Source: a phage
Sequence record: PX393109.1
Direction: 5' to 3' (one strand)
DNA length: 64,000 nt
In this document: in pieces, positions 1 to 64,000 of the stretch
Layout of the letters: every line of letters begins with the position of its first letter
How positions within the stretch are numbered: position 1 is the stretch's first letter
The notes under the pieces: generated by a model
Told to the model about the DNA's origin: nothing
Databases searched by the model: none
The model's input: the letters and a program-made list of their open reading frames with translations, nothing else
Translations under genes and position numbers: made by a program

Positions 1-756
1 CTCGACGAGCTGAACGAATACAATCACTGGAAATACGGTCTGAAGTACAACATCCTGTTCTACTTCTTCCTGCAGAAAACCGACACTCCGTCTGATAACT
101 GGAAGCCGAATACTCTGTATGCGGTGATCGGTAACGGTAAGGTGGCTAACGCACTGACCGACTTCATTACGGCGCTGGCGGAAGACTCTCCGGAAGTTCT
201 GGAAGGTATGCTGGATAAAGACATCAAAGGCTCTCCGGTTAAGATTACCGTAGTACGTGGTAATCAGGGTTCTGTAACCTTCACTCCGCTGTTCAGCAAA
301 GCTGATCCGGTAGTTGCAGATCAGACCTACCAGCCGCTGGCTCAGGCGTACATCCGTGAAGGCTTCGACAAAGACAAATACGTAGGTCTGGTCAAGCGTG
401 TCCGTAAAGATCTGGACGAAATTCGTTCCCAGCGTAAGGCTAAAGGTCTGCCGCTGGTTGGCGAAGATGGCTTCGAAGAGCTTAAAGCTGAAGAAGAGGC
501 TAAGGCCGAAGAATCTAAGGAAGAGTCCGGTGATCAGAAAGCCGACGACAAATCTGACGCTAAGTCTGATGTTAAGTCCGACGCGAGCTCTGCCGAAGAT
601 AAGTCTGAAGATAAAGGCGAGTCTAAAGAAGACGCTGCTGACGACAAATCTGACGCCAAATCTGAAGATAAAACTGAAGATGCCGGCGACGATAAGTCTG
701 ACGAAGACAAAGAAGAAGGTGGTGCTGCCTCTCGCTTCGCCAAATTCCGTAAATAA
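1..756 (+). CDS. hypothetical protein, 5' partial (continues upstream of window); Lys/Ser/Asp/Glu-rich low-complexity C-terminal tail; possible ssDNA-binding/accessory protein
   Basis: Open frame from window edge to TAA at 754-756; C-terminal KSDAKSD-type repeats; followed by hairpin terminator. Function is inference only. Confidence 0.5.
   Translation, partial: LDELNEYNHWKYGLKYNILFYFFLQKTDTPSDNWKPNTLYAVIGNGKVANALTDFITALAEDSPEVLEGMLDKDIKGSPVKITVVRGNQGSVTFTPLFSKADPVVADQTYQPLAQAYIREGFDKDKYVGLVKRVRKDLDEIRSQRKAKGLPLVGEDGFEELKAEEEAKAEESKEESGDQKADDKSDAKSDVKSDASSAEDKSEDKGESKEDAADDKSDAKSEDKTEDAGDDKSDEDKEEGGAASRFAKFRK
532..714 (+). repeat. imperfect tandem coding repeat (AAR-TCT-GAC type units encoding K-S-D/E-D-K)
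   Basis: Repeated gacgacaaatctgacgc / aagtctga units visible in sequence; gives rise to spurious alternative-frame ORFs 398..760(+) and 534..743(-). Confidence 0.6.
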
Positions 757-769
757 TTAATTAACTAAT

Positions 770-795
770 AAAGGGACTTCGGTCCCTTTATTTTT
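770..795 (+). terminator. rho-independent terminator (GGGAC-TTCG-GTCCC + T-run)
   Basis: Perfect hairpin with UUCG tetraloop followed by tttattttt. Confidence 0.7.
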
Positions 796-812
796 GACGC
801 TCTAGGTAGACT

Positions 813-1670
813 ATGAATGATATACCGTTAATACCAGTCGATTGTCAGTGGTTGACGCTTCGTAACTGGTTCGCAGCCGGTAAGTCTCAGGATTTAGGTC
901 CTACAGTCGCCTCTACTATCGGTAGTGTAGCGAAGTTGATTAAGGAAGACGGATATAGCTCCGAACTAATCATGCTGTACGATCGGGGTAAGTGGCGATA
1001 CAGACCTAAGGATAAGAATCCAGAGTATAAGGCCAATCGTGAGTACGACGAGAGTTTCGAAGCATTGTGGGCTGCTATGAATGTTCTTCACGAGCAGATC
1101 TTCCCGTCGCTGGGTATTAAATGTATCCAGGTGTCTGGTGTGGAAGCCGATGATTTAGGCTACTACTATGCTCATTCTGGTCGTCCGGTCATGTTACACT
1201 CACGAGACCGAGACTGGTACTTATCCATTAATGAGAATACTTGTGTCCTGAATCCGGATGATGGTTTAGTAGATCTTCCCTGGTTGATGAAGACCTACGA
1301 TCTGGATGATCATAAGGATTACCTCATCTACAAAGCCATCGTCGGGGACGGCTCCGACAACATTCCAGGAGTGGCTACTGGCTTGAAGACTGTTAAGGAA
1401 GCGATTAACGCTTACAAAGATGGTTCGCTAAGCCAATCGGTAGAGTTCCGTGTTCGTTCCAATATGGAGCTAATGCGACTCGACAGGATTCTGACTGATA
1501 CCGAAGTCCACAACATCATTAAGGAGCAGGAGTCTAAGGTACAGATGCAACAGCGTATCTTACCGACTCTGGAAGAGTTCTGTCCAGGTCACAGATTTCC
1601 TCCGTATTTCCATGGTGTACTGGGTAAGTACAACAGATGCGTTACGGCTAAGATACTGGAGTCGGCATGA
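813..1670 (+). CDS. 5'-3' exonuclease / flap endonuclease (FEN family)
   Basis: H3TH-type motif IVGDGSDNIPGV and acidic metal-binding clusters typical of T5 D15/T4 RNase H/Pol I 5' nuclease domain. Confidence 0.8.
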   Translation: MNDIPLIPVDCQWLTLRNWFAAGKSQDLGPTVASTIGSVAKLIKEDGYSSELIMLYDRGKWRYRPKDKNPEYKANREYDESFEALWAAMNVLHEQIFPSLGIKCIQVSGVEADDLGYYYAHSGRPVMLHSRDRDWYLSINENTCVLNPDDGLVDLPWLMKTYDLDDHKDYLIYKAIVGDGSDNIPGVATGLKTVKEAINAYKDGSLSQSVEFRVRSNMELMRLDRILTDTEVHNIIKEQESKVQMQQRILPTLEEFCPGHRFPPYFHGVLGKYNRCVTAKILESA

Positions 1671-4432
1671 AAATGTTAATTGCTGCTGATATTCATATTC
1701 ATGAGTTTCAGCAACATAACTCGGAAGGGTTTCGGCTAAAGCAGTTTATCAGATTGGCTCATCGTATGGTGGAGATGGGTAAGGAACATAAAGTTACTTG
1801 CCTATCTATCGCTGGCGACTTGGTGCATAAGGCTCAGCACGAGCCTAAGATTGCACATGCTACTTCCCAGTTTATGGACATCCTCGGTGAGCAGTTCTCC
1901 GAGATTTACTACATTCTGGGTAACCACGACATTAACTCCAAATCGGTAGATGCTGATCACTATCAGAACTCGCTGGTGCCGATCCTGGCTGGTAAGGCGG
2001 AGTATGTCGATGGTAAGATCCTGAACTTAGGTGGCCGTAAGGTCGCCTTCAGCGACTGGCGTCCGACTCAGGACTTTAGCTTCATCCAGGATAAAGTAGA
2101 TGTCCTAATCGGCCATATTACCCTGTCCTCGATGTTCGGTCAGGAGTTCGACGATACTAAGTACGATCTGGGATTTGCGGGTGACATCCACCGTCCTATC
2201 AGCATCGGTCATACTCACTCGGTGAACGTGCCTATTCCTCATGGGATGGGTGATAGTCAGGAAGGCAGTCTGGTACTGCTGGATCTCAAAGATCTTTCCT
2301 GGCAGCGGGTTCCGGTAGAGTCTGATTCCTTTAAGTACTTAAAGATGTACTGGGAAGATGAGGTTCCTGTCGGATTGGACAATTACCCACATCTGGTAGT
2401 TCGTGAACGAGCTCAGATGATGGATGCTTCACGCATCTCGGTTAAGTCTATTGATGTCGAAGAAGTTATCGATAAAGTCGTTCGGGCTAAAGGTCTTAAA
2501 GATATCCATGATGAGATGTCTACCCACGTTGATCGTTCCGAGTCGGTATTCGACCTCAACTTTACCTTAAATAGCATTAAGGTAGAGAACTTCCGTAGCA
2601 TCGATAAGTTGGAGCTGGACTTTAAGAAAGGTCTGACTTATCTCTACGGCGAAACCGGTAATGGTAAATCCTCGCTGTTACGAGCTCTGAACTACTGCTT
2701 AACTGGTAGCGACAGTCCTCGTAACGTGGTGAGACTCGGTCAGGACCATCTTCTGGTAGAAGTGATGCTGGAGTATGGTGGTCGTGAATTCCTGATCAGT
2801 CGCCATTGGGCTGGTGGTCAGACGTTCCGAGTCTGGATTGATGGCGATGAGATGGATGGCGGAAGTATTCGTGAGCGTGAAGCTAAGCTCTGGGAGATGC
2901 TGCCATTCCTCGAACACTTCGATCTTCTGTACCGCTCCCAGAACAGTCCTCCGTTCCTTAGCCAGTTCGGATTCAACGAGCGTATCAACCTGATAACGAA
3001 GATGCTTGGTCTTACCGTAATTAACCAGTACGAAGCTGTCGCAAAGGCCTCGGCTAAGAACTGTAAGGTAGAGATCGGTAATCTCCAGACTCAGGTTACT
3101 GCTCAGGAAGAAGTCCTTAAGACGATGGAGGATCACGATTTCTCCAGACTCAAGGACGTAAGTGATCTGGAAGAGGCTAAATCCCGAATCCTTCCTCAGA
3201 TTGATGATATTCGTCAGAAGATCCGGGAGCTGGGTAATTTGGATAGTAAGCTACAGAGTCTTCAGATGTTGGAAGACTCGCTGGCTGCGTTCAATATAGA
3301 CTTTAGCGAAGAAGAGGTTAACTCCGCACTCGCTAATGTCCGTGGCGAAATTACTCTGCTAGATGCCGAAGTGTCGGAAGTAGAAGGGAATATTCGTTCG
3401 CTCCATAACCAGAGCGAATCTCTAACTAAGGAGTTGACTCGTCTGGAACAGGAGTTGACTAAGTTAGAGACAGAAATGCGGAATATTCCCACTACCTGTC
3501 CTACCTGTAAACAGTCTCTTAAGGAAGAGGACATTAAGCAGGTACAGAGCTCTATCAGAAGTAAGATGGATGAGCTCGAGACACAGGGATCTGTATCTGT
3601 GTCTAAGTTGGATGCTGTGGAAGCTGAGATAAGTAAGGCTCCTAAGTCTGATGAAATCCGACAGAAGCTGGCTCTTAAGAATAACGAATTAGTCGAACTC
3701 CGTCGTAAGTCCGGTCTGCTAAACGATGTGGCCACTCTTCGCCAGAAGATTCATACCGTCAATAGCGATGTGGAAGTGCTTAAGAATAAGACTAAGTCCT
3801 ATTCCTCCGTGCAAGTTCTGGAAGAGGAAGTCGCTAAGCTGGAACAAGAGCTTATCGAGATTAACTCCACTATCGGAGCTATGGCTACTCTTCGTAGTCT
3901 TAAGTCTCGTATGGACGATGCTCAGACGAAGCTGGATAAGGCTAACTCTGAGCTGGCTACTCTTCAGCCTAAGTATCAGAAGCTGGTGGAGTATCAGAAT
4001 CTGTTCACTAATAGCGGTGACGTAACTGCTTCTATCTTTAAGGAAGTGGCTGCGATGATGACTGGTGGTGATATGGTCATCTCTACCGTTCGTGAACAGG
4101 CTAATGGAAATATCAAGATTGACTTTGATGTTCAATACAAAGTCGGTGAGTTCCTGATTCCGTATTCTGATCTCTCTGGTGGTCAGCAGAACCTGGTGGA
4201 CGTACTGTTCATCGGTAAGCTGATTAGCCTTAGTAAAGGTGCTGGATGCCTGATTCTGGATGAGTCGTTGAAGAATCTGGATGTGAATACTCTGGACATA
4301 GCTATCGATGCTCTCCAGGACATTCCGGTTAATCACATCATCCTGGTTACTCATGTACCTACGTTCCAGAGATATAATACTAAAATCGGTGCCTACCTTT
4401 CCAATAACGTAACTACGTTTATGGAAGAGTAG
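1667..4432 (+). CDS. fused SbcD(Mre11)-like nuclease / SbcC(Rad50)-like ATPase
   Basis: N-term calcineurin-like phosphoesterase motifs (ADIHIHE, GDLVH, GNHD); then Walker A GETGNGKSS, coiled-coil region with CPTC zinc-hook-like motif, signature LSGGQQ and Walker B LILDE at C-term. Confidence 0.75.
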   Translation: MKMLIAADIHIHEFQQHNSEGFRLKQFIRLAHRMVEMGKEHKVTCLSIAGDLVHKAQHEPKIAHATSQFMDILGEQFSEIYYILGNHDINSKSVDADHYQNSLVPILAGKAEYVDGKILNLGGRKVAFSDWRPTQDFSFIQDKVDVLIGHITLSSMFGQEFDDTKYDLGFAGDIHRPISIGHTHSVNVPIPHGMGDSQEGSLVLLDLKDLSWQRVPVESDSFKYLKMYWEDEVPVGLDNYPHLVVRERAQMMDASRISVKSIDVEEVIDKVVRAKGLKDIHDEMSTHVDRSESVFDLNFTLNSIKVENFRSIDKLELDFKKGLTYLYGETGNGKSSLLRALNYCLTGSDSPRNVVRLGQDHLLVEVMLEYGGREFLISRHWAGGQTFRVWIDGDEMDGGSIREREAKLWEMLPFLEHFDLLYRSQNSPPFLSQFGFNERINLITKMLGLTVINQYEAVAKASAKNCKVEIGNLQTQVTAQEEVLKTMEDHDFSRLKDVSDLEEAKSRILPQIDDIRQKIRELGNLDSKLQSLQMLEDSLAAFNIDFSEEEVNSALANVRGEITLLDAEVSEVEGNIRSLHNQSESLTKELTRLEQELTKLETEMRNIPTTCPTCKQSLKEEDIKQVQSSIRSKMDELETQGSVSVSKLDAVEAEISKAPKSDEIRQKLALKNNELVELRRKSGLLNDVATLRQKIHTVNSDVEVLKNKTKSYSSVQVLEEEVAKLEQELIEINSTIGAMATLRSLKSRMDDAQTKLDKANSELATLQPKYQKLVEYQNLFTNSGDVTASIFKEVAAMMTGGDMVISTVREQANGNIKIDFDVQYKVGEFLIPYSDLSGGQQNLVDVLFIGKLISLSKGAGCLILDESLKNLDVNTLDIAIDALQDIPVNHIILVTHVPTFQRYNTKIGAYLSNNVTTFMEE

Positions 4433-4436
4433 TTAG

Positions 4437-4462
4437 ATGGGGTCTTCGGACCCCATTTTTGT
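4437..4462 (+). terminator. rho-independent terminator (GGGGTC-TTCG-GACCCC + T-run)
   Basis: Hairpin plus atttttg directly after stop of 1667..4432. Confidence 0.7.
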
Positions 4463-4470
4463 GTAGATTA

Positions 4471-4560
4471 TTTTATTTTTCAAATAATGAAAAATAAAAC
4501 GATTTATGAGCCGTCTTTAAGCCCGTTCTTTTGGGTGGCGGGGCGTTCCCGCTGCGGCTC
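4471..4560 (+). promoter_or_regulatory. class B conserved intergenic element (TTTTTCAAATAA...AAAGCCCGTTCTTTTGGGTGGGGCG + GC-rich segment)
   Basis: One of 6 near-identical elements; upstream of small gene 4581..4823 with leader TAATTTGGGATAAAATC-ATG. Confidence 0.55.
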
Positions 4561-4580
4561 TTCTAATTTGGGATAAAATC

Positions 4581-4823
4581 ATGGCTATAATCAAAAGTTC
4601 ACGTGGTGGTGCTGTTCTGGTTGCAATCGCTAACTCTGCTGAAATTCAGCACACCCCAGGCCTCGATACAAAGTTCAATGTTCACTTCTCTAGCCAAATC
4701 GGTGGTTATGACTCCAGCTTCAATACCCTGTTCGAAGCGGTTATGGAATGCGCTAAGTTTTCCTGCAAATTTGATGCAGAAGAAGTGGCCGAGTTCCTGA
4801 AAGTCACAGGGGAAGCTGCATAA
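4581..4823 (+). CDS. hypothetical small protein (80 aa)
   Basis: ATG preceded by class B element and GGGAT SD-like leader. Confidence 0.5.
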   Translation: MAIIKSSRGGAVLVAIANSAEIQHTPGLDTKFNVHFSSQIGGYDSSFNTLFEAVMECAKFSCKFDAEEVAEFLKVTGEAA

Positions 4824-5086
4824 TGGTTAAGCTTCTCGAAGTCACTAAATTCAATACGGTGGTGGTTATGTCGGTAAACCTGAAATGCGCCATTGTATAT
4901 TACCCTAACCAGGATCAGTACGAAGTGGTTAAGGAGCCCATGAAGGAAGCTCGTGTGGTTATGTCGACCGAATCTGGTCGCTTCGCCAGGGAAATGGCTA
5001 AGGAGTTGGACTCCTTCTTTAATGGAACTCTGGATGAGTTCTTTGAGCTGTCTGGTTGGTACGCTCTTCCAGAACCGCTCCTTTGA
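4823..5086 (+). CDS. hypothetical protein (87 aa)
   Basis: ORF with ATGG overlap to upstream stop; class A motif overlaps its 3' end. Confidence 0.45.
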   Translation: MVKLLEVTKFNTVVVMSVNLKCAIVYYPNQDQYEVVKEPMKEARVVMSTESGRFAREMAKELDSFFNGTLDEFFELSGWYALPEPLL

Positions 5087-5110
5087 GCCCTCCAAAGGCT
5101 GTTAAACTGT
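5075..5110 (+). promoter_or_regulatory. class A conserved promoter-like motif (CCGCTCTTT-N~9-AAAGGCTGTTAA-RNTGT), copy 1
   Basis: Motif recurs 16 times, always + strand and 25-90 nt upstream of a start codon. Confidence 0.6.
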
Positions 5111-5141
5111 GCGAGCTTATTTAAACCTGACCGGAGAAACT

Positions 5142-7127
5142 ATGTCAGAACATGCTATTGAAATCACAAGATTGCGTTACCCTGATAACGTTCGTCAGAA
5201 CGTGTCGATGTATCTGGGCGACCCGATTAACTACACTCATCCTCTCCAGGAAATAATCAATAACGCGGAGGATGAGCTGCTTAATGGTCATGCCAACCTG
5301 GTGCAGATCATTAACCGTGAATCCTATAAATTGGTTACCGACAACGGTCGCGGCATTCCTATCTACGCTGATCCGGAAGATCCGACTAAGTCAATCCTGT
5401 TCTCTACTGTAACAGATCTTCACGCAGGTTCCAAGCTGGGTGATAACCGCGAAATCACTTCCGGTACTCACGGTGTAGGTAGCTCTGCTGTTAACGCAGT
5501 GTCTGAGCGCTTTATCGTGATTCGCCGTGTTATGCAGGGTGATAAGGCACACATCCCTATGGAGCCTGGTCAGTTCTACGTGCTTGGCTTCCGTCGTGGT
5601 ATCATGCAGATTGATGCCGTAATCAATGATCTGAACGATCTTCACGATGACGGTATTCCGGATGAAGTGCTGGAGACCTTAAAGGCTACTGACTTCTCTA
5701 CAGCAGTCTTCCTGGTTCCTGATGCTACTCTGTACCGCAGCATCTGGTCTGATGTGGACACGGTTCCTCTGAAGATCTCCCTGATTGGTCGAGATGCCAC
5801 TATCACCGTAAATGGTGAAGCTCTGGCTACCTGGGACTTCCGTGCGGATGTTGCCGAAAATGAGAAGCTGTTCCTGGACTCTACTGTTAAGTATGAGTTC
5901 TCGTTCAACGATCGTCTGACATTCTCCGGAGAGCTGGGCTATTCTGATAAGAATATGTCTTACTCCCACGTGGACATGATCAACTTGATCAATAACCCGC
6001 ATGGTGGTCTGCATGAGAAATTGGTCACGAGAGCGCTCGGCGGCATGCTGAATAAAATCAACTCGGCCATCACTGTTGGTGATGCTAAGCTGGGTCTGAT
6101 CGTGTTCACTAACGTCTTCTCCAGCTACCGTACTGCATTCTCCTCCCAGACTAAGGAGAAGCTGACTGGTCTCGGTATGTCCTGGAGCGACTGGGAAATC
6201 TATGCCAAGAATCAGCTGATGCTGGATGATGAGCAGATCAATGATTACGACTATTATGGCGAGTACTTCTTCTATGAGAAAGAATGCCTTAGTCAGCTCA
6301 CATTCTACTTCAGCCTGGTTTATGAGCAGAATAAGCAGTTCTTCGATGCTCTGATTGCCAAGATCCTGGCTTACAAAGCCAGCCTGAATAAACTCTCCAA
6401 CATGGACTTCATTAAATCCAAGCTGGTGATGGGTGACGATCATCGTAAGGCCGCTATGGACGGAGACATGGCGAAGATCTACGAATCTCCGTCTGACCGC
6501 TGGGATCTTCGTGAACTGTTCATCACAGAGGGTCCGTCTGCTTCGGGTAACATCATCAAACTGCGTAACGAGTATCAGTCGGTGCTTCCGCTCCGTGGTA
6601 AGATGCGTAACTCGGCTTCCATGGATATTATGGAGTTCGTGAATAACCCAGAACTGCTGGCGATCATTAACACTATCGGCTGCGGCATGGGTTCTATGTT
6701 CGACCTGGATAAAGCACGCTACGGTAAGGTCATCATTATGACTGACCTGGATGTGGATGGTCAGCACATCAGTAATCTCATCAGTTCAATCTTCCTCATC
6801 CATGCTCCTGAGCTGGTTAAGGATGGTCGTCTGTATAAACTCGAAGCTCCGTTCTATGTGGTCAAGAACGGTAAGAAGACCGAGTTCTACTACGCCGATG
6901 AGAAGGATAAGATCGACTTCGATAAGTCCTATGTCGAACGTCGTAAGGGTCTCGGTTCCTACACAGAGGAAGAGACTGAGCAGTTCATCGTGAATGCGAA
7001 GACTCGCCGTCTTATCCAGGTCACCTACGATGATAACGAAGAGCATCTCGATGCCGCTCGTAAATTGTTGTACTCATCTCGTGCTCGTCGCCAACTGTTA
7101 GAAGACTACGGTCTGTTTAAGGAGTAA
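5142..7127 (+). CDS. type II DNA topoisomerase large subunit (GyrB-like ATPase + Toprim; T4 gp39-like)
   Basis: GHKL ATPase boxes (NNAEDE, DNGRGIP, GTHGVGSS) and Toprim LRGK...YGKVIIMTDLDVDGQHI. Start moved to ATG 5142 (track start 5109 is GTG). Confidence 0.8.
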   Translation: MSEHAIEITRLRYPDNVRQNVSMYLGDPINYTHPLQEIINNAEDELLNGHANLVQIINRESYKLVTDNGRGIPIYADPEDPTKSILFSTVTDLHAGSKLGDNREITSGTHGVGSSAVNAVSERFIVIRRVMQGDKAHIPMEPGQFYVLGFRRGIMQIDAVINDLNDLHDDGIPDEVLETLKATDFSTAVFLVPDATLYRSIWSDVDTVPLKISLIGRDATITVNGEALATWDFRADVAENEKLFLDSTVKYEFSFNDRLTFSGELGYSDKNMSYSHVDMINLINNPHGGLHEKLVTRALGGMLNKINSAITVGDAKLGLIVFTNVFSSYRTAFSSQTKEKLTGLGMSWSDWEIYAKNQLMLDDEQINDYDYYGEYFFYEKECLSQLTFYFSLVYEQNKQFFDALIAKILAYKASLNKLSNMDFIKSKLVMGDDHRKAAMDGDMAKIYESPSDRWDLRELFITEGPSASGNIIKLRNEYQSVLPLRGKMRNSASMDIMEFVNNPELLAIINTIGCGMGSMFDLDKARYGKVIIMTDLDVDGQHISNLISSIFLIHAPELVKDGRLYKLEAPFYVVKNGKKTEFYYADEKDKIDFDKSYVERRKGLGSYTEEETEQFIVNAKTRRLIQVTYDDNEEHLDAARKLLYSSRARRQLLEDYGLFKE

Positions 7128-7129
7128 TT

Positions 7130-8377
7130 ATGGAACAGGTAAAGATTTCTGAATTCATCACCAAGAACTACACTGACTACAGTGTGTACTGTGCTCTTCA
7201 TCGTGTAGTTCCTGGTATCGATGGCCTGATTCCTGCTCAGCGTCGTATCTACATGGCGCTGAATAGCATTGCTCGCGGGAAGCTGGTTGGGACTCTGAGT
7301 GCTATCTCCGAGACTCAGTCGCTCCACCCATTCGGCGACCAGTCTATCGATGGAACTATCTCTCGTCTGGCTCGTATCGGAGCTATTGATGGTCAGGGTT
7401 CCTTCGGTGTGAAACTGTTGGAAGAAGTACCTGGTGCGGCTCCTCGTTACACGAAGGTTGGCCTGAACGAAGATCGTGCAGAGTACTACTTCGGCTTAGC
7501 GGACTATGTTCCGCAGGTGGAAGGTGAAGAGAAGATGGAATATGCGTACCTTCCGGTGCCGATTCCGTATGCTCTGATGTACGGTACCTTCTCATGGGCT
7601 ACGGGGATTCAGTCTCGTATTCCAGCGTTCACCTATGAGTCACTGCTGGATGCTTATGAGCATGATGACTACAATCTGCTTAAGGCTCAGTACGGTTACG
7701 ATATCGTGCCTGCTAAGTCTGACCTTAAGCAGCTGTGGGAAACTGGTGTAGGTCGCCTCGGTCTTAGCCTTAAGGTGACTCGTGTCAATACCGATACCAT
7801 CGACATCATCGGGTCTGGTGAGGTGATTACTCCTCGCATCGGCTTCCTGAATAAGTGGCTGTCCGAAGGTAAGATCCTGGTCAAGAACATGTCCAAGGAT
7901 AAGATCTATATCCGAGTAATGAAGGCTCCACGTATCAGAACCATCGATATGGACGAGGTTCACGAAGCATGCATGAATATTGCTTACATGAACCGCTCGC
8001 ATCGTATCCAGGTAGCTTATAATGGCCAATTGGTGACGATGGGTATTCGCGACTGGATTGCAGTCACGATGGCTCTCTACAATCAGGCATTCTCCGTCCA
8101 TAAGACTGAGTCGCTTAAGAAGATTGACCGAGACATCGAGATTTACCAGATTCTTCCTAAAGTGGGCGAGCTGGTTATGCAGGATAAGTCTGATGCTCAG
8201 ATCATCAAAGCTCTCGGTATTACCCAGGAAGTGTTGAATTCCTGCCTTAGCCGTAGCATTAGCATGTTGCGTAAGAAAGATCACGACGACCGCATTGCTA
8301 ATCTGCAAGAGCGTCGTGCTAAGGTAGAGAATCAGACTTCTGATGAGATGATTCAGAAGATGATCGGTAAACTGTAA
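7130..8377 (+). CDS. type II DNA topoisomerase DNA-cleavage subunit (GyrA N-terminal-like; T4 gp52-like)
   Basis: IPAQRRIYMAL and active-site-Tyr region AAPRYTKV resemble GyrA/ParC breakage-reunion domain. Confidence 0.75.
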   Translation: MEQVKISEFITKNYTDYSVYCALHRVVPGIDGLIPAQRRIYMALNSIARGKLVGTLSAISETQSLHPFGDQSIDGTISRLARIGAIDGQGSFGVKLLEEVPGAAPRYTKVGLNEDRAEYYFGLADYVPQVEGEEKMEYAYLPVPIPYALMYGTFSWATGIQSRIPAFTYESLLDAYEHDDYNLLKAQYGYDIVPAKSDLKQLWETGVGRLGLSLKVTRVNTDTIDIIGSGEVITPRIGFLNKWLSEGKILVKNMSKDKIYIRVMKAPRIRTIDMDEVHEACMNIAYMNRSHRIQVAYNGQLVTMGIRDWIAVTMALYNQAFSVHKTESLKKIDRDIEIYQILPKVGELVMQDKSDAQIIKALGITQEVLNSCLSRSISMLRKKDHDDRIANLQERRAKVENQTSDEMIQKMIGKL

Positions 8378-8382
8378 CTAAC

Positions 8383-8410
8383 TAGGGTGACTTCGGTCAC
8401 CCTAATTTTT
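8383..8410 (+). terminator. rho-independent terminator (TAGGGTGAC-TTCG-GTCACCCTA + T-run)
   Basis: Perfect 9-bp stem, UUCG loop, aattttt. Confidence 0.7.
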
Positions 8411-8424
8411 GGATATGTACAATA

Positions 8425-8460
8425 CCGCTTCTTTTACGGCTCCAAAGGCTGTTAAGGTGT
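8425..8460 (+). promoter_or_regulatory. class A conserved promoter-like motif, copy 2
   Basis: CCGCTTCTTTTACGGCTCCAAAGGCTGTTAAGGTGT upstream of 8482. Confidence 0.6.
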
Positions 8461-8481
8461 CGAAACTAATGAGGACAGAAC

Positions 8482-9222
8482 ATGTTTGGTAAACATATCG
8501 AGTGTAACTTCGTTCCTGGTACTAAGGTCACGAAGGCTTCACTGGGCAACGGAGGTACCTCCTACTTAGTCCAGAAGCACTTTCTCCAATGGATGCTCCG
8601 TAACGAAATTATCTCCGGGCCAATCCTGGATATGGGATTAGGTCGTGGAGAGATCGGTCTAGCTCTCCGTAACGCAGGATTCGAAGGTCAGATCACAGGT
8701 CTGGACATCTGCGAAGACTACATCAAAGGCAGTGTAAATGTATATAGCGATATCTACATCTGCAATATCGTTGAACTGCTGAAAGATCTTCCTATTGAAG
8801 AGCTGGATAAATTCGGCACTATTATCTGGCTAGATGTGTTGGAGCATCTGGATAGCGAAGATGGGCTTATGGTGTTGTCTAAGCTATTCCAGTCTAAGGC
8901 TAAAATCGTGATCGGTACTCCTAACTACGAGTATCGTCAGCGTGGTACGGAGACTAATCCTTTCGAGGAACATAAATCTCACTGGGACTGCCGACTCCTT
9001 ACCCAGTTTAATCCAGATCTCGCACTGTTCGATAACATTGGTGCTGCTACTTATCTGTGGGATCAATCGGATAAGACCGGTAATATTCCTCTGCTTAAGT
9101 ACGAGCAGTCTAAGGTACAGAAACGTGAAGTGCCTAAGCTGCTGGAAGATACCGGATTTGGTGAAGGAATCTGGGATGTAACAGCTAAGGTGAAGATAGC
9201 AGATCTCTCCGAATTAAAGTAA
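8482..9222 (+). CDS. class I SAM-dependent methyltransferase
   Basis: Motif I ILDMGLGRGEIG, acidic post-I GLDICEDY, motif II-like IIWLDVLEHL. Confidence 0.6.
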   Translation: MFGKHIECNFVPGTKVTKASLGNGGTSYLVQKHFLQWMLRNEIISGPILDMGLGRGEIGLALRNAGFEGQITGLDICEDYIKGSVNVYSDIYICNIVELLKDLPIEELDKFGTIIWLDVLEHLDSEDGLMVLSKLFQSKAKIVIGTPNYEYRQRGTETNPFEEHKSHWDCRLLTQFNPDLALFDNIGAATYLWDQSDKTGNIPLLKYEQSKVQKREVPKLLEDTGFGEGIWDVTAKVKIADLSELK

Positions 9223-9265
9223 TATATACATAGCCATCTTACGAGGTGGCTAGATATCTATTATT

Positions 9266-9301
9266 TCGCTCTTTTTAGGGTTCGAAAGGCTGTTAGGTTG
9301 T
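9266..9301 (+). promoter_or_regulatory. class A conserved promoter-like motif, copy 3 (GTTAGG variant)
   Basis: TCGCTCTTTTTAGGGTTCGAAAGGCTGTTAGGTTGT upstream of 9324. Confidence 0.55.
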
Positions 9302-9323
9302 ACAAGTTAACTGAGGAATTAAA

Positions 9324-10232
9324 ATGAAGAAGTTAGATTTGATGATTGGCTGCACTAACCACACAGCAGCTACACTATCCCAGATTCTTAAGATGGGTGT
9401 AAGTCTGGACCAGGTTATGGTAGTTGATCAGGATCATACCAAGCATGGTTCAGTAGCGTTAACTGCTCCTCGTGAGGGATCAGTACGACTTCCTTATTTC
9501 GACTCGGTTATCGAAGAGCTGAATCAGGGTAAGTACCGCAATCCGGAAAGCTACATCTATACCAAAATCGGTAACGATCTGCACGCTATCGAAAGTACGT
9601 GGTCTAAAGCTGACCAATTATCCTGCCTTCGCTCCGAAGCTAATCTGGGAACTATGCCTGATTCGCTGATTGTACCGTCGTTTAGACTGTACCAGAAGCC
9701 TCAGGAGGCGTTTGTACGCCGTGATCGTGTTCACGGGGGCAAGGGTGCAGGCACTATGTCGGACCTTCTGGGGGACTCCCCAATTTTGGTCTGTGATAAG
9801 GCGCCGGACGAATATACTACTTCTCTGGTACTTCAAGCAGATGTTATCGACGGTATGGTAGTTGCCTGGGATCTTCTGGTTAGCCCGAGCGGGTTCAAGG
9901 ATTATGCAGATATTTTCACTATCCAGGGTAAATCCTACGAAGATACTGACTTCACTCCGTACTGCCATAACTACGTTATATCTACTGATGCCCGTGGATT
10001 CGGCTATAGTCATTCGGTAGACCACTTCGAAGATGTTGCGCAATTCGTTGCAGACGCATGTAACGTACGCGAGGGTATGATGAGCACTGAGCTCTTCTGT
10101 ACTCGGGATCTTCAGGAGTGCTTCTATATCGAAACCAACTTCCGTAGTGCGGACATCGTCCTCGCTACTTCACCTGCTGGCTACGCATACGTCCGTCGCC
10201 AGTTAATCGCTAAGGGCGTAATTGAGGAATAA
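9324..10232 (+). CDS. hypothetical protein (302 aa), member of putative modification cluster
   Basis: ORF with own class A motif and RBS; no confident domain assignment from sequence alone. Confidence 0.5.
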   Translation: MKKLDLMIGCTNHTAATLSQILKMGVSLDQVMVVDQDHTKHGSVALTAPREGSVRLPYFDSVIEELNQGKYRNPESYIYTKIGNDLHAIESTWSKADQLSCLRSEANLGTMPDSLIVPSFRLYQKPQEAFVRRDRVHGGKGAGTMSDLLGDSPILVCDKAPDEYTTSLVLQADVIDGMVVAWDLLVSPSGFKDYADIFTIQGKSYEDTDFTPYCHNYVISTDARGFGYSHSVDHFEDVAQFVADACNVREGMMSTELFCTRDLQECFYIETNFRSADIVLATSPAGYAYVRRQLIAKGVIEE

Positions 10233-10235
10233 TCA

Positions 10236-11618
10236 ATGTCAGATTCAAAGGTAGTTACCTGGGGGACGGTGCTAGTAACGGTGGGTATCATACTCGCCAT
10301 TATGTTAGCTCCCACCCAGTTTGGTGCTGTAATGGACTGGAGTAAGTCTGTATTCATATCTCAGTATGGATTCATATTTACCTGGTCTTCGCTGATCTTC
10401 CTAGCGTTCCTGGCATTCTTTGTATTCAGCAAGCATGGTAACATTAAGCTGGGTAAAGGTGCTCCGAAATATAATCGCTTTACCTATTACTCCATGATGT
10501 TTAGTACCGGTATGGGTGTATCCATGATTTATTATGGTGTACTCGAACCTATGTACCATCAGCAGGAGGGTATGTCCGAACGTCAGAATATGGTAACTAC
10601 CTTCTTTGACTGGGGACTTAACGCATGGGCAGTTTATGCAGTCGTAGGGGTGGCATTCGGGTACTTACTGCATGTACGTGGTGAAGACCGTCCGCTTAAT
10701 CAGTTATTCAAGTCCCGAGCTCTGAATAACCTTAATACGATAAGCTTACTCTTCTCTACCATCATAGGCTTAACCCTGTCGTTCGTCTACGCAGTAGGCC
10801 CGATCAGTTCCGGATTTAAAGAGTTCCTGGGAGTGGATGTTGGTCCTTACACCATTATCGCGCTCCTGACTCTGGGTACTGTACTTAGTGCCGTAACTGG
10901 TGTCGATCGTGGGGTTAAGTGGTTATCCAGATATAATGTAATCGTAGCTCTATCTATTATGGCATTCGTTGCTGTAAGTGGTACATTCTTCGAATACCTC
11001 TGGAAGACCATCACCTATTCTGGTAGCTATCTGCTCCAGATTATTCCTATGTCAGTAAACATCGGCAGTACTGCTGAAGAGAAGCAATGGCTGGCTAGCT
11101 GGCCTTATGCTTACTATGCAGCCTGGGTAGGTTGGGCATTATTCGTCGGAGCGTTTGTGGCACGTATCTCTTACGGCCGTACTATTCGCGAACTGATCCT
11201 CGGATGTGTACTGTTCCCTACCATCATCAGTAACGTCTGGTTTACCGTATTCGGTGTAGCTGGTCTACAACATGGTGCTCAGGATATCTTCCAGCTTCTG
11301 GCTAATTTCCCAGGCGGATGGATATTCTCGGTAATTACCCTCGTGTCTGTGATCCTGTTCTTTATTACAGGTCATGACTCAGCAGGTATTACGGTAGAGT
11401 CCATGACCGCTCCTAGAACTCGTGTATTCTGGATTGTAAGCATGGGTGTAGTTGCTGCTGCACTTAACTGGGCAGGTGGCGACGTAGTAACTGTAACGAA
11501 GACTCTGGTAGCTGTATCGGCTGTTCCGGTACTGATTGGGGTATTGTGTATTCTATTCGGGTTCCTCAAGATCTTTGTACCTAAAGTATTCTTGGCTAAG
11601 GAAACTCCGCCTGTTTGA
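10236..11618 (+). CDS. BCCT-family transporter (betaine/carnitine/choline transporter-like)
   Basis: Multi-TM protein with Trp-rich BCCT signature region AWVGWALFVGAFVARISYGRTIRELILG, as I recall it from BetT/CaiT/OpuD. Confidence 0.7.
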   Translation: MSDSKVVTWGTVLVTVGIILAIMLAPTQFGAVMDWSKSVFISQYGFIFTWSSLIFLAFLAFFVFSKHGNIKLGKGAPKYNRFTYYSMMFSTGMGVSMIYYGVLEPMYHQQEGMSERQNMVTTFFDWGLNAWAVYAVVGVAFGYLLHVRGEDRPLNQLFKSRALNNLNTISLLFSTIIGLTLSFVYAVGPISSGFKEFLGVDVGPYTIIALLTLGTVLSAVTGVDRGVKWLSRYNVIVALSIMAFVAVSGTFFEYLWKTITYSGSYLLQIIPMSVNIGSTAEEKQWLASWPYAYYAAWVGWALFVGAFVARISYGRTIRELILGCVLFPTIISNVWFTVFGVAGLQHGAQDIFQLLANFPGGWIFSVITLVSVILFFITGHDSAGITVESMTAPRTRVFWIVSMGVVAAALNWAGGDVVTVTKTLVAVSAVPVLIGVLCILFGFLKIFVPKVFLAKETPPV

Positions 11619-11642
11619 TGACCTAAAAGGCTGTTAAGGTGT
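11607..11642 (+). promoter_or_regulatory. class A conserved promoter-like motif, copy 4
   Basis: CCGCCTGTTTGATGACCTAAAAGGCTGTTAAGGTGT overlapping 3' end of transporter gene. Confidence 0.55.
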
Positions 11643-11653
11643 CAGAGGCGTAC

Positions 11654-11686
11654 GGGGTTAGGTCTCTACGGCCTAACCCCATTTTT
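11654..11686 (+). terminator. hairpin terminator (GGGGTTAGG...CCTAACCCC + ATTTTTG)
   Basis: 9-bp stem and T-run located between class A copy 4 and the next gene; shares CCCCATTTTTGTGTAG tail with terminator at 4437. Confidence 0.6.
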
Positions 11687-11704
11687 GTGTAGCGAGGATT
11701 AATA

Positions 11705-12316
11705 ATGAAGTCACGACTGATTATCAGCCCACATCACGATGATGAGATTCTGGGTTGCGGAGGTATTATGAGCAAATTCCGCGATGACCAATTCTTCATC
11801 CTCGAAGTAACTGCTCCGGACGAGACCCGTCGTGGCGAAGCCGAAGCAGCATTCGGTGTCTATCCGAATATCAAAGAAGTACATTGCCTGGAGCGTAACG
11901 ATGCCTCCACAGGCGATGGTATGACTCAGAAGGATATTCCGCAATTGGCTAAGGATATTGCGGACTATGTTGCTAAAATCAGGCCGGATGTAGTCTATAT
12001 TCCGTTCAGTAGCCTACACCAGGACCATCAACTAGTTAATCATGCTGCTCGTGTAGCTCTCCGAGCGTATAACTGGCTTATCCTGGAATATGAGTATGCC
12101 GAGTCCCTGACCCAGTTCGGTCAGATGGAACCTAATTACTTCGAGCGTCTGAATAAGGACGATATTGAGTGTAAGTGCCAGGCTATGGGACGATTCGACT
12201 CCCAGATTAAGTCAGACCGAGATACCCAGAGTATCTTAGCCCTAGCCACCTTACGTGGATATTCCGCCCAGTGGCCGTACGCCGAAGGGTTTCGCTTAGT
12301 TCGTCAAATTGGATAA
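11705..12316 (+). CDS. PIG-L/LmbE-family deacetylase (N-acetyl-sugar deacetylase-like)
   Basis: N-terminal ISPHHDDEILGCGG and HQDH motifs characteristic of the zinc-dependent LmbE/PIG-L fold. Confidence 0.65.
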   Translation: MKSRLIISPHHDDEILGCGGIMSKFRDDQFFILEVTAPDETRRGEAEAAFGVYPNIKEVHCLERNDASTGDGMTQKDIPQLAKDIADYVAKIRPDVVYIPFSSLHQDHQLVNHAARVALRAYNWLILEYEYAESLTQFGQMEPNYFERLNKDDIECKCQAMGRFDSQIKSDRDTQSILALATLRGYSAQWPYAEGFRLVRQIG

Positions 12317-12322
12317 ATAATT

Positions 12323-13357
12323 ATGACCACCAAAGTAGCTTTTATCATCCCAACCTATCATCGTCTGAAGTCGGTACTCCGTCAGATTCAGTCGTTCAAA
12401 GATGCTAAAAAGACTGACGACTCTATTGAGTATCGCTTCTTCTACTTTATTCAGGATGCCTCCGAAGAAGATAAGGCAATTCTGGAAGAGCAGTTTGGTG
12501 GGGATGAGCAATTTAATTTCTGTCATAGCCCTAAGTACGAAAATCCGGTAATCGGAGAAATCCGTGCCCATGCTCTGGATAAAGCATGGATTGTAATGGA
12601 GAAGCAGGACTGGTGCCCAGACATCTGCTACTTCGTGGATGATGATGTCTGGTTCGCCGACGATATCTTCCATCTGGATCGGTCCATTATCGACTTCGAG
12701 GGATCTGAGTTTGAGATGGCGTTCGTCCGTAGCTTCAAGAACCGTAACTACAAGATTGTTGAACTCTGCGATCGTCAGTCCCATAATAACACTGCTCCGG
12801 CTACTGACCTGGGTATTATGGTCAAGACTAGCGAGAAGATGTTCTGGCTGTTCGATAAGACCTTCCAGCAACTCACTGTAGGTGAGGATTGCTACCTGTT
12901 GTTTAAAGGTATGGCGATGGGATGGAAAGTGGGCCAGGTAACCGGTACTGGTAGCTCGTTCTACTGGGATGAGAACTGGTTAATGGACACCTCTTCTAAT
13001 GGCGGTGGTATTCACGAAGTCACCGTAGCTAAGCTAGGCTACTCTCCGAAAGATATGGTAACTCGTAATGAGCTGCTTAGCCGTCCAGATAAGTCCTACG
13101 TACAGTGGCATTGTGCAGATATGTTCCACTATGACTCTGCAGATAGCTCGTTCCGTCGTATTCGTCCCAACATCCAGGAATACTTGAAAGAGTATTGTAC
13201 GGCTACCGAAGATGCAATTATCCGAGCTCCTGGTGCTGGGGTAATGAAGTTCGATGGAACTAACCGTACGGTATTCGGATTAAACAAAGACTATTCCTAC
13301 TTAACTGATCTCAATGATAAGTGGCTGAGTTGGGCATCAGCTAATTCGCTTCTTTGA
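12323..13357 (+). CDS. GT-A fold glycosyltransferase (family 2-like)
   Basis: N-terminal AFIIPTYHR and DXD-type YFVDDD motifs. Confidence 0.5.
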   Translation: MTTKVAFIIPTYHRLKSVLRQIQSFKDAKKTDDSIEYRFFYFIQDASEEDKAILEEQFGGDEQFNFCHSPKYENPVIGEIRAHALDKAWIVMEKQDWCPDICYFVDDDVWFADDIFHLDRSIIDFEGSEFEMAFVRSFKNRNYKIVELCDRQSHNNTAPATDLGIMVKTSEKMFWLFDKTFQQLTVGEDCYLLFKGMAMGWKVGQVTGTGSSFYWDENWLMDTSSNGGGIHEVTVAKLGYSPKDMVTRNELLSRPDKSYVQWHCADMFHYDSADSSFRRIRPNIQEYLKEYCTATEDAIIRAPGAGVMKFDGTNRTVFGLNKDYSYLTDLNDKWLSWASANSLL

Positions 13358-13382
13358 TGAGCTAAAAGGCTGTTACATTGTG
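13346..13382 (+). promoter_or_regulatory. class A conserved promoter-like motif, copy 5 (core embedded in hairpin GGCTGT..ACAGCC)
   Basis: TCGCTTCTTTGATGAGCTAAAAGGCTGTTACATTGTG. Confidence 0.55.
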
Positions 13383-13404
13383 ACAGCCTACGGAGAAATT
13401 AAAT

Positions 13405-14484
13405 ATGAAAATTGCAGTAACTAACTTTTCGCCATGCAGCGATAAATCCATCATCGCCAGTAACACTCTGGCATCCTGGTTAGCCTACGGACTTCAGGCG
13501 GACTTGCTGGATGATACTCCTAAGTTTGTTAAGGCTATGGAAGATGGCACCAAATATGACGTGATCATCGCCGTCAATGGTGTTCCTACCTTCTGTAAGT
13601 TCCGCGATGAGATGTATAAATTCTGGGTAGACCAGGCGGACCTCGGAGCTAAGTTTTACTGGATTGGTCAAGATTATTCATCACGTATGCGTATCCAGGG
13701 TCCGCAGTGGCGACACATCACAGCAGCTACGACATTTAAAGTAGTAGCAGCATTCGAGCGTACTTCCTGGGGTAATCAGTACTCCCCTAGCGAAGAGAAC
13801 TATCACCACATTAACTGGAACCGTCTTACCTACGTTCCTGGTCGTAAGCCTCGCTACGGCTCATCTGATAAACCAGACAATAGCCTGCTGTATTACGGTG
13901 CTGCTCGTGAAGGTCGCTTCCATAAGTTCACTCAGTACTTCTCCCAGCAGGATGGTCTGGAACTGTTTATGTCGGTGCCTAGCTACAAAGCTCAGATGTC
14001 TATCGCTAAACATACTGGTGGTCTTGCTGGATTTGACGGCTACGAGCAGGAAAACTGGGAAGAGCTGGATCCTAAAGAACGTAAGTGGCTGGGGCCTGCT
14101 GCTCCTATTAACTGGCTGCCTAAGTTTAAGCTGTCAGAGATGCTGGATGAAGTGGCTAAATACGCAGCGGTACTGCTTATTGAAGACTGGAACTCTAGTA
14201 ACTCGTTCTATACCAGCCCACCTAACCGTTATTATGAATACCTGAGCTCTGGTACTCTGATGTTGGTGGATAAAGATGCTGCCGGAACAATAATCCGGAG
14301 CGGCGTCCCCGAAGAGCTGCTGGCTCCTCTGATCGTCTCCAGTAATGCGGAGATTGCAGAGAAACTGAAAGATCGTGATGCTCTGCTGAAACATCAGTAT
14401 GAGAATCTGTATCTGCGCAAGGATTACGCACAAGAACTTCAGGATGAAGTAATCGACTACTTTACCAAAGAAGGTATTCTTTAA
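13405..14484 (+). CDS. DNA beta-glucosyltransferase-like protein (T4 BGT-like, GT-B fold)
   Basis: Several colinear blocks resemble T4 beta-glucosyltransferase as I recall it (MKIAVTNFS vs MKIAIINMG; YDVIIAVNG; YYGAAREGRFHK vs YGGSFRSGQRE; RYYEYLSSGTLMLVD vs RVWETMASDAVMLID). Recall-based, needs alignment. Confidence 0.5.
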   Translation: MKIAVTNFSPCSDKSIIASNTLASWLAYGLQADLLDDTPKFVKAMEDGTKYDVIIAVNGVPTFCKFRDEMYKFWVDQADLGAKFYWIGQDYSSRMRIQGPQWRHITAATTFKVVAAFERTSWGNQYSPSEENYHHINWNRLTYVPGRKPRYGSSDKPDNSLLYYGAAREGRFHKFTQYFSQQDGLELFMSVPSYKAQMSIAKHTGGLAGFDGYEQENWEELDPKERKWLGPAAPINWLPKFKLSEMLDEVAKYAAVLLIEDWNSSNSFYTSPPNRYYEYLSSGTLMLVDKDAAGTIIRSGVPEELLAPLIVSSNAEIAEKLKDRDALLKHQYENLYLRKDYAQELQDEVIDYFTKEGIL

Positions 14485-15455
14485 TGTCAACACCGTTAGG
14501 TCTGCATTACGAAGGACTCCTTGGGATGATAAATCCTGAGGAGTTACGGGAGTATGTGGAGTATAACCGTGAACGTACAGAGGTTTATTATAAGAAGGAG
14601 GTGCTTAAGCTGCCTCCTCCGTGGACGGAACATAAGTGGATTAGTAAGTTCAAATTCACTAACGTGTTCCGTAAGCACGATCGTGAAACAGTGTGGGCTA
14701 TTAAGAACATTCTGGAGAACGATTCTTTAAGCTGGGAGAGTAAAGCACTTAATGTAGTACTCTTCCAGATGATAAACCGTGGTGATTCATATATGGATCG
14801 CTTCCGCAGAGTCCTTCCTCTTTATGAGATGAGCTATGACGACATACATAACATGGGTCGCGAAGAGCTACGTCGTTATGAGGATGGTCCTCCGTTCACC
14901 GCTCCACAGCAATCAAATGCCTACTTCCTTAGCACAGCAGTTAAGATGGCTAATGAAGTATGTCCAGAGGATATTAAGTACAGTGTAGCTGCCAGAGCCT
15001 ATCTGGTGAAGACCTACAGTGATCCTATCTTATGGGCATGGAAGTCTCCGTTCGCTACCGAGGCTATCGAGCATCTGTTACAGGTATCTGGATTAGGTCC
15101 GTTCATGGCATATCAATGCTGGGCAACTATGTCCTACTCTAAAGAGACTGCGTATACAGATAATGACGCTATCGTATGTGGACCTGGGACTCAGGATGGG
15201 GTATGGTACATGATTAATGACCAGAATCCTCCCTGTGGTTATCAGGTATTCGTGGAATGGTGGTATCAGAACATCAAAGAGATATGTGCACATTTCGGGT
15301 ATTCATGGGAACCGGAGAAATGGTTCCACTTCATGCCAGAGGATGAGCGATTCTATACTCGCCAGATGTTCACCAACTCATTCTGCGAATTCTCGAAACT
15401 ACATAAACTGAATCACGAGATCCGTATGAGACCTCGCTGGTATAAGTTTAGCTAG
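14484..15455 (+). CDS. hypothetical protein (323 aa), member of putative modification cluster
   Basis: ORF translationally coupled (TAATG) to upstream gene; no confident domain. Confidence 0.5.
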   Translation: MSTPLGLHYEGLLGMINPEELREYVEYNRERTEVYYKKEVLKLPPPWTEHKWISKFKFTNVFRKHDRETVWAIKNILENDSLSWESKALNVVLFQMINRGDSYMDRFRRVLPLYEMSYDDIHNMGREELRRYEDGPPFTAPQQSNAYFLSTAVKMANEVCPEDIKYSVAARAYLVKTYSDPILWAWKSPFATEAIEHLLQVSGLGPFMAYQCWATMSYSKETAYTDNDAIVCGPGTQDGVWYMINDQNPPCGYQVFVEWWYQNIKEICAHFGYSWEPEKWFHFMPEDERFYTRQMFTNSFCEFSKLHKLNHEIRMRPRWYKFS

Positions 15456-15481
15456 TTCACATTTACACCAGCCTTTTTAGT

Positions 15482-15517
15482 CCGCTCTTTTAGGGTCTTG
15501 AAAGGCTGTTAAAATGT
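15482..15517 (+). promoter_or_regulatory. class A conserved promoter-like motif, copy 6
   Basis: CCGCTCTTTTAGGGTCTTGAAAGGCTGTTAAAATGT. Confidence 0.6.
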
Positions 15518-15544
15518 GGGAAAGATTCTTAATTGGAGAGAATA

Positions 15545-16267
15545 ATGAGAGACTATAGTATCCCAGGCTACAGTGTAATTATGTCTGGTGCGCAGGGTAC
15601 CGGTAAATCTACCCTGGCTAAAGGTTGGGAAGAATCAACCGAATGTACCTTCCGTGCAGTACAGACTCGTGACCATCTTCCTCTGGGAGTAACATCCCAT
15701 ATGGATATTCTGCGCTTAGCTGTAGAAGATCCTATGGAAGCGGTAGAGTTCCAGCTGCGTCTTATTCGTCAGCGAACTCAGATGTTCAAGGATGCCTACA
15801 ATCGTGGCGAGTTGATCGTCAGTGATCGTGCGGTATTCGATTCGTACGTTTACTTCCTGCTGCATAACAGTATGTTTGCCAGCCAGGAAGCTCGTGATGA
15901 GGCATTACGTCTCAGTAACGAGTCTATTGATTATTATAACATGACTCTGTTCTTCAATACGAAGGATAAGAGTATTGAGGACAATAACTTCCGTGTTGTT
16001 GATCCTGAATACTCTGTAGCAGTCAGTTCTACTCTCCTTAAGGTAACTATGCGTGCCTACGAGGAGCGATTCGGTGCTGCGTTGTGTAATTCTGTAACTC
16101 TGAATCATCCGGTGTATCCTGGATCAATCACAGCTCGTTTTACTAATACTGGTAAAGGTATTATGATCCTGAACGAGCCATCTGGTATGATCCCTCAGGA
16201 GGCCCGTCTGGAGTTACTGTCCTCTGCAGTTAAGTCTATTGATTCAGTGCGTAAGGACTCTAAATGA
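15545..16267 (+). CDS. P-loop nucleotide/deoxynucleotide kinase (dNMP kinase-like)
   Basis: Walker A MSGAQGTGKST near N-terminus, DR..FDSYVY lid-like region; size and layout resemble dNMP/dNK kinases. Start at ATG 15545 (track start is TTG). Confidence 0.55.
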   Translation: MRDYSIPGYSVIMSGAQGTGKSTLAKGWEESTECTFRAVQTRDHLPLGVTSHMDILRLAVEDPMEAVEFQLRLIRQRTQMFKDAYNRGELIVSDRAVFDSYVYFLLHNSMFASQEARDEALRLSNESIDYYNMTLFFNTKDKSIEDNNFRVVDPEYSVAVSSTLLKVTMRAYEERFGAALCNSVTLNHPVYPGSITARFTNTGKGIMILNEPSGMIPQEARLELLSSAVKSIDSVRKDSK

Positions 16268-17337
16268 TCTCGGTAATTCGCGGTAACAGTAATACTGAAA
16301 TCCTGGTTAACAGCATCAATACTATGGATAAGGCTGGTGAGTTGCAGAAGTCCAGAACTTCTGTTAACTCTTCGGCGGTAGTATCCATCGGTCATGCTGT
16401 AGTTGAGTTAAGTAATCCGATTAATCGTTGGATGGCTCATCCAGAACGTAAAGACAATATCCTCGGAATTATGGGGGAAGTATTGTGGGTACTGTCTGGT
16501 GGCTATGCAATCGATAACTGGATGTCGATTATGGTTCCTCGCGCTAAGATGTTTAGCGATGATATGGTTACCTGGCGTGGTGCTTACGGTGAGCGTCTGT
16601 ATAACTACGATCAACTCCAGACTGTAACAGACCGCCTCCGTTCTGACCTGGGTAACCGTAAGTGCGTGGCTACTATTCACGATCCCAGCCGTGATTCTGA
16701 TGTAGGTCTGGTAAACAGCATTGGCAGCATCAATACCGCAGATATGATCTGCAACATTGCTCTATCGTTTAAGTACCGTAATGGTGGTCTGGACTGCACG
16801 GTATTCAACCGTAGTAATGATCTAATCTGGGGATTGACTAACGTTAATCTGGTGGAGTTCACGATCATCCAGGAAATCATCGCAACTATGCTCAAAGTAG
16901 ATATGGGCAACTATGTGGTGATGACGGATGATCTCCACTGGTATCCGGAAGTGTCGAACATCAAGAAGCAGGTAAGTAATATCCGAGCTTATGTTGACGA
17001 CATTAATGAAGCTCCGGTAACTACGATTGATCTCGGATCACTTAATTCCTGGTATAAGATCCGTACCTACTTCCAGCATTACATCGCTACTCTTGAAGAT
17101 GCTGCTTCTCGTTATAATAGCGATCACAGTATTCTAGAATACGTAATGGAAGATGTTGGTCGAGAGTTCCAACCAGGATCAACTCTGGATGTGATGATGT
17201 GGTTAGCAGGCGCTCATTATCTATGTAAGACTACTGGAGCTCACATGTCTATCCAGTGCGAGCATCTGGTTAATTCACCATTCGTGAAATGGGTCGCGAA
17301 CCGCCTCGGGGATAAGTCTCCGTTTATTCTGGAATAA
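16264..17337 (+). CDS. thymidylate synthase / deoxypyrimidylate hydroxymethylase superfamily enzyme (ThyA-gp42 fold)
   Basis: Colinear ThyA-family motifs: EVLWVLSGG, WRGAYGERLY, DQLQ..RKCVATIHDP, catalytic-Cys region MICNIAL, NRSNDLIWGL, DDLHWY. The RSND and C-x-N features resemble T4 dCMP hydroxymethylase more than canonical ThyA. Confidence 0.7.
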   Translation: MISVIRGNSNTEILVNSINTMDKAGELQKSRTSVNSSAVVSIGHAVVELSNPINRWMAHPERKDNILGIMGEVLWVLSGGYAIDNWMSIMVPRAKMFSDDMVTWRGAYGERLYNYDQLQTVTDRLRSDLGNRKCVATIHDPSRDSDVGLVNSIGSINTADMICNIALSFKYRNGGLDCTVFNRSNDLIWGLTNVNLVEFTIIQEIIATMLKVDMGNYVVMTDDLHWYPEVSNIKKQVSNIRAYVDDINEAPVTTIDLGSLNSWYKIRTYFQHYIATLEDAASRYNSDHSILEYVMEDVGREFQPGSTLDVMMWLAGAHYLCKTTGAHMSIQCEHLVNSPFVKWVANRLGDKSPFILE

Positions 17338-17373
17338 CCGCTCTTTTTAGGGCTCGAAAGGCTGTTAAGGTGT
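17338..17373 (+). promoter_or_regulatory. class A conserved promoter-like motif, copy 7
   Basis: CCGCTCTTTTTAGGGCTCGAAAGGCTGTTAAGGTGT. Confidence 0.6.
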
Positions 17374-17420
17374 GGGAGGCAACTTCCATACCTTTATTTT
17401 TGTAACTTAGGAGAAATTAC

Positions 17421-18020
17421 ATGAAAGATCTTTTTAAGGTACCAGTGTGTACCAATAACGTGAATCGTTTCGCAGGTAAGCAAGTACTGTCTCATCGCTC
17501 TACTATCTCGGAGCATAGCTTCGAAGTTACTTACTACTCTACTCTGATTGTTCAGAAACTGGTGATGGATGGATTTTTAACTGCTGAGCAGGGTCTGGAA
17601 GTAAATCAGTACTCGTTGGTTCACGACATTCCAGAGATCTTTACAGGTGATGTCCCCTACACTGCTAAGGCTCGCTTCCCAGAGTTAAAAGAGACTCTGA
17701 ATAAAGTTGAGCAGGAAATCTGGGAAGAGGTACTTCCTACTTTCCGCACTCCTGCATCTGCCGAAGCTAAGTTCATCTGTAAAGTTGCAGATGCTATTGC
17801 GGTATCTCGTGAGATCATGACTGAGTTCAGCATGGGTAACATCTTCTTTGGCGAAAGCGAGCTGGAGAACTGCCGCAACATCTTCAGTACCTGCTTCAAT
17901 AAGTACAAAGACGAAGTGAGTGATGATGTATGGATGGGTACTCTCCAGTCTCTTCTCCATATGGCACATGGTAGTTCAATAGAGCACCTGGTTAAAGAGA
18001 CTATTGGCAATGCAGATTAA
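17421..18020 (+). CDS. HD-domain phosphohydrolase (YfbR-like 5'-deoxynucleotidase)
   Basis: HSFEV...VHDIPEIFTGDVP...KVADAIAV matches H...HD...D metal-binding pattern of YfbR-type HD nucleotidases. Confidence 0.65.
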   Translation: MKDLFKVPVCTNNVNRFAGKQVLSHRSTISEHSFEVTYYSTLIVQKLVMDGFLTAEQGLEVNQYSLVHDIPEIFTGDVPYTAKARFPELKETLNKVEQEIWEEVLPTFRTPASAEAKFICKVADAIAVSREIMTEFSMGNIFFGESELENCRNIFSTCFNKYKDEVSDDVWMGTLQSLLHMAHGSSIEHLVKETIGNAD

Positions 18021-18330
18021 TATTCCTGAAACTGTTTACGTTGAGAGCTCGTTCGCTCGGACAATTGGTGCTGACGATCAGCACAGTAGTCGTATTGCTC
18101 CAATGAAGCTGCGTAAGAGTGGCTACATTGTTGGAGCTGGCTCATCGGTAGAGTTTCCGGTAGATAGTACGGTAACTGTCGACTCTATCTCTAATCTTTC
18201 TGTATCTTACCTGGGCTTAACTGCTCAGGTATTCTCTACAGACGAAGGTAAGTGGATTCGTCTGACTAACTCTAACAAGAACCATGCAGTACGCATCCAT
18301 GCGGGTCAGAGTTTAGTCTATGGAAATTGA
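18010..18330 (+). CDS. hypothetical protein (106 aa)
   Basis: ORF overlapping 3' end of HD gene; no domain recognised. Confidence 0.4.
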   Translation: MQINIPETVYVESSFARTIGADDQHSSRIAPMKLRKSGYIVGAGSSVEFPVDSTVTVDSISNLSVSYLGLTAQVFSTDEGKWIRLTNSNKNHAVRIHAGQSLVYGN

Positions 18331-19312
18331 GTCTCTAACTCGTATAAATGAATACTTGGTTAGGGTTACTCCCAGAGTTTACATGTTCGAAGCAGATAAG
18401 TATCCTGGTAATGTCCAGATAGCTAACGAACATAAGGGGGAGGAGCTCCGACTGTGTCCCACCTGTGAACTTATGGGGGAACCGAACTCTAAGTGGACAT
18501 TTTACTGGAACTACAATAAGCAGACTGGAATATGCCATCGTTGCCATTGTAAGTTCATACCTTTCTCGAATAAGAGTAAGGAAGAGTTAGAATTAGAGCT
18601 AACTATCCGTGGGTGGATAGCTCATTCTGATAAGCAGGTAGTCCGGAGTTTATCTTCGGTGCCAGAGATTCAGTATGAGAGGATGTTTGATCCTCCTTCT
18701 GATTTCTGTAAAGAGTATTTGGCTAACCGCAACCCGCTCCTACAGGGTATGGAAGATTATTTCCAGATCCGCGAACTTAAGGGAGTAGGTGTGGCAGCTC
18801 CGATGTATTTTAAGGGTAAGATCATATCTTATACGATGCGTCTGTACGAGCCGATAGGTAAAAGGAAATACCATATTCCTCCTGGGGATAAGTATATCTA
18901 TAGTCCGAATCGTGCTCTGAAGACTAGTCTATACGGAGGTATGACTAAGTTCAGCTTATGCGAGGGTATGTTTGATGCTTTCGCAATGTTGCTGTTAGGC
19001 TACGATAACCCATTAGCTGTCCAGGGATCTTTCCTCACCGATACCCAGGCCAGGATGATGAGTCAGTTCTTCCCGGAAGAAGGTCAGATATTTCTTGACA
19101 GTACGGATTTATCTTTTGAACTGCGCAATAGCGTAAGACAGAAGGTGAAGAGTATTCGTCAACTGCGAGTAGTCTACAGCGATGGTGAGGATCCTGAGGA
19201 ATTACTAATACGGAAACTGCAGAATGGTACTGATGAGTTCATCCAGTCCGTATTAGACAGAAGAGAGAACTTAATATGCAATATGATGTCGAAGGAATCC
19301 TCGATAGCGTAG
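18320..19312 (+). CDS. DNA primase (zinc-ribbon + Toprim, DnaG-like)
   Basis: CPTC...CHRCHC zinc-binding motif followed by Toprim-like CEGMFDA and DSTD acidic motifs. Confidence 0.6.
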   Translation: MEIESLTRINEYLVRVTPRVYMFEADKYPGNVQIANEHKGEELRLCPTCELMGEPNSKWTFYWNYNKQTGICHRCHCKFIPFSNKSKEELELELTIRGWIAHSDKQVVRSLSSVPEIQYERMFDPPSDFCKEYLANRNPLLQGMEDYFQIRELKGVGVAAPMYFKGKIISYTMRLYEPIGKRKYHIPPGDKYIYSPNRALKTSLYGGMTKFSLCEGMFDAFAMLLLGYDNPLAVQGSFLTDTQARMMSQFFPEEGQIFLDSTDLSFELRNSVRQKVKSIRQLRVVYSDGEDPEELLIRKLQNGTDEFIQSVLDRRENLICNMMSKESSIA

Positions 19313-20913
19313 TGGAGGAGACGTTCCCGGACTTTAGCTATCGAGCTAATCAGCGCGAAACTATCATCAAGATTCTGGATGCGTTCATTAATAAGAATAA
19401 GAAGACGGTGCTGCTGAATGCTCCTACCGGTGCTGGTAAATCGTGGATCTCTCGAATCGTAGCCGAAGTAATTAATCAGCTGTTCGAGACCGATTCTCTA
19501 TTCATTACCAAGACGATTGCTCTCCAGCAGCAGTATCTTCGCGACTTTAAGGATATGAAGCAGTTGATGGGTGCTACGAACTATAGCTGCCACACAGACC
19601 TGACTCTGCCCATTCCTCCGAAGAAGAAACATCACCCTACCTGTCGCTATCGTAAGACGGACGGGTGCTGTGAGTATGCGGCAGCTCGTAATGCGTGGAA
19701 AGATTCACCACTTAAGAACCTTAACTATGCATTCTTCTTTACTGCGGATGGTAAGTACACTGCAGAAGGACTGCTGGTGGCGGACGAAGCCCATACTCTG
19801 CCAGGATCTCTTATTGATCGCTCCGAAGTTACTATCAACATCAGTCGTCTTATGGACCTAACTCCAGAATTCGACATGGGGGATTACATTCCGGTTGCTG
19901 AGATTCAGAGGACTAAGCACTTCAAGATCAACTACATCTTCGACCTGCTACCATATCTTACCCAGGCTAAATCTGTTCTATACGCTCAGATTCGTGATCT
20001 GGAGAAGGCTATCGAGAAGTTCGATGCTATCGGTAACAAGGCTCAGGTAGAGTCGCTGATCGCGAGTAAACTGGGACCTCTGGAATCTCGAGCTAGCCTG
20101 GCTTCAGAGACCGTGTCCGGGATTAATACAATCATCGCTACGGATCCAGATCAGTGGGTACTGTACGAAGATACTGGTGAGCGAGATCTGATGTTTAAGT
20201 TCAAGCCACTGGAAGTACTGGACTCTTCAGCTAGCTTGATTATGCATCCAGAGTATCGTCTGCTGATGACTGCTACTCCGTTTAATCTTATCTATGATCT
20301 GAAACTGAGCATGGATGATACGGAAGTAATCACTACTGATTATGCATGGCCTCTGGAGAATCGTCCGTTTATTGTGGAACGTTCTCTTCCTAGCATGAAC
20401 TTCAAGACTAAGGCGGATGTGTTCCCGGAATATGTAGAAGCTCTGGATAACTTCCTGGAGGGACTGGGAGATGACACTGCTTGCGGACTGGTTCACTCTG
20501 CATCGTATGCTAATGCTGAGGAGATCAAGAAGTTAAGTAAGTATGCCGACCGTATGTACATTCCCACCTCTAGGGAAGTGCGAGACATCACTAAGCTGAT
20601 GACTCCTGGTCGCATTATCGTGTCTCCGTCTATTCTGGAGGGCGTGGACTTACATGGCGATCTTGCCAGATTCCAGGTATTCTTCAAGATCTCCTATCCT
20701 AACCTGGGTGATCTCTGGGTAGAGCGCAAGAAAGTGCGTGATCCGGAGTGGTATAATATCCAGCCTATGATAGCCATCATCCAGGGTAGTGGTCGTGCTG
20801 TACGTAGCCATGACGATTTCGCAGTAACCTACATGATGGACCCATCCTTCCAGAGACTGCTGGATAACCTTAAGGGACAAGTGCCCGAGTGGTTCCTACA
20901 GACCCTCATCTAA
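19276..20913 (+). CDS. SF2 DEAH-box helicase (DinG/Rad3-like)
   Basis: Walker A LLNAPTGAGKS, DEAH box LVADEAHTLP, C-terminal EGVDLHG and QGSGRAVR motifs. Confidence 0.7.
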   Translation: MQYDVEGILDSVVEETFPDFSYRANQRETIIKILDAFINKNKKTVLLNAPTGAGKSWISRIVAEVINQLFETDSLFITKTIALQQQYLRDFKDMKQLMGATNYSCHTDLTLPIPPKKKHHPTCRYRKTDGCCEYAAARNAWKDSPLKNLNYAFFFTADGKYTAEGLLVADEAHTLPGSLIDRSEVTINISRLMDLTPEFDMGDYIPVAEIQRTKHFKINYIFDLLPYLTQAKSVLYAQIRDLEKAIEKFDAIGNKAQVESLIASKLGPLESRASLASETVSGINTIIATDPDQWVLYEDTGERDLMFKFKPLEVLDSSASLIMHPEYRLLMTATPFNLIYDLKLSMDDTEVITTDYAWPLENRPFIVERSLPSMNFKTKADVFPEYVEALDNFLEGLGDDTACGLVHSASYANAEEIKKLSKYADRMYIPTSREVRDITKLMTPGRIIVSPSILEGVDLHGDLARFQVFFKISYPNLGDLWVERKKVRDPEWYNIQPMIAIIQGSGRAVRSHDDFAVTYMMDPSFQRLLDNLKGQVPEWFLQTLI

Positions 20914-20921
20914 AGATACCT

Positions 20922-20957
20922 CCGCCTTTTTAGCGGCCTAAAAGGCTGTTAAATTGG
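20922..20957 (+). promoter_or_regulatory. class A conserved promoter-like motif, copy 8
   Basis: CCGCCTTTTTAGCGGCCTAAAAGGCTGTTAAATTGG. Confidence 0.6.
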
Positions 20958-20982
20958 CGGAGGTTTATTTTTGGAGTTAAAC

Positions 20983-23900
20983 ATGTTTCTGAATCACAAT
21001 TTAGTTGGCGAAGTAGACTATGTCATTATCGGGGACGAGCGCGAGAATAATGATGCTCCTCCGTTTGCTGCATCGAATGCTGGCCAAACTCTTGATGTAG
21101 CGCTAATTACAGCTGGGGTACATAACAAAGTTGGTCTGATAGAGATCAACAGAGATGGTACTTTCGAAGAGCTGTCTAACATAGACGAAATCCGTGATAA
21201 GGATGGTCTCAACTTTTACGAGCTGTGTGAAAAGCATGGCGTTAAGCATGTAATGACTTTGGGTCGCCAATTAGCTGCGACTATATCCCCAGGCTATACG
21301 CATAAGAAGACTCTGGATAAGCTACTGAAGTTCCCTCTGGGTAACATACCGGAGTATAACTTTAAGCTAGCTGTAGTCATGCACCATGCCCAGGTTGAAC
21401 GTAATCTGGATTCTGATCCTGGTATACTTGATTCGTGGATTGATCGTTTTAAGTTTCTGGTATTCGGCCAGAAAGAATCCGAATATAATGTAGAGTGGGA
21501 ATTCGTCGACTGGAACGGCCTCCAGGAGTTCCTTAACGACATTATGTGGTCTGGGTACAAAGGCTATCTCGGCCTCGACTATGAGTCTAACGCAGCTGAT
21601 TTATTCTCGGTAGACTTCCGGATCACTGGATTCAGTATCGCTAAGAAGATTGGTGATAAGGATGCCAAGTCCGTATGGTACAATGTTACCGGTAAAGAGA
21701 CTCCGGAACAGCTAGGATTCTTGCGTGACTTCCTGGTTAAGTTCCAGGAGCAGATCGTGGCGTTTAACTGTCCGTACGAGATTAAGACTACGTGGCATTG
21801 GTTAGACGTATTCTGCAAGTTTATCGATGCGATTGTAACTCTGACTATGCATGGCGAACGGAGCTCGTTGAAAGATGCTGCTCGTCGTTATTTACATGCA
21901 GACTTCTGGGAAGGGTCGGTACACGAATGGAAGGATCGTTGGGCAGCTATCTTCAAGGATATGAAGAAGCGTTGTACTCCTGAGCAGATTGCAGAGATTC
22001 AGTCTGGCGAGTTCAATATTGAGCATCACCTAGCTCTTAAAGCTGAGTACGAGAAACTCGTGGAAGCGGCTCCGACTAAGGCGGCTAAGAATCGTATTCC
22101 TGTTAACTTCAACCAGTTTATGCTGGATAAGATAGCCGAACTATCGGAGGAGCTCGAAGAATCCGAGATTATTTACTTGGCATCGTTCTACCCATATGAG
22201 TGGGGTGCGATTCCTCGTGAGATTCTTGGGGAGTACTGCTGCTATGACTCCGCGTACGGTGTGTTCATCCACGAGATGTTTTACGATAAGTATAAGGATG
22301 GGTATAACGTATATATGTTACATCCATACCTGGCATCTATCTTCGAAGCTAACGGTATTCGTTGGGATGACGAAGAGGCGACTAAAGAGTACGACTATTG
22401 CATGAGCAAAATGTCGGAGCACTTGGTTAGCCTAATCCCTAACCTTAAGTTACCTCCTGACCAGATGCTTACAGCTCGCGACTTTATCTATCGAGAGTTG
22501 CCGTACGAGAACGTATGGTACACTCCTGGTGGACAAGAGCGCCGTAAGATGGTTACTACTCTGGCTGGGAAGATTGCTGATCTGTCAGGATTCTTCAACC
22601 CTAACAGTAACGATAAGGCTAATAAGGAGAAGTTCTGGAAAGCCTATCTTACTGATGAAGTAGAGATGTGTACCATGCTATGGTCTGTAATGGACCAGCT
22701 TAAGGTGCATGACTACTGGGATAAAACCCTGCTGGCGATCTCTAAGGGGTTCGTGCCTAAGGATTCGGAGAAGCTGGAGAGGGAATTCTTCCGGGAGTTT
22801 CCGGTAGATGAGATCTTAACCAGGATCATCCAATTCGGGGATACTGCTGAGTCTAAGCATGTTCGGGAGTTAATTGCCATGTGCGTCCAGGACGGTCTGG
22901 AAGCTTATGAAGAGCGATTCACGAATAAGTTTAAAGCGGATGTTCTCGATGCCCAATTGGCTATTCACCAGTTGATGTTGGGAGTTAATCCGGATGACGA
23001 GTCTACCTGGAATACATCGTTCCGTATGATGGTTGACCTGAAGATGTATAAGCGTCACTACAAACAGATTGCTACATACATTGATGGTAAGGTAGGACGC
23101 CAGACGGTATGGGCAGCTAAACTACGTGATGGTTTACCTCCGCTGCGAGTTCGTAAGTACGACTGGGATAATCCGAAGTTGCAGGATGGTGAAGATTGCT
23201 ACATCATGACTCCGGACTTTAACTCGTTGGCTGCGATTACATCTCGTTGGCAGGCAGGTATTCATAACGTTCCTGGCGACAGTACTCTGCGTAACATCTG
23301 GGTATCTAAGCCGGAGGGTGGCCTGTGGTACCACCAGGACTTTAGCCAGGCTGAGCTGGTGATGGTTAGCGTGTTCGCCGATGACTCGGATATGAAGAAC
23401 GTATTCTTATCTGGTGGCGACATGCACCGATTCGTTAGCTCGATTGCATACCAGAAGTCTGAACCTGAAGTAACTGATGTTGAGCGTAAGGGTGGTAAGG
23501 CGATTAACTTCGCATTAGTATACCAGTCTAGCCTTGAATCGGTAGCGATGGTTGCTACTGGTGGTGATATGGAGCGTGCTCAGAATCTGATGGACACGGT
23601 ATTCGGTAAGTTTACCGGTCTTAAGGCATGGATTGATGCTACCAAGAAAAATGGCTTCGAGACTGGGTATGCTTATGGTTACTTCGGTAACCGTATCAAC
23701 CTGGAAGGTACCAACGTTAACTCTACTTCGGTGAACTATCCTATCCAGAATACTTCGTCGATGGTTGCTGGCGCAGGTATGTACTTCCTGGATGAGGACT
23801 TTAAGCAGTCCAATATGGAGGCCGAGACTCACATCATGGTCCACGACTCCTTGGATACCACATCCGGAATCAACGAGATGTTCAAGGTGTTCCAGAAGAC

Positions 23901-24270
23901 TCGTGAGAATATGGAGGGGGCTATTCGTGAACTCTGGGATATGCCTATGCGCACTGATATCGAATTCGGTGCTCGGGGCGGTTCCTTGATGGGTCTGGAT
24001 GACTATGGAGTTAACGAAGATGGTTCCGGATGGCTGATCGTTGAGGGTCGTGAGTCTGCATTGGAGAAACTACTGGAAGCTCTCGATCAGTATAGCCAGT
24101 GGACTCCATACGTAGAGATCCTTAAGGAGAAGGAGAAGTTAAACTCTATAGCTAACAGCTTCAACTCCAAATCCGGTATTCGTTCCGACGGTACAGGCTG
24201 GGGATGTAAGTATATCGAGCTTAAGGCTAAAATAACTCTGGAGCCTAAACATGGCGAGAAAGCAGCGTAA
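20983..24270 (+). CDS. family A DNA polymerase (Pol I-like) with N-terminal extension
   Basis: Motif A DFSQAELVMVS, motif B KGGKAINFALVYQ, motif C VHDSLD; N-terminal region has DEDD-like exonuclease motif LGLDYES. Start at ATG 20983 (track start is TTG). Confidence 0.8.
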   Translation: MFLNHNLVGEVDYVIIGDERENNDAPPFAASNAGQTLDVALITAGVHNKVGLIEINRDGTFEELSNIDEIRDKDGLNFYELCEKHGVKHVMTLGRQLAATISPGYTHKKTLDKLLKFPLGNIPEYNFKLAVVMHHAQVERNLDSDPGILDSWIDRFKFLVFGQKESEYNVEWEFVDWNGLQEFLNDIMWSGYKGYLGLDYESNAADLFSVDFRITGFSIAKKIGDKDAKSVWYNVTGKETPEQLGFLRDFLVKFQEQIVAFNCPYEIKTTWHWLDVFCKFIDAIVTLTMHGERSSLKDAARRYLHADFWEGSVHEWKDRWAAIFKDMKKRCTPEQIAEIQSGEFNIEHHLALKAEYEKLVEAAPTKAAKNRIPVNFNQFMLDKIAELSEELEESEIIYLASFYPYEWGAIPREILGEYCCYDSAYGVFIHEMFYDKYKDGYNVYMLHPYLASIFEANGIRWDDEEATKEYDYCMSKMSEHLVSLIPNLKLPPDQMLTARDFIYRELPYENVWYTPGGQERRKMVTTLAGKIADLSGFFNPNSNDKANKEKFWKAYLTDEVEMCTMLWSVMDQLKVHDYWDKTLLAISKGFVPKDSEKLEREFFREFPVDEILTRIIQFGDTAESKHVRELIAMCVQDGLEAYEERFTNKFKADVLDAQLAIHQLMLGVNPDDESTWNTSFRMMVDLKMYKRHYKQIATYIDGKVGRQTVWAAKLRDGLPPLRVRKYDWDNPKLQDGEDCYIMTPDFNSLAAITSRWQAGIHNVPGDSTLRNIWVSKPEGGLWYHQDFSQAELVMVSVFADDSDMKNVFLSGGDMHRFVSSIAYQKSEPEVTDVERKGGKAINFALVYQSSLESVAMVATGGDMERAQNLMDTVFGKFTGLKAWIDATKKNGFETGYAYGYFGNRINLEGTNVNSTSVNYPIQNTSSMVAGAGMYFLDEDFKQSNMEAETHIMVHDSLDTTSGINEMFKVFQKTRENMEGAIRELWDMPMRTDIEFGARGGSLMGLDDYGVNEDGSGWLIVEGRESALEKLLEALDQYSQWTPYVEILKEKEKLNSIANSFNSKSGIRSDGTGWGCKYIELKAKITLEPKHGEKAA

Positions 24271-24520
24271 GGGTGGCCGAAAGACCTCCCCTAAAGTCTT
24301 GGTATCTAATCCGAGACGTCCTGGTAAGACAACTGCTCATAAAATAGCTATGGGCATTGATCCGGCTAAGCCTGGGTCTGAGAAGACTGTGGTAGCTAGC
24401 ATGGCTGATATGATGGGAAATAAGCCGTGTTTGGTGCTTACTACCAAGAAGGGTACCGCATTCTTCGCTCATAACGAACCTGCGCATGTAATGGCATGGA
24501 AGTATGGGCTAATTCGATAA
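24251..24520 (+). CDS. hypothetical basic protein (89 aa)
   Basis: ORF overlapping polymerase 3' end; Lys/Arg-rich N-terminus. Confidence 0.35.
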   Translation: MARKQRKGGRKTSPKVLVSNPRRPGKTTAHKIAMGIDPAKPGSEKTVVASMADMMGNKPCLVLTTKKGTAFFAHNEPAHVMAWKYGLIR

Positions 24521-24522
24521 AA

Positions 24523-24558
24523 CCGCTCTTTTGATGACTCGAAAGGCTGTTAAAGTGT
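24523..24558 (+). promoter_or_regulatory. class A conserved promoter-like motif, copy 9
   Basis: CCGCTCTTTTGATGACTCGAAAGGCTGTTAAAGTGT; followed by 5' UTR hairpin GATGGTG..CACCATC. Confidence 0.6.
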
Positions 24559-24632
24559 TTGGGCGAAAAGGGTAGCTCCCCTGATGGTGCCGCTTCACCA
24601 TCTAGCCCATTTTATTCTAAGCGGAGAATATT

Positions 24633-25358
24633 ATGACACATGAAGAGTTTCTGAGTAAGTATTACAACTTTACCACGCAAAGATGGATTTGTCCGTATTG
24701 CGACGATCCAGATACCTCTTATAATTATAAGAGATCATTTGGTGTCCATCTCCGGAAGTGCCACAATAAAACTGCGCTAGACATACCTAAGGATATTATA
24801 ACTGATCCTGGGTATGGCGTATGTCTAAACTGTGGAGGAGAGTCTACTTTCCGTGGATTAGTTCAAGGTCACTCTAACTTCTGCAGCACCACATGCAGTA
24901 ATAATTATCCTAAACATAGAGATGTCGTTAGGAAAATATTTGTAGAGAATCAGAAGGATCCAAATTTTAGATTAAAGAATGCAGAATCTATACGTAAAAC
25001 TTACTCTGATCCAGAGAAACGAGCTAGCTGTGATAGGCAGATAGCTCTAGCCTCTCTTAATGAAGAGTGCTATTTTTATATTTGGGTAGTGGACGACTCG
25101 TTCGTGAAAATAGGAGTGACTAACGATCCACACTCCAGGATACGTAATGTTATTCCCGAATTCTTTAAGATGAATAAATTAGATGCCACTGACTTAGAGT
25201 ATGATATTAAAGTATCTACTCCTAGAGTCGACTACGACCTAGTCAAGCATATTATCCAGAGTGGCCATACAGAAGTTAGGAGAATAGAATTCCTTCCGTT
25301 AATACGGGAGAAATTAGAAGCTAAACTTAAGGAAGGAGCTTCTACCCAGGATGACTGA
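24633..25358 (+). CDS. Cys-rich (zinc-finger-like) protein with T5orf172/GIY-YIG-like region; AT-rich, atypical codon usage
   Basis: CxxC/C2HC clusters at N-terminus; central FYIWVVDDSFVKIGVTN resembles the GIY-YIG-like T5orf172 core; heavy AGA/ATA/TTA codon use unlike flanking genes. Confidence 0.4.
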   Translation: MTHEEFLSKYYNFTTQRWICPYCDDPDTSYNYKRSFGVHLRKCHNKTALDIPKDIITDPGYGVCLNCGGESTFRGLVQGHSNFCSTTCSNNYPKHRDVVRKIFVENQKDPNFRLKNAESIRKTYSDPEKRASCDRQIALASLNEECYFYIWVVDDSFVKIGVTNDPHSRIRNVIPEFFKMNKLDATDLEYDIKVSTPRVDYDLVKHIIQSGHTEVRRIEFLPLIREKLEAKLKEGASTQDD

Positions 25359-25394
25359 TCATCATCCTTTTATGTCGACATATTGGAGAAAATA

Positions 25395-26846
25395 ATGACT
25401 AAGGCCCAAAATTTACTCACTCTGTTGATGAGTGAACAAATAGTGGACGAGGATCTAGCCTCGGTAGAGCGTTTCATCGACCAGCGTATGATTGATCACG
25501 CTGTCGCTGACATCGAGAAGAATGGTAAGAGCAGTCAATGGTATACTATGTTCCGCAAGATGCAGAATACCAGTGATGCTAACCTGCGTGACTACTATTC
25601 TTATCTTATGATGATGCCCCAGCAGATGGCTAAGAATTTGCTACGAGAGTTCGTACAGAAAGAAGTTCGTTCTGGTACGTTCTCTGCTGATGCATTCTTT
25701 GCGGAAGATGGCGAAGGTGGCTCTACCCAGCTGAACATGATGGATGCTTATGAGACTCCGGATGGTTCTGCTATGGGTATGTTCACAGAGTTGGCTGCCA
25801 GCAACAGAAATAATAACCCTGAAGAGATCACTACGATAAACGATTTTTTAGATAAGTTTATCAACCATCCTAAACTATCTTCCAGCTCTAAGCTAGTGGT
25901 AATTGCCCGATTGATTACTGGTGATGCGGCAGGTCGTGGTAGCATGACGAGTGGTGCTGGTCTGCAGCTCAACGAGTTTGTGGACGATCTACCGAAGGAG
26001 TATGATCAGGTCATGGCTCAGATCAAGCGTCTTATCGATGCTGGATTCACTATGGACCAGATTAACTCCACCATGATCTTACGTGGTGCAGAACGTACCG
26101 ACGATCAGGGTAATAAGAAGTCCGTAGCGCAGCTGGTGACTAACCATAAGATCAACCAGACTGGCGATAACGTAACTCAGGTAATTAAGGATCTGACTGG
26201 CCAGGATGTGAAGGTTACTCCTGACGGTCGCTGGGATCTGAAACCTGTTTACCGCTGGTTGATGGGACGATCTGTCAACGAAGATCTGTCTAAGGGAGAA
26301 GTCCCTGATATGATCAAAGACGATGGTGGTCGCTGGTACATTAAGTACAAGGACATGGTTTGGAACCCGACTAAGAACGAGTTCATGAATCTGTCCGAAG
26401 CATCCGACGATGATCTGTCCGCATGCTACACTACCGATATGGCTACTGCTAACTCCTGGAAGCTATCTGCTGCTGAGAGTACGGCTATGCCTGAGGGAGT
26501 AGACGAAGCGGCTCCGTCGGAAGTGCTCCGTCGCGTTAACAAGGTTATCGAAGTACTGATGGGCGGTAAAGGTTCTGTACGTACCTCCGACCTTATCAGC
26601 ACTCTGGTCATCTTCGTAGCGCTGGCTAAGCAGGTTAAGTCACCAGTCATTAAGACCTGGCCATCCCAGGATATTAAAACTGTGGCTCGTAAATACCTGA
26701 AGGATGCTAAGTCTGGTAGTCCTAAGGCTAAGCGCGGAGTACTAGCCATGATTATGTCTGTAATCATGAAGCTTAATCCTCGTCTGCAGCAATCCTGGCG
26801 TAAACAGTCCCAACGTATTACCCAGGCAATCAGCAAAGCTCGCTGA
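25395..26846 (+). CDS. hypothetical protein (483 aa)
   Basis: Long ORF with RBS GGAGAAAATA-ATG; no domain recognised. Confidence 0.5.
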   Translation: MTKAQNLLTLLMSEQIVDEDLASVERFIDQRMIDHAVADIEKNGKSSQWYTMFRKMQNTSDANLRDYYSYLMMMPQQMAKNLLREFVQKEVRSGTFSADAFFAEDGEGGSTQLNMMDAYETPDGSAMGMFTELAASNRNNNPEEITTINDFLDKFINHPKLSSSSKLVVIARLITGDAAGRGSMTSGAGLQLNEFVDDLPKEYDQVMAQIKRLIDAGFTMDQINSTMILRGAERTDDQGNKKSVAQLVTNHKINQTGDNVTQVIKDLTGQDVKVTPDGRWDLKPVYRWLMGRSVNEDLSKGEVPDMIKDDGGRWYIKYKDMVWNPTKNEFMNLSEASDDDLSACYTTDMATANSWKLSAAESTAMPEGVDEAAPSEVLRRVNKVIEVLMGGKGSVRTSDLISTLVIFVALAKQVKSPVIKTWPSQDIKTVARKYLKDAKSGSPKAKRGVLAMIMSVIMKLNPRLQQSWRKQSQRITQAISKAR

Positions 26847-26852
26847 TTCACT

Positions 26853-26875
26853 AGGCCAAGGATGGCCTATTTTTC
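26853..26875 (+). terminator. hairpin terminator (AGGCCA-AGGA-TGGCCT + T-run)
   Basis: Stem-loop plus tattttt after stop at 26846. Confidence 0.55.
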
Positions 26876-26975
26876 AAAAATATTTTTCACTATTGAATGT
26901 TTTTGAAAAATAAAACGAACTTTGAACCTCCTCAAAGCCCGTTCTCTTGGGTGGGGCGGGTTGGCCGCTTCACGG
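26869..26975 (+). promoter_or_regulatory. class B conserved intergenic element, copy 2
   Basis: TTTTTCAAAAATA...GAAAAATAAAACGA...AAAGCCCGTTCTCTTGGGTGGGGCGGG followed by TATAAT 12 nt before the RBS. Confidence 0.55.
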
Positions 26976-26999
26976 TTCATTATAATACGGAGTTAAATC

Positions 27000-27239
27000 A
27001 TGACAATCATTTCTCAATCCCGCTACGATGAAATCATCACCACCACCTCTTTCGGCGAACTGGTTGAGGCAATCCCAGCTGAGTCTTGGGAAGAGTTTGA
27101 TAAAGGTAACCATGCTGCTCTGGTTCCGGCTATCCGTGAGCATGTTCCTGCAGAAATCCTTAAAGGAATCGGCCTTGATTCCTCGGATGAGGCTGGGATA
27201 ACTAACCTGGTCTACATGATCGCTACCCAAGGATTCTAA
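27000..27239 (+). CDS. hypothetical small acidic protein (79 aa)
   Basis: ORF flanked by class B elements on both sides. Confidence 0.5.
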   Translation: MTIISQSRYDEIITTTSFGELVEAIPAESWEEFDKGNHAALVPAIREHVPAEILKGIGLDSSDEAGITNLVYMIATQGF

Positions 27240-27242
27240 TCA

Positions 27243-27326
27243 AAAATAAGTTTCAAAAAGACGCTTCCTGGCGAAGTCTGAGACGTCCCACAGCCCGTTA
27301 ACTTGGGGCGGGGCGTTTCCCCGCCG
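27243..27326 (+). promoter_or_regulatory. class B conserved intergenic element, copy 3 (variant core ACAGCCCGTTAACTTGGGGCGGGGCG + hairpin GGCGGGG/CCCCGCC)
   Basis: Core and perfect 7-bp GC hairpin 27307-27325. Confidence 0.5.
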
Positions 27327-27372
27327 AATGATCCGTCGCGTTTCCTGCGACCTTGAAAGACTGGAGAAAGTC

Positions 27373-27840
27373 ATGTATACATCCCTTTTCGCTGCCTTCC
27401 AACAAGCTGCTCCTTCTATCGCTGAGCAGTTCCGTCCTAATGCCGATCCTCAAGCTCGACTGGTCTCTCGGACCAAGCATGGTCGAGAAATCCCCGATCA
27501 AGAATTCTCAGAGTTATGGAACGTTCAGTCCGCCATCTTTCGCCGTAAGATGAAAGGTAGGAAGGAAATTGAATCAGTTCCAGCTACAGACTGGGCTGCT
27601 CGTATGAGTGGTGGAATTAAGTCTGTAAGCCTCATGTACCGTGATCTCATAAATCTTCTGAAGACCCATGAAATAGACTACGACTGGCTTAATGAAGTTG
27701 CAGTGGTTGGTTCTGACCGAGTGTATATTCCGGTGATTCACATGACAGATGTGATCAACGAAATGTATAAGTTTAAATCCCATATCGTTGTAAATGATAG
27801 CGTAGGGAATAACGTCCACTTAGTTCTGGAGGCTTTATGA
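27373..27840 (+). CDS. hypothetical protein (155 aa)
   Basis: ATG with GGAGAAAGTC spacer; ORF to 27840. Confidence 0.45.
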   Translation: MYTSLFAAFQQAAPSIAEQFRPNADPQARLVSRTKHGREIPDQEFSELWNVQSAIFRRKMKGRKEIESVPATDWAARMSGGIKSVSLMYRDLINLLKTHEIDYDWLNEVAVVGSDRVYIPVIHMTDVINEMYKFKSHIVVNDSVGNNVHLVLEAL

Positions 27841-28181
27841 TTAGTGACGAGTTCAAGAAGGAACATGGTCTGGTGACCTTGGCAGATGTTGATGGCTTCG
27901 AGGAGGCCGCTCTGCGTAAGTTCGCCGACCTGATCCTCACCGAGCCTGATAAGGTTGTGGCTGGGTCGTCTCATAACGATCACTGGGCCATGGTGATTGA
28001 GCAGTATATCCTGTCTGGCCGTTACCCAGTGATTCGTTCTGGTGAAACTGATCCTATCGATGGGATATCAGAGGTTATTACTGTGTACGGCTTTAATGCA
28101 CAGCGTATTGGTTATGATGGTCAGTGTGGAGTATTCCTGGTTGATCATCAGGCTGAGGAGATTATCAATGCAGTACTTTGA
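27837..28181 (+). CDS. hypothetical protein (114 aa)
   Basis: Start overlaps upstream stop (ATGA). Confidence 0.45.
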   Translation: MISDEFKKEHGLVTLADVDGFEEAALRKFADLILTEPDKVVAGSSHNDHWAMVIEQYILSGRYPVIRSGETDPIDGISEVITVYGFNAQRIGYDGQCGVFLVDHQAEEIINAVL

Positions 28182-28482
28182 TCTGTCTAAGGCTACTTTC
28201 CGCCAGCGTAAATCGTATCAGATGCTCAGTAATCTGTTCGACCGTGTTAACTACCGTGGGGTATTTGCTTCCTCTACAGGTTTCCCGTATATCCTGGTGG
28301 ATAAGGGAGATCAGACTATTTCCATAACTGTTCGAGTTCCTCATAAGAACGACGAGCAGCGTCGGGAGATCTACTACAAGATCTTCCACAACTTCGCTAC
28401 TGACTTACCTCAGGATCCGAAGATTTTCCGCCATTCCGACCGAGTGGTTAGTTACCTTGAAAACTTATCCGTAGCTGCATAA
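28168..28482 (+). CDS. hypothetical protein (104 aa)
   Basis: In-frame ATG overlapping upstream stop; the longer track ORF from 28042 overlaps the upstream gene. Confidence 0.4.
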   Translation: MQYFDLSKATFRQRKSYQMLSNLFDRVNYRGVFASSTGFPYILVDKGDQTISITVRVPHKNDEQRREIYYKIFHNFATDLPQDPKIFRHSDRVVSYLENLSVAA

Positions 28483-28501
28483 TAATTTGGAGAATTAAGT
28501 A

Positions 28502-30016
28502 ATGATCGTATCAAAGTCCTTGAATGAATTACACCGTCTTATTGATATGAAAGAAGCAACCTACACCACTCCGGTGCGTTTTTACTTCTCTGATGGTCCT
28601 AAAGAAACTACTATCGGTCGACTGTTTATTTGGGAAATCAGCGGCTATCTTCCAGAGAAAGAAATAGATAAGAAGGAATCTGCGAAGATCGTCTCTTACA
28701 TCAATAATAACTATACTCCGGAAGTGGCTGGTCGCCGACTGCATAAGTTGCAGCAGTTCGGATTTCATAAGGCTACTCAGTCTGGTCTGAGTTTATGTTA
28801 CGACGACACTAAGTTTGACTTCGGTATAGACTTTCCAGCCATGACTCAGGAACTCGGTAAGATGGGGTACGAGGATCGTCTGGCTGCTGCGGATAAAGTC
28901 ATCAACGAATGTACCGATCGCTGGTTTAAGGAAGTAGACCGTCATAATCCGCTGTATGCGATGGGTGTATCTGGTGCTCGTGTATCTCCTCCCCAGGTTC
29001 GTTCGATGGTGGTGGCTAAAGGCCTTCTGGTGGGCATGACTGGCAAGATCATGCCGATGCCGATCATGGAGAACTTAAGCTCTGGATTATCTCCCATCAA
29101 CTACTTCAATACCTGCGGACCTGCTCGTAAGGGTCTGGCTGGTAACTTCTTCCTGGTACCTGCGACTGGTTGGTTTGCTCGCCAGCTGGTTAACTGTTCC
29201 AGAGAGTTGTCTATTGTAGAAGAAGACTGCGGAACTAAGGAAGTAATCACCTTACCTAAGAAATCAGCACTGTATCGATTCACTAGCGACCGAATAATGG
29301 TTACTAAAGAGAATGTGGATCAGCTGGCGGATGAAGAAGGTAATGTGAAAGTCCTTAGCCCTATCACCTGTGAATCAACTAAGGGTGGGGTATGTCAGCA
29401 TTGCTGTGGTATGGATCCCGCTAAGCCTGCTAACTTCTTCCCTATTAACTTCGGTATTGGAACGGCGTCGGCGCAACATATCTCCGAACCATCTACTCAG
29501 GCTGGTCTCCGTGGTAAGCATACATCTGGTTCGACTACGCTTAAGGAATTCGGTACTTCGGTAAGTAACTCCTTAGCCGATATCCTGAAGACGGTAGGTG
29601 GCCGAGGAACTGCGGTGGCTCAGGTATCTGAGTCTAAGTATAAGTGCATCACGGATCTTGCCCACGAAACTGGATCAGCAATTAAAGGTGCAGAGTTAGC
29701 TGCGATTCAGCTTAAGCACATCTTCGACGACATCGGTATCGGTATCGCATCGATTCACCATGAGATCATTGCTCGCGGTTGTACTGATCTGGTTAAGATG
29801 AATAATGGACGAATCGGTGTTCGCAGCATGGGAGATAAGGGTGAGGTACTGGCGATTAAAGCCGATGCCATCCCTACGAAGCATCCCAGCTGGTTGAAGT
29901 CTATTGGCCATGGTAACGTTAAACGTAGACTTACTGATGCAGTGCTTAATGGTGATGTTAGCTTCGGAACCCGTTCCGAGATGATCATTGCTGGGTTAAA
30001 TCTGAATAACAAATAA
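28502..30016 (+). CDS. RNA polymerase beta-prime-like subunit, C-terminal half (bridge helix/trigger loop region)
   Basis: NTCGPARKGLAGNFFLVPATGWFARQLV resembles beta-prime region F (STHGARKGLADTALKTA..GYLTRRLV); ASAQHISEPSTQAGLRGKH resembles trigger-loop AAQSIGEPGTQLTMRTFH. Confidence 0.75.
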   Translation: MIVSKSLNELHRLIDMKEATYTTPVRFYFSDGPKETTIGRLFIWEISGYLPEKEIDKKESAKIVSYINNNYTPEVAGRRLHKLQQFGFHKATQSGLSLCYDDTKFDFGIDFPAMTQELGKMGYEDRLAAADKVINECTDRWFKEVDRHNPLYAMGVSGARVSPPQVRSMVVAKGLLVGMTGKIMPMPIMENLSSGLSPINYFNTCGPARKGLAGNFFLVPATGWFARQLVNCSRELSIVEEDCGTKEVITLPKKSALYRFTSDRIMVTKENVDQLADEEGNVKVLSPITCESTKGGVCQHCCGMDPAKPANFFPINFGIGTASAQHISEPSTQAGLRGKHTSGSTTLKEFGTSVSNSLADILKTVGGRGTAVAQVSESKYKCITDLAHETGSAIKGAELAAIQLKHIFDDIGIGIASIHHEIIARGCTDLVKMNNGRIGVRSMGDKGEVLAIKADAIPTKHPSWLKSIGHGNVKRRLTDAVLNGDVSFGTRSEMIIAGLNLNNK

Positions 30017-30024
30017 CTTGGGAG

Positions 30025-30717
30025 ATGGATGTGGGCAAGATCTATAATCCCCTGCTGATCCATACAGTAGGGGACAGTATATGCTACGAGGGACGTAAGT
30101 TCATAGGTACAGATGCCCTACAACCAGTCTGGTATAATGGGATAGAGTCGCATATAGACGACATAGACGACTTTTGGACTACCGATTGGTATCCTATCAG
30201 AAACTTCACTATCGCAGGAAGTAAGGCGGTACTCCGGAGAAATCTGGCATGTGAAGGGTTCGGTGGTATGCAACTGTACTATCTGTTGGCTACTCACAAA
30301 ACCTATATTAATGAAAAATATCGACATAATCTTATTGACGATATTAGTAATCGGCGGTATTACGGAATGGGCAATGGTATTCTACGGATTGTGGAAGAAC
30401 TATTGAAGTCGTTCCCTACTATCATAACAGATGATCGTTTCATAATTAAGGAACTAGGGGATATGGTGGTCCCTATAGAAGACGTGATTACTTGCGGACG
30501 TAGAGATCGTAAGCTGTACTCTAAGGAAACCGTAAGAGACTACATCAATAAGCAGCGCATCCAGGATCTGTCTTCCCAAGGTCGGGTAATGACTCTGCTA
30601 TTGTCTAATGTGGAATTATCCAGCGCAATTATCTATGAGACTCAGGATAAGCGTAACTGTGCATGTACGATGATTAACTATCGTCGCTCTCGCAAGATGC
30701 CTCCTAACCAAAAATAA
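30025..30717 (+). CDS. hypothetical protein (230 aa), AT-rich with atypical codon usage, inserted between RNAP subunit genes
   Basis: ORF with GGGAG RBS; rich in ATA/AGA/AAA codons relative to flanking genes. Confidence 0.45.
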   Translation: MDVGKIYNPLLIHTVGDSICYEGRKFIGTDALQPVWYNGIESHIDDIDDFWTTDWYPIRNFTIAGSKAVLRRNLACEGFGGMQLYYLLATHKTYINEKYRHNLIDDISNRRYYGMGNGILRIVEELLKSFPTIITDDRFIIKELGDMVVPIEDVITCGRRDRKLYSKETVRDYINKQRIQDLSSQGRVMTLLLSNVELSSAIIYETQDKRNCACTMINYRRSRKMPPNQK

Positions 30718-30720
30718 TTG

Positions 30721-30798
30721 AAATTTATTTTTCAAATAACCGATTTTTGGGAACTCATAAAGCCCGTTCTTTTGGGTGGGGCGCGGTCGCGCTTCACT
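30721..30798 (+). promoter_or_regulatory. class B conserved intergenic element, copy 4
   Basis: AAATTTATTTTTCAAATAACCGATTTTT...AAAGCCCGTTCTTTTGGGTGGGGCGCGGTCGCGC. Confidence 0.55.
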
Positions 30799-30824
30799 GG
30801 ATAATCTAATTTGGAGCTAATACT

Positions 30825-31580
30825 ATGTCGCGTTTATGGTGGCTGGTATTACTTCGCGCTTTGATAGCAGGTAACCGAGCGACTGAGAGGTCGCTCTTTG
30901 AATTCTCTAATTGGGATAGACCAATGACCGCTAACTATAAGTTCCATGAAACATTCAACATTGCTAACACTGGGGACGAGTACATCGACTTATCCTTCTA
31001 TGATAGCGCACTAGATTCAGGAGATTTACGTTCGCTAGACCGTAACATTGCTCGTGTTAACAATAATCCATATGTTGCCGATTCTATCGTATCGCATGAG
31101 TATCTTCGGGTAGTTAACCCAACTGGTTATATGGCTAAAACTGGTGATACTCGTCACGAAGATAAAGAAACGATGGATCGTCGTCACATAATGTCCTTTA
31201 ACGAGTCTACTCTCGTAACGGACGATGATGGCGAAAGTCGTGTGGAATTAATCGATCCTGCTTCCATTAGCCCAGACCAGAAATCACCCATAGCGCGTTC
31301 TCGTGATCTGAAGCTCCTGGTGAACGGTGTAATCGATTACATCATGCAGAAATATCCTGCTAAACGTGAAGCTAGTTTGAAGATGTTTGCGTTTATGATG
31401 GTAGTGAGTGGTGCTGACCAGAGTGTCACACATCCTACTCTTCGTCGCTACATCAATCATCTTCGCCAACAACAACCTGTGCAGTTCAAATACATGCATC
31501 AGTATTGTGGTACTCAGCATGCGGCTAAAGTAGCTCGTGAAATCGTTCGTGAAGCCTATACTGTCGTCGCTAAGCCTTGA
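30825..31580 (+). CDS. hypothetical protein (251 aa)
   Basis: ATG preceded by TAATTTGGAG leader and class B element. Confidence 0.5.
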   Translation: MSRLWWLVLLRALIAGNRATERSLFEFSNWDRPMTANYKFHETFNIANTGDEYIDLSFYDSALDSGDLRSLDRNIARVNNNPYVADSIVSHEYLRVVNPTGYMAKTGDTRHEDKETMDRRHIMSFNESTLVTDDDGESRVELIDPASISPDQKSPIARSRDLKLLVNGVIDYIMQKYPAKREASLKMFAFMMVVSGADQSVTHPTLRRYINHLRQQQPVQFKYMHQYCGTQHAAKVAREIVREAYTVVAKP

Positions 31581-31595
31581 TTAGGAGAAATTAAA

Positions 31596-33164
31596 ATGAA
31601 ATTAAAGTTATCTATTGCAACTGATGATGTAATCCGTGCCGAGTCCAGTGGTGAAGTAACCAGTATGGGCATGTATAACCTTAAGTTCCATGATCCTAAG
31701 CCATTCACTGGTGGGTTATTCTGCCAGCGTATCTTCGGACCTCTGGTAACTGGTAAGTGTGAGTGTGGTAACCAGCTGGTTATGGGAGCGCCTCCGTGTA
31801 ATGTGTGCGGTATGGTAGCTATGCATCGTGAATCTCGTCGCCGCCGTATGGGTCACATCGAGACGATCGTTCCTTATGTGAATCCATTAGCTATCAAACG
31901 TATGGCTGCGCTATTCGGATTCCCAGAGCGAGAATTCGGTCAGTTCCTTATCGGTAAATATCGCTTCGTAGTTCAGGAAGCTGGTCTGGCAGCTAAGATG
32001 GTTGGTGATGATCGGGAGCGGGTTCGTGAGGCTAATGCTGCTCTTCCGGAATATGAAGATCGTGAGAAGTATGCGATGTTCTACTCTAACACTATCCCAG
32101 TTCAGGATAGCACGAAGCGCCTCGCAGTGGTAATGATTAAGATCCGCCGTATGTCAGAGCACGAGTCATCAGAGTTAGGTCTTCTGAGTCTTATCCAGGC
32201 ATTGGTAGCTAATCATGCTGATATGAAAGCCTATATCGAAGAGTGCGAAGATCCTACAGTAATCAATAGTGGTTATACAGAGTTCAGCGACTTCTATAAC
32301 ACTACGGTGCTGGTGAATCCTCCTAGCTATCGTGATGTTGGCATCAGCAATGGGGTAATGTCGTATCATCCGACTAACTTACTCTACCTGCGAATCCTGC
32401 GCCATGCTATCCGTATCAGAAGTATTCGCGATACTGCCGAGGCCAGCGAAGCGTTGTTATCTCTGATTCCTCGTGAATCTATTGTAATGCAGAAGATGGT
32501 TAACGGACTAATCCTGGAGGGCACTAAGGACTATCGAGGTAACTTAATTAAGCCGATGATCAATAATCTTAAAGGTAAGGGTGGTCGAATCCGTGGTAAC
32601 CTGTTAGGTAAGCGCGTTGATTACTCCGGTCGTTCTGTAGTTACTTCGGCTCCGCATCTTCCGCTGGATACTCTTGGTGTACCGTTCAAGATGATGTACG
32701 AATTACTTCAGCCAGACATCCTGGGTGAGCTGGAGAACTTATATGGTGGCCCGACTAACGAAGGGTACAACATGTACGACATCAGCAATAAAGTCCAGCG
32801 TATGTACAAGAATAAGTCCCGAGTAGCTCTGGAAGTATGCTGGAGACTGTGTGAGAATGCCACGGTGTTCATGAACCGTGCACCATCCCTACACCGTTAC
32901 TCAGTATGGGGATTTAAGGTCAGACCTCACATGGGTAAGGAGATTCAGGTTCCTCCGATGGCTATGGGTGGTCAGAACATGGACGTGGATGGTGATACCG
33001 CAGCAATTCACCGTGTACTGACTGATCGTGCTTGCTGGGAAGTACGTAGCCTGATGATGGTTAACCAGAACATCAACAGCTCTATTGACTTCGATAGTCC
33101 GGTCGTGAAGCCGTCCCACGAAATGGTGGTAGGTCTGTTCCAGGCAACTACGGTGGATATGTAA
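31596..33164 (+). CDS. RNA polymerase beta-prime-like subunit, N-terminal half (zinc ribbon to catalytic loop)
   Basis: GGLFCQRIFGP...CECG...CNVCG...RRRRMGHIE resembles the beta-prime N-terminal zinc-binding region; NMDVDGDTAAIH matches catalytic NADFDGDQMAVH near C-terminus. Confidence 0.75.
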   Translation: MKLKLSIATDDVIRAESSGEVTSMGMYNLKFHDPKPFTGGLFCQRIFGPLVTGKCECGNQLVMGAPPCNVCGMVAMHRESRRRRMGHIETIVPYVNPLAIKRMAALFGFPEREFGQFLIGKYRFVVQEAGLAAKMVGDDRERVREANAALPEYEDREKYAMFYSNTIPVQDSTKRLAVVMIKIRRMSEHESSELGLLSLIQALVANHADMKAYIEECEDPTVINSGYTEFSDFYNTTVLVNPPSYRDVGISNGVMSYHPTNLLYLRILRHAIRIRSIRDTAEASEALLSLIPRESIVMQKMVNGLILEGTKDYRGNLIKPMINNLKGKGGRIRGNLLGKRVDYSGRSVVTSAPHLPLDTLGVPFKMMYELLQPDILGELENLYGGPTNEGYNMYDISNKVQRMYKNKSRVALEVCWRLCENATVFMNRAPSLHRYSVWGFKVRPHMGKEIQVPPMAMGGQNMDVDGDTAAIHRVLTDRACWEVRSLMMVNQNINSSIDFDSPVVKPSHEMVVGLFQATTVDM

Positions 33165-33694
33165 TGAAGAAACATGCTATCGGTGAGAAAGATGTTGGTA
33201 GAGTTATCCACTTCGAGGGTACTCCCGAACGCGGTCTGGACCCTGCGGGCTATATAACAATCTTCTCAGATGCATCGTACTGTCATAAGAGTAAGGCTGC
33301 TGGTTTCGGAGGATGGATTCGTCTTCCTGGTGAGCAGCGAGCTCATATAACTCGCGGAGGATTTACTGCTGTAGATAATAACTGGGCAGAGCTAGAAGGG
33401 ATCATGAAGACCCTATGGTTTGCCATGACTAAGACAGCATTCGATGGTGTTAGGGTAGTCGTCCAATGCGATTGCGAATGGGCATTAAAGGAATTCATAG
33501 ATAAGCATATGGAAATGCTTCGCGATCTTAACCCTAAGTCCATTAAGGTTAAGCATGTCAAAGGTCATCAGAAGTTCAATAATCCTCGCTACAAAGTAAA
33601 TAATCTCTGTGATGAGATAGCTAAGCAGGAAATGGTTAAGTATAGAAATAAACTTAAAGGATACACAGATGCTGGGATTTTTAGTGGTGCATAA
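33164..33694 (+). CDS. rnhA: ribonuclease H (type 1)
   Basis: ITIFSDASY..AGFGGWI, NNWAELEG, VVVQCDCEWA, VKGHQKFNNPRYKVNNLCDEIAKQ align with RNase HI catalytic D-E-D-D/H motifs. Confidence 0.7.
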   Translation: MKKHAIGEKDVGRVIHFEGTPERGLDPAGYITIFSDASYCHKSKAAGFGGWIRLPGEQRAHITRGGFTAVDNNWAELEGIMKTLWFAMTKTAFDGVRVVVQCDCEWALKEFIDKHMEMLRDLNPKSIKVKHVKGHQKFNNPRYKVNNLCDEIAKQEMVKYRNKLKGYTDAGIFSGA

Positions 33695-33968
33695 GGAGCA
33701 CGGTGCTCTCTGTGGAGTAAACGAGTTTTACACCTCATGGACCGGTCTCGGCTGTAATCCAGATACCACCGCAGCATTCTTCGAGACTTATGAAGAGGCT
33801 GGATTAATATCTGAACTGTTGCAAGATCCAAACGTATCAGTATTCGGACCAATCTATCAAGACTCTGAAGTAACTGATAAGATTCCTGTAAGTATTGTGG
33901 AATCGTTGGGTATCAAATGCTCCTACTATAGGCAGGAGCCCGAAAATAAACTACCATGGCCATGGTGA
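33669..33968 (+). CDS. hypothetical protein (99 aa)
   Basis: ORF overlapping RNase H 3' end; weak evidence. Confidence 0.3.
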   Translation: MLGFLVVHKEHGALCGVNEFYTSWTGLGCNPDTTAAFFETYEEAGLISELLQDPNVSVFGPIYQDSEVTDKIPVSIVESLGIKCSYYRQEPENKLPWPW

Positions 33969-33973
33969 TAAAA

Positions 33974-34480
33974 ATGAATAAAGCTGAAGTAGTGTTAGGA
34001 CTTGTACAGTCCGTGGACGAGGGTTACTCCTCGGTAAAATTCTGTCCAGACTCTGATGCCTGGATAGATAATCTTAAGCAGGTTATCTCTGAAGTAGCTG
34101 ATTATGATAAGCTTAACTTCGATACCGGTCACGATAACCACTGCACCCTTATGTATGCTCCGGGGACTGGTGCTCCGGATGAGGGAACTATTGCTGATCT
34201 GGTAGGTAGCAAACTTCATCTGAAGAATCCTCGCTATGAGATCTTCGGTGAGAATGCTAACTACCTGGTGCTGGCGTTCGATAGCGATCTGCTACAATCG
34301 TTTAACTATCGACTCCGTGCATCTGGGGAGGTACCGTCTGAGATCAGTGCGGAATACTCTCCTCACATAACTCTGGCCAAGGACGTAGAGAATCTGGATA
34401 TCTCTACTCTACCAGAATTACCGACCGATCTGTATTTAAACATCACTAGCGTAACTGCTGAGGAAATCAAGAATGACTAA
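33974..34480 (+). CDS. hypothetical protein (168 aa)
   Basis: ATG after GGTGATAAAA; ORF to 34480. Confidence 0.45.
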   Translation: MNKAEVVLGLVQSVDEGYSSVKFCPDSDAWIDNLKQVISEVADYDKLNFDTGHDNHCTLMYAPGTGAPDEGTIADLVGSKLHLKNPRYEIFGENANYLVLAFDSDLLQSFNYRLRASGEVPSEISAEYSPHITLAKDVENLDISTLPELPTDLYLNITSVTAEEIKND

Positions 34481-34817
34481 GAAGACTACTGGTAACAAAA
34501 TTAACCTGGACATGTTTCATCTGATGTATGCTAAGCAACTGGGTATGGAACCTGCTGCTTACGCTGCTAAGGTTAATTCAGACCAGGAGTTCCGTCACCA
34601 GGTAGAGACTGCGTTCTCTGGGTATGCAGTAGCTGTAAATGCTCTTCGCCTCCAGATCATCGGTGGCTCTAAGCTGTCTATTGAAGAGATAGCTCCTGGT
34701 GTGGCTAAGATCCGTCTGGGAGTGGGTGAGTGGGAGTTAGACAATACTCCTAAGAATACAGAAGTAGCTCTGGATGATTTCCTGATCTCCAGTAACTTTC
34801 TGACTGCCGCCGTTTAA
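34473..34817 (+). CDS. hypothetical protein (114 aa)
   Basis: Overlapping start (ATGACTAA); ORF to 34817. Confidence 0.45.
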   Translation: MTKKTTGNKINLDMFHLMYAKQLGMEPAAYAAKVNSDQEFRHQVETAFSGYAVAVNALRLQIIGGSKLSIEEIAPGVAKIRLGVGEWELDNTPKNTEVALDDFLISSNFLTAAV

Positions 34818-34842
34818 TACGGTCCAAAGGCTGTTAACTTGG
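34808..34842 (+). promoter_or_regulatory. class A conserved promoter-like motif, copy 10 (core forms 5' arm of terminator hairpin)
   Basis: CCGCCGTTTAATACGGTCCAAAGGCTGTTAACTTG. Confidence 0.55.
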
Positions 34843-34876
34843 GGAACGCCCTCGGTTAACAGCCTATTTTTATTTA
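34830..34876 (+). terminator. hairpin terminator whose 5' arm is the class A core (GGCTGTTAAC...GTTAACAGCC + T-run)
   Basis: 10-bp perfect inverted repeat followed by tatttttattt. Confidence 0.6.
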
Positions 34877-34892
34877 CTCGTTAAGGTACGAT

Positions 34893-35198
34893 ATGAAGTC
34901 CACTAAACCAGTCGAATTCTTTGACTTACTGACCACCATGGCCATAGCTGGTTACACATCCGATGATCCCAACATGGTGGTTAAGAATATTGCTCGTCGG
35001 AATAAGAAGTTCTTCCCATCTGCTGATCGTAAGATGCTGGATGTGGTAATTAACCATAAACACCCAGCAGCAACTGTAATTAAGGCGGTATCTAATCTGC
35101 TAGGCACTGAAGTGGACGCTAAGTACATAGCTACTGTAATCCACACTACCGGAAGATTTTATCATAAGGTGGTAGCTAATGATTCTGTATCATCGTAG
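34893..35198 (+). CDS. hypothetical protein (101 aa)
   Basis: ATG after AAGGTACGAT; ORF. Confidence 0.45.
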   Translation: MKSTKPVEFFDLLTTMAIAGYTSDDPNMVVKNIARRNKKFFPSADRKMLDVVINHKHPAATVIKAVSNLLGTEVDAKYIATVIHTTGRFYHKVVANDSVSS

Positions 35199-35529
35199 TA
35201 AGCATAAATGGGATTGGCCTAGTTATGAGCTCATCCAGACCTTATCGCAGGGATGGGGTCCGGAGTTAGGCCTATATACCTGTAATGTAGATAATCTCTA
35301 CAATAGCCATGGGACCTATCTTTACGAGATAACTCTGAAGAAGTTCATTCGTCCCAGAGTGATTACAGTTACCGAGCTTAAGCATGTGCGAGATCTTGCC
35401 GCTATGAGAGAAGTCTTTATGGAGCAAGGATGGCAGGTGCTTAAGGTAGTGGAAGATAATGGGGAGTCTGTAATCTTCGTTATCATGGATATGGACTGTA
35501 TTGATACCATCGTTCGACACGAAAAATAA
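35179..35529 (+). CDS. hypothetical protein (116 aa)
   Basis: Overlapping start; ORF to 35529. Confidence 0.4.
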   Translation: MILYHRSKHKWDWPSYELIQTLSQGWGPELGLYTCNVDNLYNSHGTYLYEITLKKFIRPRVITVTELKHVRDLAAMREVFMEQGWQVLKVVEDNGESVIFVIMDMDCIDTIVRHEK

Positions 35530-35530
35530 A

Positions 35531-35610
35531 ACGTTTTATTTTTCAAATAAACGATTTTTGAACCGTCCTAAAGCCCGTTCTTGTGGGCGGGGGCGTCAAG
35601 GCGCTTCCCG
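35531..35610 (+). promoter_or_regulatory. class B conserved intergenic element, copy 5
   Basis: TTTTATTTTTCAAATAAACGATTTTT...AAAGCCCGTTCTTGTGGGCGGGGGCG. Confidence 0.55.
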
Positions 35611-35642
35611 GTTCATCAAATCGTCTAATTTGGGATAAAACT

Positions 35643-35927
35643 ATGAAAATCGCTCAACTGCTCGCTGCTCTGGCAAATGACACTCTGGTAACTGACTACA
35701 TGGGTGTTTCAGTAAACTACAATTCCAACTGGGTAAGTGCGGTTGGTGAAAAGATCATCGGTTTCAAAGCTTACACTGGTCCAGAAGTGTTTCCTGAAGA
35801 AAGTCACTTCGCTTCCGACGGTTCTGATACAGTCGAGATGCTGGACCCAGGTACCGGTGCAGTGGTGGCTAAGTGTGAGGATGGTCTGTTCGAAGCGATC
35901 TTCGAAGAAGTAGACGTCCAGTTCTGA
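35643..35927 (+). CDS. hypothetical protein (94 aa)
   Basis: ATG after TAATTTGGGATAAAACT leader identical in style to gene 4581. Confidence 0.5.
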   Translation: MKIAQLLAALANDTLVTDYMGVSVNYNSNWVSAVGEKIIGFKAYTGPEVFPEESHFASDGSDTVEMLDPGTGAVVAKCEDGLFEAIFEEVDVQF

Positions 35928-35936
35928 TTCCAATCT

Positions 35937-35960
35937 GGAGGACTTCGGTCCTCCTAATTC
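35937..35960 (+). terminator. hairpin (GGAGGAC-TTCG-GTCCTCC), terminator-like
   Basis: Perfect stem with UUCG loop; weak T-run. Confidence 0.45.
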
Positions 35961-35986
35961 TTCCCCTTTATAATTTGGAGCTAATT

Positions 35987-36361
35987 ATGACTAACCAAGA
36001 ATTCATTCAAAAGTTCGACGCTAAAACTGCTTTCGAGAACATGCTGGCAGAAGTAGAATCAATGATCAATATGTCCGATTTGGTGGCTACTCCAGAAGTC
36101 CGCGAAGTACGTGGTCAGGTTTACGTGAGTGGTTCTACCGAGGACGTTATGTGCCAGATGAACATCCCGATGTTCAAATCCATGTGGATCCATATCTCCG
36201 GAGGCCCTCTGGATGACAAGACTGGTGCATGGTTCGAAGTTGGTTACCGCTACGAGCACCACGATGGTGGTTCGAATGGCCACCGTATTGCCCAGTTCGT
36301 GGTTGATATGAGTGGCGAAATCACGGTTCGTCGTCCGACTTTCACTAAAGAAGCAAAATAA
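35987..36361 (+). CDS. hypothetical protein (124 aa)
   Basis: ATG after TAATTTGGAGCTAATT (track start is TTG). Confidence 0.5.
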   Translation: MTNQEFIQKFDAKTAFENMLAEVESMINMSDLVATPEVREVRGQVYVSGSTEDVMCQMNIPMFKSMWIHISGGPLDDKTGAWFEVGYRYEHHDGGSNGHRIAQFVVDMSGEITVRRPTFTKEAK

Positions 36362-36371
36362 GGGGATCCTC

Positions 36372-36590
36372 ATGAACAAGCTCCGCTACCGTCTTGCTGT
36401 CCAGGTCAATGGTGTCCACTCCTTCACCATCCAGGGTAATGCTCCGAGTGCTCGTAAGCTGATAGAGCAATTCCAGACGTGGTACAAATTTATGGAGCCG
36501 GAGCTTGCTTATCAGGAGATAGAGTATCTACCGATGCGTGCTGACACACGCGACGTTAAAACCGAACTTTCCGTAACTCGTATTGCATAA
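36372..36590 (+). CDS. hypothetical protein (72 aa)
   Basis: ATG after AAGGGGATCCTC. Confidence 0.4.
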   Translation: MNKLRYRLAVQVNGVHSFTIQGNAPSARKLIEQFQTWYKFMEPELAYQEIEYLPMRADTRDVKTELSVTRIA

Positions 36591-36602
36591 CTTGGTGATA
36601 AA

Positions 36603-37016
36603 ATGAAGAAATTAATTGCTGCTTCTTTGATTCTGGCATCAGTCACAGCCCATGCTGGTAAAGATCCTCGTGTAGCTTCTGCTATGGAAGCTGATGTCAT
36701 TACTGCACTGTTGGCTAAGTCGTATGTTGAAGAGTGCCCAGAGTACAGTCTTGCTGAAGTGTTGTACTCTGCTAAAGAAGCGATGGTCCTGCCTGTTATG
36801 GATCATGGGCATAAGTCAGCAATCGTCCAGTTTAATGGCATAGGGTCTGATGGTAAGCCAGCAGTGATCCGCTCCCTGATTCATCTGGATCCGGTAGAAG
36901 TAGTTACAACTTTATCCGTAGAGAAAACTGGTGCGACTAAGGAAGATCTCAGTGACGCTAATGATCTGATCCTTCCATCCCTATGCACCGTAGCTGCGAA
37001 CGAATCTTTCCGTTAA
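36603..37016 (+). CDS. putative secreted/periplasmic protein (signal peptide)
   Basis: N-terminal MKKLIAASLILASVTAHA signal-peptide-like sequence. Confidence 0.5.
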   Translation: MKKLIAASLILASVTAHAGKDPRVASAMEADVITALLAKSYVEECPEYSLAEVLYSAKEAMVLPVMDHGHKSAIVQFNGIGSDGKPAVIRSLIHLDPVEVVTTLSVEKTGATKEDLSDANDLILPSLCTVAANESFR

Positions 37017-37047
37017 TATAGTATAATCTAATCTGTTAGGAGTTATT

Positions 37048-37359
37048 ATGAAAAACATCGATATCGCTAAACTGTTCCTTATATCTCGTCTGTATCGTCT
37101 GTCTAATTCTTCCTCGATGATTCTGTGGTATATCTCCGGAACCGCTTCGGGAGCCACGATCAACGAGTTAACTGTCTTTGCTGATAGCAAAGCATCACTG
37201 GGTCAAATCCCTCGTACGTCCATCTATTATGTATGTAATAAGTTGGAGAAGGATGGCTGGTTGATCAAAACGACCACTGCCTCGGAAGAGGGTGGTCGTC
37301 CGTGCAATTTATACTCTCTGAGCCATCGTGCTCGTTTCTTCCTCGACCTGAATAAGTAA
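37048..37359 (+). CDS. hypothetical protein, possible winged-helix DNA-binding protein
   Basis: Small protein; wHTH assignment is a weak guess from pattern (LYSLSHRARFF). Confidence 0.4.
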   Translation: MKNIDIAKLFLISRLYRLSNSSSMILWYISGTASGATINELTVFADSKASLGQIPRTSIYYVCNKLEKDGWLIKTTTASEEGGRPCNLYSLSHRARFFLDLNK

Positions 37360-37368
37360 GGTGCCGCT

Positions 37369-37749
37369 ATGTCTGTATACTTCAGAGCCGTAGTTGGTGG
37401 TCACGTAGTCGATGAAGATAACGTCAAGATCGTAACGACGAGTCTTGTTGGGTTACGGGACACTATTAACAAGGATGACCTCCTCCCGATTCACTACAAC
37501 ACTATTGTAGACCAATTAATTCAGGTGGAAACCGAAGATGGTCTATGCGGAAGCTTAGCGGAGCGAGTTGCTCAACCTATAGATCTGCTGGGTCTGTCCT
37601 TAAGGACCTCAGCTCTTCTTGATGAGCAACATGAGAATATGACTGTGGATCAAATTAAGTTCCTGGTCAAATTATCGAAGATGCTTACTGCCTTAGCTGC
37701 AATCAGTCATACCTATACACTGATAACAACAAATCTAATGTGGAGCTAA
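37369..37749 (+). CDS. hypothetical protein (126 aa)
   Basis: ORF with RBS. Confidence 0.4.
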   Translation: MSVYFRAVVGGHVVDEDNVKIVTTSLVGLRDTINKDDLLPIHYNTIVDQLIQVETEDGLCGSLAERVAQPIDLLGLSLRTSALLDEQHENMTVDQIKFLVKLSKMLTALAAISHTYTLITTNLMWS

Positions 37750-37751
37750 CC

Positions 37752-46651: not shown

Positions 46652-46894
46652 ATGGGAGAACGTCAGGAATTGACTCTTAACGATAAGATGCGTAGCGCTA
46701 TGCATCGTGAGATGGAAGAAGCTATTAATGGTATGCGTAAGAATACCAGACGTAACCAGGATCGCGTAGTTCAGAAGATCCGCAAGAAATACCAAAAGAT
46801 GGGAGTTAAATTACATGCCTTCTCTTGGTGGCCGATTAGGTGTATCGGTACATGTGGATATGGTGGTGGAGAAAGCCATCATTCATCCCAATAA
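46652..46894 (+). CDS. hypothetical protein (80 aa)
   Basis: ATG after GAGGAGGACAC; 3' end overlaps next ORF by 80 nt. Confidence 0.35.
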   Translation: MGERQELTLNDKMRSAMHREMEEAINGMRKNTRRNQDRVVQKIRKKYQKMGVKLHAFSWWPIRCIGTCGYGGGESHHSSQ

Positions 46895-47072
46895 CACCAT
46901 AGAAGCAACTATTCTTGAGCCTGAAGATAAACGTGGCGAGAGGGTACGTGCTGATAACTACAAACTGATCAACGAAGATGGTGTTCAGTACGCAGTCACC
47001 AGTAAAGGTAAGCTGGGTCTGGTAACTCGTACCGAGCATCAGAACTATGTCTACACGGATCTCCGTAAATGA
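46815..47072 (+). CDS. hypothetical protein (85 aa)
   Basis: ORF overlapping upstream gene in another frame. Confidence 0.35.
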   Translation: MPSLGGRLGVSVHVDMVVEKAIIHPNNTIEATILEPEDKRGERVRADNYKLINEDGVQYAVTSKGKLGLVTRTEHQNYVYTDLRK

Positions 47073-47254
47073 AGTTTGTGCAGATCAGAGTAAAGACTGA
47101 TGACTATGTTAAGTTATCAGAGCTACTTACCCAGATGCAGGTAGGCCATGAGTTAATCGGTAACTTCGGAGAGATGGCTAGCGCTATTGCTAATCCCATG
47201 ACTCCGGAACAGCAGGATGTCATTATTCGTGAAGTGGGAGCACATTGCACATAA
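47069..47254 (+). CDS. hypothetical protein (61 aa)
   Basis: ATGA overlap start. Confidence 0.35.
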   Translation: MKFVQIRVKTDDYVKLSELLTQMQVGHELIGNFGEMASAIANPMTPEQQDVIIREVGAHCT

Positions 47255-47442
47255 TGAGCATGTTTAATCCTGGGGATAAAGTCCTACACGAGAAGTCTGG
47301 TAATCATTATCATATTCTGGATGATGAAGTATATCTGGAAGAAACTAATGAGCGTGCCTATGTCTATCGTGGTAAGGACTTTAAGAAATGGGTCCGACGC
47401 GCCTCCGAGATGGAGGATGGGCGATTTACTAAAATAGGGTAA
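47245..47442 (+). CDS. hypothetical protein (65 aa)
   Basis: ORF. Confidence 0.35.
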   Translation: MHIMSMFNPGDKVLHEKSGNHYHILDDEVYLEETNERAYVYRGKDFKKWVRRASEMEDGRFTKIG

Positions 47443-47443
47443 T

Positions 47444-47689
47444 ATGGTTAAGGCAGCCGATGTAGATAAGATTCACTACGGTATGCAGGCTCTTAAAGAA
47501 CTGGAAAGGCAGTACAATATCATCGAAGAAAGTACTGGTCATGTGGCGTTGGGTATCACTATCCAGTCTCAGTACCAGGACGATGCCTTCATTGATGCAA
47601 TACGTCCAGCAGTTCTTGCCGAGTTATCTCGCCGTATTGATGATAAGCGACTAGAGCTGGAGAGGTTAGGCGTTAGTTTCTCTGAGTAG
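47444..47689 (+). CDS. hypothetical protein (81 aa)
   Basis: ORF. Confidence 0.4.
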   Translation: MVKAADVDKIHYGMQALKELERQYNIIEESTGHVALGITIQSQYQDDAFIDAIRPAVLAELSRRIDDKRLELERLGVSFSE

Positions 47690-47750
47690 TATTATCGATG
47701 GTACTTACGAGTGCCATCTATTAATATTGCTGTTAATCTTAGGAGATATT

Positions 47751-48083
47751 ATGAGCAACATTATTGCAACTGCAGAACACGTACGTCTGGCTCGTGAACA
47801 TAAGCAGCAGGTAGATAAAGAGAATGCCCTGAAGTTCCTGGACGAACACTGGAACGATGGTTTCGACGCTATCAATAAGATGCTGATCACTCACTTCAGT
47901 GCGGATGTACATCTTACCCAGCTGGACGAAGCATTTAAGGGAGACCGAGCACTCCTGAATAAGGATGGCAAGACTACCAACACTACGGTGCTGTCTAATC
48001 TGTACCATGCTCTAGGATTTAAGGTAAGCTACTCTATGTCCTCTAACTACCGCAACGAGAGGATATTCATCGAACTGGGGTAA
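47751..48083 (+). CDS. hypothetical protein (110 aa)
   Basis: ATG after TTAGGAGATATT. Confidence 0.45.
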   Translation: MSNIIATAEHVRLAREHKQQVDKENALKFLDEHWNDGFDAINKMLITHFSADVHLTQLDEAFKGDRALLNKDGKTTNTTVLSNLYHALGFKVSYSMSSNYRNERIFIELG

Positions 48084-48085
48084 CC

Positions 48086-48295
48086 ATGGCTATAACGATA
48101 GGAGTATTGATAGGGGTAGTTATGATACTCCTGTTCAGATTGGCTTTATTAAAAGATCGCTTATCTAAGCTAAACTCAGATCTTAATTCCGTTAAGACTT
48201 TGCTGGGTAAGTGTAACGATTTACGTAAAACGAAAGGAACTAACGATGAAAAAGATTCTTGTAGTTGCTCTTCTTGCAACAAGCGGAATGGCTAG
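48086..48295 (+). CDS. small membrane protein (69 aa)
   Basis: N-terminal TM helix ITIGVLIGVVMILLF. Confidence 0.4.
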   Translation: MAITIGVLIGVVMILLFRLALLKDRLSKLNSDLNSVKTLLGKCNDLRKTKGTNDEKDSCSCSSCNKRNG

Positions 48296-48464
48296 CGCAT
48301 CAGTAAATATCGAATGCTTCGGTCCGGATGGTCGGTCTCTGTATAGTGAGCCTAATGCTCAACGCTATGTAATCGAGACTGCGGCAACCACCATCTGGGA
48401 CAGTAGTGGTAATCCAGTAGTGATCACTGCTGCGGCACCATGCATCATTACTCCGAATAAGTAG
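48246..48464 (+). CDS. small secreted protein (signal peptide, 72 aa)
   Basis: MKKILVVALLATSGMASA signal-peptide-like N-terminus; RBS GAAAGGAAC. Confidence 0.45.
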   Translation: MKKILVVALLATSGMASASVNIECFGPDGRSLYSEPNAQRYVIETAATTIWDSSGNPVVITAAAPCIITPNK

Positions 48465-48654
48465 GAGCTACTGTGGACCGCAAACTTATAGAAGTAACCG
48501 TAGTCGTCGAAGTACCAGACACAGCATCCGATTCCGATATTAAGGACTTTGTAGATGTGGAGTTCGGAGAATGTGGAGGTATGAGACTGGATAACCCATG
48601 CCTAGACGACTACGATATTGAATCAGCAACATGGAAACATATTAAGGAGTAACG

Positions 48655-48942
48655 ATGCAGATCTTAGATGAGAACATCGTATCTGAAGCTCAAAAATTGA
48701 TCGAATCTGGACGAATCATGCCTTACATTAACGAGGTATGGAAGGGGTGGACTGACTGGGATACAGTAGCTAAGCGGACCGGATTCGATATTCGCACTGA
48801 TAAGGTTACTGATCTGGAGTCCGCTAAGAGGTTCGCGAAATGGTGTCACCATCTATGGGAAACCCTTCCGGATAAACCATGGATTCGTCATGGTCCATTC
48901 TTCCAGATCTGCGATTTCGCCGAATATCACTGCTGGGAGTAA
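48655..48942 (+). CDS. hypothetical protein (95 aa)
   Basis: ATG after AAGGAGTAACG. Confidence 0.45.
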   Translation: MQILDENIVSEAQKLIESGRIMPYINEVWKGWTDWDTVAKRTGFDIRTDKVTDLESAKRFAKWCHHLWETLPDKPWIRHGPFFQICDFAEYHCWE

Positions 48943-48943
48943 T

Positions 48944-49234
48944 ATGAAATTATCAGCTATTGGTGGGTTTCTACCGGTAATTATGGTGATCGTTATAATC
49001 TTCATTTTAAGCATCTTCATTTTAAGCAGGTGTTACGACGAATCTGGAGCAACTAAAACCCTAAATAACAGTGGATTCACCAATGTAACGATACATGGGA
49101 GATCCTGGTTTAAGTGCTCCAAGAATGGTATGTTCTCCACTAAATTTTCAGCAACTAGTCCTACTGGCACCAAAGTAACAGGAGCAGTATGCGGAGGATG
49201 GTTAGCTGGTAATGTAATCAGACTGGATGACTAA
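48944..49234 (+). CDS. membrane protein (96 aa)
   Basis: N-terminal TM LPVIMVIVIIFILSIFIL; ATG after GGGAGTAAT. Confidence 0.45.
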   Translation: MKLSAIGGFLPVIMVIVIIFILSIFILSRCYDESGATKTLNNSGFTNVTIHGRSWFKCSKNGMFSTKFSATSPTGTKVTGAVCGGWLAGNVIRLDD

Positions 49235-49235
49235 T

Positions 49236-49340
49236 ATGCTGGACGGCGCTGGATTTCTTATAGTGATCGGATTCTTCCTGGGATTGCTCTTCTGCTCATT
49301 CTGTGTAGCTATGGGATGGGAGATTCATCCGTTATGGTAG
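49236..49340 (+). CDS. small hydrophobic peptide (34 aa)
   Basis: ATG 2 nt after upstream stop; MLDGAGFLIVIGFFLGLLFCSFCVAMGWEIHPLW; below track cutoff. Confidence 0.3.
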   Translation: MLDGAGFLIVIGFFLGLLFCSFCVAMGWEIHPLW

Positions 49341-49531
49341 ATAAGATTCCGATTCATATGACTACTGGTATGCATTTTGAATATAACGGAGAGATGGTCT
49401 GTATGGTACGTGGTAGCCTGGTTATGGACGAACACACCGCTACATGTTCCGTGGCTAATGACGATGTTATATTCGAGAATGTAGACGCAACAACCATGGT
49501 GGAACCTAGACCAGGAACACTGTACGGTTAG
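49334..49531 (+). CDS. hypothetical protein (65 aa)
   Basis: ORF; start overlaps upstream stop. Confidence 0.35.
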   Translation: MVDKIPIHMTTGMHFEYNGEMVCMVRGSLVMDEHTATCSVANDDVIFENVDATTMVEPRPGTLYG

Positions 49532-49589
49532 CATAGCCTATAGGGTATTTCGGTGCCCTATGTGAAATGTTAACGTTAGGAGTAATCAA

Positions 49590-49778
49590 ATGCATACGTT
49601 AGATATATCTGACGAGGCTAAACGAATTTTAGAAGAGTTAGACGACTGGAGTGGTCCTATCTCTAAGCTGATCGCCAAGCTGAAAGATGTAGAGAACATT
49701 GAAGGTGATATCGATGTTACCTTCGATGCTGGTTATAATAATGTATCTATAATTGCAGGAGTTGATGATGAACAGTAA
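49590..49778 (+). CDS. hypothetical protein (62 aa)
   Basis: ATG after TTAGGAGTAATCAA. Confidence 0.4.
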   Translation: MHTLDISDEAKRILEELDDWSGPISKLIAKLKDVENIEGDIDVTFDAGYNNVSIIAGVDDEQ

Positions 49779-50322
49779 ACTTAGGTTAGCTCCTCATCTG
49801 TACAATAGAATGCTGAAAGAGTTGATGGATGCCGTAATGACTTATGGCCAGACTCAGCAGCTCCGTACACATCTGGCTAAGGTAGTGGATCAATACGTAG
49901 AGCCGGACCATCCACATACCAGACCCGCTCCTCAGTTTTATCAGGCAACATGGTCTTGGCGTAGCTGGGAAGTAAATGCCGTAATTACTGCAGAAGATTA
50001 CAAACTACTAGAATCTCGTCCGGATGTTAAGGTAGTCATGAGAGACTTCCGTGGCTATGGTAACGATGAGGAGTTCTCCTTCTCAGATTTATCGTTTACT
50101 CCCATCGATGCTGGTATGGCATCTAACTTCGCGGTAATGAGTTGCTCAGTAAACGAAGAGGTACTATTCGATCTCTTATCCGCAGTTAAGTTACAGATTC
50201 AGAGAGATGAGGTAATTGAAGAGATCGGATGCAACCGCTGCGGTGGTGCTGGTCAAGCAGTGATAGACCATGGCGAGCTCGGTATTGAGCATATGGTATG
50301 TCCTCATTGCAATAAGAAATAA
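49765..50322 (+). CDS. hypothetical protein with C-terminal CxxC..CxxC zinc-ribbon (185 aa)
   Basis: GCNRCGG...CPHCNKK at C-terminus. Confidence 0.4.
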   Translation: MMNSKLRLAPHLYNRMLKELMDAVMTYGQTQQLRTHLAKVVDQYVEPDHPHTRPAPQFYQATWSWRSWEVNAVITAEDYKLLESRPDVKVVMRDFRGYGNDEEFSFSDLSFTPIDAGMASNFAVMSCSVNEEVLFDLLSAVKLQIQRDEVIEEIGCNRCGGAGQAVIDHGELGIEHMVCPHCNKK

Positions 50323-50332
50323 GGAAGTATCT

Positions 50333-50887
50333 ATGAGTAGTAATCGTAATGTAGTGGAAGAGACTCTGGACTTAATCAACAATCTCTTCCGCAGTAAATT
50401 AAGTGGTGATCTCAATGCTATGGAGTTCACCATGAGCCGTAAAGAAGTAGCAGACATCCTCAATCACGTGAAGATGTCTATCACGAATAACTGCGTCGCT
50501 ATTCCTGATGGTCTGCATCCTGATACTCGTGAGTTGGTTCTGGACTTCGCTGGGAAGATGGCTAAGAAGTTACATAAAGCCCAGGTTAAGTATGGATTCA
50601 CCAACGGATGGCGTCATCCTAACTGGGATACGGCTAAGGGTAATGATCAGTTCGAAGACCCTACCCAGTGCATCATCGCATTTAGCCACCATATCGATAA
50701 GGGTGATCCTGTCGACGTGGCTAACTACTGCGCATTCATGGATTGGCATGGATGGTCCGCTAAATATGTCCCTGCCCCACACACTGTCACCATCGACAAT
50801 AAGGGTATGGTAGGGTCCATTAAACCAGCAACCGAGCCTGGATATGGGACCGATTATGTTGGTAGCATAGGAGACATGCCTCAGTGA
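50333..50887 (+). CDS. hypothetical protein (184 aa)
   Basis: ATG after AAGGAAGTATCT. Confidence 0.45.
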   Translation: MSSNRNVVEETLDLINNLFRSKLSGDLNAMEFTMSRKEVADILNHVKMSITNNCVAIPDGLHPDTRELVLDFAGKMAKKLHKAQVKYGFTNGWRHPNWDTAKGNDQFEDPTQCIIAFSHHIDKGDPVDVANYCAFMDWHGWSAKYVPAPHTVTIDNKGMVGSIKPATEPGYGTDYVGSIGDMPQ

Positions 50888-50895
50888 ATAAAATA

Positions 50896-51111
50896 ATGAT
50901 GATGGGTATACTCGAAAATATTGTAACCCTTATCTGCATGACTGTTCTAGTATTGGGCCTTTATTATATGGGAGCATCATGGTGGTCGGCTATACCTGGG
51001 CTATTGGTATTCAATCTTAGTTCTGTTAAGTATAAGGAAACTAAGTCTGTTGGTCACCCAGAGAATACCACACCAACTGGGGAGGTTGCTGCTCCTCCTA
51101 AGGACAGATAA
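50896..51111 (+). CDS. small membrane protein (71 aa)
   Basis: Two hydrophobic segments; start uncertain (GTG 50884 possible). Confidence 0.4.
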   Translation: MMMGILENIVTLICMTVLVLGLYYMGASWWSAIPGLLVFNLSSVKYKETKSVGHPENTTPTGEVAAPPKDR

Positions 51112-51422
51112 TGGAACAGTTCCGCATTGAATTAAAGATATGGAGCGCAGATATCGGGGAACGCCCTCCGGAGGGGGACGTTAACTGGAGAACTGCCTAC
51201 TGCATTTTAGGTCCTGTTAATGAAGAAGACTGGACTTTAGATAAAGATAAGGCTACTTTGCTTAGTTATGACCGTCTGGATGAGCTAAATCTGTTCGGTT
51301 TAGCTGCAAGATGCCGTAATTCCCTACGTTTATCTAACTGGGAACTAGGCTCCGTGAACATAATTAAGCTGGTAGATCCTGAGCTTATCCATATCAACAT
51401 AACGATAGATAAAGAGTATTAA
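51111..51422 (+). CDS. hypothetical protein (103 aa)
   Basis: ORF, overlapping start. Confidence 0.4.
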   Translation: MEQFRIELKIWSADIGERPPEGDVNWRTAYCILGPVNEEDWTLDKDKATLLSYDRLDELNLFGLAARCRNSLRLSNWELGSVNIIKLVDPELIHINITIDKEY

Positions 51423-51432
51423 GGAGCTTAAA

Positions 51433-51666
51433 ATGGATAAAGAGTTAAATGGTGCAGAAGAAGATGTTCTGTACAAATTATTCTGGTTCGGACCAGCAGC
51501 AGACGGAGACCTACCATCTAAATCTGGAGCATCTGGCTTGGTAGATAAAGGATTAGCTGCCTGGTTTAAGGGTAATAATCTCTGCCCTAAGATTTATGAT
51601 GACCGTAACATGTGTATGCTTACTTCCCTTGGGGTAGACTTAGCCAGAAATAAGTATACTAAATAA
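51433..51666 (+). CDS. hypothetical protein (77 aa)
   Basis: ATG after AAGGAGCTTAAA. Confidence 0.45.
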   Translation: MDKELNGAEEDVLYKLFWFGPAADGDLPSKSGASGLVDKGLAAWFKGNNLCPKIYDDRNMCMLTSLGVDLARNKYTK

Positions 51667-51668
51667 AA

Positions 51669-51704
51669 CCGCTCTTTTGTACGGTCAAAAGGCTGTTAAA
51701 CTGT
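51669..51704 (+). promoter_or_regulatory. class A conserved promoter-like motif, copy 13
   Basis: CCGCTCTTTTGTACGGTCAAAAGGCTGTTAAACTGT; followed by 5' UTR hairpin ATAGAGCA..TGCTCTAT. Confidence 0.6.
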
Positions 51705-51778
51705 AGAGGTTATTCCTATAGAGCATCTGATGGTGCTCTATGTGAATAGTCTTAGGAGATATTAGGAGATATTAAGAT

Positions 51779-52138
51779 ATGTTTGAGAAATTAAAATCTA
51801 TATTTAAAACTGTTCCAGCAATTCCCTTACTGACTAAATCGGAAGAGCGACTAGCTTATGAGAATATGATCCGTACTGGGGACCCTACCGAATTTATCAG
51901 AATGTTGGATAATGACGAAATCCGGATGATTCGTAAAGATACATGGACTTGGGTAAGCGCTAATGGTGTAATCCATGTCTATAACGATATTTACGGTCCG
52001 GAAGTTAAGCTGGGAGGAGTAAGTGCGTTAATTGACTGTAATGGTGATGCTTACGGTCTATCTTACGAAGATGGTAAGAGAGTATATAACGCAATCTGGG
52101 ACTCCTGCGACCGCTCCAGGAGGATGGCTCATGTTTAA
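51779..52138 (+). CDS. hypothetical protein (119 aa)
   Basis: ATG after duplicated TTAGGAGATATTAGGAGATATTAAGAT. Confidence 0.45.
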   Translation: MFEKLKSIFKTVPAIPLLTKSEERLAYENMIRTGDPTEFIRMLDNDEIRMIRKDTWTWVSANGVIHVYNDIYGPEVKLGGVSALIDCNGDAYGLSYEDGKRVYNAIWDSCDRSRRMAHV

Positions 52139-52301
52139 GTTACTTATTATAAGTAGTATTGTTGCTCGGGATGCTCCATCAGTTCACTCGGTAATTGCGG
52201 AATTTGAGACTAAAGATCAAGCAGATCGTGCCTACGACAAAATGGTGGAATCTGCCAACCCTCAGTCCTGGGTATCTAACAAAGTAGTGAAACTTTACTA
52301 A
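52131..52301 (+). CDS. hypothetical protein (56 aa)
   Basis: ATG after GGAGGATGGCTC; overlapping upstream gene end. Confidence 0.35.
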   Translation: MFKLLIISSIVARDAPSVHSVIAEFETKDQADRAYDKMVESANPQSWVSNKVVKLY

Positions 52302-52830
52302 TAGCTGAGTTCTATTAAGGCACCTAACGGCCTAATAGTTGCTCTTCCGTAAAACAGATTCGATAGTCTGGGAAGAGCAGCTATATACTCTCATTAAGTA
52401 ATGCGTATACATAGGGCACGATTAAGTTACGTCTCCGGCTATGGTTGCATTACGAATAGTTAGGTAGTGTCCCTATTCAGATTGTCCGGAACTGGATAGA
52501 GGATGAAGGTATTGTCGAGACCTTAGTGGGGACTGATGCGAACTACACTAAGGTTTATACCCTCTCAACATTCTTAGGGGCATCTACGTAGTATACCTTG
52601 CGTCACGCGTAGGGTGAGCGAGTTAAAGCCCAAAGTGGCTTTAGGGAGCGAATCCCAGGGGGAGGCTCGGGTGGGCAAGGTCAGAGTCTCCGGAGGAGCT
52701 TAGTCTCGTGTACGCGGCGGCTCTGCCAGCCGCCGCTACACTCCAATTGGTTAAATTAGATAAGGGGCCGGTAGTTCCTACGTCCATTAGTTTAGGAGTT
52801 ATTATTTGATTATGTTGAGGAACACTATTA
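52302..52830. other. 529-bp non-coding region with multiple GC-rich hairpins (candidate structured RNA or cis-acting element)
   Basis: No convincing ORF/RBS on either strand; hairpins GCTCTTCC..GGAAGAGC (52341-52378), AAAGCC..GGCTTT (52626-52643), GCGGCGGCT..AGCCGCCGC (52714-52736); lacks class A/B motifs. Confidence 0.4.
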
Positions 52831-53064
52831 ATGATCGTAGTTACTGAAGAGTATATTACCTCCCAGTCTAAGGCTGGTGGGAAGGCTGTTGGAAGAGTAG
52901 CAATAGCTAAACTAACCAATATGGGTTATGTTCCTAAGGACACTCCTAAGCCACCAGCACCATGGATATGGGAAAAGGAGAATGGCAGGATTATGGCTAT
53001 TACCCAGTATATGGGGCCATTCAGACTCAAGATCGAATACTTAGTAGATCTGGAAGATTCGTAG
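52831..53064 (+). CDS. hypothetical protein (77 aa)
   Basis: ORF. Confidence 0.4.
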   Translation: MIVVTEEYITSQSKAGGKAVGRVAIAKLTNMGYVPKDTPKPPAPWIWEKENGRIMAITQYMGPFRLKIEYLVDLEDS

Positions 53065-53065
53065 G

Positions 53066-53101
53066 CCGCTCTTTTTAGGTGCTGAAAGGCTGTTAAGGTG
53101 T
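53066..53101 (+). promoter_or_regulatory. class A conserved promoter-like motif, copy 14
   Basis: CCGCTCTTTTTAGGTGCTGAAAGGCTGTTAAGGTGT. Confidence 0.6.
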
Positions 53102-53124
53102 CAGAACTACTGTTAGGAGAAATT

Positions 53125-53319
53125 ATGACTACTGAAGAAAAGATGATCCATATGTACAATCAGGTTCATGGTCCTATCTCTGCTTCCTGTTACTGGGAGT
53201 ATGATGAAGAGACTAACGAATTGATCTGCATGAAAGATGGCCATGAATGCTGGCGGACATCTAGAGAAGAGATTCTGTTTGACTATATCACTAAGGATAT
53301 GACAGATGCCACAGTTTAA
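53125..53319 (+). CDS. hypothetical protein (64 aa)
   Basis: ATG after TTAGGAGAAATT. Confidence 0.45.
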   Translation: MTTEEKMIHMYNQVHGPISASCYWEYDEETNELICMKDGHECWRTSREEILFDYITKDMTDATV

Positions 53320-53458
53320 GTGCTCCTGGTGTAAACAACATAAGGATGAGACTCCTATCGATATGTCGGAGTATGGTCTCGAACCAGTATGTCTTACCTG
53401 TATGCAGGTAATCGAAGAGCAGGCTATGGGAGGAGGCTCCGATGATGACGAGGAGTAA
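53306..53458 (+). CDS. small zinc-ribbon protein (50 aa)
   Basis: CSWC...CLTC pattern, acidic C-terminus; below track cutoff. Confidence 0.35.
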   Translation: MPQFKCSWCKQHKDETPIDMSEYGLEPVCLTCMQVIEEQAMGGGSDDDEE

Positions 53459-53663
53459 TCCCGTACAGATTAATGCTCTCTGTCTAGATGGTGTCTGGAT
53501 GGCGAGTTGGGAATATTACAAAGCTAAGGATGCTAAGAAAGAGGCTGAGTTTACTGGAGAGCCGAAAGTAATTAAGCGTAGTAAGGCTAACGAAGATTGC
53601 TACTGCGGATCTGGCAAGAAGGTAAAGAATTACCCATGTAAACAATACGTCCTGAAAAGATAA
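53442..53663 (+). CDS. hypothetical protein (73 aa)
   Basis: ORF overlapping upstream small gene. Confidence 0.35.
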   Translation: MMTRSNPVQINALCLDGVWMASWEYYKAKDAKKEAEFTGEPKVIKRSKANEDCYCGSGKKVKNYPCKQYVLKR

Positions 53664-53672
53664 GGAATAATT

Positions 53673-53927
53673 ATGTACTTTACTGATAATATGATCGTAG
53701 GACTGATGATTGCTTATGTCATCGGTGGGATCATCGTTTATCCGATTGCTGCTTATGTTACTGGCAGATTCCGTATTAAGCATGGTGGCTACACAGTATT
53801 GGCTACGGTATTTTGGCCGTTAATCCCTTTCGTGATCGTGGCAGTTATCATAACTAAACTGGCCGAAATAGCTTGCACGAAAGGGTTCCACTACCTCCGC
53901 GATCTCGGTGAGAAACATGCCAATTAA
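53673..53927 (+). CDS. membrane protein (84 aa, 2 TM)
   Basis: Hydrophobic segments IVGLMIAYVIGGIIVYPIAAYV and LATVFWPLIPFVIVAVII. Confidence 0.45.
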   Translation: MYFTDNMIVGLMIAYVIGGIIVYPIAAYVTGRFRIKHGGYTVLATVFWPLIPFVIVAVIITKLAEIACTKGFHYLRDLGEKHAN

Positions 53928-54486
53928 TTTCAGTATGCAGAGTCTTGAAGACTTTGTACCAGAGCATGGTAAGAGCGTAGTAGTCTTCTACCACGAGCGA
54001 TTCTATTCCCGAGTAGAAATGCTACAGATGCAAGTAGAGTTCCACTACCAGATGATAGATGGCGATGGCTGCCCAGTTCCTCAGTGGGCATGCTATGATA
54101 ATCGTGACGACATACCGTTCGATAAGCCATTCATCTGGAAAGATAAGCAGGTTAAGTTCCTTACTCTGGACGACTGTATGGAAATACATAATCGTCATCC
54201 CAAGCACCACTATCGTTACTGGTGGGTTAAGGACTGGTTCCTAACTGGCGGAGGAAATAGCCAGTTAAATAGGGAACAGCTGGCGGAGATGTCGTTAGGG
54301 ATTATGAGTGCCGAACAGTTTAGTGCTGAGCTGGATAAGGGATGTGCTGATCTGGAAGCCAAGCGTATCTTACGTGAATTAACTCGTGAATCCCGTACTG
54401 GATATTGTGAGAAGCATGGCACTCGTCAGCTGGGTAAGGACCTATGTGATGTGTGCCGTATTGAACGTGCATTTATGGAGGGATGA
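53917..54486 (+). CDS. hypothetical protein with Cys-rich C-terminus (189 aa)
   Basis: ATG 53917 (track start is GTG); C-terminal CEKHG...CDVC. Confidence 0.4.
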   Translation: MPINFSMQSLEDFVPEHGKSVVVFYHERFYSRVEMLQMQVEFHYQMIDGDGCPVPQWACYDNRDDIPFDKPFIWKDKQVKFLTLDDCMEIHNRHPKHHYRYWWVKDWFLTGGGNSQLNREQLAEMSLGIMSAEQFSAELDKGCADLEAKRILRELTRESRTGYCEKHGTRQLGKDLCDVCRIERAFMEG

Positions 54487-55142
54487 TGCGGATCTGGACC
54501 GACAAGAACTCTATTCTGGAGTTTATCGGAGAGTACCGATTCCTATCTAACTTTTATCCTGTTCCTATTGAGGATAAGAATCCTTACGGGAACGAGACTC
54601 TTCCCTCCCTTACTTACCCTAGTGTGGAGCATGCCTATCAAGCATCTAAGTCTCCATCACTAGCCCATCGTCTTATCATAGCTAGACTTCATACTCCTGG
54701 TGAGGCCAAGAGATATGGACGTAAGCTGCCCATTACTGAATCGTGGAAGGAACAGAGAGTAGATGTGATGGAACACCTACTCCGGATTAAATTCGCGAAA
54801 GGTGGGGAGCTAGCTCAAAAATTGACCGATACTTGGCCTAAGGAGCTGGTCGAAGGAAATACCCACGGAGATTCCTTCTGGGGTATGACTCGTGAGGAGT
54901 ACAAGTCCGTCCTCACTGGTATTAATATGCTCGGACGATTACTGATGAAACTTCGGGAGGAGTTAGTTATGGAACAAATGACCAAGGAGACAGGATCGTT
55001 TGCGGAGTGGCATAAACTGCTGCACCAATACGCTCAGTCTCGTGGCGGTAGCGCTGCTGATGCGGAAGCCTGGCGGGATGATTACGATGAAGGTAAGACC
55101 CCTAAGCAGGCCTACGACGATGAGTGGGGCGAAGAAGACTAA
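54483..55142 (+). CDS. NADAR/YbiA-family protein (DUF1768; N-glycosidase / ADP-ribose-processing fold)
   Basis: FLSNFYPVPI...YPSVEHAYQASKS...GEAKRYGRKLP..SWKEQRVDVMEHLLRIKF...HGDSFWG colinear with E. coli YbiA as I recall it. Confidence 0.7.
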   Translation: MMRIWTDKNSILEFIGEYRFLSNFYPVPIEDKNPYGNETLPSLTYPSVEHAYQASKSPSLAHRLIIARLHTPGEAKRYGRKLPITESWKEQRVDVMEHLLRIKFAKGGELAQKLTDTWPKELVEGNTHGDSFWGMTREEYKSVLTGINMLGRLLMKLREELVMEQMTKETGSFAEWHKLLHQYAQSRGGSAADAEAWRDDYDEGKTPKQAYDDEWGEED

Positions 55143-55150
55143 CCTATCTT

Positions 55151-55180
55151 AGCGCTCTTTAGGGAGCGCTATTTTTATTT
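55151..55180 (+). terminator. rho-independent terminator (AGCGCTC-TTTAGGG-GAGCGCT + T-run)
   Basis: 7-bp stem then atttttattt; loop contains the CTCTTTAGGG core shared with class A/B motifs. Confidence 0.65.
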
Positions 55181-55196
55181 AATGTTGGGAGTAATT

Positions 55197-55436
55197 ATGG
55201 AACAACCTATCCAAGCAGTAACTAATGCGGTTGGGAGCATGCAGATCGTGGGTTATGATACCTATGAGCAAGTAGCTCAATCAGTTAAACTCGATCCTCG
55301 CAAGAAGCGTCGTGGTCATCGTCGAGCAGCTAAGAGTCTGCTTAGTAATGGTGGGGTCTTCAATAACTACTCTGCACCAGGAACTACATTCTGGTGGGTC
55401 GCACAATGGCATCTTAAGAAGGCACGTAATGGCTGA
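55197..55436 (+). CDS. hypothetical protein (79 aa)
   Basis: ATG after TGGGAGTAATT. Confidence 0.45.
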   Translation: MEQPIQAVTNAVGSMQIVGYDTYEQVAQSVKLDPRKKRRGHRRAAKSLLSNGGVFNNYSAPGTTFWWVAQWHLKKARNG

Positions 55437-55782
55437 AGATACTGGGATTCATGACGGACGCTGGGAAGATCGATATAACTCAGTACGACAGGAATTAGAC
55501 ACTACTAAGGCTAATCTGAGTAAGGCTAGAGTAGAGAATGCTGAAAACCGAGCTATGCATCATCGTATTATTCAGATGGCTATTGATGATGGCTGGACTG
55601 GTGATCATAATAGTAATGTTGAGGATGCAGTAAAATTCCTATCGGGTAGAGAGCGTAAAGTAACTACCCCTAAAATTCATTACACAGATCATATCACAAT
55701 AGGTAAGGCATCTCCAGTATATGATGCCGTTGAAGTAGATACATTATTAACCAGTCTAGGGTATACTGTGGATAAGGATTAA
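55429..55782 (+). CDS. hypothetical protein (117 aa)
   Basis: ATGGCTGA overlap start. Confidence 0.4.
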   Translation: MAEDTGIHDGRWEDRYNSVRQELDTTKANLSKARVENAENRAMHHRIIQMAIDDGWTGDHNSNVEDAVKFLSGRERKVTTPKIHYTDHITIGKASPVYDAVEVDTLLTSLGYTVDKD

Positions 55783-55784
55783 TT

Positions 55785-55820
55785 CCGCCGTTTCTTACCC
55801 TCGAAAGGCTGTTAAATTGT
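55785..55820 (+). promoter_or_regulatory. class A conserved promoter-like motif, copy 15
   Basis: CCGCCGTTTCTTACCCTCGAAAGGCTGTTAAATTGT. Confidence 0.6.
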
Positions 55821-55846
55821 TGCACCTCAACTGATAAGGATAACCG

Positions 55847-56560
55847 ATGTCTACTAAGATGATGCCACACCATCTGGCTCCGAATAAACTGTTTAACCGA
55901 TTCCTGTCATATCACGACTCCTACCACTGCGCAATTGACATCGAGACCGAGTATCTCGATTTTAAAGAGCCTGGGGTAGTTCTATCTGTAGGTATGGTGA
56001 CGGTTGGTCCTGATCACTACTCCCACGTCTACTTCACTATTGATCGAGAAGAGTCGCTGGCTCTGGGTATGAAGTCTGACCCTAACGTAGTTGAATGGCT
56101 CAACACTCTCCCGAAACCCGTCCGTGATGCTGCATATGCTAATCCAGTATCTGTTGACGAAGCTCTGGATATCATCGAAGAGTACGTAGCTAAGGTACTA
56201 CAGGATCCTGGTTGCCAGATGTTGAACTTCATCGGTAACGCACCAGAGTTCGACCAGGGATTCCTGGATTGGTACTTTAAGGCTAAAGGACGTAAGACCC
56301 CGTTCCTACACTGGATGAATCGAGATTACCGCACTCTGGCTAGTCTGCAGCTGATCTCATTCGATGATCGTCGCATGATTAAAGAAGAACTGAGTAGCCA
56401 GCACGAGTCTATGTCTGATCACCATGCATTGTTCGATGCGATGCTGGAAGCTAAGACTTGGGTTCGCACCATCAATCGTGTAAAAGAGTTACAGGATCTG
56501 GAGCACGAGGTGAATACCATGATTGCTATGCAGGGTAACTCTGTGGAAGATGGAGAGTAA
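55847..56560 (+). CDS. DEDDh 3'-5' exonuclease (DnaQ/RNase T-like)
   Basis: Exo I CAIDIETEY, and C-terminal H...D motif HHALFDAMLEA. Confidence 0.65.
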   Translation: MSTKMMPHHLAPNKLFNRFLSYHDSYHCAIDIETEYLDFKEPGVVLSVGMVTVGPDHYSHVYFTIDREESLALGMKSDPNVVEWLNTLPKPVRDAAYANPVSVDEALDIIEEYVAKVLQDPGCQMLNFIGNAPEFDQGFLDWYFKAKGRKTPFLHWMNRDYRTLASLQLISFDDRRMIKEELSSQHESMSDHHALFDAMLEAKTWVRTINRVKELQDLEHEVNTMIAMQGNSVEDGE

Positions 56561-56873
56561 GCTTTGTCGGGTGGTTAATATACGTACCAATCCTAACTAC
56601 GATTTATATGTTGGGAGAGGTACTATATTCGGGAATAAGTGGAGCCATAAAGATTTACCTAACGCTATTAACGTAGGTTCCCGAACATTAGCCATCGCGA
56701 AATACAGACTATGGTTCCACCAGCAAGTAAAAGATGGCCACATAAGCATCTCCTACTTACGGACTCTTAAGGGTAAGACTTTAGGGTGCTCCTGCTTACC
56801 GTTACCATGTCATGCTCAAGTTATAGCTGACTTCGTTAATTCATTACCTGACGAAGATTCCGCTCTTTCGTAG
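56550..56873 (+). CDS. hypothetical protein (107 aa), Cys-rich C-terminal region
   Basis: ATG overlapping upstream gene; LGCSCLPLPCHA motif; family not assignable with confidence. Confidence 0.4.
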   Translation: MESKLCRVVNIRTNPNYDLYVGRGTIFGNKWSHKDLPNAINVGSRTLAIAKYRLWFHQQVKDGHISISYLRTLKGKTLGCSCLPLPCHAQVIADFVNSLPDEDSALS

Positions 56874-56895
56874 CCTCCAAAGGCTGTTAAACTGT
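56860..56895 (+). promoter_or_regulatory. class A conserved promoter-like motif, copy 16
   Basis: CCGCTCTTTCGTAGCCTCCAAAGGCTGTTAAACTGT overlapping stop of upstream gene. Confidence 0.6.
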
Positions 56896-56911
56896 TGGAA
56901 AGGAAATCTCT

Positions 56912-57136
56912 ATGCAATCACGTCGTATTGGTTTGTTAAGCGGTATCGGTATGGTTCTGGCTGGATTAGGTCATATGTGGCCCACCCCAGCAGTGTCTGC
57001 TAAAGGCTATGACGGATTCCGTCGCGCCTGTACCAAGGTAAGCTGCCCTAAGACTACTACAGCATCTGCATTAAAGCGTGCGGCTAAGAAGGCTAAAGGC
57101 CGTAAGGTTAATAAGCAACGTCACAAGGGTAAATAA
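56912..57136 (+). CDS. small protein with N-terminal hydrophobic segment and basic tail (74 aa)
   Basis: GLLSGIGMVLAGLG hydrophobic; C-terminal KKAKGRKVNKQRHKGK. Confidence 0.4.
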   Translation: MQSRRIGLLSGIGMVLAGLGHMWPTPAVSAKGYDGFRRACTKVSCPKTTTASALKRAAKKAKGRKVNKQRHKGK

Positions 57137-57516
57137 TGTCTCATATGACCCGAGAAGAAATCGTATTGATGGTGGCTAAGGTGTGTCACGAAGCTAATCG
57201 TGCATACTGCCATTCTATCGGAGACTTCACCCAATTAAGCTGGGAAGCAACATCCGATGAAATAAAACAGTCGGCTATTGATGGAGCGTATAACTGCTTA
57301 CACAATAACCGTATCAGCCCAGAAGAGTCCCATGAATTCTGGGTTAAAACTAAAAAGGAGCAGGGCTGGAAGTATGGAGAAATCAAAGATCTCGCAGCTA
57401 AGACGCACCCGTGTATGGTTCCATATTCACGGTTGCCGGAAGAGCATCGAGTCAAAGATCACCTCTTCACCAGCATCTGCGCAGCATTCATTAAACAGTA
57501 CAAAAGGGCATCATGA
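57136..57516 (+). CDS. hypothetical protein (126 aa)
   Basis: ORF with ATGTCTCATATG start region. Confidence 0.4.
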
Positions 57517-57983
57517 TGACCGTAGTTCAAGTAAAGAAAACTATTAACTGGGACGACTCTCTGGAGTTACCGAAATACGCTAAAGCTGGTGATGCTGGTC
57601 TTGATCTTCGTGCGATGATTAAGACTGACGAAATCGATAAAATCGCTGTAAATCCTGGCGAAACTATCCTGGTCCCTACCGGTCTAGCGATCAACATCGG
57701 CGATCCGAACATCGCTTCTGTGATTCTTCCCCGCAGCGGCCTCGGCCATAAAAATGGCATCGTACTGGGTAACTTGGTTGGTCTTATCGACTCCGGCTAT
57801 CAAGGAGAACTGATGGTGTCTGTGTGGAACCGTAGTAACGAATCTTTCGTTATTAACCACGGCGACCGTATCGCTCAAATGGTGTTTCTTCCCGTTATCC
57901 ATCCAGAGCTCCAGCTTGTGGATAAATTCTCTGATGTTTCTGAACGTGGCGACGGTGGGTTTGGCCATTCCGGGATTAAGTAA
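57513..57983 (+). CDS. dut: dUTP diphosphatase (trimeric dUTPase)
   Basis: Canonical dUTPase motifs [27 protein letters not shown], and C-terminal [10 protein letters not shown]. Confidence 0.85.
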
Positions 57984-58065
57984 TCCTGGGGTAGTTAGAC
58001 TACGGTAATTACTATTGACCTCTTTGCGGAGAGGTCAATGTTATTCTACCATAGAACCGAGGAAT

Positions 58066-58269
58066 ATGATGGATATTGAGCAACTAACTAAGGATCTTAA
58101 TCGTAACCAGATTACGGTTATTCGTTCGGAGCACTTAGCTCCCAAGACTATGATCGTGTCTGATGATATCTGGGGCACATTCAAGAATAATAATAATAAT
58201 AATAATAATAATGCTACTGTAGAAGCTACAGATGAAGAATCTGTTAAGAACATGCTGGAGCATCCGTAA
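58066..58269 (+). CDS. hypothetical protein with poly-Asn tract (67 aa)
   Basis: ATG after CCGAGGAAT; contains (AAT)9 encoding N9. Confidence 0.4.
   Translation: MMDIEQLTKDLNRNQITVIRSEHLAPKTMIVSDDIWGTFKNNNNNNNNNATVEATDEESVKNMLEHP
58186..58212 (+). repeat. (AAT)9 trinucleotide microsatellite within coding sequence
   Basis: aataataataataataataataataat read directly. Confidence 0.9.
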
Positions 58270-58892
58270 TGATCCTTGGTAAATCTTATATTGAGCAGGC
58301 AATTACTCAAGGATTATGGACCTATCACAGTTATCTGGACAATCAGGAACCACGAATCGGACAGAATAGTGTAGATGTACGCTTAGCTCCGTTCTTCCTG
58401 GTTCCTCAAAAGATGCCTGATGGCCATGTAGTAGATCCCTATAAACCATGTACTCTTCCGGAGTATCGCGAGGTAGAGGCACTATACTACGATCTTAAAC
58501 CTGGGGAGTTCATCTTAGGCTCAGCATCTGAACGTATCGACTGTACTACCATGTTGCCTGAGAAGTGGTTCGAGCATTATGACCCACGATACCGTAACAG
58601 CACTGTAGACCGTGGTGTGGCATTCTGTCAGCATTACGACGGTCGCAGCACTATGGGTCGTCTGGGAATACTGAGCCATGTCAGTGCAGGTTTCGGGGAC
58701 TTTGGATTCAAGGGAGCATTTACTCTAGAGATTGTTAACCTAAGCCCTAACACTATCCGACTGCGTTCTAACATGCGCATCGGTCAGATTTACTTTACTG
58801 AGGTTGCTGGTGGTGGCTACGACCTTTACAAAGGTTACGACCAGACTGACTTTAAACCAGTCGCACCAATCATAGGTCGCGATCGTTTCTAA
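58269..58892 (+). CDS. dcd: dCTP deaminase-like (Dcd/dUTPase superfamily)
   Basis: NSVDVRLAPFF and GRSTMGRLGILSHVSAGFGDFGFKGAFTLEIVN colinear with E. coli Dcd (VDVRLG; GRSSLARLGLMVHVTA..DPGW.G...LEF.N) as I recall it. Confidence 0.65.
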   Translation: MILGKSYIEQAITQGLWTYHSYLDNQEPRIGQNSVDVRLAPFFLVPQKMPDGHVVDPYKPCTLPEYREVEALYYDLKPGEFILGSASERIDCTTMLPEKWFEHYDPRYRNSTVDRGVAFCQHYDGRSTMGRLGILSHVSAGFGDFGFKGAFTLEIVNLSPNTIRLRSNMRIGQIYFTEVAGGGYDLYKGYDQTDFKPVAPIIGRDRF

Positions 58893-58904
58893 TTAGGAGA
58901 AATT

Positions 58905-59282
58905 ATGTACAACGCATTCAACGGACCTCATCCAGAGGCTCTGCCGGTAATCGACGAAGCTAATCTGGTAAAGCGCTTCCGCGAGAGCTATGCTAGCCAG
59001 GTTGATTTAAAACAAATCATAGTTCTGGCATGTAATCAGCGTAAAGCTGCTATCCAGGATAAAATCGACCAGTTAAATAAGGCCAAAGTTCGTTTAATCG
59101 ACAGTCTGGCTGGTGAAGGTACTAAGTTGGGTGCGGCTGATATTAGCGACCAGGTCAGAGGCATGGTCGCAGATACCAATAATCTCCAATCGTTAATCAA
59201 AGAGATTGACGACTCGGTGAACATGGTATTCTCAGCTCTGGGTGGGCTACTGGAAGAGCCCACCACAGAGAAATCTCTGTAA
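58905..59282 (+). CDS. hypothetical protein (125 aa)
   Basis: ATG after TTAGGAGAAATT. Confidence 0.45.
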   Translation: MYNAFNGPHPEALPVIDEANLVKRFRESYASQVDLKQIIVLACNQRKAAIQDKIDQLNKAKVRLIDSLAGEGTKLGAADISDQVRGMVADTNNLQSLIKEIDDSVNMVFSALGGLLEEPTTEKSL

Positions 59283-59313
59283 TCCGTCACGGATGATTAA
59301 TTTGGAATGAACT

Positions 59314-59676
59314 ATGACTTCTGCCGATTGCGTAGCTATGGTCGTCTACTATGAGGCCAGGGGAGAGTCGGAACGTGGGCAGTTAGCTGTAGCCCACGTG
59401 GTACTCAACCGAGCGAAGAAATACGGTATAAGCCCATGTAAGGTAGTTAAAAACAGGAATACCTTTCCGTGGTACCGTCACATCTCTTACCAGAATATGA
59501 AAGATCCTAAATCTAAGGCATCTGCTATTCATATTGCGGCAAGAGTTAAATACAGTGAAGATCCCACATTCGGGGCTACTCACTTTCATAATGTAAAGGT
59601 TAGGCCTAACTGGAAGGGCTATAGAATGACAGCCAGAATAGGCGACCACAAGTTCTATAAGAAGGTAAAGAAATGA
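59314..59676 (+). CDS. cell-wall hydrolase, SleB/CwlJ-like (Hydrolase_2 family)
   Basis: AMVVYYEARGESERGQLAVAHVVLNR matches the SleB-type catalytic-domain start. Confidence 0.65.
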   Translation: MTSADCVAMVVYYEARGESERGQLAVAHVVLNRAKKYGISPCKVVKNRNTFPWYRHISYQNMKDPKSKASAIHIAARVKYSEDPTFGATHFHNVKVRPNWKGYRMTARIGDHKFYKKVKK

Positions 59677-60227
59677 CTTTGAGTAATATGGATATAGACA
59701 ACCTAATCGGTATGTTGGGAGGTACAGCAGTACTCGTTCTAACAGTCCGTCCTATCGACCAGGCTGAGAGCTATGATATAGTAGTCCGAGAGTCTAGCTT
59801 TGAATTCGAGCAAGCTCTTCGTCATGCTATGCACGATCTGACTATTACCAATAACGGTATTAAGCACCGTCTACTTAAAGTGTCGATAGGTATTAAATCG
59901 TCCGATGTATTCGCTAATCCTGATATCGTAAAGACCTGGGAAATCTGCGATAATCCACACACTCCTAAGATGAACGAAGCTATCGAGCGCGACCAGCAGT
60001 ATCAAGAAGTCGTTCATCAGGCGGTAGAGCTAGTATTTTTACTTAGCAACTGCCAGACTATTTATTCAGCGTATGAAGGCAAGGTCGATATGACTCAAGA
60101 GTCGGTTCGGGAGGCCGTTCGTGTATCTCTTTTCAATATCTTATCTGGTAAGTCAGAAACCAAGATGGATGCTGAAGTAGAGAAGGTAATTAAACCATTC
60201 CGGGAATTATTTGTACGGAGTATCTGA
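59673..60227 (+). CDS. hypothetical protein (184 aa)
   Basis: ATGA overlap start; N-terminal hydrophobic segment. Confidence 0.4.
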   Translation: MTLSNMDIDNLIGMLGGTAVLVLTVRPIDQAESYDIVVRESSFEFEQALRHAMHDLTITNNGIKHRLLKVSIGIKSSDVFANPDIVKTWEICDNPHTPKMNEAIERDQQYQEVVHQAVELVFLLSNCQTIYSAYEGKVDMTQESVREAVRVSLFNILSGKSETKMDAEVEKVIKPFRELFVRSI

Positions 60228-60469
60228 TGGACTTGATGAAATTAAACATCAAACTAGAGGGAGTGTGTAAGGCAGGGATAGTGAAGGTATGCTATAACTG
60301 TAAAGAGCACCCCACTCTACGTCTTGACGAGAATAACCACTTACATCTGGAGTGTCCTAACTGTAAATGGGACGACCATGAAGTGGTTACTGATTTAGAT
60401 ATGGAAGATGAAGCAGTTGCTGATCGTGAGCTGGGGCTTATGGTCGAGATGTGGAATCGTCATAACTAA
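60227..60469 (+). CDS. small zinc-ribbon protein (80 aa)
   Basis: CYNC...CPNC motifs. Confidence 0.4.
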   Translation: MDLMKLNIKLEGVCKAGIVKVCYNCKEHPTLRLDENNHLHLECPNCKWDDHEVVTDLDMEDEAVADRELGLMVEMWNRHN

Positions 60470-60480
60470 ATTAATCTACA

Positions 60481-60523
60481 CAAAAATGGGACTCACTCTA
60501 TCACGAGTGAGTCCCATTTATTT
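60481..60523. terminator. bidirectional rho-independent terminator at strand switch (GGGACTCACTC-TATCAC-GAGTGAGTCCC flanked by A-run and T-run)
   Basis: 11-bp perfect stem between convergent + and - gene blocks; aaaaat upstream, atttattt downstream. Confidence 0.75.
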
Positions 60524-60854
60524 AGTGCTTAAAGATGCCGATGATGGCGTCGTTAAACAATCCTACCAGTACACTAATAATTGCTAACGCACCACTCCAG
60601 AATTTAATCTTGTCATTTACTTCCTTAATCTCCTTCCTTAGATCATCCTGCTCATCTTCAAGGTCAGAAATCTTCTTAGACATGAAATTCTGTGCAACGA
60701 CTAGCTCACGGATATCCGCTAATATCTCCGTCTGCTTACGAGAAGACTCCATAAGTTGATCAAGGATTACTCCCTGAAACTTCTGGTTAGATTCAAGTCT
60801 CGCTAGCCTATCGAGTTGGTGTCCACCGAACTCAGACTCTTCCCTCTCGCGCAT
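60522..60854 (-). CDS. coiled-coil protein with C-terminal TM segment (110 aa)
   Basis: Charged helical region then hydrophobic ALAIISVLVGLF at C-terminus; last gene of the minus-strand block. Confidence 0.4.
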   Translation of the reverse strand: MREREESEFGGHQLDRLARLESNQKFQGVILDQLMESSRKQTEILADIRELVVAQNFMSKKISDLEDEQDDLRKEIKEVNDKIKFWSGALAIISVLVGLFNDAIIGIFKH

Positions 60855-60864
60855 ACAAGATTCC

Positions 60865-61074
60865 TCACTTCTGATTGCTCTCTAGGCAATCTATATAAGA
60901 TACCAATTTAGCTAATTCAGCGTTAGGAATCCTGATCCCGTCTTTTTCCGCTATCGCTGCTATCGGTGGACGGTCGCACCTTACCTTCGGCGTCTGCATC
61001 TGTACCGGTAGGCTGTTGCAGCTTACCAAACTTAGACTCCCAAGCACCAGTAGGGTCATTTTTAATTTCTTCAT
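60865..61074 (-). CDS. outer-membrane lipoprotein, o-spanin-like (Rz1-like)
   Basis: Signal peptide with lipobox LVSC and Pro-rich mature region; embedded/overlapping in a different frame with 60923..61153. Confidence 0.5.
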   Translation of the reverse strand: MKKLKMTLLVLGSLSLVSCNSLPVQMQTPKVRCDRPPIAAIAEKDGIRIPNAELAKLVSYIDCLESNQK

Positions 61075-61153
61075 CTTTCTTCTCCCGAGAGCGAGTCTGC
61101 ATAGCAGATACGAGTAGGGTAATAAGCTGAAGAATAAGAGTAAGAGCTTTCAT
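60923..61153 (-). CDS. small protein with N-terminal TM/signal segment (76 aa); possible spanin partner
   Basis: Strong RBS AAAAGGAG before ATG; MKALTLILQLITLLVSA hydrophobic N-terminus. Confidence 0.4.
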   Translation of the reverse strand: MKALTLILQLITLLVSAMQTRSREKKDEEIKNDPTGAWESKFGKLQQPTGTDADAEGKVRPSTDSSDSGKRRDQDS

Positions 61154-61156
61154 ACC

Positions 61157-61573
61157 TTACTCCTTTTTACCCTCTGGATTTTTGATCAGAGACTTACCGT
61201 AATCAAGGGCATCAATAGCCTGGGTAGCCTTACTCACTAGGTGCGGATCATCCTGAGTTTGGACTACGTCGGAAAGAACCTGCTTAGCTTTATCCATGGT
61301 CTGCACTTTCTGCTCATCCTGAGCGGCAGCTTTCTTATCTACCCTGGCAGCTGATTTAGGCAAGTTCAGAGCGACGAAGTTTAAGATGGACGATGCATAA
61401 CCGAGGTATTTCTTAATTACCCCAATGTATTCGTCGTCTTTAGTATTAGGAGTGATCTTAGCGATCTTCTCCAGAGCTTGCACCAGCACTGATGCGAAGC
61501 CGATGATGGCTAGTGCAAGAGCGATGTAATCATCGATCTTGGATCCATCAAGTACATCCAGGATATTGTCCAT
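61157..61573 (-). CDS. membrane protein, holin- or i-spanin-like (138 aa)
   Basis: N-proximal TM YIALALAIIGFASVLVQAL followed by helical charged domain; immediately downstream of endolysin gene. Confidence 0.45.
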   Translation of the reverse strand: MDNILDVLDGSKIDDYIALALAIIGFASVLVQALEKIAKITPNTKDDEYIGVIKKYLGYASSILNFVALNLPKSAARVDKKAAAQDEQKVQTMDKAKQVLSDVVQTQDDPHLVSKATQAIDALDYGKSLIKNPEGKKE

Positions 61574-61587
61574 TATTGATCACCATA

Positions 61588-62235
61588 TTAAAGAGTTAAA
61601 GTCTGATTTGCTCTGCGTAGTACAGGCAGTCGGTCAGGTACGGTCGCAGCAGACCCATTTATCTTCTGGGTTACTTTGGTGAATGCGTCCTGATCTGCTA
61701 ATTGATTTAATTTATTTTTATCCCAGAACCACCCTGCAGTAAGCATGATCGTTTCGAAATCCGTCTCTACTAACTCTGGATCTTCTACCAAACGGTCATC
61801 GCCAAAGATACTCAAAGAGGCCTCTCGATAGTTAGCTTTGCCAGTTAGATGCATAGCTCCACGGCCAATGTACTTATACCCATCTCCGCTAGCTGGAGTT
61901 CCGTTACCCATGCGATTAGCATACACCTGATTGGCTAACTTCTCAGGGTCGCGTATGTAAGCATTAGCATTAAGCTTACCAGGTTCACCGCGAAGAGTAA
62001 ATCTACTCGGCCACACAGCTACCAGACGAGACGCAGAGGTATAATACAGGGACTCCACAAACTTAGTGTAGTCCCGAGTTTCAAAGGCAGTCTGCGCCAT
62101 AAAATAGCGCAGACGACGATTGGTATTGATACCGTAACGCTCGATAGTAGTATTAATGGCGGGTAGCAGCTTTTCCAGCACTTCCGTTGAAGTTGTCGGG
62201 AGGAACTTCTTCAGCTGGTCAAGTGTAACGCTCAT
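61588..62235 (-). CDS. endolysin, glycoside hydrolase family 19-like (chitinase-class lysozyme)
   Basis: YFMAQTAFET, YKYIGRGAMHLTGKANY typical of phage GH19 endolysins. Confidence 0.7.
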   Translation of the reverse strand: MSVTLDQLKKFLPTTSTEVLEKLLPAINTTIERYGINTNRRLRYFMAQTAFETRDYTKFVESLYYTSASRLVAVWPSRFTLRGEPGKLNANAYIRDPEKLANQVYANRMGNGTPASGDGYKYIGRGAMHLTGKANYREASLSIFGDDRLVEDPELVETDFETIMLTAGWFWDKNKLNQLADQDAFTKVTQKINGSAATVPDRLPVLRRANQTLTL

Positions 62236-62259
62236 ATTATACCCCTACCTAGTTAAGGC

Positions 62260-62436
62260 TCACTTCTGAGCCTGTTTTCTCTGGAGAGCCACCTGTAGTG
62301 ACTCTATTTCGACCCATCCCTGGCCATCGAATCTCCATCTTTTACCCTGCAAAGACTGGAAGATTGAGTTTACCGGCGCTACTGCCGGTATTTCTGTTTC
62401 GAATCCAGTCTTGAACCATGGTTCGTTGCTAGACAT
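62260..62436 (-). CDS. hypothetical small protein (58 aa)
   Basis: Minus-strand ATG with GGAGTAAAC RBS between tail-fiber-like and endolysin genes; below track cutoff. Confidence 0.35.
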   Translation of the reverse strand: MSSNEPWFKTGFETEIPAVAPVNSIFQSLQGKRWRFDGQGWVEIESLQVALQRKQAQK

Positions 62437-62445
62437 GTTTACTCC

Positions 62446-64000
62446 TTAACTAAAGTATGCGCGAACGTTCTTAACGAACGGACGGTTAACTGGGTTGGAT
62501 AGAGACAGGGTGATACGGATGCGGGTATTAGCCACATTTACTCCTGACAGTTTGTAAGGTACAGTGTACCACCCATCTCCCAGAGCGGTTCCGGTACTCC
62601 CTGACAAGGCTACCCATTCGCTATCCTTCTGGTACTGAACGGTTACGCTAGCACCAGATGGTACATACTGATCCAGGATGACGTTAAGAGTTACCGGAGT
62701 AATGTTACCGTTAGGGATACTGAACTGACGCTGGGTATATACCCCAGGAGTATCAGTAGTACCAGAACGGAAGATGACGCCACCGAAGACCTTCGGAGAT
62801 ACGGTAGGATCACCGGTATTAAACTCAGCCATCAGACTGAAAGTACCAGAGAAGTTCTCAGTATACGTTTCAGAGTTAACGTTGAGGTTAATGTTATCAG
62901 TACCGTTAGTGAGATAGAATCTCACGGAGGTATTTGCCGGAGTCTCAATATCAGCAGTAAGCGAAAGACTGTTGGTATTGCTAGCTACCGTTACAGAACC
63001 CAAGTTAACAGTGCGAGTAGAACTATAGTCAGCAGCATGGAGACGATACACCAAGTCTTCATCCTGAACTGGAGACCAGGTAGATTCGTTCGCAGAAGTC
63101 AGAAGAACACCCTGAGCTGGCTGATTCACTACATACTGCTGCTTATCGGGATCATATCCGTTTATCTTAGCTGTGGCTACCTTACCCTGATAGTTAGCCG
63201 TAGCAACTATGATGGCATACTCAGTACCACCAGTCACTGTTACTGGATAACGAAGATTGATCTTGTTCCACCCCAGTACACACTTATTAGCCGGAACTTC
63301 ACCGAAGCCATAAAGCTGAGTGGAGTTAGGGATACCTACCAAAGTAGGGACCAGTTTAATCTGGAGTGTGTTAGTAGGCAGCTCAGTCAGATAGATAGAT
63401 ACTGCGTTAATATCACGAGTAGCCTGGATAGTGAAGGTCTGAGCCACTGGATCGTAACCCCACGGAACAGCACCACCAGTCCAGTTCTGACCGTAGTCGA
63501 CTTTACCAGAGTTGTAGATGGTTACGGTACCGCGAGTAATAGCCTTAGTGGTCTTACCAGTAGCAACATACTGATACGTACCGTTAACCAAACCACCAGA
63601 CAGCATATGAGCATACTGTACAGCACCGTTATCATCCGCAGTCAAGGTAACCACTGGCAGGTTACGGAAAGTAAGATCAATCTGTTCGTTGGCAGCATAC
63701 CCAGATAGCTTAATCGTGATCGTAGTATCTACCGGCAGAAAGCCACCATGGAAGTACGACCAGAAGCTACGAGTATCGATCTTAGCTGGTGAAACAGAGA
63801 TCATCGCCTGAGGTACCTGACCAGACCCAGCATACGGGTTGATGCGGGTGTCCTTAGTACGGAATTCCTGAGACTGAATTACGGTATCAGTGAATGATAA
63901 CATAATACCATCAGGAGCCAGACTGGACTGCCGTGAGAAAGATGCTCCGATGAACAGCTGACCATCATCGATAATGGCGTTGTTGGTTAATCCAGCATCA
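62446..64000 (-). CDS. virion structural protein, tail-fiber/receptor-binding-like, 5' partial (frame stays open to window edge)
   Basis: Long Ser/Thr/Asn/Gly/Val-rich beta-type sequence; the in-frame reading upstream of the first Met (63903) has no stop to position 64000. Confidence 0.55.
   Translation of the reverse strand, partial: DAGLTNNAIIDDGQLFIGASFSRQSSLAPDGIMLSFTDTVIQSQEFRTKDTRINPYAGSGQVPQAMISVSPAKIDTRSFWSYFHGGFLPVDTTITIKLSGYAANEQIDLTFRNLPVVTLTADDNGAVQYAHMLSGGLVNGTYQYVATGKTTKAITRGTVTIYNSGKVDYGQNWTGGAVPWGYDPVAQTFTIQATRDINAVSIYLTELPTNTLQIKLVPTLVGIPNSTQLYGFGEVPANKCVLGWNKINLRYPVTVTGGTEYAIIVATANYQGKVATAKINGYDPDKQQYVVNQPAQGVLLTSANESTWSPVQDEDLVYRLHAADYSSTRTVNLGSVTVASNTNSLSLTADIETPANTSVRFYLTNGTDNINLNVNSETYTENFSGTFSLMAEFNTGDPTVSPKVFGGVIFRSGTTDTPGVYTQRQFSIPNGNITPVTLNVILDQYVPSGASVTVQYQKDSEWVALSGSTGTALGDGWYTVPYKLSGVNVANTRIRITLSLSNPVNRPFVKNVRAYFS

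Follow-up and report, generated by a model that had tools for sequence, protein, structure and literature searches.

Large, intricately folded noncoding RNAs are rare, and most of those with a known function are ribozymes or the cores of molecular machines. Species 1 and 2 of the T4 tRNA cluster (rnaC/rnaD) are stable RNAs of about 120–140 nt that are processed from a polycistronic transcript and lie among small early ORFs, and the phi29 pRNA, a packaging RNA of about 120–174 nt with its Rfam family, is found only in phi29-like podophages, as part of a protein machine. ColE1 RNA II, a replication primer of about 500 nt, has a folded structure that is functional at the DNA locus. GOLLD and ROOL typically adjoin phage tRNA genes; to our knowledge, neither has a known biochemical function, and their hosts are hard to handle. 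Both belong to the 'ornate large' RNAs of phages and prophages, as whose further example OLE is named, and have been described as Rfam families and by cryo-EM (PMC12286853).

The RNA reported here was found in a 64-kb window, by which we mean the whole stretch of DNA that was analysed (64,000 nucleotides). By blastn, 1.7 kb around the locus is 98.8% identical to phage vB_EcoM_IME392 and 96.4% identical to EP_H11, and judged by these identities the source of the window is an E. coli myophage with hypermodified thymidine. The genomes of IME392 and EP_H11 measure 111–116 kb and are grouped with the RP13/YerA41-like phages, a set characterised by hypermodified thymidine (PMC12686479; bioRxiv 10.1101/2025.03.26.645540). 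The window encodes split multisubunit RNA polymerase beta/beta′-like subunits (28502–30016 and 31596–33164), a DNA polymerase, a topoisomerase II, an SbcC-like protein and an NAD-dependent ligase, and the genes on its plus strand are tightly packed until about 60.5 kb. The first-pass annotation had singled out positions 52302–52830 (529 bp) as the only long intergenic stretch, and the coordinates are exact and the description correct: the gap lies between the orf56 stop codon (TAA, 52299–52301) and the ATG of orf77 at 52831 and is by far the largest in the window, the runners-up on a crude ORF map being 273, 233 and 201 nt. The stretch is without annotation in the GenBank records of EP_H11 and IME392. 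The locus is made up as follows.

52131..52301, plus strand: orf56, a 56-aa hypothetical protein, directly upstream of the RNA in all copies found
52302..52783, plus strand: conserved structured RNA region of about 480 nt, from the orf56 stop to the last conserved hairpin (predicted extent)
52831..53064, plus strand: orf77, the downstream 77-aa gene, whose association with the RNA is not constant

The orf56 product matches phrog_7747 and phrog_15108; a search of PDB sequences with it gave no match, and its single-sequence AlphaFold model (pLDDT 60) was too poor for a fold search. Small accessory ORFs surround the RNA, and genes for a NADAR-domain protein and an Rv2179c-like exoribonuclease lie nearby.

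Seven homologous copies of the gap, from three lineages, were identified. Those of IME392 and EP_H11 came from DNA searches, and the other five (L006, L029, L028, L005 and L027) were located by querying a large protein collection with the flanking ORFs and then inspecting the contigs of the matches. Homology to the window is full-length in six of these contigs and partial in the seventh, L028, which has a different sequence at 52595–52622. L028 and L029 are close relatives, L006 is an ENA contig of 112,979 bp, and L005 and L027 are two diverged Logan contigs. The orf56 gene immediately precedes the element in every copy. The gene that follows is orf77 in most copies, is a frameshifted orf77 in L006, and in L027 is an unrelated 62-aa ORF instead. 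L027 has a mosaic structure, with an orf56 that shows 97% identity to that of the window and an RNA that shows 92% identity to that of L005 and only 72% to that of the window. Because L027 pairs a window-like orf56 with an L005-like RNA, the element behaves as a module of its own, constant downstream of orf56 and with a changing 3′ neighbour.

These copies show that the gap is non-coding and under purifying selection. The longest stop-free stretch spans 48–68 codons and lies in a frame that differs between lineages, several 1-nt indels occur in the alignment of the copies, and the copies share no conserved frame. When the window is compared with L005, third codon positions differ by 54% in orf56 and by 50% in orf77, and the element has diverged by 27% overall. 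Blocks of 14–22 nt are invariant (AGGCACCTAACGGCC, GCACGATTAAGTTACGTC, AGTTAGGTAGTGTCCCTAT, TAGAGGATGAAGGTATTGTCGA and TTATACCCTCTCAA). Could the gap nevertheless be a decayed gene or tRNA cluster, or spacer DNA that hitch-hikes with its neighbours? Such an origin would suit the weak homologues of orf56 in the tRNA cluster of T5 (marginal, with E about 0.3 and 32% identity) and the low-coding region with two tRNAs in a distant relative, Acinetobacter phage Ab1-TPeters. However, conservation is twice that of third codon positions, the helices described below are kept paired by compensatory changes, no residual tRNA or protein similarity was detected, and a third-position divergence of 50% excludes very recent common ancestry, which leaves a non-functional gap scarcely credible.

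Folding energy was of little help. The plus strand of the gap has a minimum free energy of −185 kcal/mol (z = −3.8), its minus strand gives z = −3.1, and a coding window 1.5 kb downstream (53791–54270) gives z = −4.0. Since coding windows reach equal z-scores, hairpin richness alone is not exceptional in this genome, and the folding-energy z-score was dropped as a discriminator. It is conservation and covariation, not folding energy, that exceed chance. The parts of the predicted fold are listed below.

52318..52333, plus strand: H0, a small hairpin near the 5′ end, AGGC/GCCT, whose loop does not vary; AGGCACCTAACGGCC is an invariant block
52335..52384, plus strand: H1, a 14-bp helix (52335–52348 / 52371–52384) with covariation, enclosing H1b (52355–52360 / 52365–52370)
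52398..52453, plus strand: H2 domain, with helix 52398–52403 / 52448–52453 and an inner CAUAG/CUAUG (52410–14 / 52439–43)
52416..52433, plus strand: invariant 18-nt segment GCACGAUUAAGUUACGUC within the H2 domain
52458..52504, plus strand: J2/3 (invariant AGUUAGGUAGUGUCCCUAU) and H3, with mostly invariant pairs
52469..52480 / 52492..52504, plus strand: H3, a 12-bp hairpin, GUCCCUAUUCAG / CUGGAUAG-A-GGAU, with a variable 11-nt loop
52497..52518, plus strand: longest invariant block, UAGAGGAUGAAGGUAUUGUCGA, 22 nt, the same in all eight sequences
52508..52579, plus strand: H5 (GGUAU/AUACC, 52508–12 / 52557–61), H6 (11 bp, 52518–52528 / 52546–52556) and H6b (52562–65 / 52576–79)
52595..52681, plus strand: H7 multi-branch domain with covariation, closed by ACCUUGC/GCAAGGU (52595–52601 / 52675–52681)
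52683..52706, plus strand: H10, a hairpin with the tip CUCC-GGA-GGAG (52688–91 / 52695–98); a C-G pair of the tip becomes A-U in L005 and L027
52708..52741, plus strand: H11, terminal G+C-rich hairpin GCGGCGGCT/AGCCGCCGC, present in all lineages with a differing stem sequence
52762..52783, plus strand: 3′ conserved tail with the small hairpin AAGGGGCCGGUAGUUCCUACGU, conserved across lineages

A structure of 17 helices and 114 pairs accounts for the eight-sequence alignment, 96.3% of its cells being paired. Both partners have changed in 24 pairs, compared with 9.8±2.4 in shuffled alignments (0 of 500 reach 24) and with 3–4 when the partners are slid, in a sample that is effectively three lineages, one of them recombinant, with most double changes stemming from a single split and with a statistic that ignores phylogeny. 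The clearest case is H1, where 11 of the 14 pairs have changed on both sides with pairing kept; its three versions, all of which pair, are GCUCUUCC/GGAAGAGC, UAUUUACC/GGUAAGUA and AACCUACC/GGUGGGU. Compensatory double changes are seen also in H6 (four pairs, in addition to one change from G·U to A-U, with 100% of cells paired), in H2 (two pairs, in addition to one change from A-U to G·U, again 100% paired), in H7 (CC/GG to GG/CC in L005 and L027), in H8 (52623–30 / 52637–44), which H7 encloses together with smaller helices, and in the tip of H10. In H8 the change is from A-U to G-C in L006, a contig whose orf77 is frameshifted and whose RNA copy nevertheless bears this compensation. H5 and H6b are invariant; in H3 one U·G pair becomes C-G and one pair is broken in L005 and L027, and the outer part of H10 (52683–87 / 52702–06) has no support in those two contigs. 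The 5′ part of H7 is hypervariable, the most variable segment of the RNA. H1, H2, H6, H8 and H11 are predicted from the window sequence alone and recur in an independent fold of L005.

Non-canonical pairs indicate which strand folds. The alignment has 58 G·U cells and 5 A·C cells, and several substitutions go from G·U to A-U or from U·G to C-G; this excess of G·U over A·C points to the plus strand, the strand of the flanking genes. The comparison thus shows a plus strand that is predicted to fold into at least about 15 helices kept by compensatory substitutions, and we are highly confident that this strand carries a functional RNA structure. The first-pass annotation had proposed a candidate structured RNA on the strength of individual hairpins, and those hairpins are there: GCTCTTCC (52341) / GGAAGAGC (52371) forms part of the 14-bp helix H1, CAGATT/AGTCTG lies inside it at 52355–52370, and GCGGCGGCT (52714) / AGCCGCCGC (52728) makes up H11. 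Its proposal is borne out by the absence of coding potential, by purifying selection and by strand-specific compensatory changes, the covariation among related phages being well above that of the shuffles.

Some parts of the fold are less certain. The loop of H0, ACCUAAC (52322–52328), is perfectly complementary over 7 nt to an invariant GUUAGGU (52459–52465), and the two may form a pseudoknot; both sides are invariant, hence the pairing carries no covariation signal. The invariant GUCCCUA has three alternative partners, among which, for UCCCUA, are 52642–52647 and, in a first alifold model, 52574–52582, and the central and 3′ domains can be folded in more than one way. A CCGG:CCGG pairing of the H2 internal loop with the H3 loop becomes CCGA:UCGG in L005 and L027, as a single event. 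The hairpin of the 3′ tail has 4–5 bp and is shifted between lineages, and the tail may be either part of the RNA or part of the leader of the next gene.

The same alignment bears on whether the gap acts as DNA, for example as a replication origin, packaging site or recombination hotspot whose hairpins form in the DNA, as the first-pass annotation had also suggested for an origin or packaging site. The gap is the longest non-coding stretch; H11 is a perfect palindrome that inverts its loop in two lineages (CTGCC vs GGCAG and TCCGAG vs CTTGGA between close relatives), which is an event at the DNA level; and L027 has recombination breakpoints on both flanks. Against this, the gap has no iterons, direct repeats or tandem repeats, no AT-rich segment and no skew inflection, its G+C content (0.42–0.58) is above the local mean, and the cumulative GC skew is monotonic and unchanged across it. 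Covariation across 17 helices and the strand-specific G·U pairing favour an RNA, and we consider a role as a DNA element very improbable.

Searches for known families place the RNA outside all of them. Rfam 15 gave no match in the whole window at gathering thresholds; at E≤10 only snoRNA noise outside the element and nothing on the element was returned, and at E≤1 the diverged homologues L005 and L027 had no match. ARAGORN found 0 tRNA or tmRNA genes in the window and no tRNA or tmRNA model matched at E≤10, in agreement with the first-pass finding that a tRNA T-loop is absent. These comparisons, as far as sequence models can recognise kinship, exclude group I and II introns, small ribozymes, RNase P, tmRNA, 6S RNA, riboswitches, GOLLD, ROOL, OLE, HEARO, raiA and the rest of Rfam 15. 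The gap holds no tandem repeats or iterons and none of the 30–40-nt units of type III toxin–antitoxin or anti-CRISPR repeat RNAs, and literature searches returned no description of this RNA. It has the features of structured noncoding RNAs in general, namely strand-specific compensatory changes and an absence of coding potential, and we hold with good confidence that it represents a new RNA family.

The possibility of a ribozyme that cleaves or splices itself, or of an intron remnant, deserves separate mention. Catalytic RNAs are typically large, with many helices and long invariant unpaired segments, and this RNA has such an appearance. The strings resembling group I P, Q and R elements that were flagged at first sight are indeed present (TCTGGGAAGA at 52367, GAATCCCAGG at 52650 and GTCAGAGTCTCC at 52680); the suggested intron kinship is not supported, as no Rfam family matches and the flanking ORFs are complete. 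Those ORFs are also found separately elsewhere, which leaves no exons to join, models of group I and II introns and small ribozymes are unmatched even at E≤10, and neither a P3/P7-type pseudoknot nor a G-binding site could be identified. A ribozyme or intron remnant is accordingly improbable.

The distribution of the family appears narrow. In blastn searches of E. coli genomes, plasmids and phages, IME392 and EP_H11 were the sole matches; searches of IMG/VR and JGI metagenomes with the orf119 and orf77 proteins found nothing; and scans for the exact invariant blocks in IMG/VR, JGI metagenomes and GTDB genomes turned up nothing but chance matches within coding sequence. Candidates from these scans (L008; L009–L017, which share the peptide EDEGIVE; and L034 onwards) were rejected, being unconfirmed by nhmmer or a covariance model. 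Covariance models built for the central domain (R1) and the 3′ domain (R2) identified no second copy in the window beyond the gap itself, and no homologue in Ab1-TPeters (first 100 kb of a genome of 110 kb), in the loci retrieved from Pseudomonas phage QdP_Psa3, T5 and Merlin, or in 85 loci drawn by a loose pattern. A likeness by eye to a stretch of Ab1-TPeters was put down to chance, its local alignment score being no better than those of shuffles and R2 being unmatched there. A Pseudomonas phage with an orf119 homologue has no gap at the corresponding locus. As far as the collections searched show, the family is limited to one small group of related E. coli phages.

The transcription of the locus can be judged from a 17-nt motif, AAAGGCTGTTAARGTGT, which has 16 copies in the window, all on the plus strand, where 0.27 would be expected. 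The copies inspected are intergenic, lie upstream of genes and are preceded by CCGCTCTTTT, and a near-identical string occurs in Ab1-TPeters. We infer that the phage's own RNA polymerase uses this motif as its promoter. Two copies, at 51688 and 53085, bracket the gap and none lies within it.

51670..51704, plus strand: upstream motif copy, CCGCTCTTTT...AAAGGCTGTTAAACTGT, putative phage RNA polymerase promoter for orf119-orf56-RNA-orf77
53066..53101, plus strand: next motif copy, at the start of the following transcription unit

A scan for intrinsic terminators on the plus strand (51500–53500) called none, and H11, tested as one, has no U-tract, the next sequence being UACACUCCAAUUGG. Since the phage encodes an RNA polymerase of its own, nothing can be learned from a sigma-70 promoter scan. 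With no motif inside the unit and no intrinsic terminator, the RNA is most likely a read-through product that is then processed.

Being embedded in a transcription unit, without a promoter-like motif or terminator of its own, is also what would be expected of a cis-acting element of a polycistronic mRNA, such as a processing platform for RNase III or RNase E, an HK022 put-like RNA that modifies RNA polymerase, or a leader of the downstream gene. The element abuts the orf56 stop codon, its conserved 3′ tail ends about 10–45 nt from the next ribosome-binding site, and the window's junction sequence AUAUACUCUCAUUAA shows complementarity to the start region of orf77. That complementarity, however, is not conserved in L005 or L027. 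A leader would be expected to keep a constant association with the gene that it regulates, which orf77 does not show: the RNA is kept where the downstream gene is replaced (L027) or frameshifted (L006), and the orf77 homologues elsewhere (P0005–P0010), in Seuratvirus-like phages and further contigs, have neither a long upstream gap nor the element. Moreover, known processing and antitermination elements need far less than about 480 nt, many helices and 22-nt invariant blocks. A cis-acting element is therefore unlikely in our view, although in so small a clade of phages a lineage-specific cis role is possible.

We suggest instead that the gap is the gene for a highly structured noncoding RNA of about 480 nt that lies outside the described families, is co-transcribed with its neighbours and acts in trans, a reading that, taken as a whole, seems to us somewhat the better bet. 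Rightward read-through transcription from the motif at about 51.69 kb would cover the unit orf119-orf56-RNA-orf77, and host RNases would trim the transcript to a stable RNA, with the G+C-rich H11 shielding its 3′ side. The RNA, encoded in an early or middle operon, would then act in trans in the early, host-takeover phase, with the long invariant stretches in loops and single strands providing either a binding surface for a protein or another RNA, as in a scaffold or decoy, or a catalytic or tertiary core. A role in trans is favoured because the RNA persists whatever gene follows it, because its size and complexity exceed the needs of known processing or antitermination elements, and because it sits among small accessory ORFs, near the NADAR-domain and Rv2179c-like exoribonuclease genes. 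On the single question of a stable trans-acting RNA as opposed to a cis element, we put the chances as even. Reverse complements of the invariant blocks have 21 matches in the window, where about 12 are expected, and inspection of their flanks by eye revealed no apparent target site.

Set beside the described systems, the RNA comes closest to the ornate large RNAs. With GOLLD and ROOL it shares a length above 400 nt, a multi-helix fold, long conserved unpaired segments and a phage-borne, noncoding nature. It differs from them and from OLE in that it matches none of their models, is carried by a lytic myophage of a Gram-negative host (E. coli) with hypermodified DNA, and has no adjacent tRNAs. 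The marginal homologues of orf56 in the T5 tRNA cluster weakly suggest a link to regions of RNA genes. The likeness to the ornate large RNAs is one of kind; the RNA matches no known family that was tested, and a functional analogy with GOLLD and ROOL would call for homo-oligomeric assembly into a closed RNA-only complex.

The remaining systems are less similar. Like T4 species 1 and 2, the RNA is phage-encoded among small ORFs, and it too would be processed, but it is 3–4 times larger and has similarity within the phage collection only to IME392 and EP_H11. Group I introns (RF00028) share its size range, its several helices, its occurrence in phages and the P/Q/R-like strings; in contrast to them, the RNA is unmatched by the model, does not lie within a gene, has no exons and has no core pseudoknot that we could identify. 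ColE1 RNA II is of similar size, but the RNA has no similarity to any plasmid, and neither an antisense partner nor origin features were seen. Like the phi29 pRNA it is a phage-encoded structured RNA, but the Rfam model of the pRNA is unmatched here.

A bolder version of the trans reading is that this RNA is the first representative of a novel class of large RNAs with an active role, be it as a ribozyme, as a self-assembling RNA-only particle like those of ROOL and GOLLD, or as an anti-defence decoy, specific to E. coli phages with hypermodified thymidine and their own multisubunit RNA polymerase. This we offer tentatively, as a rather unlikely extension.

The locus would add a previously undescribed family of large structured RNAs in cultivable coliphages, EP_H11 and IME392 having already been isolated, and it points to a gene that the GenBank records of both phages leave without annotation. 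What such RNAs do can thereby be tested directly, with phage genetics, RNA-seq, structure probing and cryo-EM. It would also bring an RNA component into the poorly known biology of the RP13/YerA41-like phages with hypermodified thymidine and, if the active role of the class were to prove true, would be the first 'ornate' large RNA in a genetically tractable coliphage/E. coli system.

The putative structured RNA gene lies between orf56 and orf77, and its copies in three contigs show changes in the RNA or in the genes beside it:

L027 (Logan ERR15695956_769), 2648-3873: mosaic relative of the window locus
L006 (ENA NODE_11, 112,979 bp), ~7055-7290: broken orf77 homologue
L028 (Logan SRR24079945), ~1966-1995: substituted segment, corresponding to window 52595-52622

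The first of these resembles the diverged contig L005 in orf119 (95%) and in the RNA itself (92%) and the window in orf56 (97%), while orf77 is absent from its locus and an unrelated 62-aa ORF stands in its place. The borders of the RNA coincide with recombination breakpoints. In L006, a 1-nt deletion in the orf77 homologue abolishes the frame after 22 codons, and the RNA lying 5′ of it is intact; the frameshift could mark a real pseudogene or an assembly error. The L028 copy is nearly identical except that a different sequence (GGGTTAGTCGCTAGCGGAGCAG...) replaces the 5′ half of helix H7 together with the segment that follows; the contig stops short of the H7 3′ partner.

Variation of another kind was seen in helix H11:

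Window 52723-52727, also L001, L005 and L027: loop of H11, a perfect G+C-rich palindrome

Among close relatives this loop is flipped: the window has CTGCC where phage EP_H11 has GGCAG, and a second inversion distinguishes L005 (TCCGAG) from L027 (CTTGGA). From these sequences, the inversion looks like a hairpin-mediated flip at the DNA level that has occurred in both lineages.

The tRNA gene cluster of over 100 T5-like phages contains weak homologues of orf56, and others stand amid small early ORFs in T4-like and Vi1-like phages. Two examples are:

L030 (phage T5_ev212), 2001-2168: weak orf56 homologue
L031 (phage Merlin), 1989-2180: weak orf56 homologue

As for transcription, sigma-70 promoter scans are of little use in this genome because the phage has its own split RNA polymerase genes, whose closest relatives, in Ralstonia phage RP13 and Acinetobacter phage Ab1-TPeters, are just 35-37% identical. 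The window contains a 17-nt motif, AAAGGCTGTTAARGTGT, at 16 sites (0.27 expected), each of them on the + strand.

Window 28502-30016 and 31596-33164: RNA polymerase beta/beta′-like genes (PHROG matches)
Window 5094, 8444, 9285, 11626, 13365, 15501, 17357, 20941 (+): AAAGGCTGTTAARGTGT, first eight sites
Window 24542, 34826, 40583, 46619, 51688, 53085, 55804, 56879 (+): AAAGGCTGTTAARGTGT, other eight sites

The copies inspected are preceded by CCGCTCTTTT and lie in an intergenic gap 5′ of a gene, and Ab1-TPeters (L032, ~19.5 kb) has the almost identical AAAAGCTGTTTAAAGTGT. The motif is probably a promoter for the phage-encoded multisubunit RNA polymerase.

The same Acinetobacter phage contains a low-coding stretch, annotated only with tiny 'hypothetical proteins' of 30-66 aa:

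L032 16850-20170: ~3.3-kb low-coding stretch
L032 18399-18475: unannotated tRNA-Arg(UCU)
L032 18862-18936: unannotated tRNA-Met, overlapping an annotated CDS on the opposite strand

The remainder of this stretch may hold more RNA genes; no homology between it and the window RNA was detectable.

Downstream of the RNA, the mostly coding segment 53791-54270 of the window is predicted to fold with an energy z-score of -4.0, no higher than the value for the RNA gene, and two further genes follow 1.7-3 kb 3′ of the RNA:

Window 54483-55142: NADAR-domain protein
Window 55847-56560: Rv2179c-like 3′-5′ exoribonuclease

These two genes suggest that the neighbourhood has an accessory or counter-defence character.

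Follow-up and report, generated by a model that had tools for sequence, protein, structure and literature searches.

The phage DNA analysed here, a stretch of 64 kb (hereafter the window) out of some 116 kb in the whole genome, encodes a protein that belongs, far beyond chance, to the NADAR superfamily (PF08719) and that carries at its C-terminus a 57-residue module from another protein family. I put at roughly 55% the reading that the protein would be a catalytically competent NADAR ADP-ribosyl N-glycohydrolase, made during infection as a counter-defence of the orphan-antitoxin type; its substrate, the timing of its expression and the defence system that it would counter I infer by homology. 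That phage NADARs act against DarT1 guanine ADP-ribosylation (as "AdfN") was already demonstrated experimentally in 2024, so the idea itself is not novel here. The features on which the argument draws are the following.

53908..54486, + strand: upstream ORF of 192 aa, with a TGATG overlap with the NADAR gene
54483..55142, + strand: ORF for the fused NADAR and C-terminal module, 219 aa from the first ATG (ORF list)
54504..54968, + strand: NADAR catalytic core, residues ~8-162 (Pfam PF08719, PHROG 1017, fold match)
Active-site residues within the core: S22-N23-F24, E49, K56, K76, R80, W88, R92, E124 (catalytic Glu), D130, W133
54956..54980, + strand: fusion junction, with a Shine-Dalgarno-like GGGAGGAG followed by the in-frame ATGs M163 (54969) and M166 (54978), read from the sequence
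54969..55142, + strand: C-terminal module, residues 163-219, an acidic three-helix bundle (PHROG 519)
55150..55181, + strand: intrinsic-terminator-like hairpin (terminator scan and RNA fold)
55847-56560, + strand: Rv2179c-like 3'-5' exonuclease (Pfam, 68.2 bits)
56550-56873, + strand: DUF4326 (Pfam, 63.7 bits)

The ORF given in an earlier note on this DNA (54483-55142, + strand) matches the ORF list exactly at 219 aa, and the motifs it had picked out lie where a NADAR protein should have them, with FLSNFY at residues 20-25, EHAYQASK at 49-56 and FWG at 132-134. Its claim that the protein is colinear with YbiA/NADAR holds for residues ~8-162 but fails for residues 163-219, which belong to the unrelated PHROG 519 (E=1.6e-19 over residues 157-219); the note missed the fused segment. 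The gene probably starts at the second ATG (54486), giving 218 aa, a start I favour because its ATG overlaps the stop codon of the upstream ORF (TGATG) and because 218 aa is the length annotated for EP_H11 and for the copies from metagenomes. Full-length orthologues are 98.6% (IME392) and 95.4% (EP_H11) identical, and the fusion with its tail also occurs in two independent metagenome assemblies. Codon differences from EP_H11 are synonymous over nonsynonymous by 27:8 in the core and 9:2 in the tail; both parts of the fused gene are under purifying selection.

Membership in the superfamily is secured by sequence and fold alike. The Pfam match to PF08719 (94.9 bits against a gathering score of 35.1, E=7.9e-27) spans residues 17-161 and profile positions 9-162 of 163, PHROG 1017 matches over residues 8-169, and searches of PDB sequences return YbiA (2B3W, 2e-14) and PnNADAR (8BAU, 1.7e-10). 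In the AlphaFold2 model of the fused protein the core, with pLDDT mostly above 90, begins at about residue 10 and is without extra N-terminal secondary-structure elements. Foldseek with this model matches 2B3W and 8BAU at target-normalised TM scores of 0.72 and 0.63, with probability 1.0 for both, and together they show the YbiA-like alpha-helical core between two small beta-sheets.

The active site is intact. When residues are mapped onto PnNADAR (E43/K50/K75/R79/Y84/W89/R93/E125/D130/W133), nine of the ten ADP-ribose contacts are kept, namely E49, K56, K76, R80, W88, R92, E124, D130 and W133. The single exception is the adenine-stacking Tyr84 of PnNADAR, replaced by P83; this position varies in active enzymes too, and the tyrosine has no counterpart in the active NADAR-Bas32. 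Across 121 homologues the active-site positions are conserved at 98-100%, except for those of R80 and R92, where basic or polar residues alternate.

Among NADARs of known activity the core is closest to NADAR-Bas32 (bas32_0066, 47% identity), followed by YbiA (39%) and T4 AdfN (22%), and it falls in a group with Bas32 and other phage and metagenomic NADARs that share 45-56% identity with one another. This placement is drawn from pairwise identities to Bas32, YbiA, T4 AdfN and a PnNADAR fragment rather than from a full phylogeny. On TIGR02464, the riboflavin glycosidase model, with an equivalog cutoff of 73.7, YbiA scores 169.5 bits, Bas32 66.3 and the present protein 73.5, which falls short of the cutoff by 0.2 bits. 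Given the scores of Bas32 and YbiA, I do not take this borderline value as a sign of YbiA function. The complete active site, the clustering with Bas32 and these scores lend support, by homology, to the anti-DarT1-type activity that the earlier note proposed, and they count against the riboflavin-glycosidase role that it offered as the alternative.

The resemblance to Bas32, from the T5-like Markadamsvirinae phage IrisVonRoten of Escherichia, extends to its status as a phage orphan NADAR without a DarT partner, to the same active-site residues including the catalytic Glu, to the absence of an N-terminal extension and to a TIGR02464 score below threshold. The two differ in that Bas32 is a single domain of 149 aa whereas the present protein has the fused 57-residue module and its first beta-hairpin has a longer loop (residues ~30-44), and in that the phage here, a myovirus for which hypermodified thymidine is predicted, is unrelated. 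With AdfN (T4 gp30.3) the protein shares the superfamily and fold, the E-x6-K motif (E36/K43 in T4, E49/K56 here) and a proposed role in which DarTG1 is defeated by clearing ADP-ribose off the phage DNA. The T4 clade, however, has His in place of the catalytic Glu E124, and the Pfam search of this protein gave no match to Phage_30_3 (PF08010), the family of that clade; AdfN performs best in the setting of Tevenvirinae with their modified DNA, and it removes only G-ADPr. E. coli YbiA (2B3W) is the best structural match and has the Glu-type active site in common, but it is chromosomal and sits next to dinG, unlike this phage-borne and fused gene.

The proposed chemistry, hydrolysis of guanine-N2-ADP-ribose, would be that of DarG1, the DarT1-associated antitoxin of the BC4488 family. 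In DarG1 itself the catalytic residue is Asp, a beta1-beta2-alpha1 extension at the N-terminus creates a basic groove, and darT1 is the neighbouring gene; here the catalytic residue is Glu E124, there is no N-terminal extension and the neighbouring genes are not ARTs. With DarG2 there is only an analogy, in that an enzyme that removes ADP-ribose is followed by a further domain at the C-terminus (DarT-binding in DarG2); DarG2 has a Macro fold rather than NADAR and acts on thymidine-ADPr, and no similarity of the tails is claimed.

What is known of these relatives bears directly on the counter-defence reading. All three phage NADARs tested so far, NADAR-Bas32, NADAR-Bas60 and T4 AdfN, overcome DarTG1; catalysis-dependent rescue of phage on DarTG1 hosts is known for these three only, and Bas32 and Bas60 neutralise DarT1 even without phage (PMC11257639). 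Among about 45 ORFs of at least 150 aa in the window I found no ART, Macro, Nudix or SLOG partner for the NADAR, which is therefore an orphan, encoded by a lytic phage without a cognate DarT or ART among these ORFs. The setting is in keeping with counter-defence: the NADAR gene sits among small accessory genes, the window also carries an Acb1-like anti-CBASS gene, and in the relative L007 a Lar-like anti-restriction gene lies between the NADAR and exonuclease genes. If the reading is right, a host DarT1-type toxin would attach ADP-ribose to guanine N2 in replicating phage DNA. The NADAR would bind the ADP-ribose, with K56, K76 and R80 on the diphosphate and W88, R92, D130 and W133 lining the pocket, while E49 and E124 would position and hydrolyse the bond between the distal ribose and the base, restoring unmodified guanine so that replication could proceed. 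Cytosine-linked ADP-ribose on DNA or RNA might also be removed, because the enzyme shares its catalytic Glu with the NADAR and YbiA-type families. This residue is the mark of these families, whose members clear C-ADPr as well as G-ADPr from both nucleic acids; in the types that have Asp (DarG1) or His (T4) instead, activity is confined to G (PMC12945103). No NADAR tested so far reverses thymidine-ADPr made by DarT2 (PMC11125620), so the DarT2 rescue test suggested in the earlier note is expected to be negative.

Several points stand against the counter-defence reading. YbiA and T4 gp30.3 fail to rescue DarT1 toxicity in uninfected cells (PMC11125620), and in-vitro hydrolysis of G-ADPr, as a general property of NADARs, is no guarantee of protection in cells. 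The replacement of Tyr84 by P83 and the lack of a DarG1-type N-terminal extension for the DNA groove also weigh against it, and the conserved DUF4326 gene nearby would fit a small-molecule ADP-ribose pathway at least as well. As the window covers 64 kb of the genome, an ART partner may also be encoded elsewhere in it.

The C-terminal module is what sets this protein apart. It is acidic (14 D/E versus 6 K/R in residues 167-219), it shares 54-62% identity and 25 invariant columns with stand-alone members of PHROG 519, and it has the family motif F-x-E-W...GGSAADAEAWRDDY-x-x-GKTP...DEWG. Its homologues, found by tblastn against phage records and by exhaustive HMMER search, are free-standing phage proteins of 48-99 aa that occur in Stx and Ackermannviridae phages; a Pfam search with the tail and its stand-alone homologues gave no match, nor did a word-indexed search with the 61-aa tail. 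The fusion of a NADAR with a PHROG 519-type module is unique among 5.8 billion proteins.

The junction retains the history of the fusion. The two in-frame ATGs at M163 and M166 fall where the genes for free-standing modules start, and the products of those genes begin MTK/N-x-x-x-S-F-E-E-W where the present protein reads M166-TKETGSFAEW, and internal translation from M163 or M166 is possible to judge from the sequence. Just 8 nt past the stop codon lies the terminator-like hairpin, with a 9-bp stem of -14.1 kcal/mol and a T-run; it belongs to the inserted cassette and ends the transcription unit. At the same position the diverged relative L007 encodes a tail-less NADAR of 149 aa, with no such hairpin and only 15 nt between the NADAR gene and the next gene. 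The module came as a moron-like cassette of ribosome-binding site, ATG, ORF and terminator, which took the place of the stop codon of the NADAR gene. A 69-aa gene 3' of the L007 NADAR gene was considered as an unfused module and rejected, as it is the orthologue of the window ORF at 55182-55436.

In this lineage each enzyme molecule would bear the acidic three-helix module, and one may ask whether the tail does anything of its own. It could supply a second counter-defence activity, by binding DarT1 or another DNA-binding defence protein, or it could target the enzyme to the replisome, making the whole a two-pronged mimic of an antitoxin; I regard this as rather unlikely. Were it true, enzymatic reversal would be combined with direct inhibition or targeting, convergent with the macrodomain and toxin-binding domain of DarG2, and the fusion, as a Rosetta stone, would give PHROG 519 an anti-ADP-ribosylation role.

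Of the other explanations, the one that survives best draws on the genes downstream. The exonuclease and DUF4326 genes form an overlapping pair (55847..56873, + strand) in the next transcription unit, which I treat as context only. DUF4326 belongs to a rhodanese-phosphatase clade whose members recur in viral proteins as fusions with NADAR, Macro and SLOG domains (PMC9503650). The NADAR could accordingly degrade a soluble ADP-ribose-derived molecule, such as a TIR/NADase signal, a toxin or a by-product of RNA repair, in a pathway with DUF4326 and the 3'-5' exonuclease. L007 keeps the NADAR gene together with the exonuclease and DUF4326 genes, and a NADAR homologue of 51% identity, P0009, is fused to a DUF488-N3a domain that has the CxC...CH motif in common with DUF4326. 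But this C-terminal domain of P0009 resembles the local DUF4326 at motif level only (BLASTP E=0.014), the hairpin ends the NADAR gene, and the genes between NADAR and DUF4326 are variable. Since the literature covered reports no NADAR activity on signals of this kind, and all of the tested phage NADARs counter DarTG1, I consider this explanation unlikely.

The enzyme might instead reverse the work of toxins other than DarT1, whether C- or G-ADPr left by pierisin/ScARP-like ARTs or ADP-ribosylation of RNA by defence or interbacterial toxins, in which case DarTG1 would not be the selective pressure. The Glu at position 124 is in keeping with this in view of the range of the Glu-type families, and a YbiA-type antitoxin is known for YarT, an ART unrelated to DarT (PMC11125620). 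Yet the literature covered ties no such toxin to coliphage defence and Bas32, the closest tested relative, counters DarTG1 itself, which makes the proposal distinctly unlikely.

The DNA chemistry of the phage raises a further explanation. The window is ~96% identical in nucleotides to Escherichia phage vB_EcoM_IME392, and the carrier is a lytic phage of the RP13-like group. Hypermodified thymidine like that of SP-15 has been predicted for the group (PMC12686479), and the window has a corresponding toolkit of a 5-hmdU DNA kinase, thymidylate-synthase-like, dCTP-deaminase-like and dUTPase genes and glycosyltransferases, with the dUTPase and dCTP-deaminase-like genes no more than 3.5 kb downstream of the NADAR gene. 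By analogy with YbiA, the protein might be a metabolic damage-control N-glycosidase that clears aberrant ribosylated pyrimidines from the nucleotide or base-hypermodification pathway of the phage, and the Bas32 NADAR gene likewise adjoins RNR, DHFR and TS genes. I find this improbable, however, since the case for it comes wholly from gene context, T5-like phages with the same type of NADAR are not known for DNA modification (PMC11257639), and the NADAR gene, surrounded by accessory genes, has a transcription unit separate from these pathway genes.

Action without catalysis would be a still different matter. The protein could simply bind ADP-ribose or an ADP-ribosylated effector, like the phage NADAR reported to inhibit Retron-Eco1, and the extra acidic tail could serve as a protein-interaction module. 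The abstract of Carabias et al. 2024 reportedly names such an ADPr-binding inhibitor U56. That other phage NADAR needs no enzymatic activity, according to the account of Carabias et al. 2024 given in PMC11257639, but here the complete catalytic set is kept under purifying selection, and binding alone is very improbable. A YbiA-type housekeeping role is unlikely, and outright orthology to this N-glycosidase of riboflavin-biosynthesis intermediates scarcely credible, for although the TIGR02464 score lies just under the cutoff and JGI labels many metagenomic homologues 'ribA/ribD-fused uncharacterized protein', true YbiA scores far higher, the anti-DarTG1 Bas32 scores close by, identity to YbiA is only 39% in a lytic phage gene, and the scanned window ORFs include neither riboflavin genes (ribA/ribD) nor a dinG-ybiB neighbourhood.

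Under the counter-defence reading, and if the enzyme is active, this would be the fourth independent phage lineage with an orphan NADAR, RP13-like and with predicted hypermodified thymidine, and it would support guanine ADP-ribosylation by DarT1-type toxins as a widespread pressure on coliphages. Since the concept dates from 2023-2024 it should not surprise specialists; apart from the fused tail, the gene would be one more routine case of a counter-defence already described. The phage is nonetheless a natural test system, because bulky thymidine modifications are probable in its DNA. Does base hypermodification already block the thymidine-specific DarT2 and leave guanine exposed, and does a Glu-type NADAR act on heavily modified DNA? 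The one-off fusion is in turn a testable lead on a small phage family that is also present in Stx-converting phages.

The upstream ORF, which the TGATG overlap couples translationally to the NADAR gene, is a lineage-restricted orphan. No domains were found in it beyond a weak, sub-threshold match to DUF5662, and among 5.8 billion proteins its homologues form only three clusters, all in relatives of this phage. A scan for sigma-70 promoters showed no enrichment (20 found, 20.4 expected) and is uninformative, given that this phage has genes for RNA polymerase subunits of its own.

The open reading frame that the earlier note placed at 54483-55142 lies exactly there on the plus strand and encodes 219 aa. 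The motifs claimed for it are present, at residues 20-25 (FLSNFY), 49-56 (EHAYQASK) and 132-134 (FWG). The second ATG, at 54486, is likely the physiological start; it overlaps the stop codon of the upstream ORF in a TGATG and is preceded by a GGAG element, and gene calls for the phage EP_H11 orthologue and for the metagenomic copies give 218 aa. The YbiA/NADAR identity proposed for the protein stands for residues ~8-162, which are unambiguously a NADAR domain, but not for residues 163-219, which belong to a separate family, PHROG 519 (E=1.6e-19). The earlier note overlooked this fusion.

The core scores 94.9 bits against Pfam PF08719 (cutoff 35.1), matches PHROG 1017 (E=4.9e-38) and finds YbiA (2B3W, 2e-14) and a Phytophthora NADAR (8BAU, 1.7e-10) among PDB sequences. 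An AlphaFold2 model built with 121 homologues averages a pLDDT of 86.2, exceeding 90 through most of residues 10-170, and 2B3W and 8BAU are its only significant Foldseek matches (probability 1.0 each; target-normalised TM 0.72 and 0.63). I mapped residues onto the ten ADP-ribose contacts of the PnNADAR crystal structure, namely E43, K50, K75, R79, Y84, W89, R93, E125, D130 and W133 (PMC11543638). Nine are kept (E49, K56, K76, R80, W88, R92, E124, D130, W133); the tenth, an adenine-stacking Tyr, is P83 here, at a variable position where the active Bas32 also lacks Tyr. E124 falls where mutagenesis identified the catalytic residue in other members (D171 of E. coli C7 NADAR, E167 of SCO5665). With these contacts in place, E124 among them, the enzyme looks catalytically competent.

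Over the core the protein is 47% identical to its closest tested relative, the anti-DarTG1 enzyme NADAR-Bas32 (bas32_0066 of phage IrisVonRoten, confirmed via locus tags), compared with 39% for E. coli YbiA and 22% for T4 gp30.3; a panel of NADARs from phages and metagenomes shares 48-55% with it. The diagnostic catalytic position holds Glu, whereas it is His in the T4 clade and Asp in DarG1, which also has an N-terminal extension that the window protein lacks. The protein is a Bas32-like phage orphan NADAR of the Glu-type clade.

That NADARs act on DarT1-modified guanine, as the earlier note held, is established biology: they reverse DarT1 guanine-N2 ADP-ribosylation (Schuller et al. 2023, PMC11543638), and Cihlova et al. 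is among the prior work behind the anti-DarT1 idea. During infection DarTG1 is overcome by T4 gp30.3 (AdfN) and by NADAR-Bas32 and NADAR-Bas60, which are unrelated to gp30.3 and neutralise DarT1 in uninfected cells too (Johannesman et al. 2024, PMC11257639). Cytosine-linked ADP-ribose on DNA and RNA is a further substrate of the Glu-type enzymes (NADAR and YbiA-type families) but not of the Asp and His types (2026, PMC12945103). Given these published activities, the most likely function by homology, to which I assign a probability of roughly 55%, is AdfN-type counter-defence, in which the enzyme would strip ADP-ribose from phage DNA, perhaps from both G and C. Homology thus lends support to the counter-defence role suggested for this gene, a concept published earlier. 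No ART, Macro, Nudix or SLOG gene occurs among the ORFs scanned in the 64-kb window of the ~116 kb genome; the NADAR gene is therefore an orphan, which matches expectation for a counter-defence enzyme.

The NADAR gene is the final gene of its own transcription unit. The next unit holds an overlapping pair, then a RyR-domain gene and a dUTPase gene:

55847-56873, Rv2179c-like 3'-5' exonuclease and DUF4326, overlapping by 11 nt
57136-57516, RyR-domain protein (49.3 bits)
57513-57983, dUTPase

The 11-nt overlap suggests translational coupling, and the pair is kept in L007, a Logan contig from a diverged relative, where the gene finder missed the DUF4326 ORF (L007 4821-5144). The RyR-domain gene lies directly upstream of the dUTPase gene and overlaps it, an arrangement shared by L007 and a second Logan contig, L009. 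Gene order in L007 is otherwise the same (upstream orphan, NADAR, a 69-79-aa gene and later exonuclease, DUF4326, RyR-domain, dUTPase), with differing small genes between NADAR and exonuclease, including a Lar-like restriction-alleviation gene (PF14354; L007 3846-4076); the stretch between the two looks like a variable islet that carries accessory or anti-defence genes. Upstream of NADAR, an 84-aa membrane-like ORF (53673-53927) and a 192-aa ORF (53908-54486) are split identically in two Logan contigs, whereas EP_H11 is annotated with one 269-aa CDS; the difference could reflect a frameshift, annotation or programmed frameshifting.

Might the enzyme instead process soluble ADPr derivatives? 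DUF4326 is a rhodanese-phosphatase clade for which recurrent fusions to NADAR, Macro and SLOG domains have been reported in DNA viruses, and its predicted role is to act on ribose-linked phosphates of ADPr derivatives (PMC9503650); a 51%-identical NADAR homologue is fused to DUF488-N3a, a relative of DUF4326. Both points favour this reading. However, a terminator and variable accessory genes (in L007, the Lar-like anti-restriction gene) keep the NADAR and DUF4326 genes apart, and this main rival is unlikely. Four others are less likely still. Reversal of ADP-ribosylation by non-DarT toxins comes first among them, at long odds; a damage-control glycosidase serving the phage's own hypermodification chemistry is more doubtful, and a non-enzymatic ADPr-binding inhibitor, of the type cited for Retron-Eco1, is quite improbable. 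A true YbiA housekeeping role, the flavin-intermediate N-glycosidase that the earlier note gave as its alternative, has hardly any likelihood: the window protein (73.5 bits) and Bas32 (66.3) both fall under the cutoff of the riboflavin-glycosidase equivalog TIGR02464 (73.7), and since genuine YbiA scores far higher (169.5) and the anti-DarTG1 Bas32 is likewise below, the near-cutoff score reflects resemblance across the family at large, not orthology to YbiA.

Fusion to the PHROG 519 module is lineage-specific and is the sole unusual feature of this NADAR. The tail is 54-62% identical to free-standing proteins of 58-64 aa in Stx phage ArgO145 and Ackermannviridae (e.g. Salmonella phage Mutine), and its family shares the motif F-x-EWH...GGSAADAEAWRDDY-x-x-GKTP...DEWG. 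Only 40 clusters emerged when 1.84 billion representative proteins were searched exhaustively with HMMER, nearly all stand-alone (48-99 aa), with no fusion to NADAR among the matches listed; conversely, among the listed matches of 1,570 NADAR homologues (from 5.8 billion proteins), just one cluster, 99% identical, gave full-length coverage. The sole other extended architecture found for the tail is a 127-aa metagenomic protein, P0122, in which a DUF1187 N-terminus precedes the module, itself starting at an internal Met; it is probably a read-through of two adjacent prophage genes, and illustrates the module's tendency to lie directly beside other small genes.

In L007 the NADAR is tail-less (149 aa, 53% identical, ending ...RGELLTFSK*), and DNA homology with the window continues through the LMK(L/I)R(E/G)EL codons and then ends. 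The window and EP_H11 carry ~215 bp of extra DNA, comprising a Shine-Dalgarno-like GGGAGGAG, in-frame ATGs for M163 and M166 that align with free-standing gene starts (MTK-x-x-x-SFEEW), the 57-codon module, and a terminator hairpin (9-bp stem) with a T-run. Together the RBS-like site, ATGs, module and terminator give this DNA the anatomy of a moron-like cassette, inserted at the 3' end of the NADAR gene in place of the stop codon. GC content is higher in the tail (54.0%) than in the core (46.5%), and synonymous versus nonsynonymous differences number 27 versus 8 in the core and 9 versus 2 in the tail. Three isolates carry the fusion, as do two independent metagenome assemblies, which rules out an assembly artefact. 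A further function contributed by the tail, in counter-defence or targeting, is doubtful; if there were one, a role would be assigned to the whole PHROG 519 module family.

Among 50,697 phage genomes searched, the sole related records are Escherichia phage vB_EcoM_IME392 and EP_H11 (96.4% and 92.7% identity across the 5-kb region around the NADAR gene). Both were placed in 2025 among the "RP13-like" phages (SP-15, YerA41, Carin-5), for which oligosaccharide-hypermodified thymidine was proposed (PMC12686479). The window fits this published SP-15/RP13-like grouping, with a thymidine-hypermodification toolkit spread over 8482-20913, 43204-45977 and 57513-58892 that includes the dUTPase and the following:

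8482-9222, methyltransferase
11705-12316, PIG-L deacetylase
14484-15455, 5-hmdU DNA kinase (121.7 bits)
16264-17337, thymidylate-synthase-like enzyme
17421-18020, YfbR-like nucleotidase (5'-deoxynucleotidase)
43204-43911, DUF7217
43908-45043, two MptE-like proteins
45009-45977, GT1 glycosyltransferase
58269-58892, dCTP-deaminase-like protein

The window also has genes for beta-prime-like proteins of a split multisubunit RNA polymerase, and for PolA, PolX, topoisomerase II and an NAD+-dependent ligase. Further features are:

10236-11618, full-length BCCT betaine/carnitine/choline-family transporter (Pfam, 309.5 bits)
28502-30016, RNA polymerase Rpb1/beta-prime, domains 3-5
31596-33164, RNA polymerase Rpb1/beta-prime, domains 1-2
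33956-34480, match to the anti-CBASS protein Acb1 (28.5 bits, barely above the gathering score of 27)

The Rpb1/beta-prime pair points to a multisubunit RNA polymerase in split form, in a coliphage that at ~116 kb is not a jumbo phage, and the Acb1-matching ORF may be a second counter-defence gene of the window. The PolX-family (DNA polymerase beta-like) gene adjoins that for the NAD+-dependent DNA ligase (39788-42569), possibly as a phage-encoded repair pair for gap-filling and ligation; the ligase makes the phage directly reliant on NAD+. The BCCT transporter gene, an unusual auxiliary gene in a phage, adjoins base-modification genes, and its product might import a DNA-modification precursor.

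Follow-up and report, generated by a model that had tools for sequence, protein, structure and literature searches.

The window, by which we mean the whole stretch of phage DNA that was analysed (64,000 nt, PX393109.1), carries a gene for a trimeric dUTPase (Dut) followed, after a small open reading frame, by a gene for a Dcd-family enzyme. About 40 kb away from this pair lie the genes of a 5-hmdU DNA kinase (5-HMUDK), a P-loop kinase, a homologue of thymidylate synthase (ThyA-like) and a small HD phosphohydrolase (Table 1). All genes of the set are on the plus strand. An earlier, sequence-only reading of this DNA had described the Dut/Dcd pair as remote from the hydroxymethylase gene, which is borne out by the separation, and all the open reading frames that it named were found at the same coordinates on the plus strand. 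The family scores of Dut and of the Dcd-like, HD and ThyA-like proteins, given below, lie far above chance level.

Table 1. Genes of the predicted nucleotide-modification set in the window
Feature	Position	Strand	Length and signatures
5-hmdU DNA kinase (5-HMUDK)	14484..15455	+	PF18723 HMUDK_hel
P-loop kinase, candidate (5-hm)dUMP kinase	15533..16267	+	PF13521 AAA_28
Thymidylate-synthase homologue, predicted dUMP hydroxymethylase	16264..17337	+	357 aa; PF00303
Small HD phosphohydrolase, YfbR/DatZ/OxsA class	17421..18020	+	199 aa; PF12917
Trimeric dUTPase (Dut)	57513..57983	+	156 aa; PF00692, NF001862
Small open reading frame between Dut and Dcd-like	58015..58269	+	probable ATG 58066, 67 aa
Dcd-family enzyme	58269..58892	+	207 aa; PF22769; bifunctional Dcd-Dut signature

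The DNA is about 92–94% identical to that of the Escherichia phages IME392 (vB_EcoM_IME392) and EP_H11, and the window is another isolate of this clade. Both phages have orthologues in the same gene order (AXY86133.1 and AXY86134.1 in IME392, WBU87719.1 and WBU87717.1 in EP_H11), with identities of 95–96% for the Dcd-like enzyme, 99.5% for the HD protein and 96–99.7% for the ThyA-like protein. EP_H11 differs in having one further gene behind the Dcd-like one. The dCTP deaminase, the dUTPase and the thymidylate synthase homologue of EP_H11 and IME392 have been assigned to the synthesis of 5-hmdUTP (PMC12686479, Table 1; bioRxiv 10.1101/2025.03.26.645540). A Pfam scan of about 68 open reading frames of the window, which spans only about 55% of one genome of the clade, found no MazG, dCMP deaminase, ThyX, RNR or PurZ. 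The only dUMP-using enzyme seen among these open reading frames is the hydroxymethylase homologue, with neither ThyX nor a canonical ThyA present.

The small open reading frame between Dut and the Dcd-like gene had no Pfam match. Its TAA stop overlaps the ATG of the Dcd-like gene (TAATG), and the frame carries a run of nine asparagines (Asn9), encoded by (AAT)9. A terminator-like hairpin lies ahead of it at 58013-58040; the sites in the promoter and terminator scan, which covered 56.8-60.6 kb, were no more numerous than expected from shuffled sequence.

The dUTPase and the Dcd-like enzyme

Dut scored 121.9 bits against PF00692 (E=1.9e-35, threshold 22) and 181.7 bits against the NCBIfam dUTP diphosphatase equivalog NF001862 (cut-off 103), and it matched phrog_135 dUTPase (2.2e-58). 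It is 62% identical to Dut of E. coli K-12 over 138 aa, and all five dUTPase motifs are there, including the catalytic Asp of motif III and the Gly-rich C-terminal motif V. From its motifs and matches, the product is a canonical trimeric dUTPase of host-like type. At least one related phage, Acinetobacter phage Ab1-TPeters, in which a tblastn search (E<=1e-3) found no Dut, has the rest of the set without this host-like gene.

The Dcd-like protein scored 84.7 bits against PF22769 DCD (E=9.5e-24, gathering score 27) and 81.5 bits against the TIGR02274 equivalog, which is under the cut-off of 92.8. Its AF2 model (pLDDT 89.9) matched Dcd and Dcd-Dut structures in Foldseek with E=4e-12 to 6e-9. The bifunctional Dcd-Dut enzymes were the best matches in both sequence and structure, ahead of E. 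coli Dcd: among PDB sequences the M. tuberculosis Dcd-Dut (9e-13) and the M. jannaschii enzyme (7e-10) came before E. coli Dcd (3e-6), and Foldseek put the Dcd-Dut of M. tuberculosis and that of B. halodurans first, with E. coli Dcd at ranks 10-15.

The key residues are S127, R131, H137, F142, D144, E154, Q173 and Y187. The deaminase set of E. coli Dcd (S111, R115, H121, E138, Y171) corresponds to S127, R131, H137, E154 and Y187, each of which is kept in at least 177 of 179 Dcd-like homologues, and Ser102, Asp119 and Gln148 of the M. tuberculosis enzyme correspond to S127, D144 and Q173. Q173 is invariant (179/179). The position of E. coli Dcd Arg126 is taken by Phe142 and is aromatic in 161 of the 179 homologues (F in 126, Y in 33, W in 2), with R in 3. 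In the published signature (PMC3360063), bifunctional enzymes have an aromatic residue and not Arg at this position, together with the Ser, Asp and Gln named above. The entire bifunctional signature was found in 159 of the 179 homologues, and because of this active-site signature we read the Dcd-like enzyme as probably bifunctional, converting dCTP directly to dUMP and PPi.

The fold is common to the Dcd-like enzyme and the bifunctional Dcd-Dut enzymes (M. tuberculosis Rv0321, M. jannaschii DCD-DUT and that of B. halodurans; TM 0.66-0.71), and so are the residues for deamination (Ser, Arg, His, Glu), those of the dUTPase (Ser, Asp, Gln) and an aromatic side chain at the Arg126 position. The identity, however, is just 27–29%, and the phage enzyme differs in a variable stretch of about 30 inserted residues (about 90-120; weakly conserved, pLDDT 68-74) and in its C-terminal tail, whose last two residues are R-F in most members of the phage clade.

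We find it rather doubtful that the enzyme is monofunctional and only deaminates dCTP, as E. coli Dcd does; it would then release dUTP and make Dut an obligatory second step. Dut directly precedes it in the gene array, which suggests such a division of labour, but Ab1-TPeters has a Dcd-like gene (46% identity, in the same position at the end of the early block) and, by the search above, no phage Dut to go with it. The structure of E. coli Dcd matches well too, and the orthologues are named plain 'dCTP deaminase' in GenBank and in the 2025 papers; set against this are the better matches to bifunctional enzymes, Phe142 where monofunctional Dcd has an Arg blocking the hydrolytic water, and Gln173 where E. 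coli Dcd has Ala. A separate Dut beside a bifunctional enzyme looks redundant; M. tuberculosis also has both.

The probably bifunctional enzyme has close homologues in phages that have ThyX and no hydroxymethylase, which implies that it would supply dUMP in general and is no sign of base replacement by itself. The full-length matches among sequenced phages were all in the group of YerA41, Carin-5, IME392 and Ab1-TPeters.

The hydroxymethylase and the kinases

The ThyA-like protein matched PF00303 with E=4.7e-12. Its closest PDB entry was the CMP hydroxymethylase MilA (3e-13), the best thymidylate synthase being at 6e-5, and it is 41-42% identical to the enzymes of ViI-like phages. The catalytic C163 is retained together with R183, S184, D186, H225 and Y227. 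In the pairwise alignment Asn195 falls at the position of Asn177 in E. coli thymidylate synthase, where MilA has Asp. Asn195 also coincided with Asn177 when the protein was aligned jointly with ThyA of E. coli, gp42 of T4 and a ViI-like enzyme, and here the Asp of gp42, which we take to be equivalent to Asn177, was one column off. The protein is thus a predicted dUMP hydroxymethylase, closer to the hydroxymethylases than to the methyl-transferring thymidylate synthases.

The gene of the P-loop kinase overlaps that of the hydroxymethylase (end at 16267, start at 16264). The kinase matched PF13521 AAA_28 (2.1e-9) and phrog_2107 'thymidylate kinase' (1.2e-11) and gave no match in the PDB, and it has syntenic orthologues in Ab1-TPeters, where it is annotated as thymidylate kinase, and in the metagenomic contigs L014, L015 and L016. 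The 5-HMUDK gene adjoins the ThyA-like region; its product scored 121.7 bits against PF18723 HMUDK_hel (4.8e-35, cut-off 25), and matched phrog_2396 (1.8e-41), and this predicted DNA kinase identifies the phage as one that hypermodifies thymidine. Since an Asn at the uracil-specifying position occurs together with a dNMP-kinase-like gene and 5-HMUDK, the replaced base would be T, by way of 5-hmdU, and not C. The logic of base exclusion that had been proposed for these genes is upheld by Asn195, by the 5-HMUDK gene next door and by the identity to the ViI-like enzyme, with T as the base.

In Ab1-TPeters the genes again run kinase, ThyA-like, HD, primase-like, helicase and PolA, and so they do, with 5-HMUDK upstream, in the contigs L014 and L016; in four lineages the HD and hydroxymethylase genes are found in synteny. 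Contig L015 has the ThyA-like, HD, kinase and DCD-fold genes contiguous. We rejected it as proof of a link to Dcd: its DCD-fold protein is only 23% identical and has Gly for the catalytic Glu (TVG for TLE). Judging from this, the protein is not an orthologue of the Dcd-like enzyme, and it may be a Dcd-fold dUTPase or dTTPase.

The HD phosphohydrolase

The HD protein had been described as YfbR-like. It scored 54.4 bits against PF12917 YfbR-like (E=1.7e-14, threshold 25.9) and has a matching set of YfbR residues; against the NF003009 equivalog it scored 27.2 bits, which is under the cut-off of 122. Its PHROG matches were phrog_7076 'dATP triphosphohydrolase' (5.9e-19) and a dNMP phosphatase PHROG (1.6e-4), and its PDB sequence matches were DatZ (2e-5) and YfbR (0.02). 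DatZ was also at the top of the fold search (TM 0.60), where the E-values were weak (best 1.3e-2) and the preference for DatZ marginal. Confidence in the model is low over its N-terminal 23 residues, where the R16-F17 substrate motif lies. Going by these matches, the HD protein is no further from DatZ than from YfbR, and the dATP-specific triphosphohydrolase DatZ is its nearest characterised relative.

In the alignment of the family R16, H32, H68, D69, E72, D77, K83, K121 and D124 are invariant. The YfbR set, which we take to be the metal ligands H33, H68, D69 and D137 plus E72, D77 and R18-W19 (YfbR numbering), has the counterparts H32, H68, D69, D124, E72, D77 and R16-F17, all invariant or nearly so in the family. 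The triphosphate-neutralising lysines of DatZ, K81 and K116, correspond to K83 and K121. We dropped them as a means of telling a dNMP from a dNTP hydrolase, as the same lysines are found in YfbR, a monophosphatase. Of the residues I22 and P79 in the adenine pocket of DatZ, P79 aligns with T81 (with an inferred offset in the numbering), and no adenylosuccinate-synthetase-like gene (PurZ) was seen among the about 68 scanned open reading frames of the window; these two results do not support a DatZ of the Z-genome type.

DatZ of cyanophage S-2L, Dtm of roseophage DSS3_VP1 and E. coli YfbR have a small all-helical HD domain, as has the HD protein, which also keeps the metal-binding residues (H, HD and D), a catalytic Glu, the GD motif and the lysines of the DatZ/YfbR class. 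The sequence similarity to DatZ and YfbR is low. The HD-family enzyme of DSS3_VP1 has been shown to be a dTMP phosphatase (PMC12697855). When homologues of the HD protein were searched for by tblastn (E<=1e-3), neither this phage, with its proven enzyme, nor YerA41, with Gp060, was found; the protein is without BLAST-level likeness to any roseophage record, and presumably to Dtm. DatZ and Dtm remove a canonical nucleotide from the pool, and the role of the HD enzyme would match this. It most likely destroys thymidine nucleotides, namely dTMP and, less likely, dTTP.

The second of these substrates would make the enzyme a DatZ-type triphosphohydrolase that converts dTTP to dT and PPPi, and not a dNMP 5'-nucleotidase; we regard this triphosphohydrolase as the less likely of the two and on the whole somewhat unlikely. 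The closer PHROG and the best PDB sequence and fold matches are on its side. K83 and K121, which would suit a triphosphate, have their equivalents in the monophosphatase YfbR as well, and the R16-F17 motif lies in the low-confidence part of the model. Furthermore, the one phage HD enzyme that had been predicted as a dTTPase turned out to be a dTMP phosphatase, and the gene is fixed beside those of two enzymes acting on monophosphates, which also argues against dTTP.

Proposed pathway

It is quite likely that the genes described here make up the pre-replicative half of a thymidine-hypermodification pathway. The Dcd-like enzyme would deaminate dCTP and probably hydrolyse the product, giving dUMP and PPi, and the host-like Dut would clear free dUTP and add to the dUMP pool. 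The ThyA-like enzyme would then turn dUMP into 5-hydroxymethyl-dUMP, which the adjacent P-loop kinase would phosphorylate and the host NDP kinase would finish to 5-hmdUTP. The phage family-A DNA polymerase would put 5-hmdU into the DNA, where 5-HMUDK and downstream enzymes would hypermodify the base. The HD enzyme, encoded directly after the hydroxymethylase, would meanwhile break down dTMP or, less likely, dTTP, and with the thymidine nucleotides removed T would not compete. The computations show to which families the proteins belong, that their catalytic residues are conserved, their folds and the synteny of the genes; from these we infer all substrates and products, that the Dcd-like enzyme is bifunctional and which base the HD enzyme acts on. 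The route from dCTP through dUMP to a ThyA-family enzyme, together with an HD enzyme for a canonical deoxynucleotide, which the sequence-only reading had put forward, agrees with all computational tests (deaminase residues, Asn195, identity to the ViI-like enzymes and 5-HMUDK).

It is conceivable, but unlikely, that two bolder readings of these proteins hold together: that the HD protein is the first thymidine-specific one-step dTTP triphosphohydrolase of the DatZ branch, excluding T as DatZ excludes A, and that the Dcd-like enzyme belongs to a phage-specific, dUMP-forming bifunctional clade (hundreds of 50%-identity clusters), with an altered C-terminal tail that releases it from dTTP feedback. 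If both were true, hypermodifying phages that infect Gram-negative hosts would have a new enzymatic means of excluding T.

We think it improbable that Dut and the Dcd-like enzyme do ordinary housekeeping, raising dUMP and keeping uracil out of the DNA with no link to base replacement, and that the HD protein serves as a nucleotidase for general dNMP salvage. The distance of 40 kb between the pair and the modification cluster would fit this, and the close likeness of Dut to the host enzyme and its absence from Ab1-TPeters (tblastn, E<=1e-3) would as well. The Dcd-like homologues in ThyX-encoding phages also point that way, but the full-length matches are confined to the one group of sequenced phages named above, the hydroxymethylase homologue is the only dUMP user found among the scanned open reading frames of the window, and the HD gene keeps its place next to the hydroxymethylase in four lineages. 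That the phage replaces cytosine, with the Dcd-like protein acting as a dCTPase, as the sequence-only reading had allowed, and the ThyA-like one as a dCMP hydroxymethylase, is highly improbable and was rejected, the ability of dUTPase-superfamily folds to hydrolyse pyrimidine dNTPs being its only support against the conserved deaminase residues Glu154, Ser127, Arg131 and His137, the Asn instead of Asp at the base-specifying position of the ThyA-like enzyme, and the presence of 5-HMUDK.

Comparison with known systems

The classical scheme for 5-hmdU comprises a supply of dUMP, a dTMPase, a dTTPase, a hydroxymethylase and a kinase (PMC8989533). In SPO1/SP8, PhiW-14, ViI and M6 the pathway consists of a dCMP deaminase, a dUMP hydroxymethylase, a dNMP kinase, a dTTPase and a dTMPase, and its logic is that of the proposed pathway in the window: dUMP is made, hydroxymethylated and phosphorylated, and the dT nucleotides are depleted. 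The hydroxymethylase of the window is homologous to that of the ViI-like phages, and 5-HMUDK is present. The source of dUMP differs, in that it would come from dCTP through an enzyme of the dUTPase fold, whereas the classical phages make it from dCMP with a zinc deaminase. The candidate hydrolase of dT nucleotides differs too, being an HD protein in the window and a dimeric all-alpha dTTPase/dUTPase in phage SH-Ab 15599 (PMC13458397).

The clade of IME392, EP_H11 and the window would have a complete set of pre-replicative tools to replace T with a base derived from 5-hmdU, with dUMP drawn from dCTP and not from dCMP, which is useful for annotation, for reconstitution of the pathway and for sequencing of such genomes. 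The pathway logic and the gene assignments are already published for near-identical phages, and the finding is correct but ordinary; as the logic is classical and these assignments are in print, it opens no new question. Two modest additions are the bifunctional signature of the Dcd-like clade and the fixed order of kinase, hydroxymethylase and HD genes, which nominates the HD enzyme as the candidate dT-nucleotide hydrolase of the clade. The HD gene is listed as 'hypothetical protein' in the IME392 and EP_H11 records and is not discussed in the two 2025 papers.

The putative dUMP-supplying genes

The sequence-only reading rested on four ORFs, encoding a dUTPase (Dut), a protein of the dCTP deaminase family (Dcd-like), a phosphohydrolase of the YfbR/DatZ class (HD) and a predicted dUMP hydroxymethylase (ThyA-like). 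All four are present where that reading placed them, and their family assignments are backed by profile scores far beyond chance.

Coordinates and profile matches of the genes discussed
Feature	Position	Strand	Length (aa)	Profile match
5-HMUDK (5-hmdU DNA kinase)	14484-15455			PF18723 E=4.8e-35
P-loop kinase	15533-16267			AAA_28; PHROG 'thymidylate kinase'
ThyA-like	16264-17337	+	357	PF00303 E=4.7e-12
HD	17421-18020	+	199	PF12917 (YfbR-like) E=1.7e-14
Acb1-like (anti-CBASS)	33956-34480
NADAR	54483-55142
Rv2179c-like 3'-5' exoribonuclease	55847-56560
DUF4326	56523-56873
RyR-domain protein	57136-57516
Dut	57513-57983	+	156	PF00692 E=1.9e-35; NF001862 (NCBIfam equivalog) 181.7 bits vs cut-off 103
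Dcd-like	58269-58892	+	207	PF22769 E=9.5e-24

The 3' end of the RyR-domain ORF overlaps the start of Dut, and a small ORF between Dut and Dcd-like, with a probable ATG at 58066, has a TAA stop that overlaps the Dcd-like ATG (TAATG). Because of these overlaps the array looks co-transcribed. A scan of 56.8-60.6 kb for consensus promoters and terminators gave site counts not above shuffled expectation. Directly 3' of Dut there is a hairpin with a 12-bp stem, followed by the small ORF (hairpin and ORF within 58013-58269), in which an (AAT)9 run encodes nine consecutive Asn.

The Dcd-like protein was aligned with E. coli Dcd and 179 homologues from two protein searches. The deaminase residues S127, R131, H137, E154 and Y187 correspond to E. 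coli S111, R115, H121, E138 and Y171, and each is kept in at least 177 of the 179. According to the published rule (PMC3360063), monofunctional Dcd has an Arg126 that pairs with Asp128 and takes the place of the hydrolytic water. In bifunctional enzymes this residue is Phe or Trp, and Ser102, Asp119 and Gln148 (as numbered in M. tuberculosis) are required. The window protein carries the bifunctional signature (F142, S127, D144 and Q173), which is complete in 159 of the 179 homologues. The F142 position is aromatic in 161 and Arg in three, and the Q173 position is Gln in all 179 and Ala in E. coli Dcd. Bifunctional Dcd-Dut came first in both the sequence and the structure comparison: phmmer gave M. 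tuberculosis 9e-13, M. jannaschii 7e-10, B. halodurans 2.5e-8 and E. coli 2.9e-6, and the best matches of the AF2 model (pLDDT 89.9) were the M. tuberculosis and B. halodurans Dcd-Dut (TM 0.66-0.71), followed by E. coli Dcd. Since the residue signature is present and bifunctional enzymes top both rankings, the protein is rather likely to be a bifunctional enzyme that forms dUMP. Its score falls short of the TIGR02274 equivalog cut-off, an insertion at residues ~90-120 is variable and of lower confidence, and the C-terminal tail, ending in R-F, is unlike that of canonical Dcd.

The target base

The ThyA-like protein retains the catalytic Cys (C163) and the nucleotide-binding residues R183, S184, D186, H225 and Y227. 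Its Asn195 occupies the position of Asn177 in E. coli TS, where MilA, a cytosine-specific CMP hydroxymethylase, has Asp; in the multiple alignment the Asp of T4 gp42 falls one column off. The nearest solved relative is the hydroxymethylase MilA (3e-13), the best TS reaching only 6e-5, and identity to the enzyme of ViI-like Ackermannviridae, whose DNA contains 5-hmdU-derived bases (PMC8989533), is 41-42%. Directly upstream lie the 5-HMUDK and P-loop kinase genes. Together, the two kinases, Asn195 and the similarity to MilA and the ViI-like enzyme indicate that the pathway begins at dUMP and would replace T. The proposal that Dcd-like and the dUTPase feed dUMP to a ThyA-family enzyme is thus supported, by Asn195, 5-HMUDK and the retained deaminase residues. 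The alternative, a dCTPase with C as the target base, finds no support, as residue 195 is Asn and not Asp and 5-HMUDK lies upstream. A Pfam scan of ~68 ORFs in the window, which spans just ~55% of the genome length typical of the clade, gave no MazG-type dNTPase, dCMP deaminase, ThyX, canonical ThyA, RNR or PurZ.

5-HMUDK is detected unambiguously, with homologues also in the metagenomic contigs L014 and L016 and none in Acinetobacter phage Ab1-TPeters; a 2025 preprint on this phage group reported that it could not be detected (10.1101/2025.03.26.645540).

The HD protein

The metal ligands H32, H68, D69 and D124 are retained, as are the catalytic Glu72, Asp77, the Arg-aromatic pair R16-F17, Lys83 and Lys121, all invariant or almost so across the small family. 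DatZ, the dATP triphosphohydrolase of cyanophage S-2L, is a closer match (PDB 2e-5; phrog_7076 5.9e-19; top fold match, TM 0.60) than YfbR (PDB 0.02). The triphosphate-binding K81 and K116 of DatZ are also present in YfbR, so sequence cannot separate a dNMP from a dNTP substrate. The gene comes immediately after the kinase and hydroxymethylase and precedes primase, helicase and PolA, in the window as in Ab1-TPeters and in L014 and L016, two contigs in which HD identity is 38-54%. A dTMPase or dTTPase is needed in the classical pathway (PMC8989533), and in a roseophage with dU-DNA an HD enzyme that had been predicted to be a dTTPase turned out to act as a dTMP phosphatase (PMC12697855). Gene position, pathway need and the roseophage enzyme argue for a role on dT nucleotides; we favour dTMP as the substrate, at roughly even confidence, with dTTP as a tentative second candidate and something else, the third, being rather unlikely.

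Relatives and distribution

Megablast matched only two phage records, the near-identical Escherichia phages vB_EcoM_IME392 (94%) and EP_H11 (92%), both collinear with the window. In the IME392 record the orthologues carry the names 'putative dUTP diphosphatase' and 'putative dCTP deaminase'; of this pair, the EP_H11 record names the dUTPase alone. Both deaminases have been tabulated as such (EP_H11 WBU87719.1, IME392 AXY86133.1), and the route from dCTP deaminase through dUTP diphosphatase to a TS variant, giving 5-hmdUMP, was stated for this phage group (PMC12686479). The same scheme of dCTP deaminase, dUTPase and TS variant appears in the preprint (10.1101/2025.03.26.645540), and YerA41 was reported with 5'-deoxynucleotidase, dCTP deaminase, dUTPase and TS (PMC7354516). 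With scheme and gene assignments in print and the general pathway decades old (PMC8989533), the sequence-only finding is correct, but in the detail that it offered it was known before. Added here are the signature of bifunctional enzymes in the Dcd-like clade, the conserved kinase-hydroxymethylase-HD module, which nominates HD as the group's candidate dT-nucleotide hydrolase, and the clear presence of 5-HMUDK, in contrast to the preprint.

Dut shares 62% identity with its E. coli counterpart, and Dcd-like just 33% with host Dcd, over 73 residues; by these identities Dut looks like a host-type gene and Dcd-like like one of a phage lineage. An exhaustive search found 381 Dcd-like representatives at E<=1e-10. 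In sequenced phages, full-length homologues are confined to IME392, EP_H11, Ab1-TPeters, Carin-5, YerA41 and vB_Yru_GN1. Two metagenomic homologues, P0007 and P0017, lie in phage contigs with ThyX, one also with NrdD. Since these contigs encode ThyX, the family is predicted to be a general phage dUMP supplier, coupled to the hydroxymethylase in the window's lineage. In the N4-like contig L005 (8092-10740), P0007 lies between NrdD fragments of 631 and 52 aa, an arrangement that looks like an insertion into, or a split of, the gene for the anaerobic ribonucleotide reductase; ThyX follows 6 kb downstream.

Ab1-TPeters (complete genome, 109,750 bp) has homologues of Dcd-like, the kinase, ThyA-like, HD, PolA, PolX and ligase, and tblastn of the complete genome (E<=1e-3) gave neither Dut nor 5-HMUDK. 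This gene set is consistent with a Dcd-like enzyme able to work without a Dut from the phage, though host Dut could substitute. In the 8.8-kb metagenomic contig L015, a DCD-fold protein (5828-6385) is encoded directly 3' of HD and kinase genes, near ThyA-like. It has TVG for TLE, the catalytic Glu is missing, and identity to the window Dcd-like is 23%; a dUTPase or dTTPase with the Dcd fold is one possibility.

Other genes

Within the thymidine-hypermodification cluster, the stretch 8482-13357 contains a full-length BCCT (betaine/carnitine/choline) transporter (10236-11618, PF02028 E=4.3e-92), flanked by a SAM methyltransferase (8482-9222) and a PIG-L-type deacetylase (11705-12316) and annotated in IME392 and EP_H11 too. 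It may import the moiety attached to 5-hmdU. In L014, the PIG-L gene is closely preceded by a PS-decarboxylase-like gene and an ATP-grasp gene. The modification cluster also includes three ORFs of 300-360 aa (12323-13357, 13405-14484 and 9324-10232) that had no Pfam, NCBIfam or PHROG match; the aGPT-Pplase that has been reported from EP_H11 and IME392 may be among them. L014 has three unannotated ORFs of ~300-350 aa at the equivalent position.

The region 42569-46597 encodes a phosphopantetheine-binding carrier protein (42569-42823), then DUF7217 (E=1.8e-77), two weak MptE-like ORFs and a GT1 glycosyltransferase. The gene content suggests a module for glycosylation or for carrier-dependent decoration, which perhaps serves the DNA modification. 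The Acb1-like, NADAR, Rv2179c-like, DUF4326 and RyR-domain genes may serve in counter-defence or RNA repair.

Two RNA polymerase beta'-like fragments (28502-30016, 31596-33164) belong to a multisubunit enzyme in a phage of just ~115 kb, the fragment with Rpb1 domains 3-5 being encoded ahead of that with domains 1-2. The family-A DNA polymerase (1099 aa) has 9qhs (1142 aa, E=5e-39) as its best PDB match, and the window further encodes PolX and an NAD-dependent ligase (polymerase, PolX and ligase loci 20971-24270, 39788-40561 and 40626-42569). As a group the three correspond to the set of polymerase and base-excision-repair genes described in SP15-like DNAP phages.

Follow-up and report, generated by a model that had tools for sequence, protein, structure and literature searches.

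A group of minus-strand genes in the stretch of phage DNA analysed here (64,000 nt, hereafter the window) probably forms a holin-endolysin-spanin lysis cassette of an Escherichia coli myovirus of the IME392 type, and the cassette is likely placed where the late (structural) transcription unit ends. Escherichia phage vB_EcoM_IME392 is 97.7% identical to the window. The open reading frames named in an earlier note on this DNA are all present at the coordinates reported for them (Table 1), including two muralytic genes of different type, the SleB/CwlJ-like w120 and the GH19 w215, both with intact catalytic motifs as that note had expected. The two hydrolases had also been described as lying on opposite strands and flanking the strand switch. 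The opposite orientation holds, but neither gene abuts the switch; counted back from it, w120 is third in the plus block and w215 fifth in the minus block. The final gene of the plus block is w80, and w184 had no match in a Pfam profile search. The terminator hairpin has RNA folding energies of -27.4 and -26.0 kcal/mol on the two strands (z -9.0 and -9.8), and the minus-strand transcript has a U-run; the hairpin stem is kept in IME392 and EP_H11, where the loop is inverted. At the other side of the cassette, w58, in which TM/signal prediction found no transmembrane (TM) segment, sits between the endolysin gene and a 1014-aa tail-fibre-like gene.

Table 1. Features at the ends of the two convergent gene blocks (window positions).
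Feature	Position	Strand	Description	Basis
w120	59314..59676	+	120-aa single-domain SleB/CwlJ-type hydrolase (Hydrolase_2)	PF07486
w184	59673..60227	+	184-aa protein, conserved in relatives	ORF; found in L007-L010; dN/dS 0.14 vs EP_H11
w80	60227..60469	+	80-aa protein, two CxxC pairs, zinc-ribbon-like	ORF and sequence; conserved in L007-L010
Terminator	60479..60519	.	Bidirectional intrinsic terminator	15-bp perfect stem, 6-nt loop; between convergent blocks
w110	60522..60854	-	110-aa tail-anchored protein	TM at residues 90-108; AlphaFold2
w69	60865..61074	-	69-aa outer-membrane lipoprotein, probable o-spanin	Lipobox; spanin-PHROG homologues
w76	60923..61153	-	76-aa i-spanin candidate	ORF open in 5 relatives; same-slot homologues
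w138	61157..61573	-	138-aa one-TM holin candidate	phrog_9685 (2.2e-16)
w215	61588..62235	-	215-aa GH19 protein, predicted soluble endolysin	PF00182, phrog_181, PDB matches
w58	62260..62436	-	58-aa soluble protein	ORF; conserved in L007 and L008; dN/dS 0.07-0.10

Sequence and profile matches identify w215 as a GH19 protein, predicted to be a soluble endolysin. The protein scored 33.8 bits against PF00182 (cut-off 25.5) and matched the endolysin family phrog_181 at 8e-60. Among GH19 phage lysins with solved structures, it aligned end to end with PDB 9eoi (the best match), 8p8e, 9ms6 and the SPN1S endolysin 4ok7 (E 2.8e-31 to 1.2e-15), all of which are likewise single-domain proteins of ~210 aa, and both catalytic Glu were aligned (FET/HES and VES/VEN). 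In the closest alignment, residues 3-208 of the 9eoi chain are opposite residues 3-213 of w215, and the two are far from identical. TM/signal prediction found no signal, SAR segment or hydrophobic N-terminus in w215, and the enzyme is therefore expected to be holin-dependent. Its dN/dS is 0.03-0.10.

The genes w76 and w69 appear to encode an overlapped i-/o-spanin pair of the P2 lysB/lysC type. The Rz/Rz1-like overlap claimed earlier is retained as to spanin architecture and revised as to type, the w69 gene being overlapped and not embedded. Its start falls within w76, in the +1 frame; the two genes share 152 nt (covering the last 50 codons of w76), and w69 runs on for 58 nt past the end of w76. 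A GGGAG Shine-Dalgarno sequence lies 7 nt upstream of w69. The w69 signal, MKKLKMTLLVLGSLSLVSC, has a positive n-region, a hydrophobic core and a canonical lipobox, L-V-S-C, with Asn and not Asp at +2; the lipobox is genuine. Mature w69 has 51 aa with five Pro and two additional Cys, and its C-terminal helix, AELAKLVSYIDCLE, is conserved. A match to phrog_3198 'Rz-like spanin' (6e-4) covers the signal part only; phrog_8971 'Rz-like spanin' is matched by the homologous lipoproteins of X29 (2e-31) and phiARM81mr (6.5e-5). In the IME392 and EP_H11 records w69 is unannotated. The i-spanin role and the topology of its partner are likewise probable. The N-terminal TM helix of w76 is marginal (hydropathy 1.59 over 19 residues). 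The protein also contains a charged segment, the conserved motif DPTGAWESKFG and a tail that is disordered. By eye, the helix carries a polar stripe (K2, T5, Q9, T12, S16, Q19), and the homologues that occupy its place in Aeromonas and Vibrio phages (PHROGs 9219/21600/24944) have Asp or Glu mid-helix. These features are atypical of an i-spanin, as are the lack of a predicted coiled coil and of Cys in w76, and hhalign detected no homology to the phrog_1026 i-spanins (probability 0.5%). The combined periplasmic length of w76 and w69, ~108 aa, falls within the published range of 62-300 aa and was therefore counted for the spanin reading; i-spanins of 47-64 aa are also on record (PMC6139136).

Comparison among relatives also bears on the overlap. 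Both frames are open in five relatives, with in-frame indels only, down to amino acid identities of 63% (w76) and 75% (w69). Against L007 the shared part has a dS of 0.17-0.24, and against L011 one of 0.40-0.61, where neighbouring genes give values >1 or saturated; this low dS is a dual-coding signature. Homologues of w76 have also been called independently as genes in other phages, X29 among them. Judged from the aligned sequences, conservation of the overlap exceeds chance.

The layout resembles well-known systems to differing degrees. In P2 (Y holin, K endolysin, lysA, lysB/lysC), as here, the lysis genes lie together where the late genes end, an extra membrane protein is encoded between the endolysin and the spanins, and the o-spanin frame, +1 relative to that of the i-spanin, begins within the latter and extends beyond it. 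In contrast to P2, the genes here run endolysin, one-TM protein, spanins, the endolysin is of the GH19 type, and the i-spanin candidate w76 is half the size and has no coiled coil; P2 Y, lysA, lysB and lysC have no sequence homology to this cassette. Lambda Rz/Rz1 also combines an inner-membrane subunit with a small proline-containing lipoprotein in the +1 frame beside the endolysin. However, Rz1 lies entirely within Rz, in contrast to the partial overlap of w76 and w69; the two coiled-coil helices and the Cys residues of Rz have no counterpart in w76, and no homology between the two pairs was detected.

Comparative context makes w138 the best, and a probable, holin candidate. The earlier note had listed it as a TM protein with no role; one strong G/A/S-rich TM segment (TM score 2.26) is indeed present, together with an acidic N-terminus, an invariant TPxxKDD motif and an amphipathic helix. 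A helical C-terminal extension of 60 aa is restricted to this phage group. The phrog_9685 family comprises 118 phage records and 167 protein clusters, all labelled 'hypothetical', and its members always have an endolysin on one side and a spanin pair on the other. Trios of the w138-w76-w69 type follow unrelated endolysins (GH19, CHAP, Amidase_3, GH108 and M15-like) in Aeromonas, Vibrio, Shewanella and Zobellviridae phages. Searches of Pfam and NCBIfam gave no match of w138 to a curated holin family, and the PHROG has no assigned function. In Zobellviridae phage KZY1 the M15-like endolysin is followed by the phrog_9685 member, the spanins, a 166-aa ORF and terminase; no further membrane protein occurs, and the phrog_9685 member is therefore the sole holin candidate there. 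In the Aeromonas prophages and Vibrio phage 252E42.2 a separate holin-like protein is already encoded upstream of the endolysin, Phage_holin_3_3 in the Aeromonas prophage and a sub-threshold Phage_holin_3_2 match (E 0.0097) in 252E42.2; an antiholin or spanin-accessory role is possible for the phrog_9685 protein of such phages. Small membrane proteins of the plus block, such as one with two TM segments at 50896-51111, are possible holins alongside w138.

The last cassette gene encodes w110, which agrees with the C-terminally anchored helical protein reported earlier. AlphaFold2 modelled residues 2-109 as one helix (pLDDT 89), with ~85 charged residues followed by the C-terminal TM. Only four clusters at >=85% identity were found among 5.8e9 proteins, and a full HMMER scan of 1.84e9 representatives gave nothing credible. 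PBSX XhlA and DUF2951 resemble w110 in architecture, with one TM at the C-terminus behind a charged helix of ~85 aa, and in being encoded within a lysis cassette; they belong to Gram-positive phages, whereas the host here is Gram-negative, and the similarity is sub-threshold (phrog_1193, XhlA-type, 0.0057; DUF2951, 0.048), any homology being tentative. The protein is a putative orphan accessory found only in this phage group, possibly a lysis regulator. Several membrane proteins of the cassette fall in uncharacterised families.

The SleB/CwlJ-like w120 is probably an accessory muralytic enzyme, cytoplasmic as made. It matched all 100 positions of PF07486 (1-100; E 2.5e-20, 73.4 bits, cut-off 27) and phrog_938 'endolysin' at 1e-22. 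Its YYEARGE aligned to YGESRGE of B. cereus SleB 4F55, with E14 opposite the first Glu, so that the catalytic Glu motif is retained; SleB requires this catalytic glutamate for lytic-transglycosylase activity (PMC12331253). The two are not orthologous (TIGR02869, 34 bits; cut-off 236.5), and SleB has an N-terminal peptidoglycan-binding domain that w120 lacks. TM/signal prediction over the 120 aa found no TM, signal or anchor, and dN/dS is 0.11 against L007, denoting purifying selection. Small SleB-like genes distant from holin and endolysin genes were found in 1112 phage records, including T5-like, rV5-like and PB1/PAK_P1-like phages and others, and have been described in the literature as 'second endolysins'. 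The Hydrolase_2 'cell wall hydrolase' genes of T5-like, rV5-like/Phapecoctavirus, PB1- and PAK_P1-like phages encode single domains of ~120-130 aa with 30-41% identity to w120, likewise located among early/middle genes.

Other readings of these genes have been weighed. That w76 is no gene but a frame left open by accident across the first part of the lipoprotein gene is very improbable and is contradicted by the comparative sequence data. In the overlap it does evolve faster than the w69 frame (dN/dS 0.54-1.6 vs 0.28-0.46), and it has no PHROG or Pfam match of its own; however, a strong AGGAG Shine-Dalgarno precedes its ATG, located 3 nt after the w138 stop, the frame is open in 5/5 relatives, its unique 26 codons are under purifying selection (0.22-0.49), and free-standing homologues exist in X29-like phages, that of X29 having been called independently as a gene with no overlapping lipoprotein gene. 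It is also rather unlikely that w138 is the true i-spanin subunit or an obligatory anchor for w76, which would make a three-component or re-assigned spanin with the holin encoded elsewhere; equally doubtful is the corollary that w76 is a co-factor with its marginal helix packed against the w138 TM. Genes of the phrog_9685 and w76 types are always adjacent, often overlapping by 4-35 nt, and remain paired in X29 although the lipoprotein gene is displaced there; the trio persists while endolysin types change, the cassettes of Aeromonas and of Vibrio phage 252E42.2 have a holin-like gene upstream of the endolysin already, the polarity of the w76 helix weakens confidence in it as a TM on its own, and w138 is of i-spanin size with a helical post-TM domain in an all-helical, low-confidence AlphaFold2 model (pLDDT 55). 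Against this, the phrog_9685 members of Shewanella phage 1/4 and KZY1 are followed by a recognised i-spanin (phrog_1026, 6e-16 and 5e-18) overlapped with an o-spanin (phrog_1275), a complete pair of conventional type, and are therefore not needed as i-spanin there; this gene order also counts for the main reading of the cassette. Most members have only 68-80 aa, with ~40 residues past the TM, w138 has no Cys, and its acidic N-terminus favours, by eye, an N-out/C-in topology, in which the long tail would be cytoplasmic.

Alternatively, w110 could be the holin or an antiholin, with w138 a mere modulator; by analogy with XhlA, the small-residue TM of w110 (G88, A89, A91, S94, G98) would oligomerise into a lethal lesion. 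This is unlikely. Its position as last gene, good Shine-Dalgarno, purifying selection (dN/dS 0.21) and XhlA/DUF2951-like architecture are compatible with it, as are architectural parallels in the X29-like cassette L015 (an 89-aa protein encoded upstream of the holin-like gene) and in Shewanella phage 1/4 (a TM plus coiled-coil protein after the spanins). However, the XhlA and DUF2951 matches are far under thresholds, the L015 protein has no sequence similarity to w110, and homologues are confined to this phage group, whereas the w138 family is conserved in lysis cassettes. The earlier note had further suggested that one muralytic enzyme is virion-associated (entry) and the other acts at lysis, with host-range-related redundancy as its other possibility; the first idea would place w120 at entry and w215 at lysis. 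Two unrelated muralytic folds within one genome would fit, and the literature consulted holds no functional test of phage Hydrolase_2 proteins, but the proposal is quite improbable and an entry role for w120 is not supported: the gene lies on the plus strand beside dUTPase and dCTP deaminase genes and outside the structural block, it encodes a bare catalytic domain with no virion-attachment module, and such small genes are widespread in phages that have other tail lysins. In EP_H11 and IME392, the closest relatives, a third muralytic domain, GH19, occupies residues 702-821 of a 945-aa tail-module protein encoded outside the window, and this protein is the better and obvious candidate for an entry enzyme.

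Taken as a lysis cassette, the genes suggest the following course. Soluble w215 would build up in the cytoplasm until w138, as the putative holin, permeabilises the inner membrane and lets the endolysin out; after the peptidoglycan is cut, a spanin of w76 (inner membrane) and w69 (outer membrane) would disrupt the outer membrane. As an accessory, w110 may act on the cytoplasmic face, where a holin-timing regulator is one guess. With its predicted lytic-transglycosylase-type fold, w120 would be an accessory enzyme separate from the cassette; the gene is presumably transcribed alongside the early/middle nucleotide-metabolism genes, and its product would gain access to the wall only once the holin has triggered. 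The set as a whole is ordinary, with a layout common among large phages, and its i-spanin candidate is atypical.

The 59000-63000 region of the window is 97.7% identical to Escherichia phage vB_EcoM_IME392 (MH719082.1), and EP_H11 (OP688485.1) is a second close relative (94.2%). Genes in both of these deposited records are labelled almost wholly as 'hypothetical protein'. On the plus strand, a long run of genes for replication and nucleotide metabolism, dUTPase and dCTP deaminase among them, extends to 60469; the structural genes, on the minus strand, extend down to 60522. The two blocks converge on a perfect 15-bp hairpin, which folds in the transcript of either strand (-27.4 and -26.0 kcal/mol; z of about -9 to -10) and acts as a bidirectional terminator. 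Its stem is conserved in IME392 and EP_H11, and the 6-nt loop reads GTGATA in the window versus TATCAC in both relatives, which looks like a small hairpin-loop inversion. At the other end of the minus-strand region, an apparent 485-aa ORF is what the window contains of a 1014-aa DUF4815 tail-fibre-like protein, its C-terminal part; because the 1014-aa protein is intact in the relatives, the short ORF is a window-boundary artefact and not a truncation.

Coordinates of the features discussed, by record (ORFs of the window are named w plus length in amino acids)
Feature	Record	Position	Strand	Remark
w120	window	59314-59676	+	PF07486 Hydrolase_2, E 2.5e-20
Terminator hairpin with 6-nt loop	window	60484-60519		
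w69	window	60865-61074	-	lipoprotein, o-spanin candidate
Identity patch, 3' end of w69	window	60869-60928	-	
w76	window	60923-61153	-	i-spanin candidate, ATG 3 nt after w138 stop
w215	window	61588-62235	-	single-domain GH19, PF00182 33.8 bits vs 25.5
'485-aa' ORF	window	62446-64000	-	
945-aa GH19 tail protein	EP_H11 (OP688485.1)	79881-82718 (29881-32718 in segment L017)	-	
GH19 tail protein	IME392 (MH719082.1)	75944-78799		
o-spanin-type ORF	L003, Aeromonas phage phiARM81mr	2830-3036		
o-spanin-type ORF	L005, Vibrio phage 252E42.2	2762-2983		
o-spanin-type ORF	L013, Aeromonas prophage contig	2830-3033		
o-spanin-type ORF	L019, Shewanella phage 1/4	2765-2977		
o-spanin-type ORF	L020, phage KZY1	2207-2428		
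921-aa nuclease/ATPase	window	1667-4432	+	
BCCT transporter	window	10236-11618	+	
beta'/Rpb1 ORF, domains 3-5	window	28502-30016	+	
beta'/Rpb1 ORF, domains 1-2	window	31596-33164	+	
137-aa lipoprotein	window	36603-37016	+	
Small-gene pair, first (69 aa)	window	48086-48295	+	
Small-gene pair, second (72 aa)	window	48246-48464	+	

The genes on the two sides of the terminator are best read as a holin-endolysin-spanin cassette with an accessory SleB-type hydrolase, an arrangement of a well-known type. The cassette would consist of the endolysin w215, the holin candidate w138, the i-spanin candidate w76 with the o-spanin w69, and w110. The product of w215 matches phrog_181 (8e-60) and aligns end to end with the solved phage GH19 lysins 9eoi (2.8e-31), 8p8e, 9ms6, and 4ok7. 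In GH19 enzymes one glutamate acts as the general acid and the other as the general base. Both are conserved in w215, in which FMAQTAFET...FVES is aligned to FLAQVGHES...LVEN of 9eoi and to the equivalent residues of 8p8e. By homology w215 is a GH19 endolysin with predicted muralytic activity, and as it has no hydrophobic N-terminus it needs a holin.

The plus-strand hydrolase, w120, matches PF07486 over all profile positions (1-100 of 100) with 73.4 bits against a threshold of 27. The catalytic glutamate of SleB has been found to be essential (PMC12331253). In w120 the N-terminal ExRGE helix has the motif Y-Y-E14-A-R-G-E (Y13-E14-A-R-G-E18), which aligns with Y-G-E-S-R-G-E in the catalytic domain of B. 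cereus SleB (4F55). The essential residue of SleB is presumably E157 (our numbering). Against the model of the spore SleB orthologue (TIGR02869) w120 scored 34.3 bits, versus an equivalog cut-off of 236.5, and the match is confined to the catalytic half (model positions 90-201); the N-terminal peptidoglycan-binding domain is absent, and no signal or TM segment was found. As judged from these profiles, w120 is a member of the SleB/CwlJ family but not SleB itself. Two peptidoglycan hydrolases flanking the strand switch, as proposed in the earlier note, are thus both present above their family thresholds and with their catalytic residues kept (E14 in w120 and both glutamates in w215). Strong purifying selection is indicated by dN/dS of 0.03-0.11 for w120 and w215; the value of 0.26 for w120 against EP_H11 comes from two substitutions. 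Homologues of w120 were found by tblastn in 1112 phage records, including T5-like, rV5-like (adjoining rIIA), PB1/PAK_P1-like, phiEcoM-GJ1, and other phages. Genome descriptions of other phages have also reported 'multiple endolysin ORFs' and a SleB-domain protein distant from the holin (PMC11180984, PMC10793346). A second hydrolase is a common phage pattern, and w120 is a common accessory hydrolase of the SleB type.

A further GH19 domain is encoded in the tail module, by a gene beyond the end of the window. The 945-aa protein of EP_H11 carries this domain at residues 702-821 (E 2e-9), with 35% identity to w215 over a core stretch of 106 residues and the HES motif kept, and the same protein occurs in IME392 (94% identity). 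The two copies are labelled 'murein transglycosylase D precursor' (EP_H11) and 'putative glycoside hydrolase' (IME392). The tail protein is a third muralytic unit and probably the virion-associated lysin. A division of labour had been suggested in which one of the two window hydrolases acts at entry and the other in lysis. This division is not supported: the w120 gene lies in the non-structural block, and the tail GH19 protein is the natural candidate for the entry enzyme, so no reason is left to place w120 in that role.

An o-spanin was recognized here by a signal for SPase II, a lipobox of the form [LVI][ASTVI][GAS]C, and a +2 residue other than Asp. The signal of w69 has these features: MKKLK is followed by a hydrophobic core and L-V-S-C with Asn at +2 (MKKLKMTLLVLGSLSLVS-C-N), and this lipobox is kept in all relatives and homologues compared. 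The gene has a GGGAG Shine-Dalgarno 7 nt upstream, lies two genes after the endolysin, overlaps w76, and encodes a mature part of 51 aa; its homologues are assigned to 'Rz-like spanin' PHROGs. These data support w69 as an o-spanin, a predicted lipoprotein of the outer membrane. It is unannotated in both deposited relatives, in which w138, w76, and the tail GH19 lysin are labelled hypothetical or mislabelled.

The w76 gene is preceded by an AGGAG Shine-Dalgarno. Relative to w76, w69 is in the +1 frame; it starts 79 nt downstream of the w76 start, shares 152 nt with w76, and extends 58 nt past its end. Such a layout is 'overlapped', as in P2 lysB/lysC, and not 'embedded', as in Rz/Rz1; the +1 arrangement is also conserved in Aeromonas phage phiARM81mr and Vibrio phage 252E42.2. 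In L007 and L011, two more divergent relatives from public assemblies, both ORFs are open and indels are in-frame only. For the shared segment, dS in both frames was 0.17-0.24 against L007 and 0.40-0.61 against L011 versus saturation in the neighbouring genes, as dual coding would predict. What is conserved in the two proteins is complementary: the DPTGAWESKFG motif of w76 lies over the tolerant signal peptide of w69, and the conserved C-terminal helix of w69 (AELAKLVSYIDCLE) lies beyond the w76 stop. The hydrophobic helix of w76 (residues 2-20) is marginal, with a Kyte-Doolittle value of 1.59 over 19 residues against the cut-off of 1.6 used; polar residues form a stripe along it, and in homologues its middle contains Asp or Glu. 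I-spanins are type II inner-membrane proteins (N-in/C-out) with an N-terminal TM, whose periplasmic domain consists mainly of coiled-coil helices, usually with Cys; in w76 the helix is followed by a charged stretch and then Pro/Gly/Ser/Asp-rich sequence, and no coiled coil and no Cys were found. A census of spanins has reported combined periplasmic lengths of 62-300 aa and listed short i-spanins of 47 and 64 aa (PMC6139136); w76 and w69 together have about 108 aa, inside this range. BLAST-level searches with w69 and w76 matched only the two relatives, and homologues elsewhere were found only through synteny and profiles. Overall, the spanin-like reading of the pair in the earlier note is supported by the overlap and the lipoprotein, its likeness to embedded Rz/Rz1 is not, and the inner-membrane subunit is atypical.

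At the 3' end of w69 a 60-nt patch has 90-100% nucleotide identity to L007 and L011, with flanks at 40-75%. Only one frame is open across this near-100% patch. A predicted hairpin (z -2.4) pairs 60922-60931 with the Shine-Dalgarno of w110 and would sequester it; the hairpin is kept in L007 and out of register in L011. The patch had no Rfam match, and its 20-mer is unique within the window. Similar identity peaks fall on strongly conserved protein motifs, namely the GH19 catalytic region (62121-62092) and the TPNTKDD region (61469-61440), so the patch may reflect local recombination or constraint and not a dedicated element.

The w138 gene lies between the endolysin and the spanins and encodes one TM segment (score 2.26) and a charged helical tail. 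In these respects it fits the holin class, whose members are small proteins of lysis cassettes with one or more TM segments and a charged C-terminus. Its AlphaFold2 model has a pLDDT of 55, too low to read topology. The N-terminal 80 residues belong to phrog_9685 (2e-16), a family with 118 phage records and 167 protein clusters (E ≤ 0.001), all 'hypothetical'. No match, to a holin family or any other, was found in Pfam or NCBIfam, and phrog_9685 itself is listed as 'unknown function'. Members directly follow endolysins of different types: CHAP in phiARM81mr and Aeromonas prophages, Amidase_3 in Vibrio phage X29 and X29-like contigs, and GH108 in 252E42.2. In all these cassettes the next gene encodes a w76-like protein of 58-76 aa in which a short hydrophobic helix at the N-terminus is followed by charged residues and the motif DPxxAFxxxFG/N (PHROGs 9219/21600/24944, all listed as unknown function). 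In phiARM81mr and 252E42.2 the w76-like gene is overlapped by an unannotated lipoprotein ORF; the homologous lipoprotein of X29, about 550 bp away, carries the annotation 'Rz-like spanin' (phrog_8971, 2e-31). Two phages, Shewanella phage 1/4 and Zobellviridae phage KZY1, have after the phrog_9685 member a recognized i-spanin (phrog_1026, 6e-16 and 5e-18) with an overlapped o-spanin of phrog_1275. Homology of the w76-like proteins to the phrog_1026 i-spanins was rejected (hhalign probability 0.5%), and the two are positional analogues only. Five o-spanin-type lipoprotein ORFs that overlap the gene after a phrog_9685 member are missing from deposited annotations (see the table).

The order in KZY1 is endolysin, phrog_9685 member, spanins, a 166-aa ORF, and terminase; as there is no other membrane protein, the phrog_9685 protein is the only holin candidate there. 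Among the small membrane proteins of the plus-strand block of the window no match to a holin PHROG was found. Upstream of the endolysin, Aeromonas prophages carry a gene for another holin-like protein (PF16083 Phage_holin_3_3), as does 252E42.2 (Phage_holin_3_2, sub-threshold, E 0.0097); in these phages the role of the phrog_9685 protein may be that of an antiholin or of a partner of the spanin. Another reading makes w138 and w76 joint components of the spanin on its inner-membrane side; it draws on their recurrent adjacency and the atypical w76, and we regard it as unlikely.

The last gene, w110, had been described as a C-terminally anchored coiled-coil protein. The anchor stands, the last ~24 residues being a TM segment rich in small residues; the protein is predicted as a single uninterrupted helix over residues 2-109 of 110 (AlphaFold2, high confidence, pLDDT 89). 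The long helix is most likely cytoplasmic, because there is no signal sequence and the N-terminus is highly charged. Homologues by tblastn against phages were limited to the two close relatives, the IMG/VR scan gave one spurious coiled-coil match (L006), only four clusters at ≥85% identity were found among 5.8e9 proteins, and a full HMMER scan of 1.84e9 representatives returned marginal coiled-coil matches, none credible. By these searches w110 is an orphan. Assignment to XhlA (phrog_1193, E 0.0057) or DUF2951 (E 0.048; 14.3 bits versus 26.7) was rejected as sub-threshold, the architecture alone being shared. Architecturally similar but unrelated proteins occur in the X29-like cassette L015, whose 89-aa tail-anchored protein has no similarity to w110, and after the spanins of Shewanella phage 1/4. 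In unimolecular spanins of the T1 gp11 type, one chain has a lipobox at its N-terminus and a TM at its C-terminus. Such a protein was rejected for w69-w110, because the two ORFs are separate and in different frames, and 30 nt upstream of its ATG the w110 frame has a stop; in L007 the two share a frame, with two stops between them. A readthrough or frameshift fusion was rejected on the same grounds, the arrangement of frames and stops not being conserved in L007. The lysis-modulator BSPM4 ORF52 (PMC11657625) is unrelated to the cassette proteins. Our guess is that w110 is a lysis-timing accessory.

The conserved trio consists of the one-TM phrog_9685 protein, the w76-like protein (amphipathic, marginally hydrophobic helix and DPxxAFxxxFG motif), and the lipoprotein with a C-terminal ELLxYIxxLE helix. 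It could be a previously undescribed envelope-disruption module, either with a two-polypeptide inner side of the spanin or with entry of the w76-like protein into the membrane only upon triggering by the phrog_9685 protein, and w110, with its 16-nm helix, would supplement it as a new lysis-timing factor in E. coli phages. We consider this quite improbable and prefer the holin-endolysin-spanin cassette with an accessory hydrolase.

Several features were also observed in the plus-strand block. Two ORFs are homologous to multisubunit RNA polymerase beta'/Rpb1 (E 3e-23 for domains 1-2), with the C-terminal half encoded upstream of the N-terminal half; they suggest a phage-encoded non-canonical RNAP, and late promoters may therefore depart from the sigma-70 type. 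The replication block also encodes a full-length BCCT betaine/carnitine/choline transporter (PF02028, E 4e-92), which is unusual phage cargo. The 921-aa protein has a Metallophos nuclease domain, a Rad50/SMC-type ATPase, and a zinc-hook-like match, and looks like a fused Mre11-Rad50/SbcCD-like protein. The 137-aa lipoprotein (MKKLIAASLILVSVAAC...) of the early-gene block has no PHROG match and is possibly a superinfection-exclusion or receptor-blocking lipoprotein. The overlapping small-gene pair of the early region, without family matches, encodes one protein that has a TM at the N-terminus, a coiled coil, and a tail rich in Cys, and another with a cleavable-looking signal peptide and no lipobox; the arrangement looks spanin-like.

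For lysin mining, the phage has GH19 in two forms, free and tail-borne, and a SleB-type hydrolase, which makes three distinct muralytic units. A new biological question would arise only if the two-protein inner-membrane arrangement or w110 were mechanistically new. The added value is modest: the phrog_9685 and w76-like families are placed in a defined functional slot, and assigning phrog_9685 to the position between endolysin and spanins gives a recurrent uncharacterized family a testable function.
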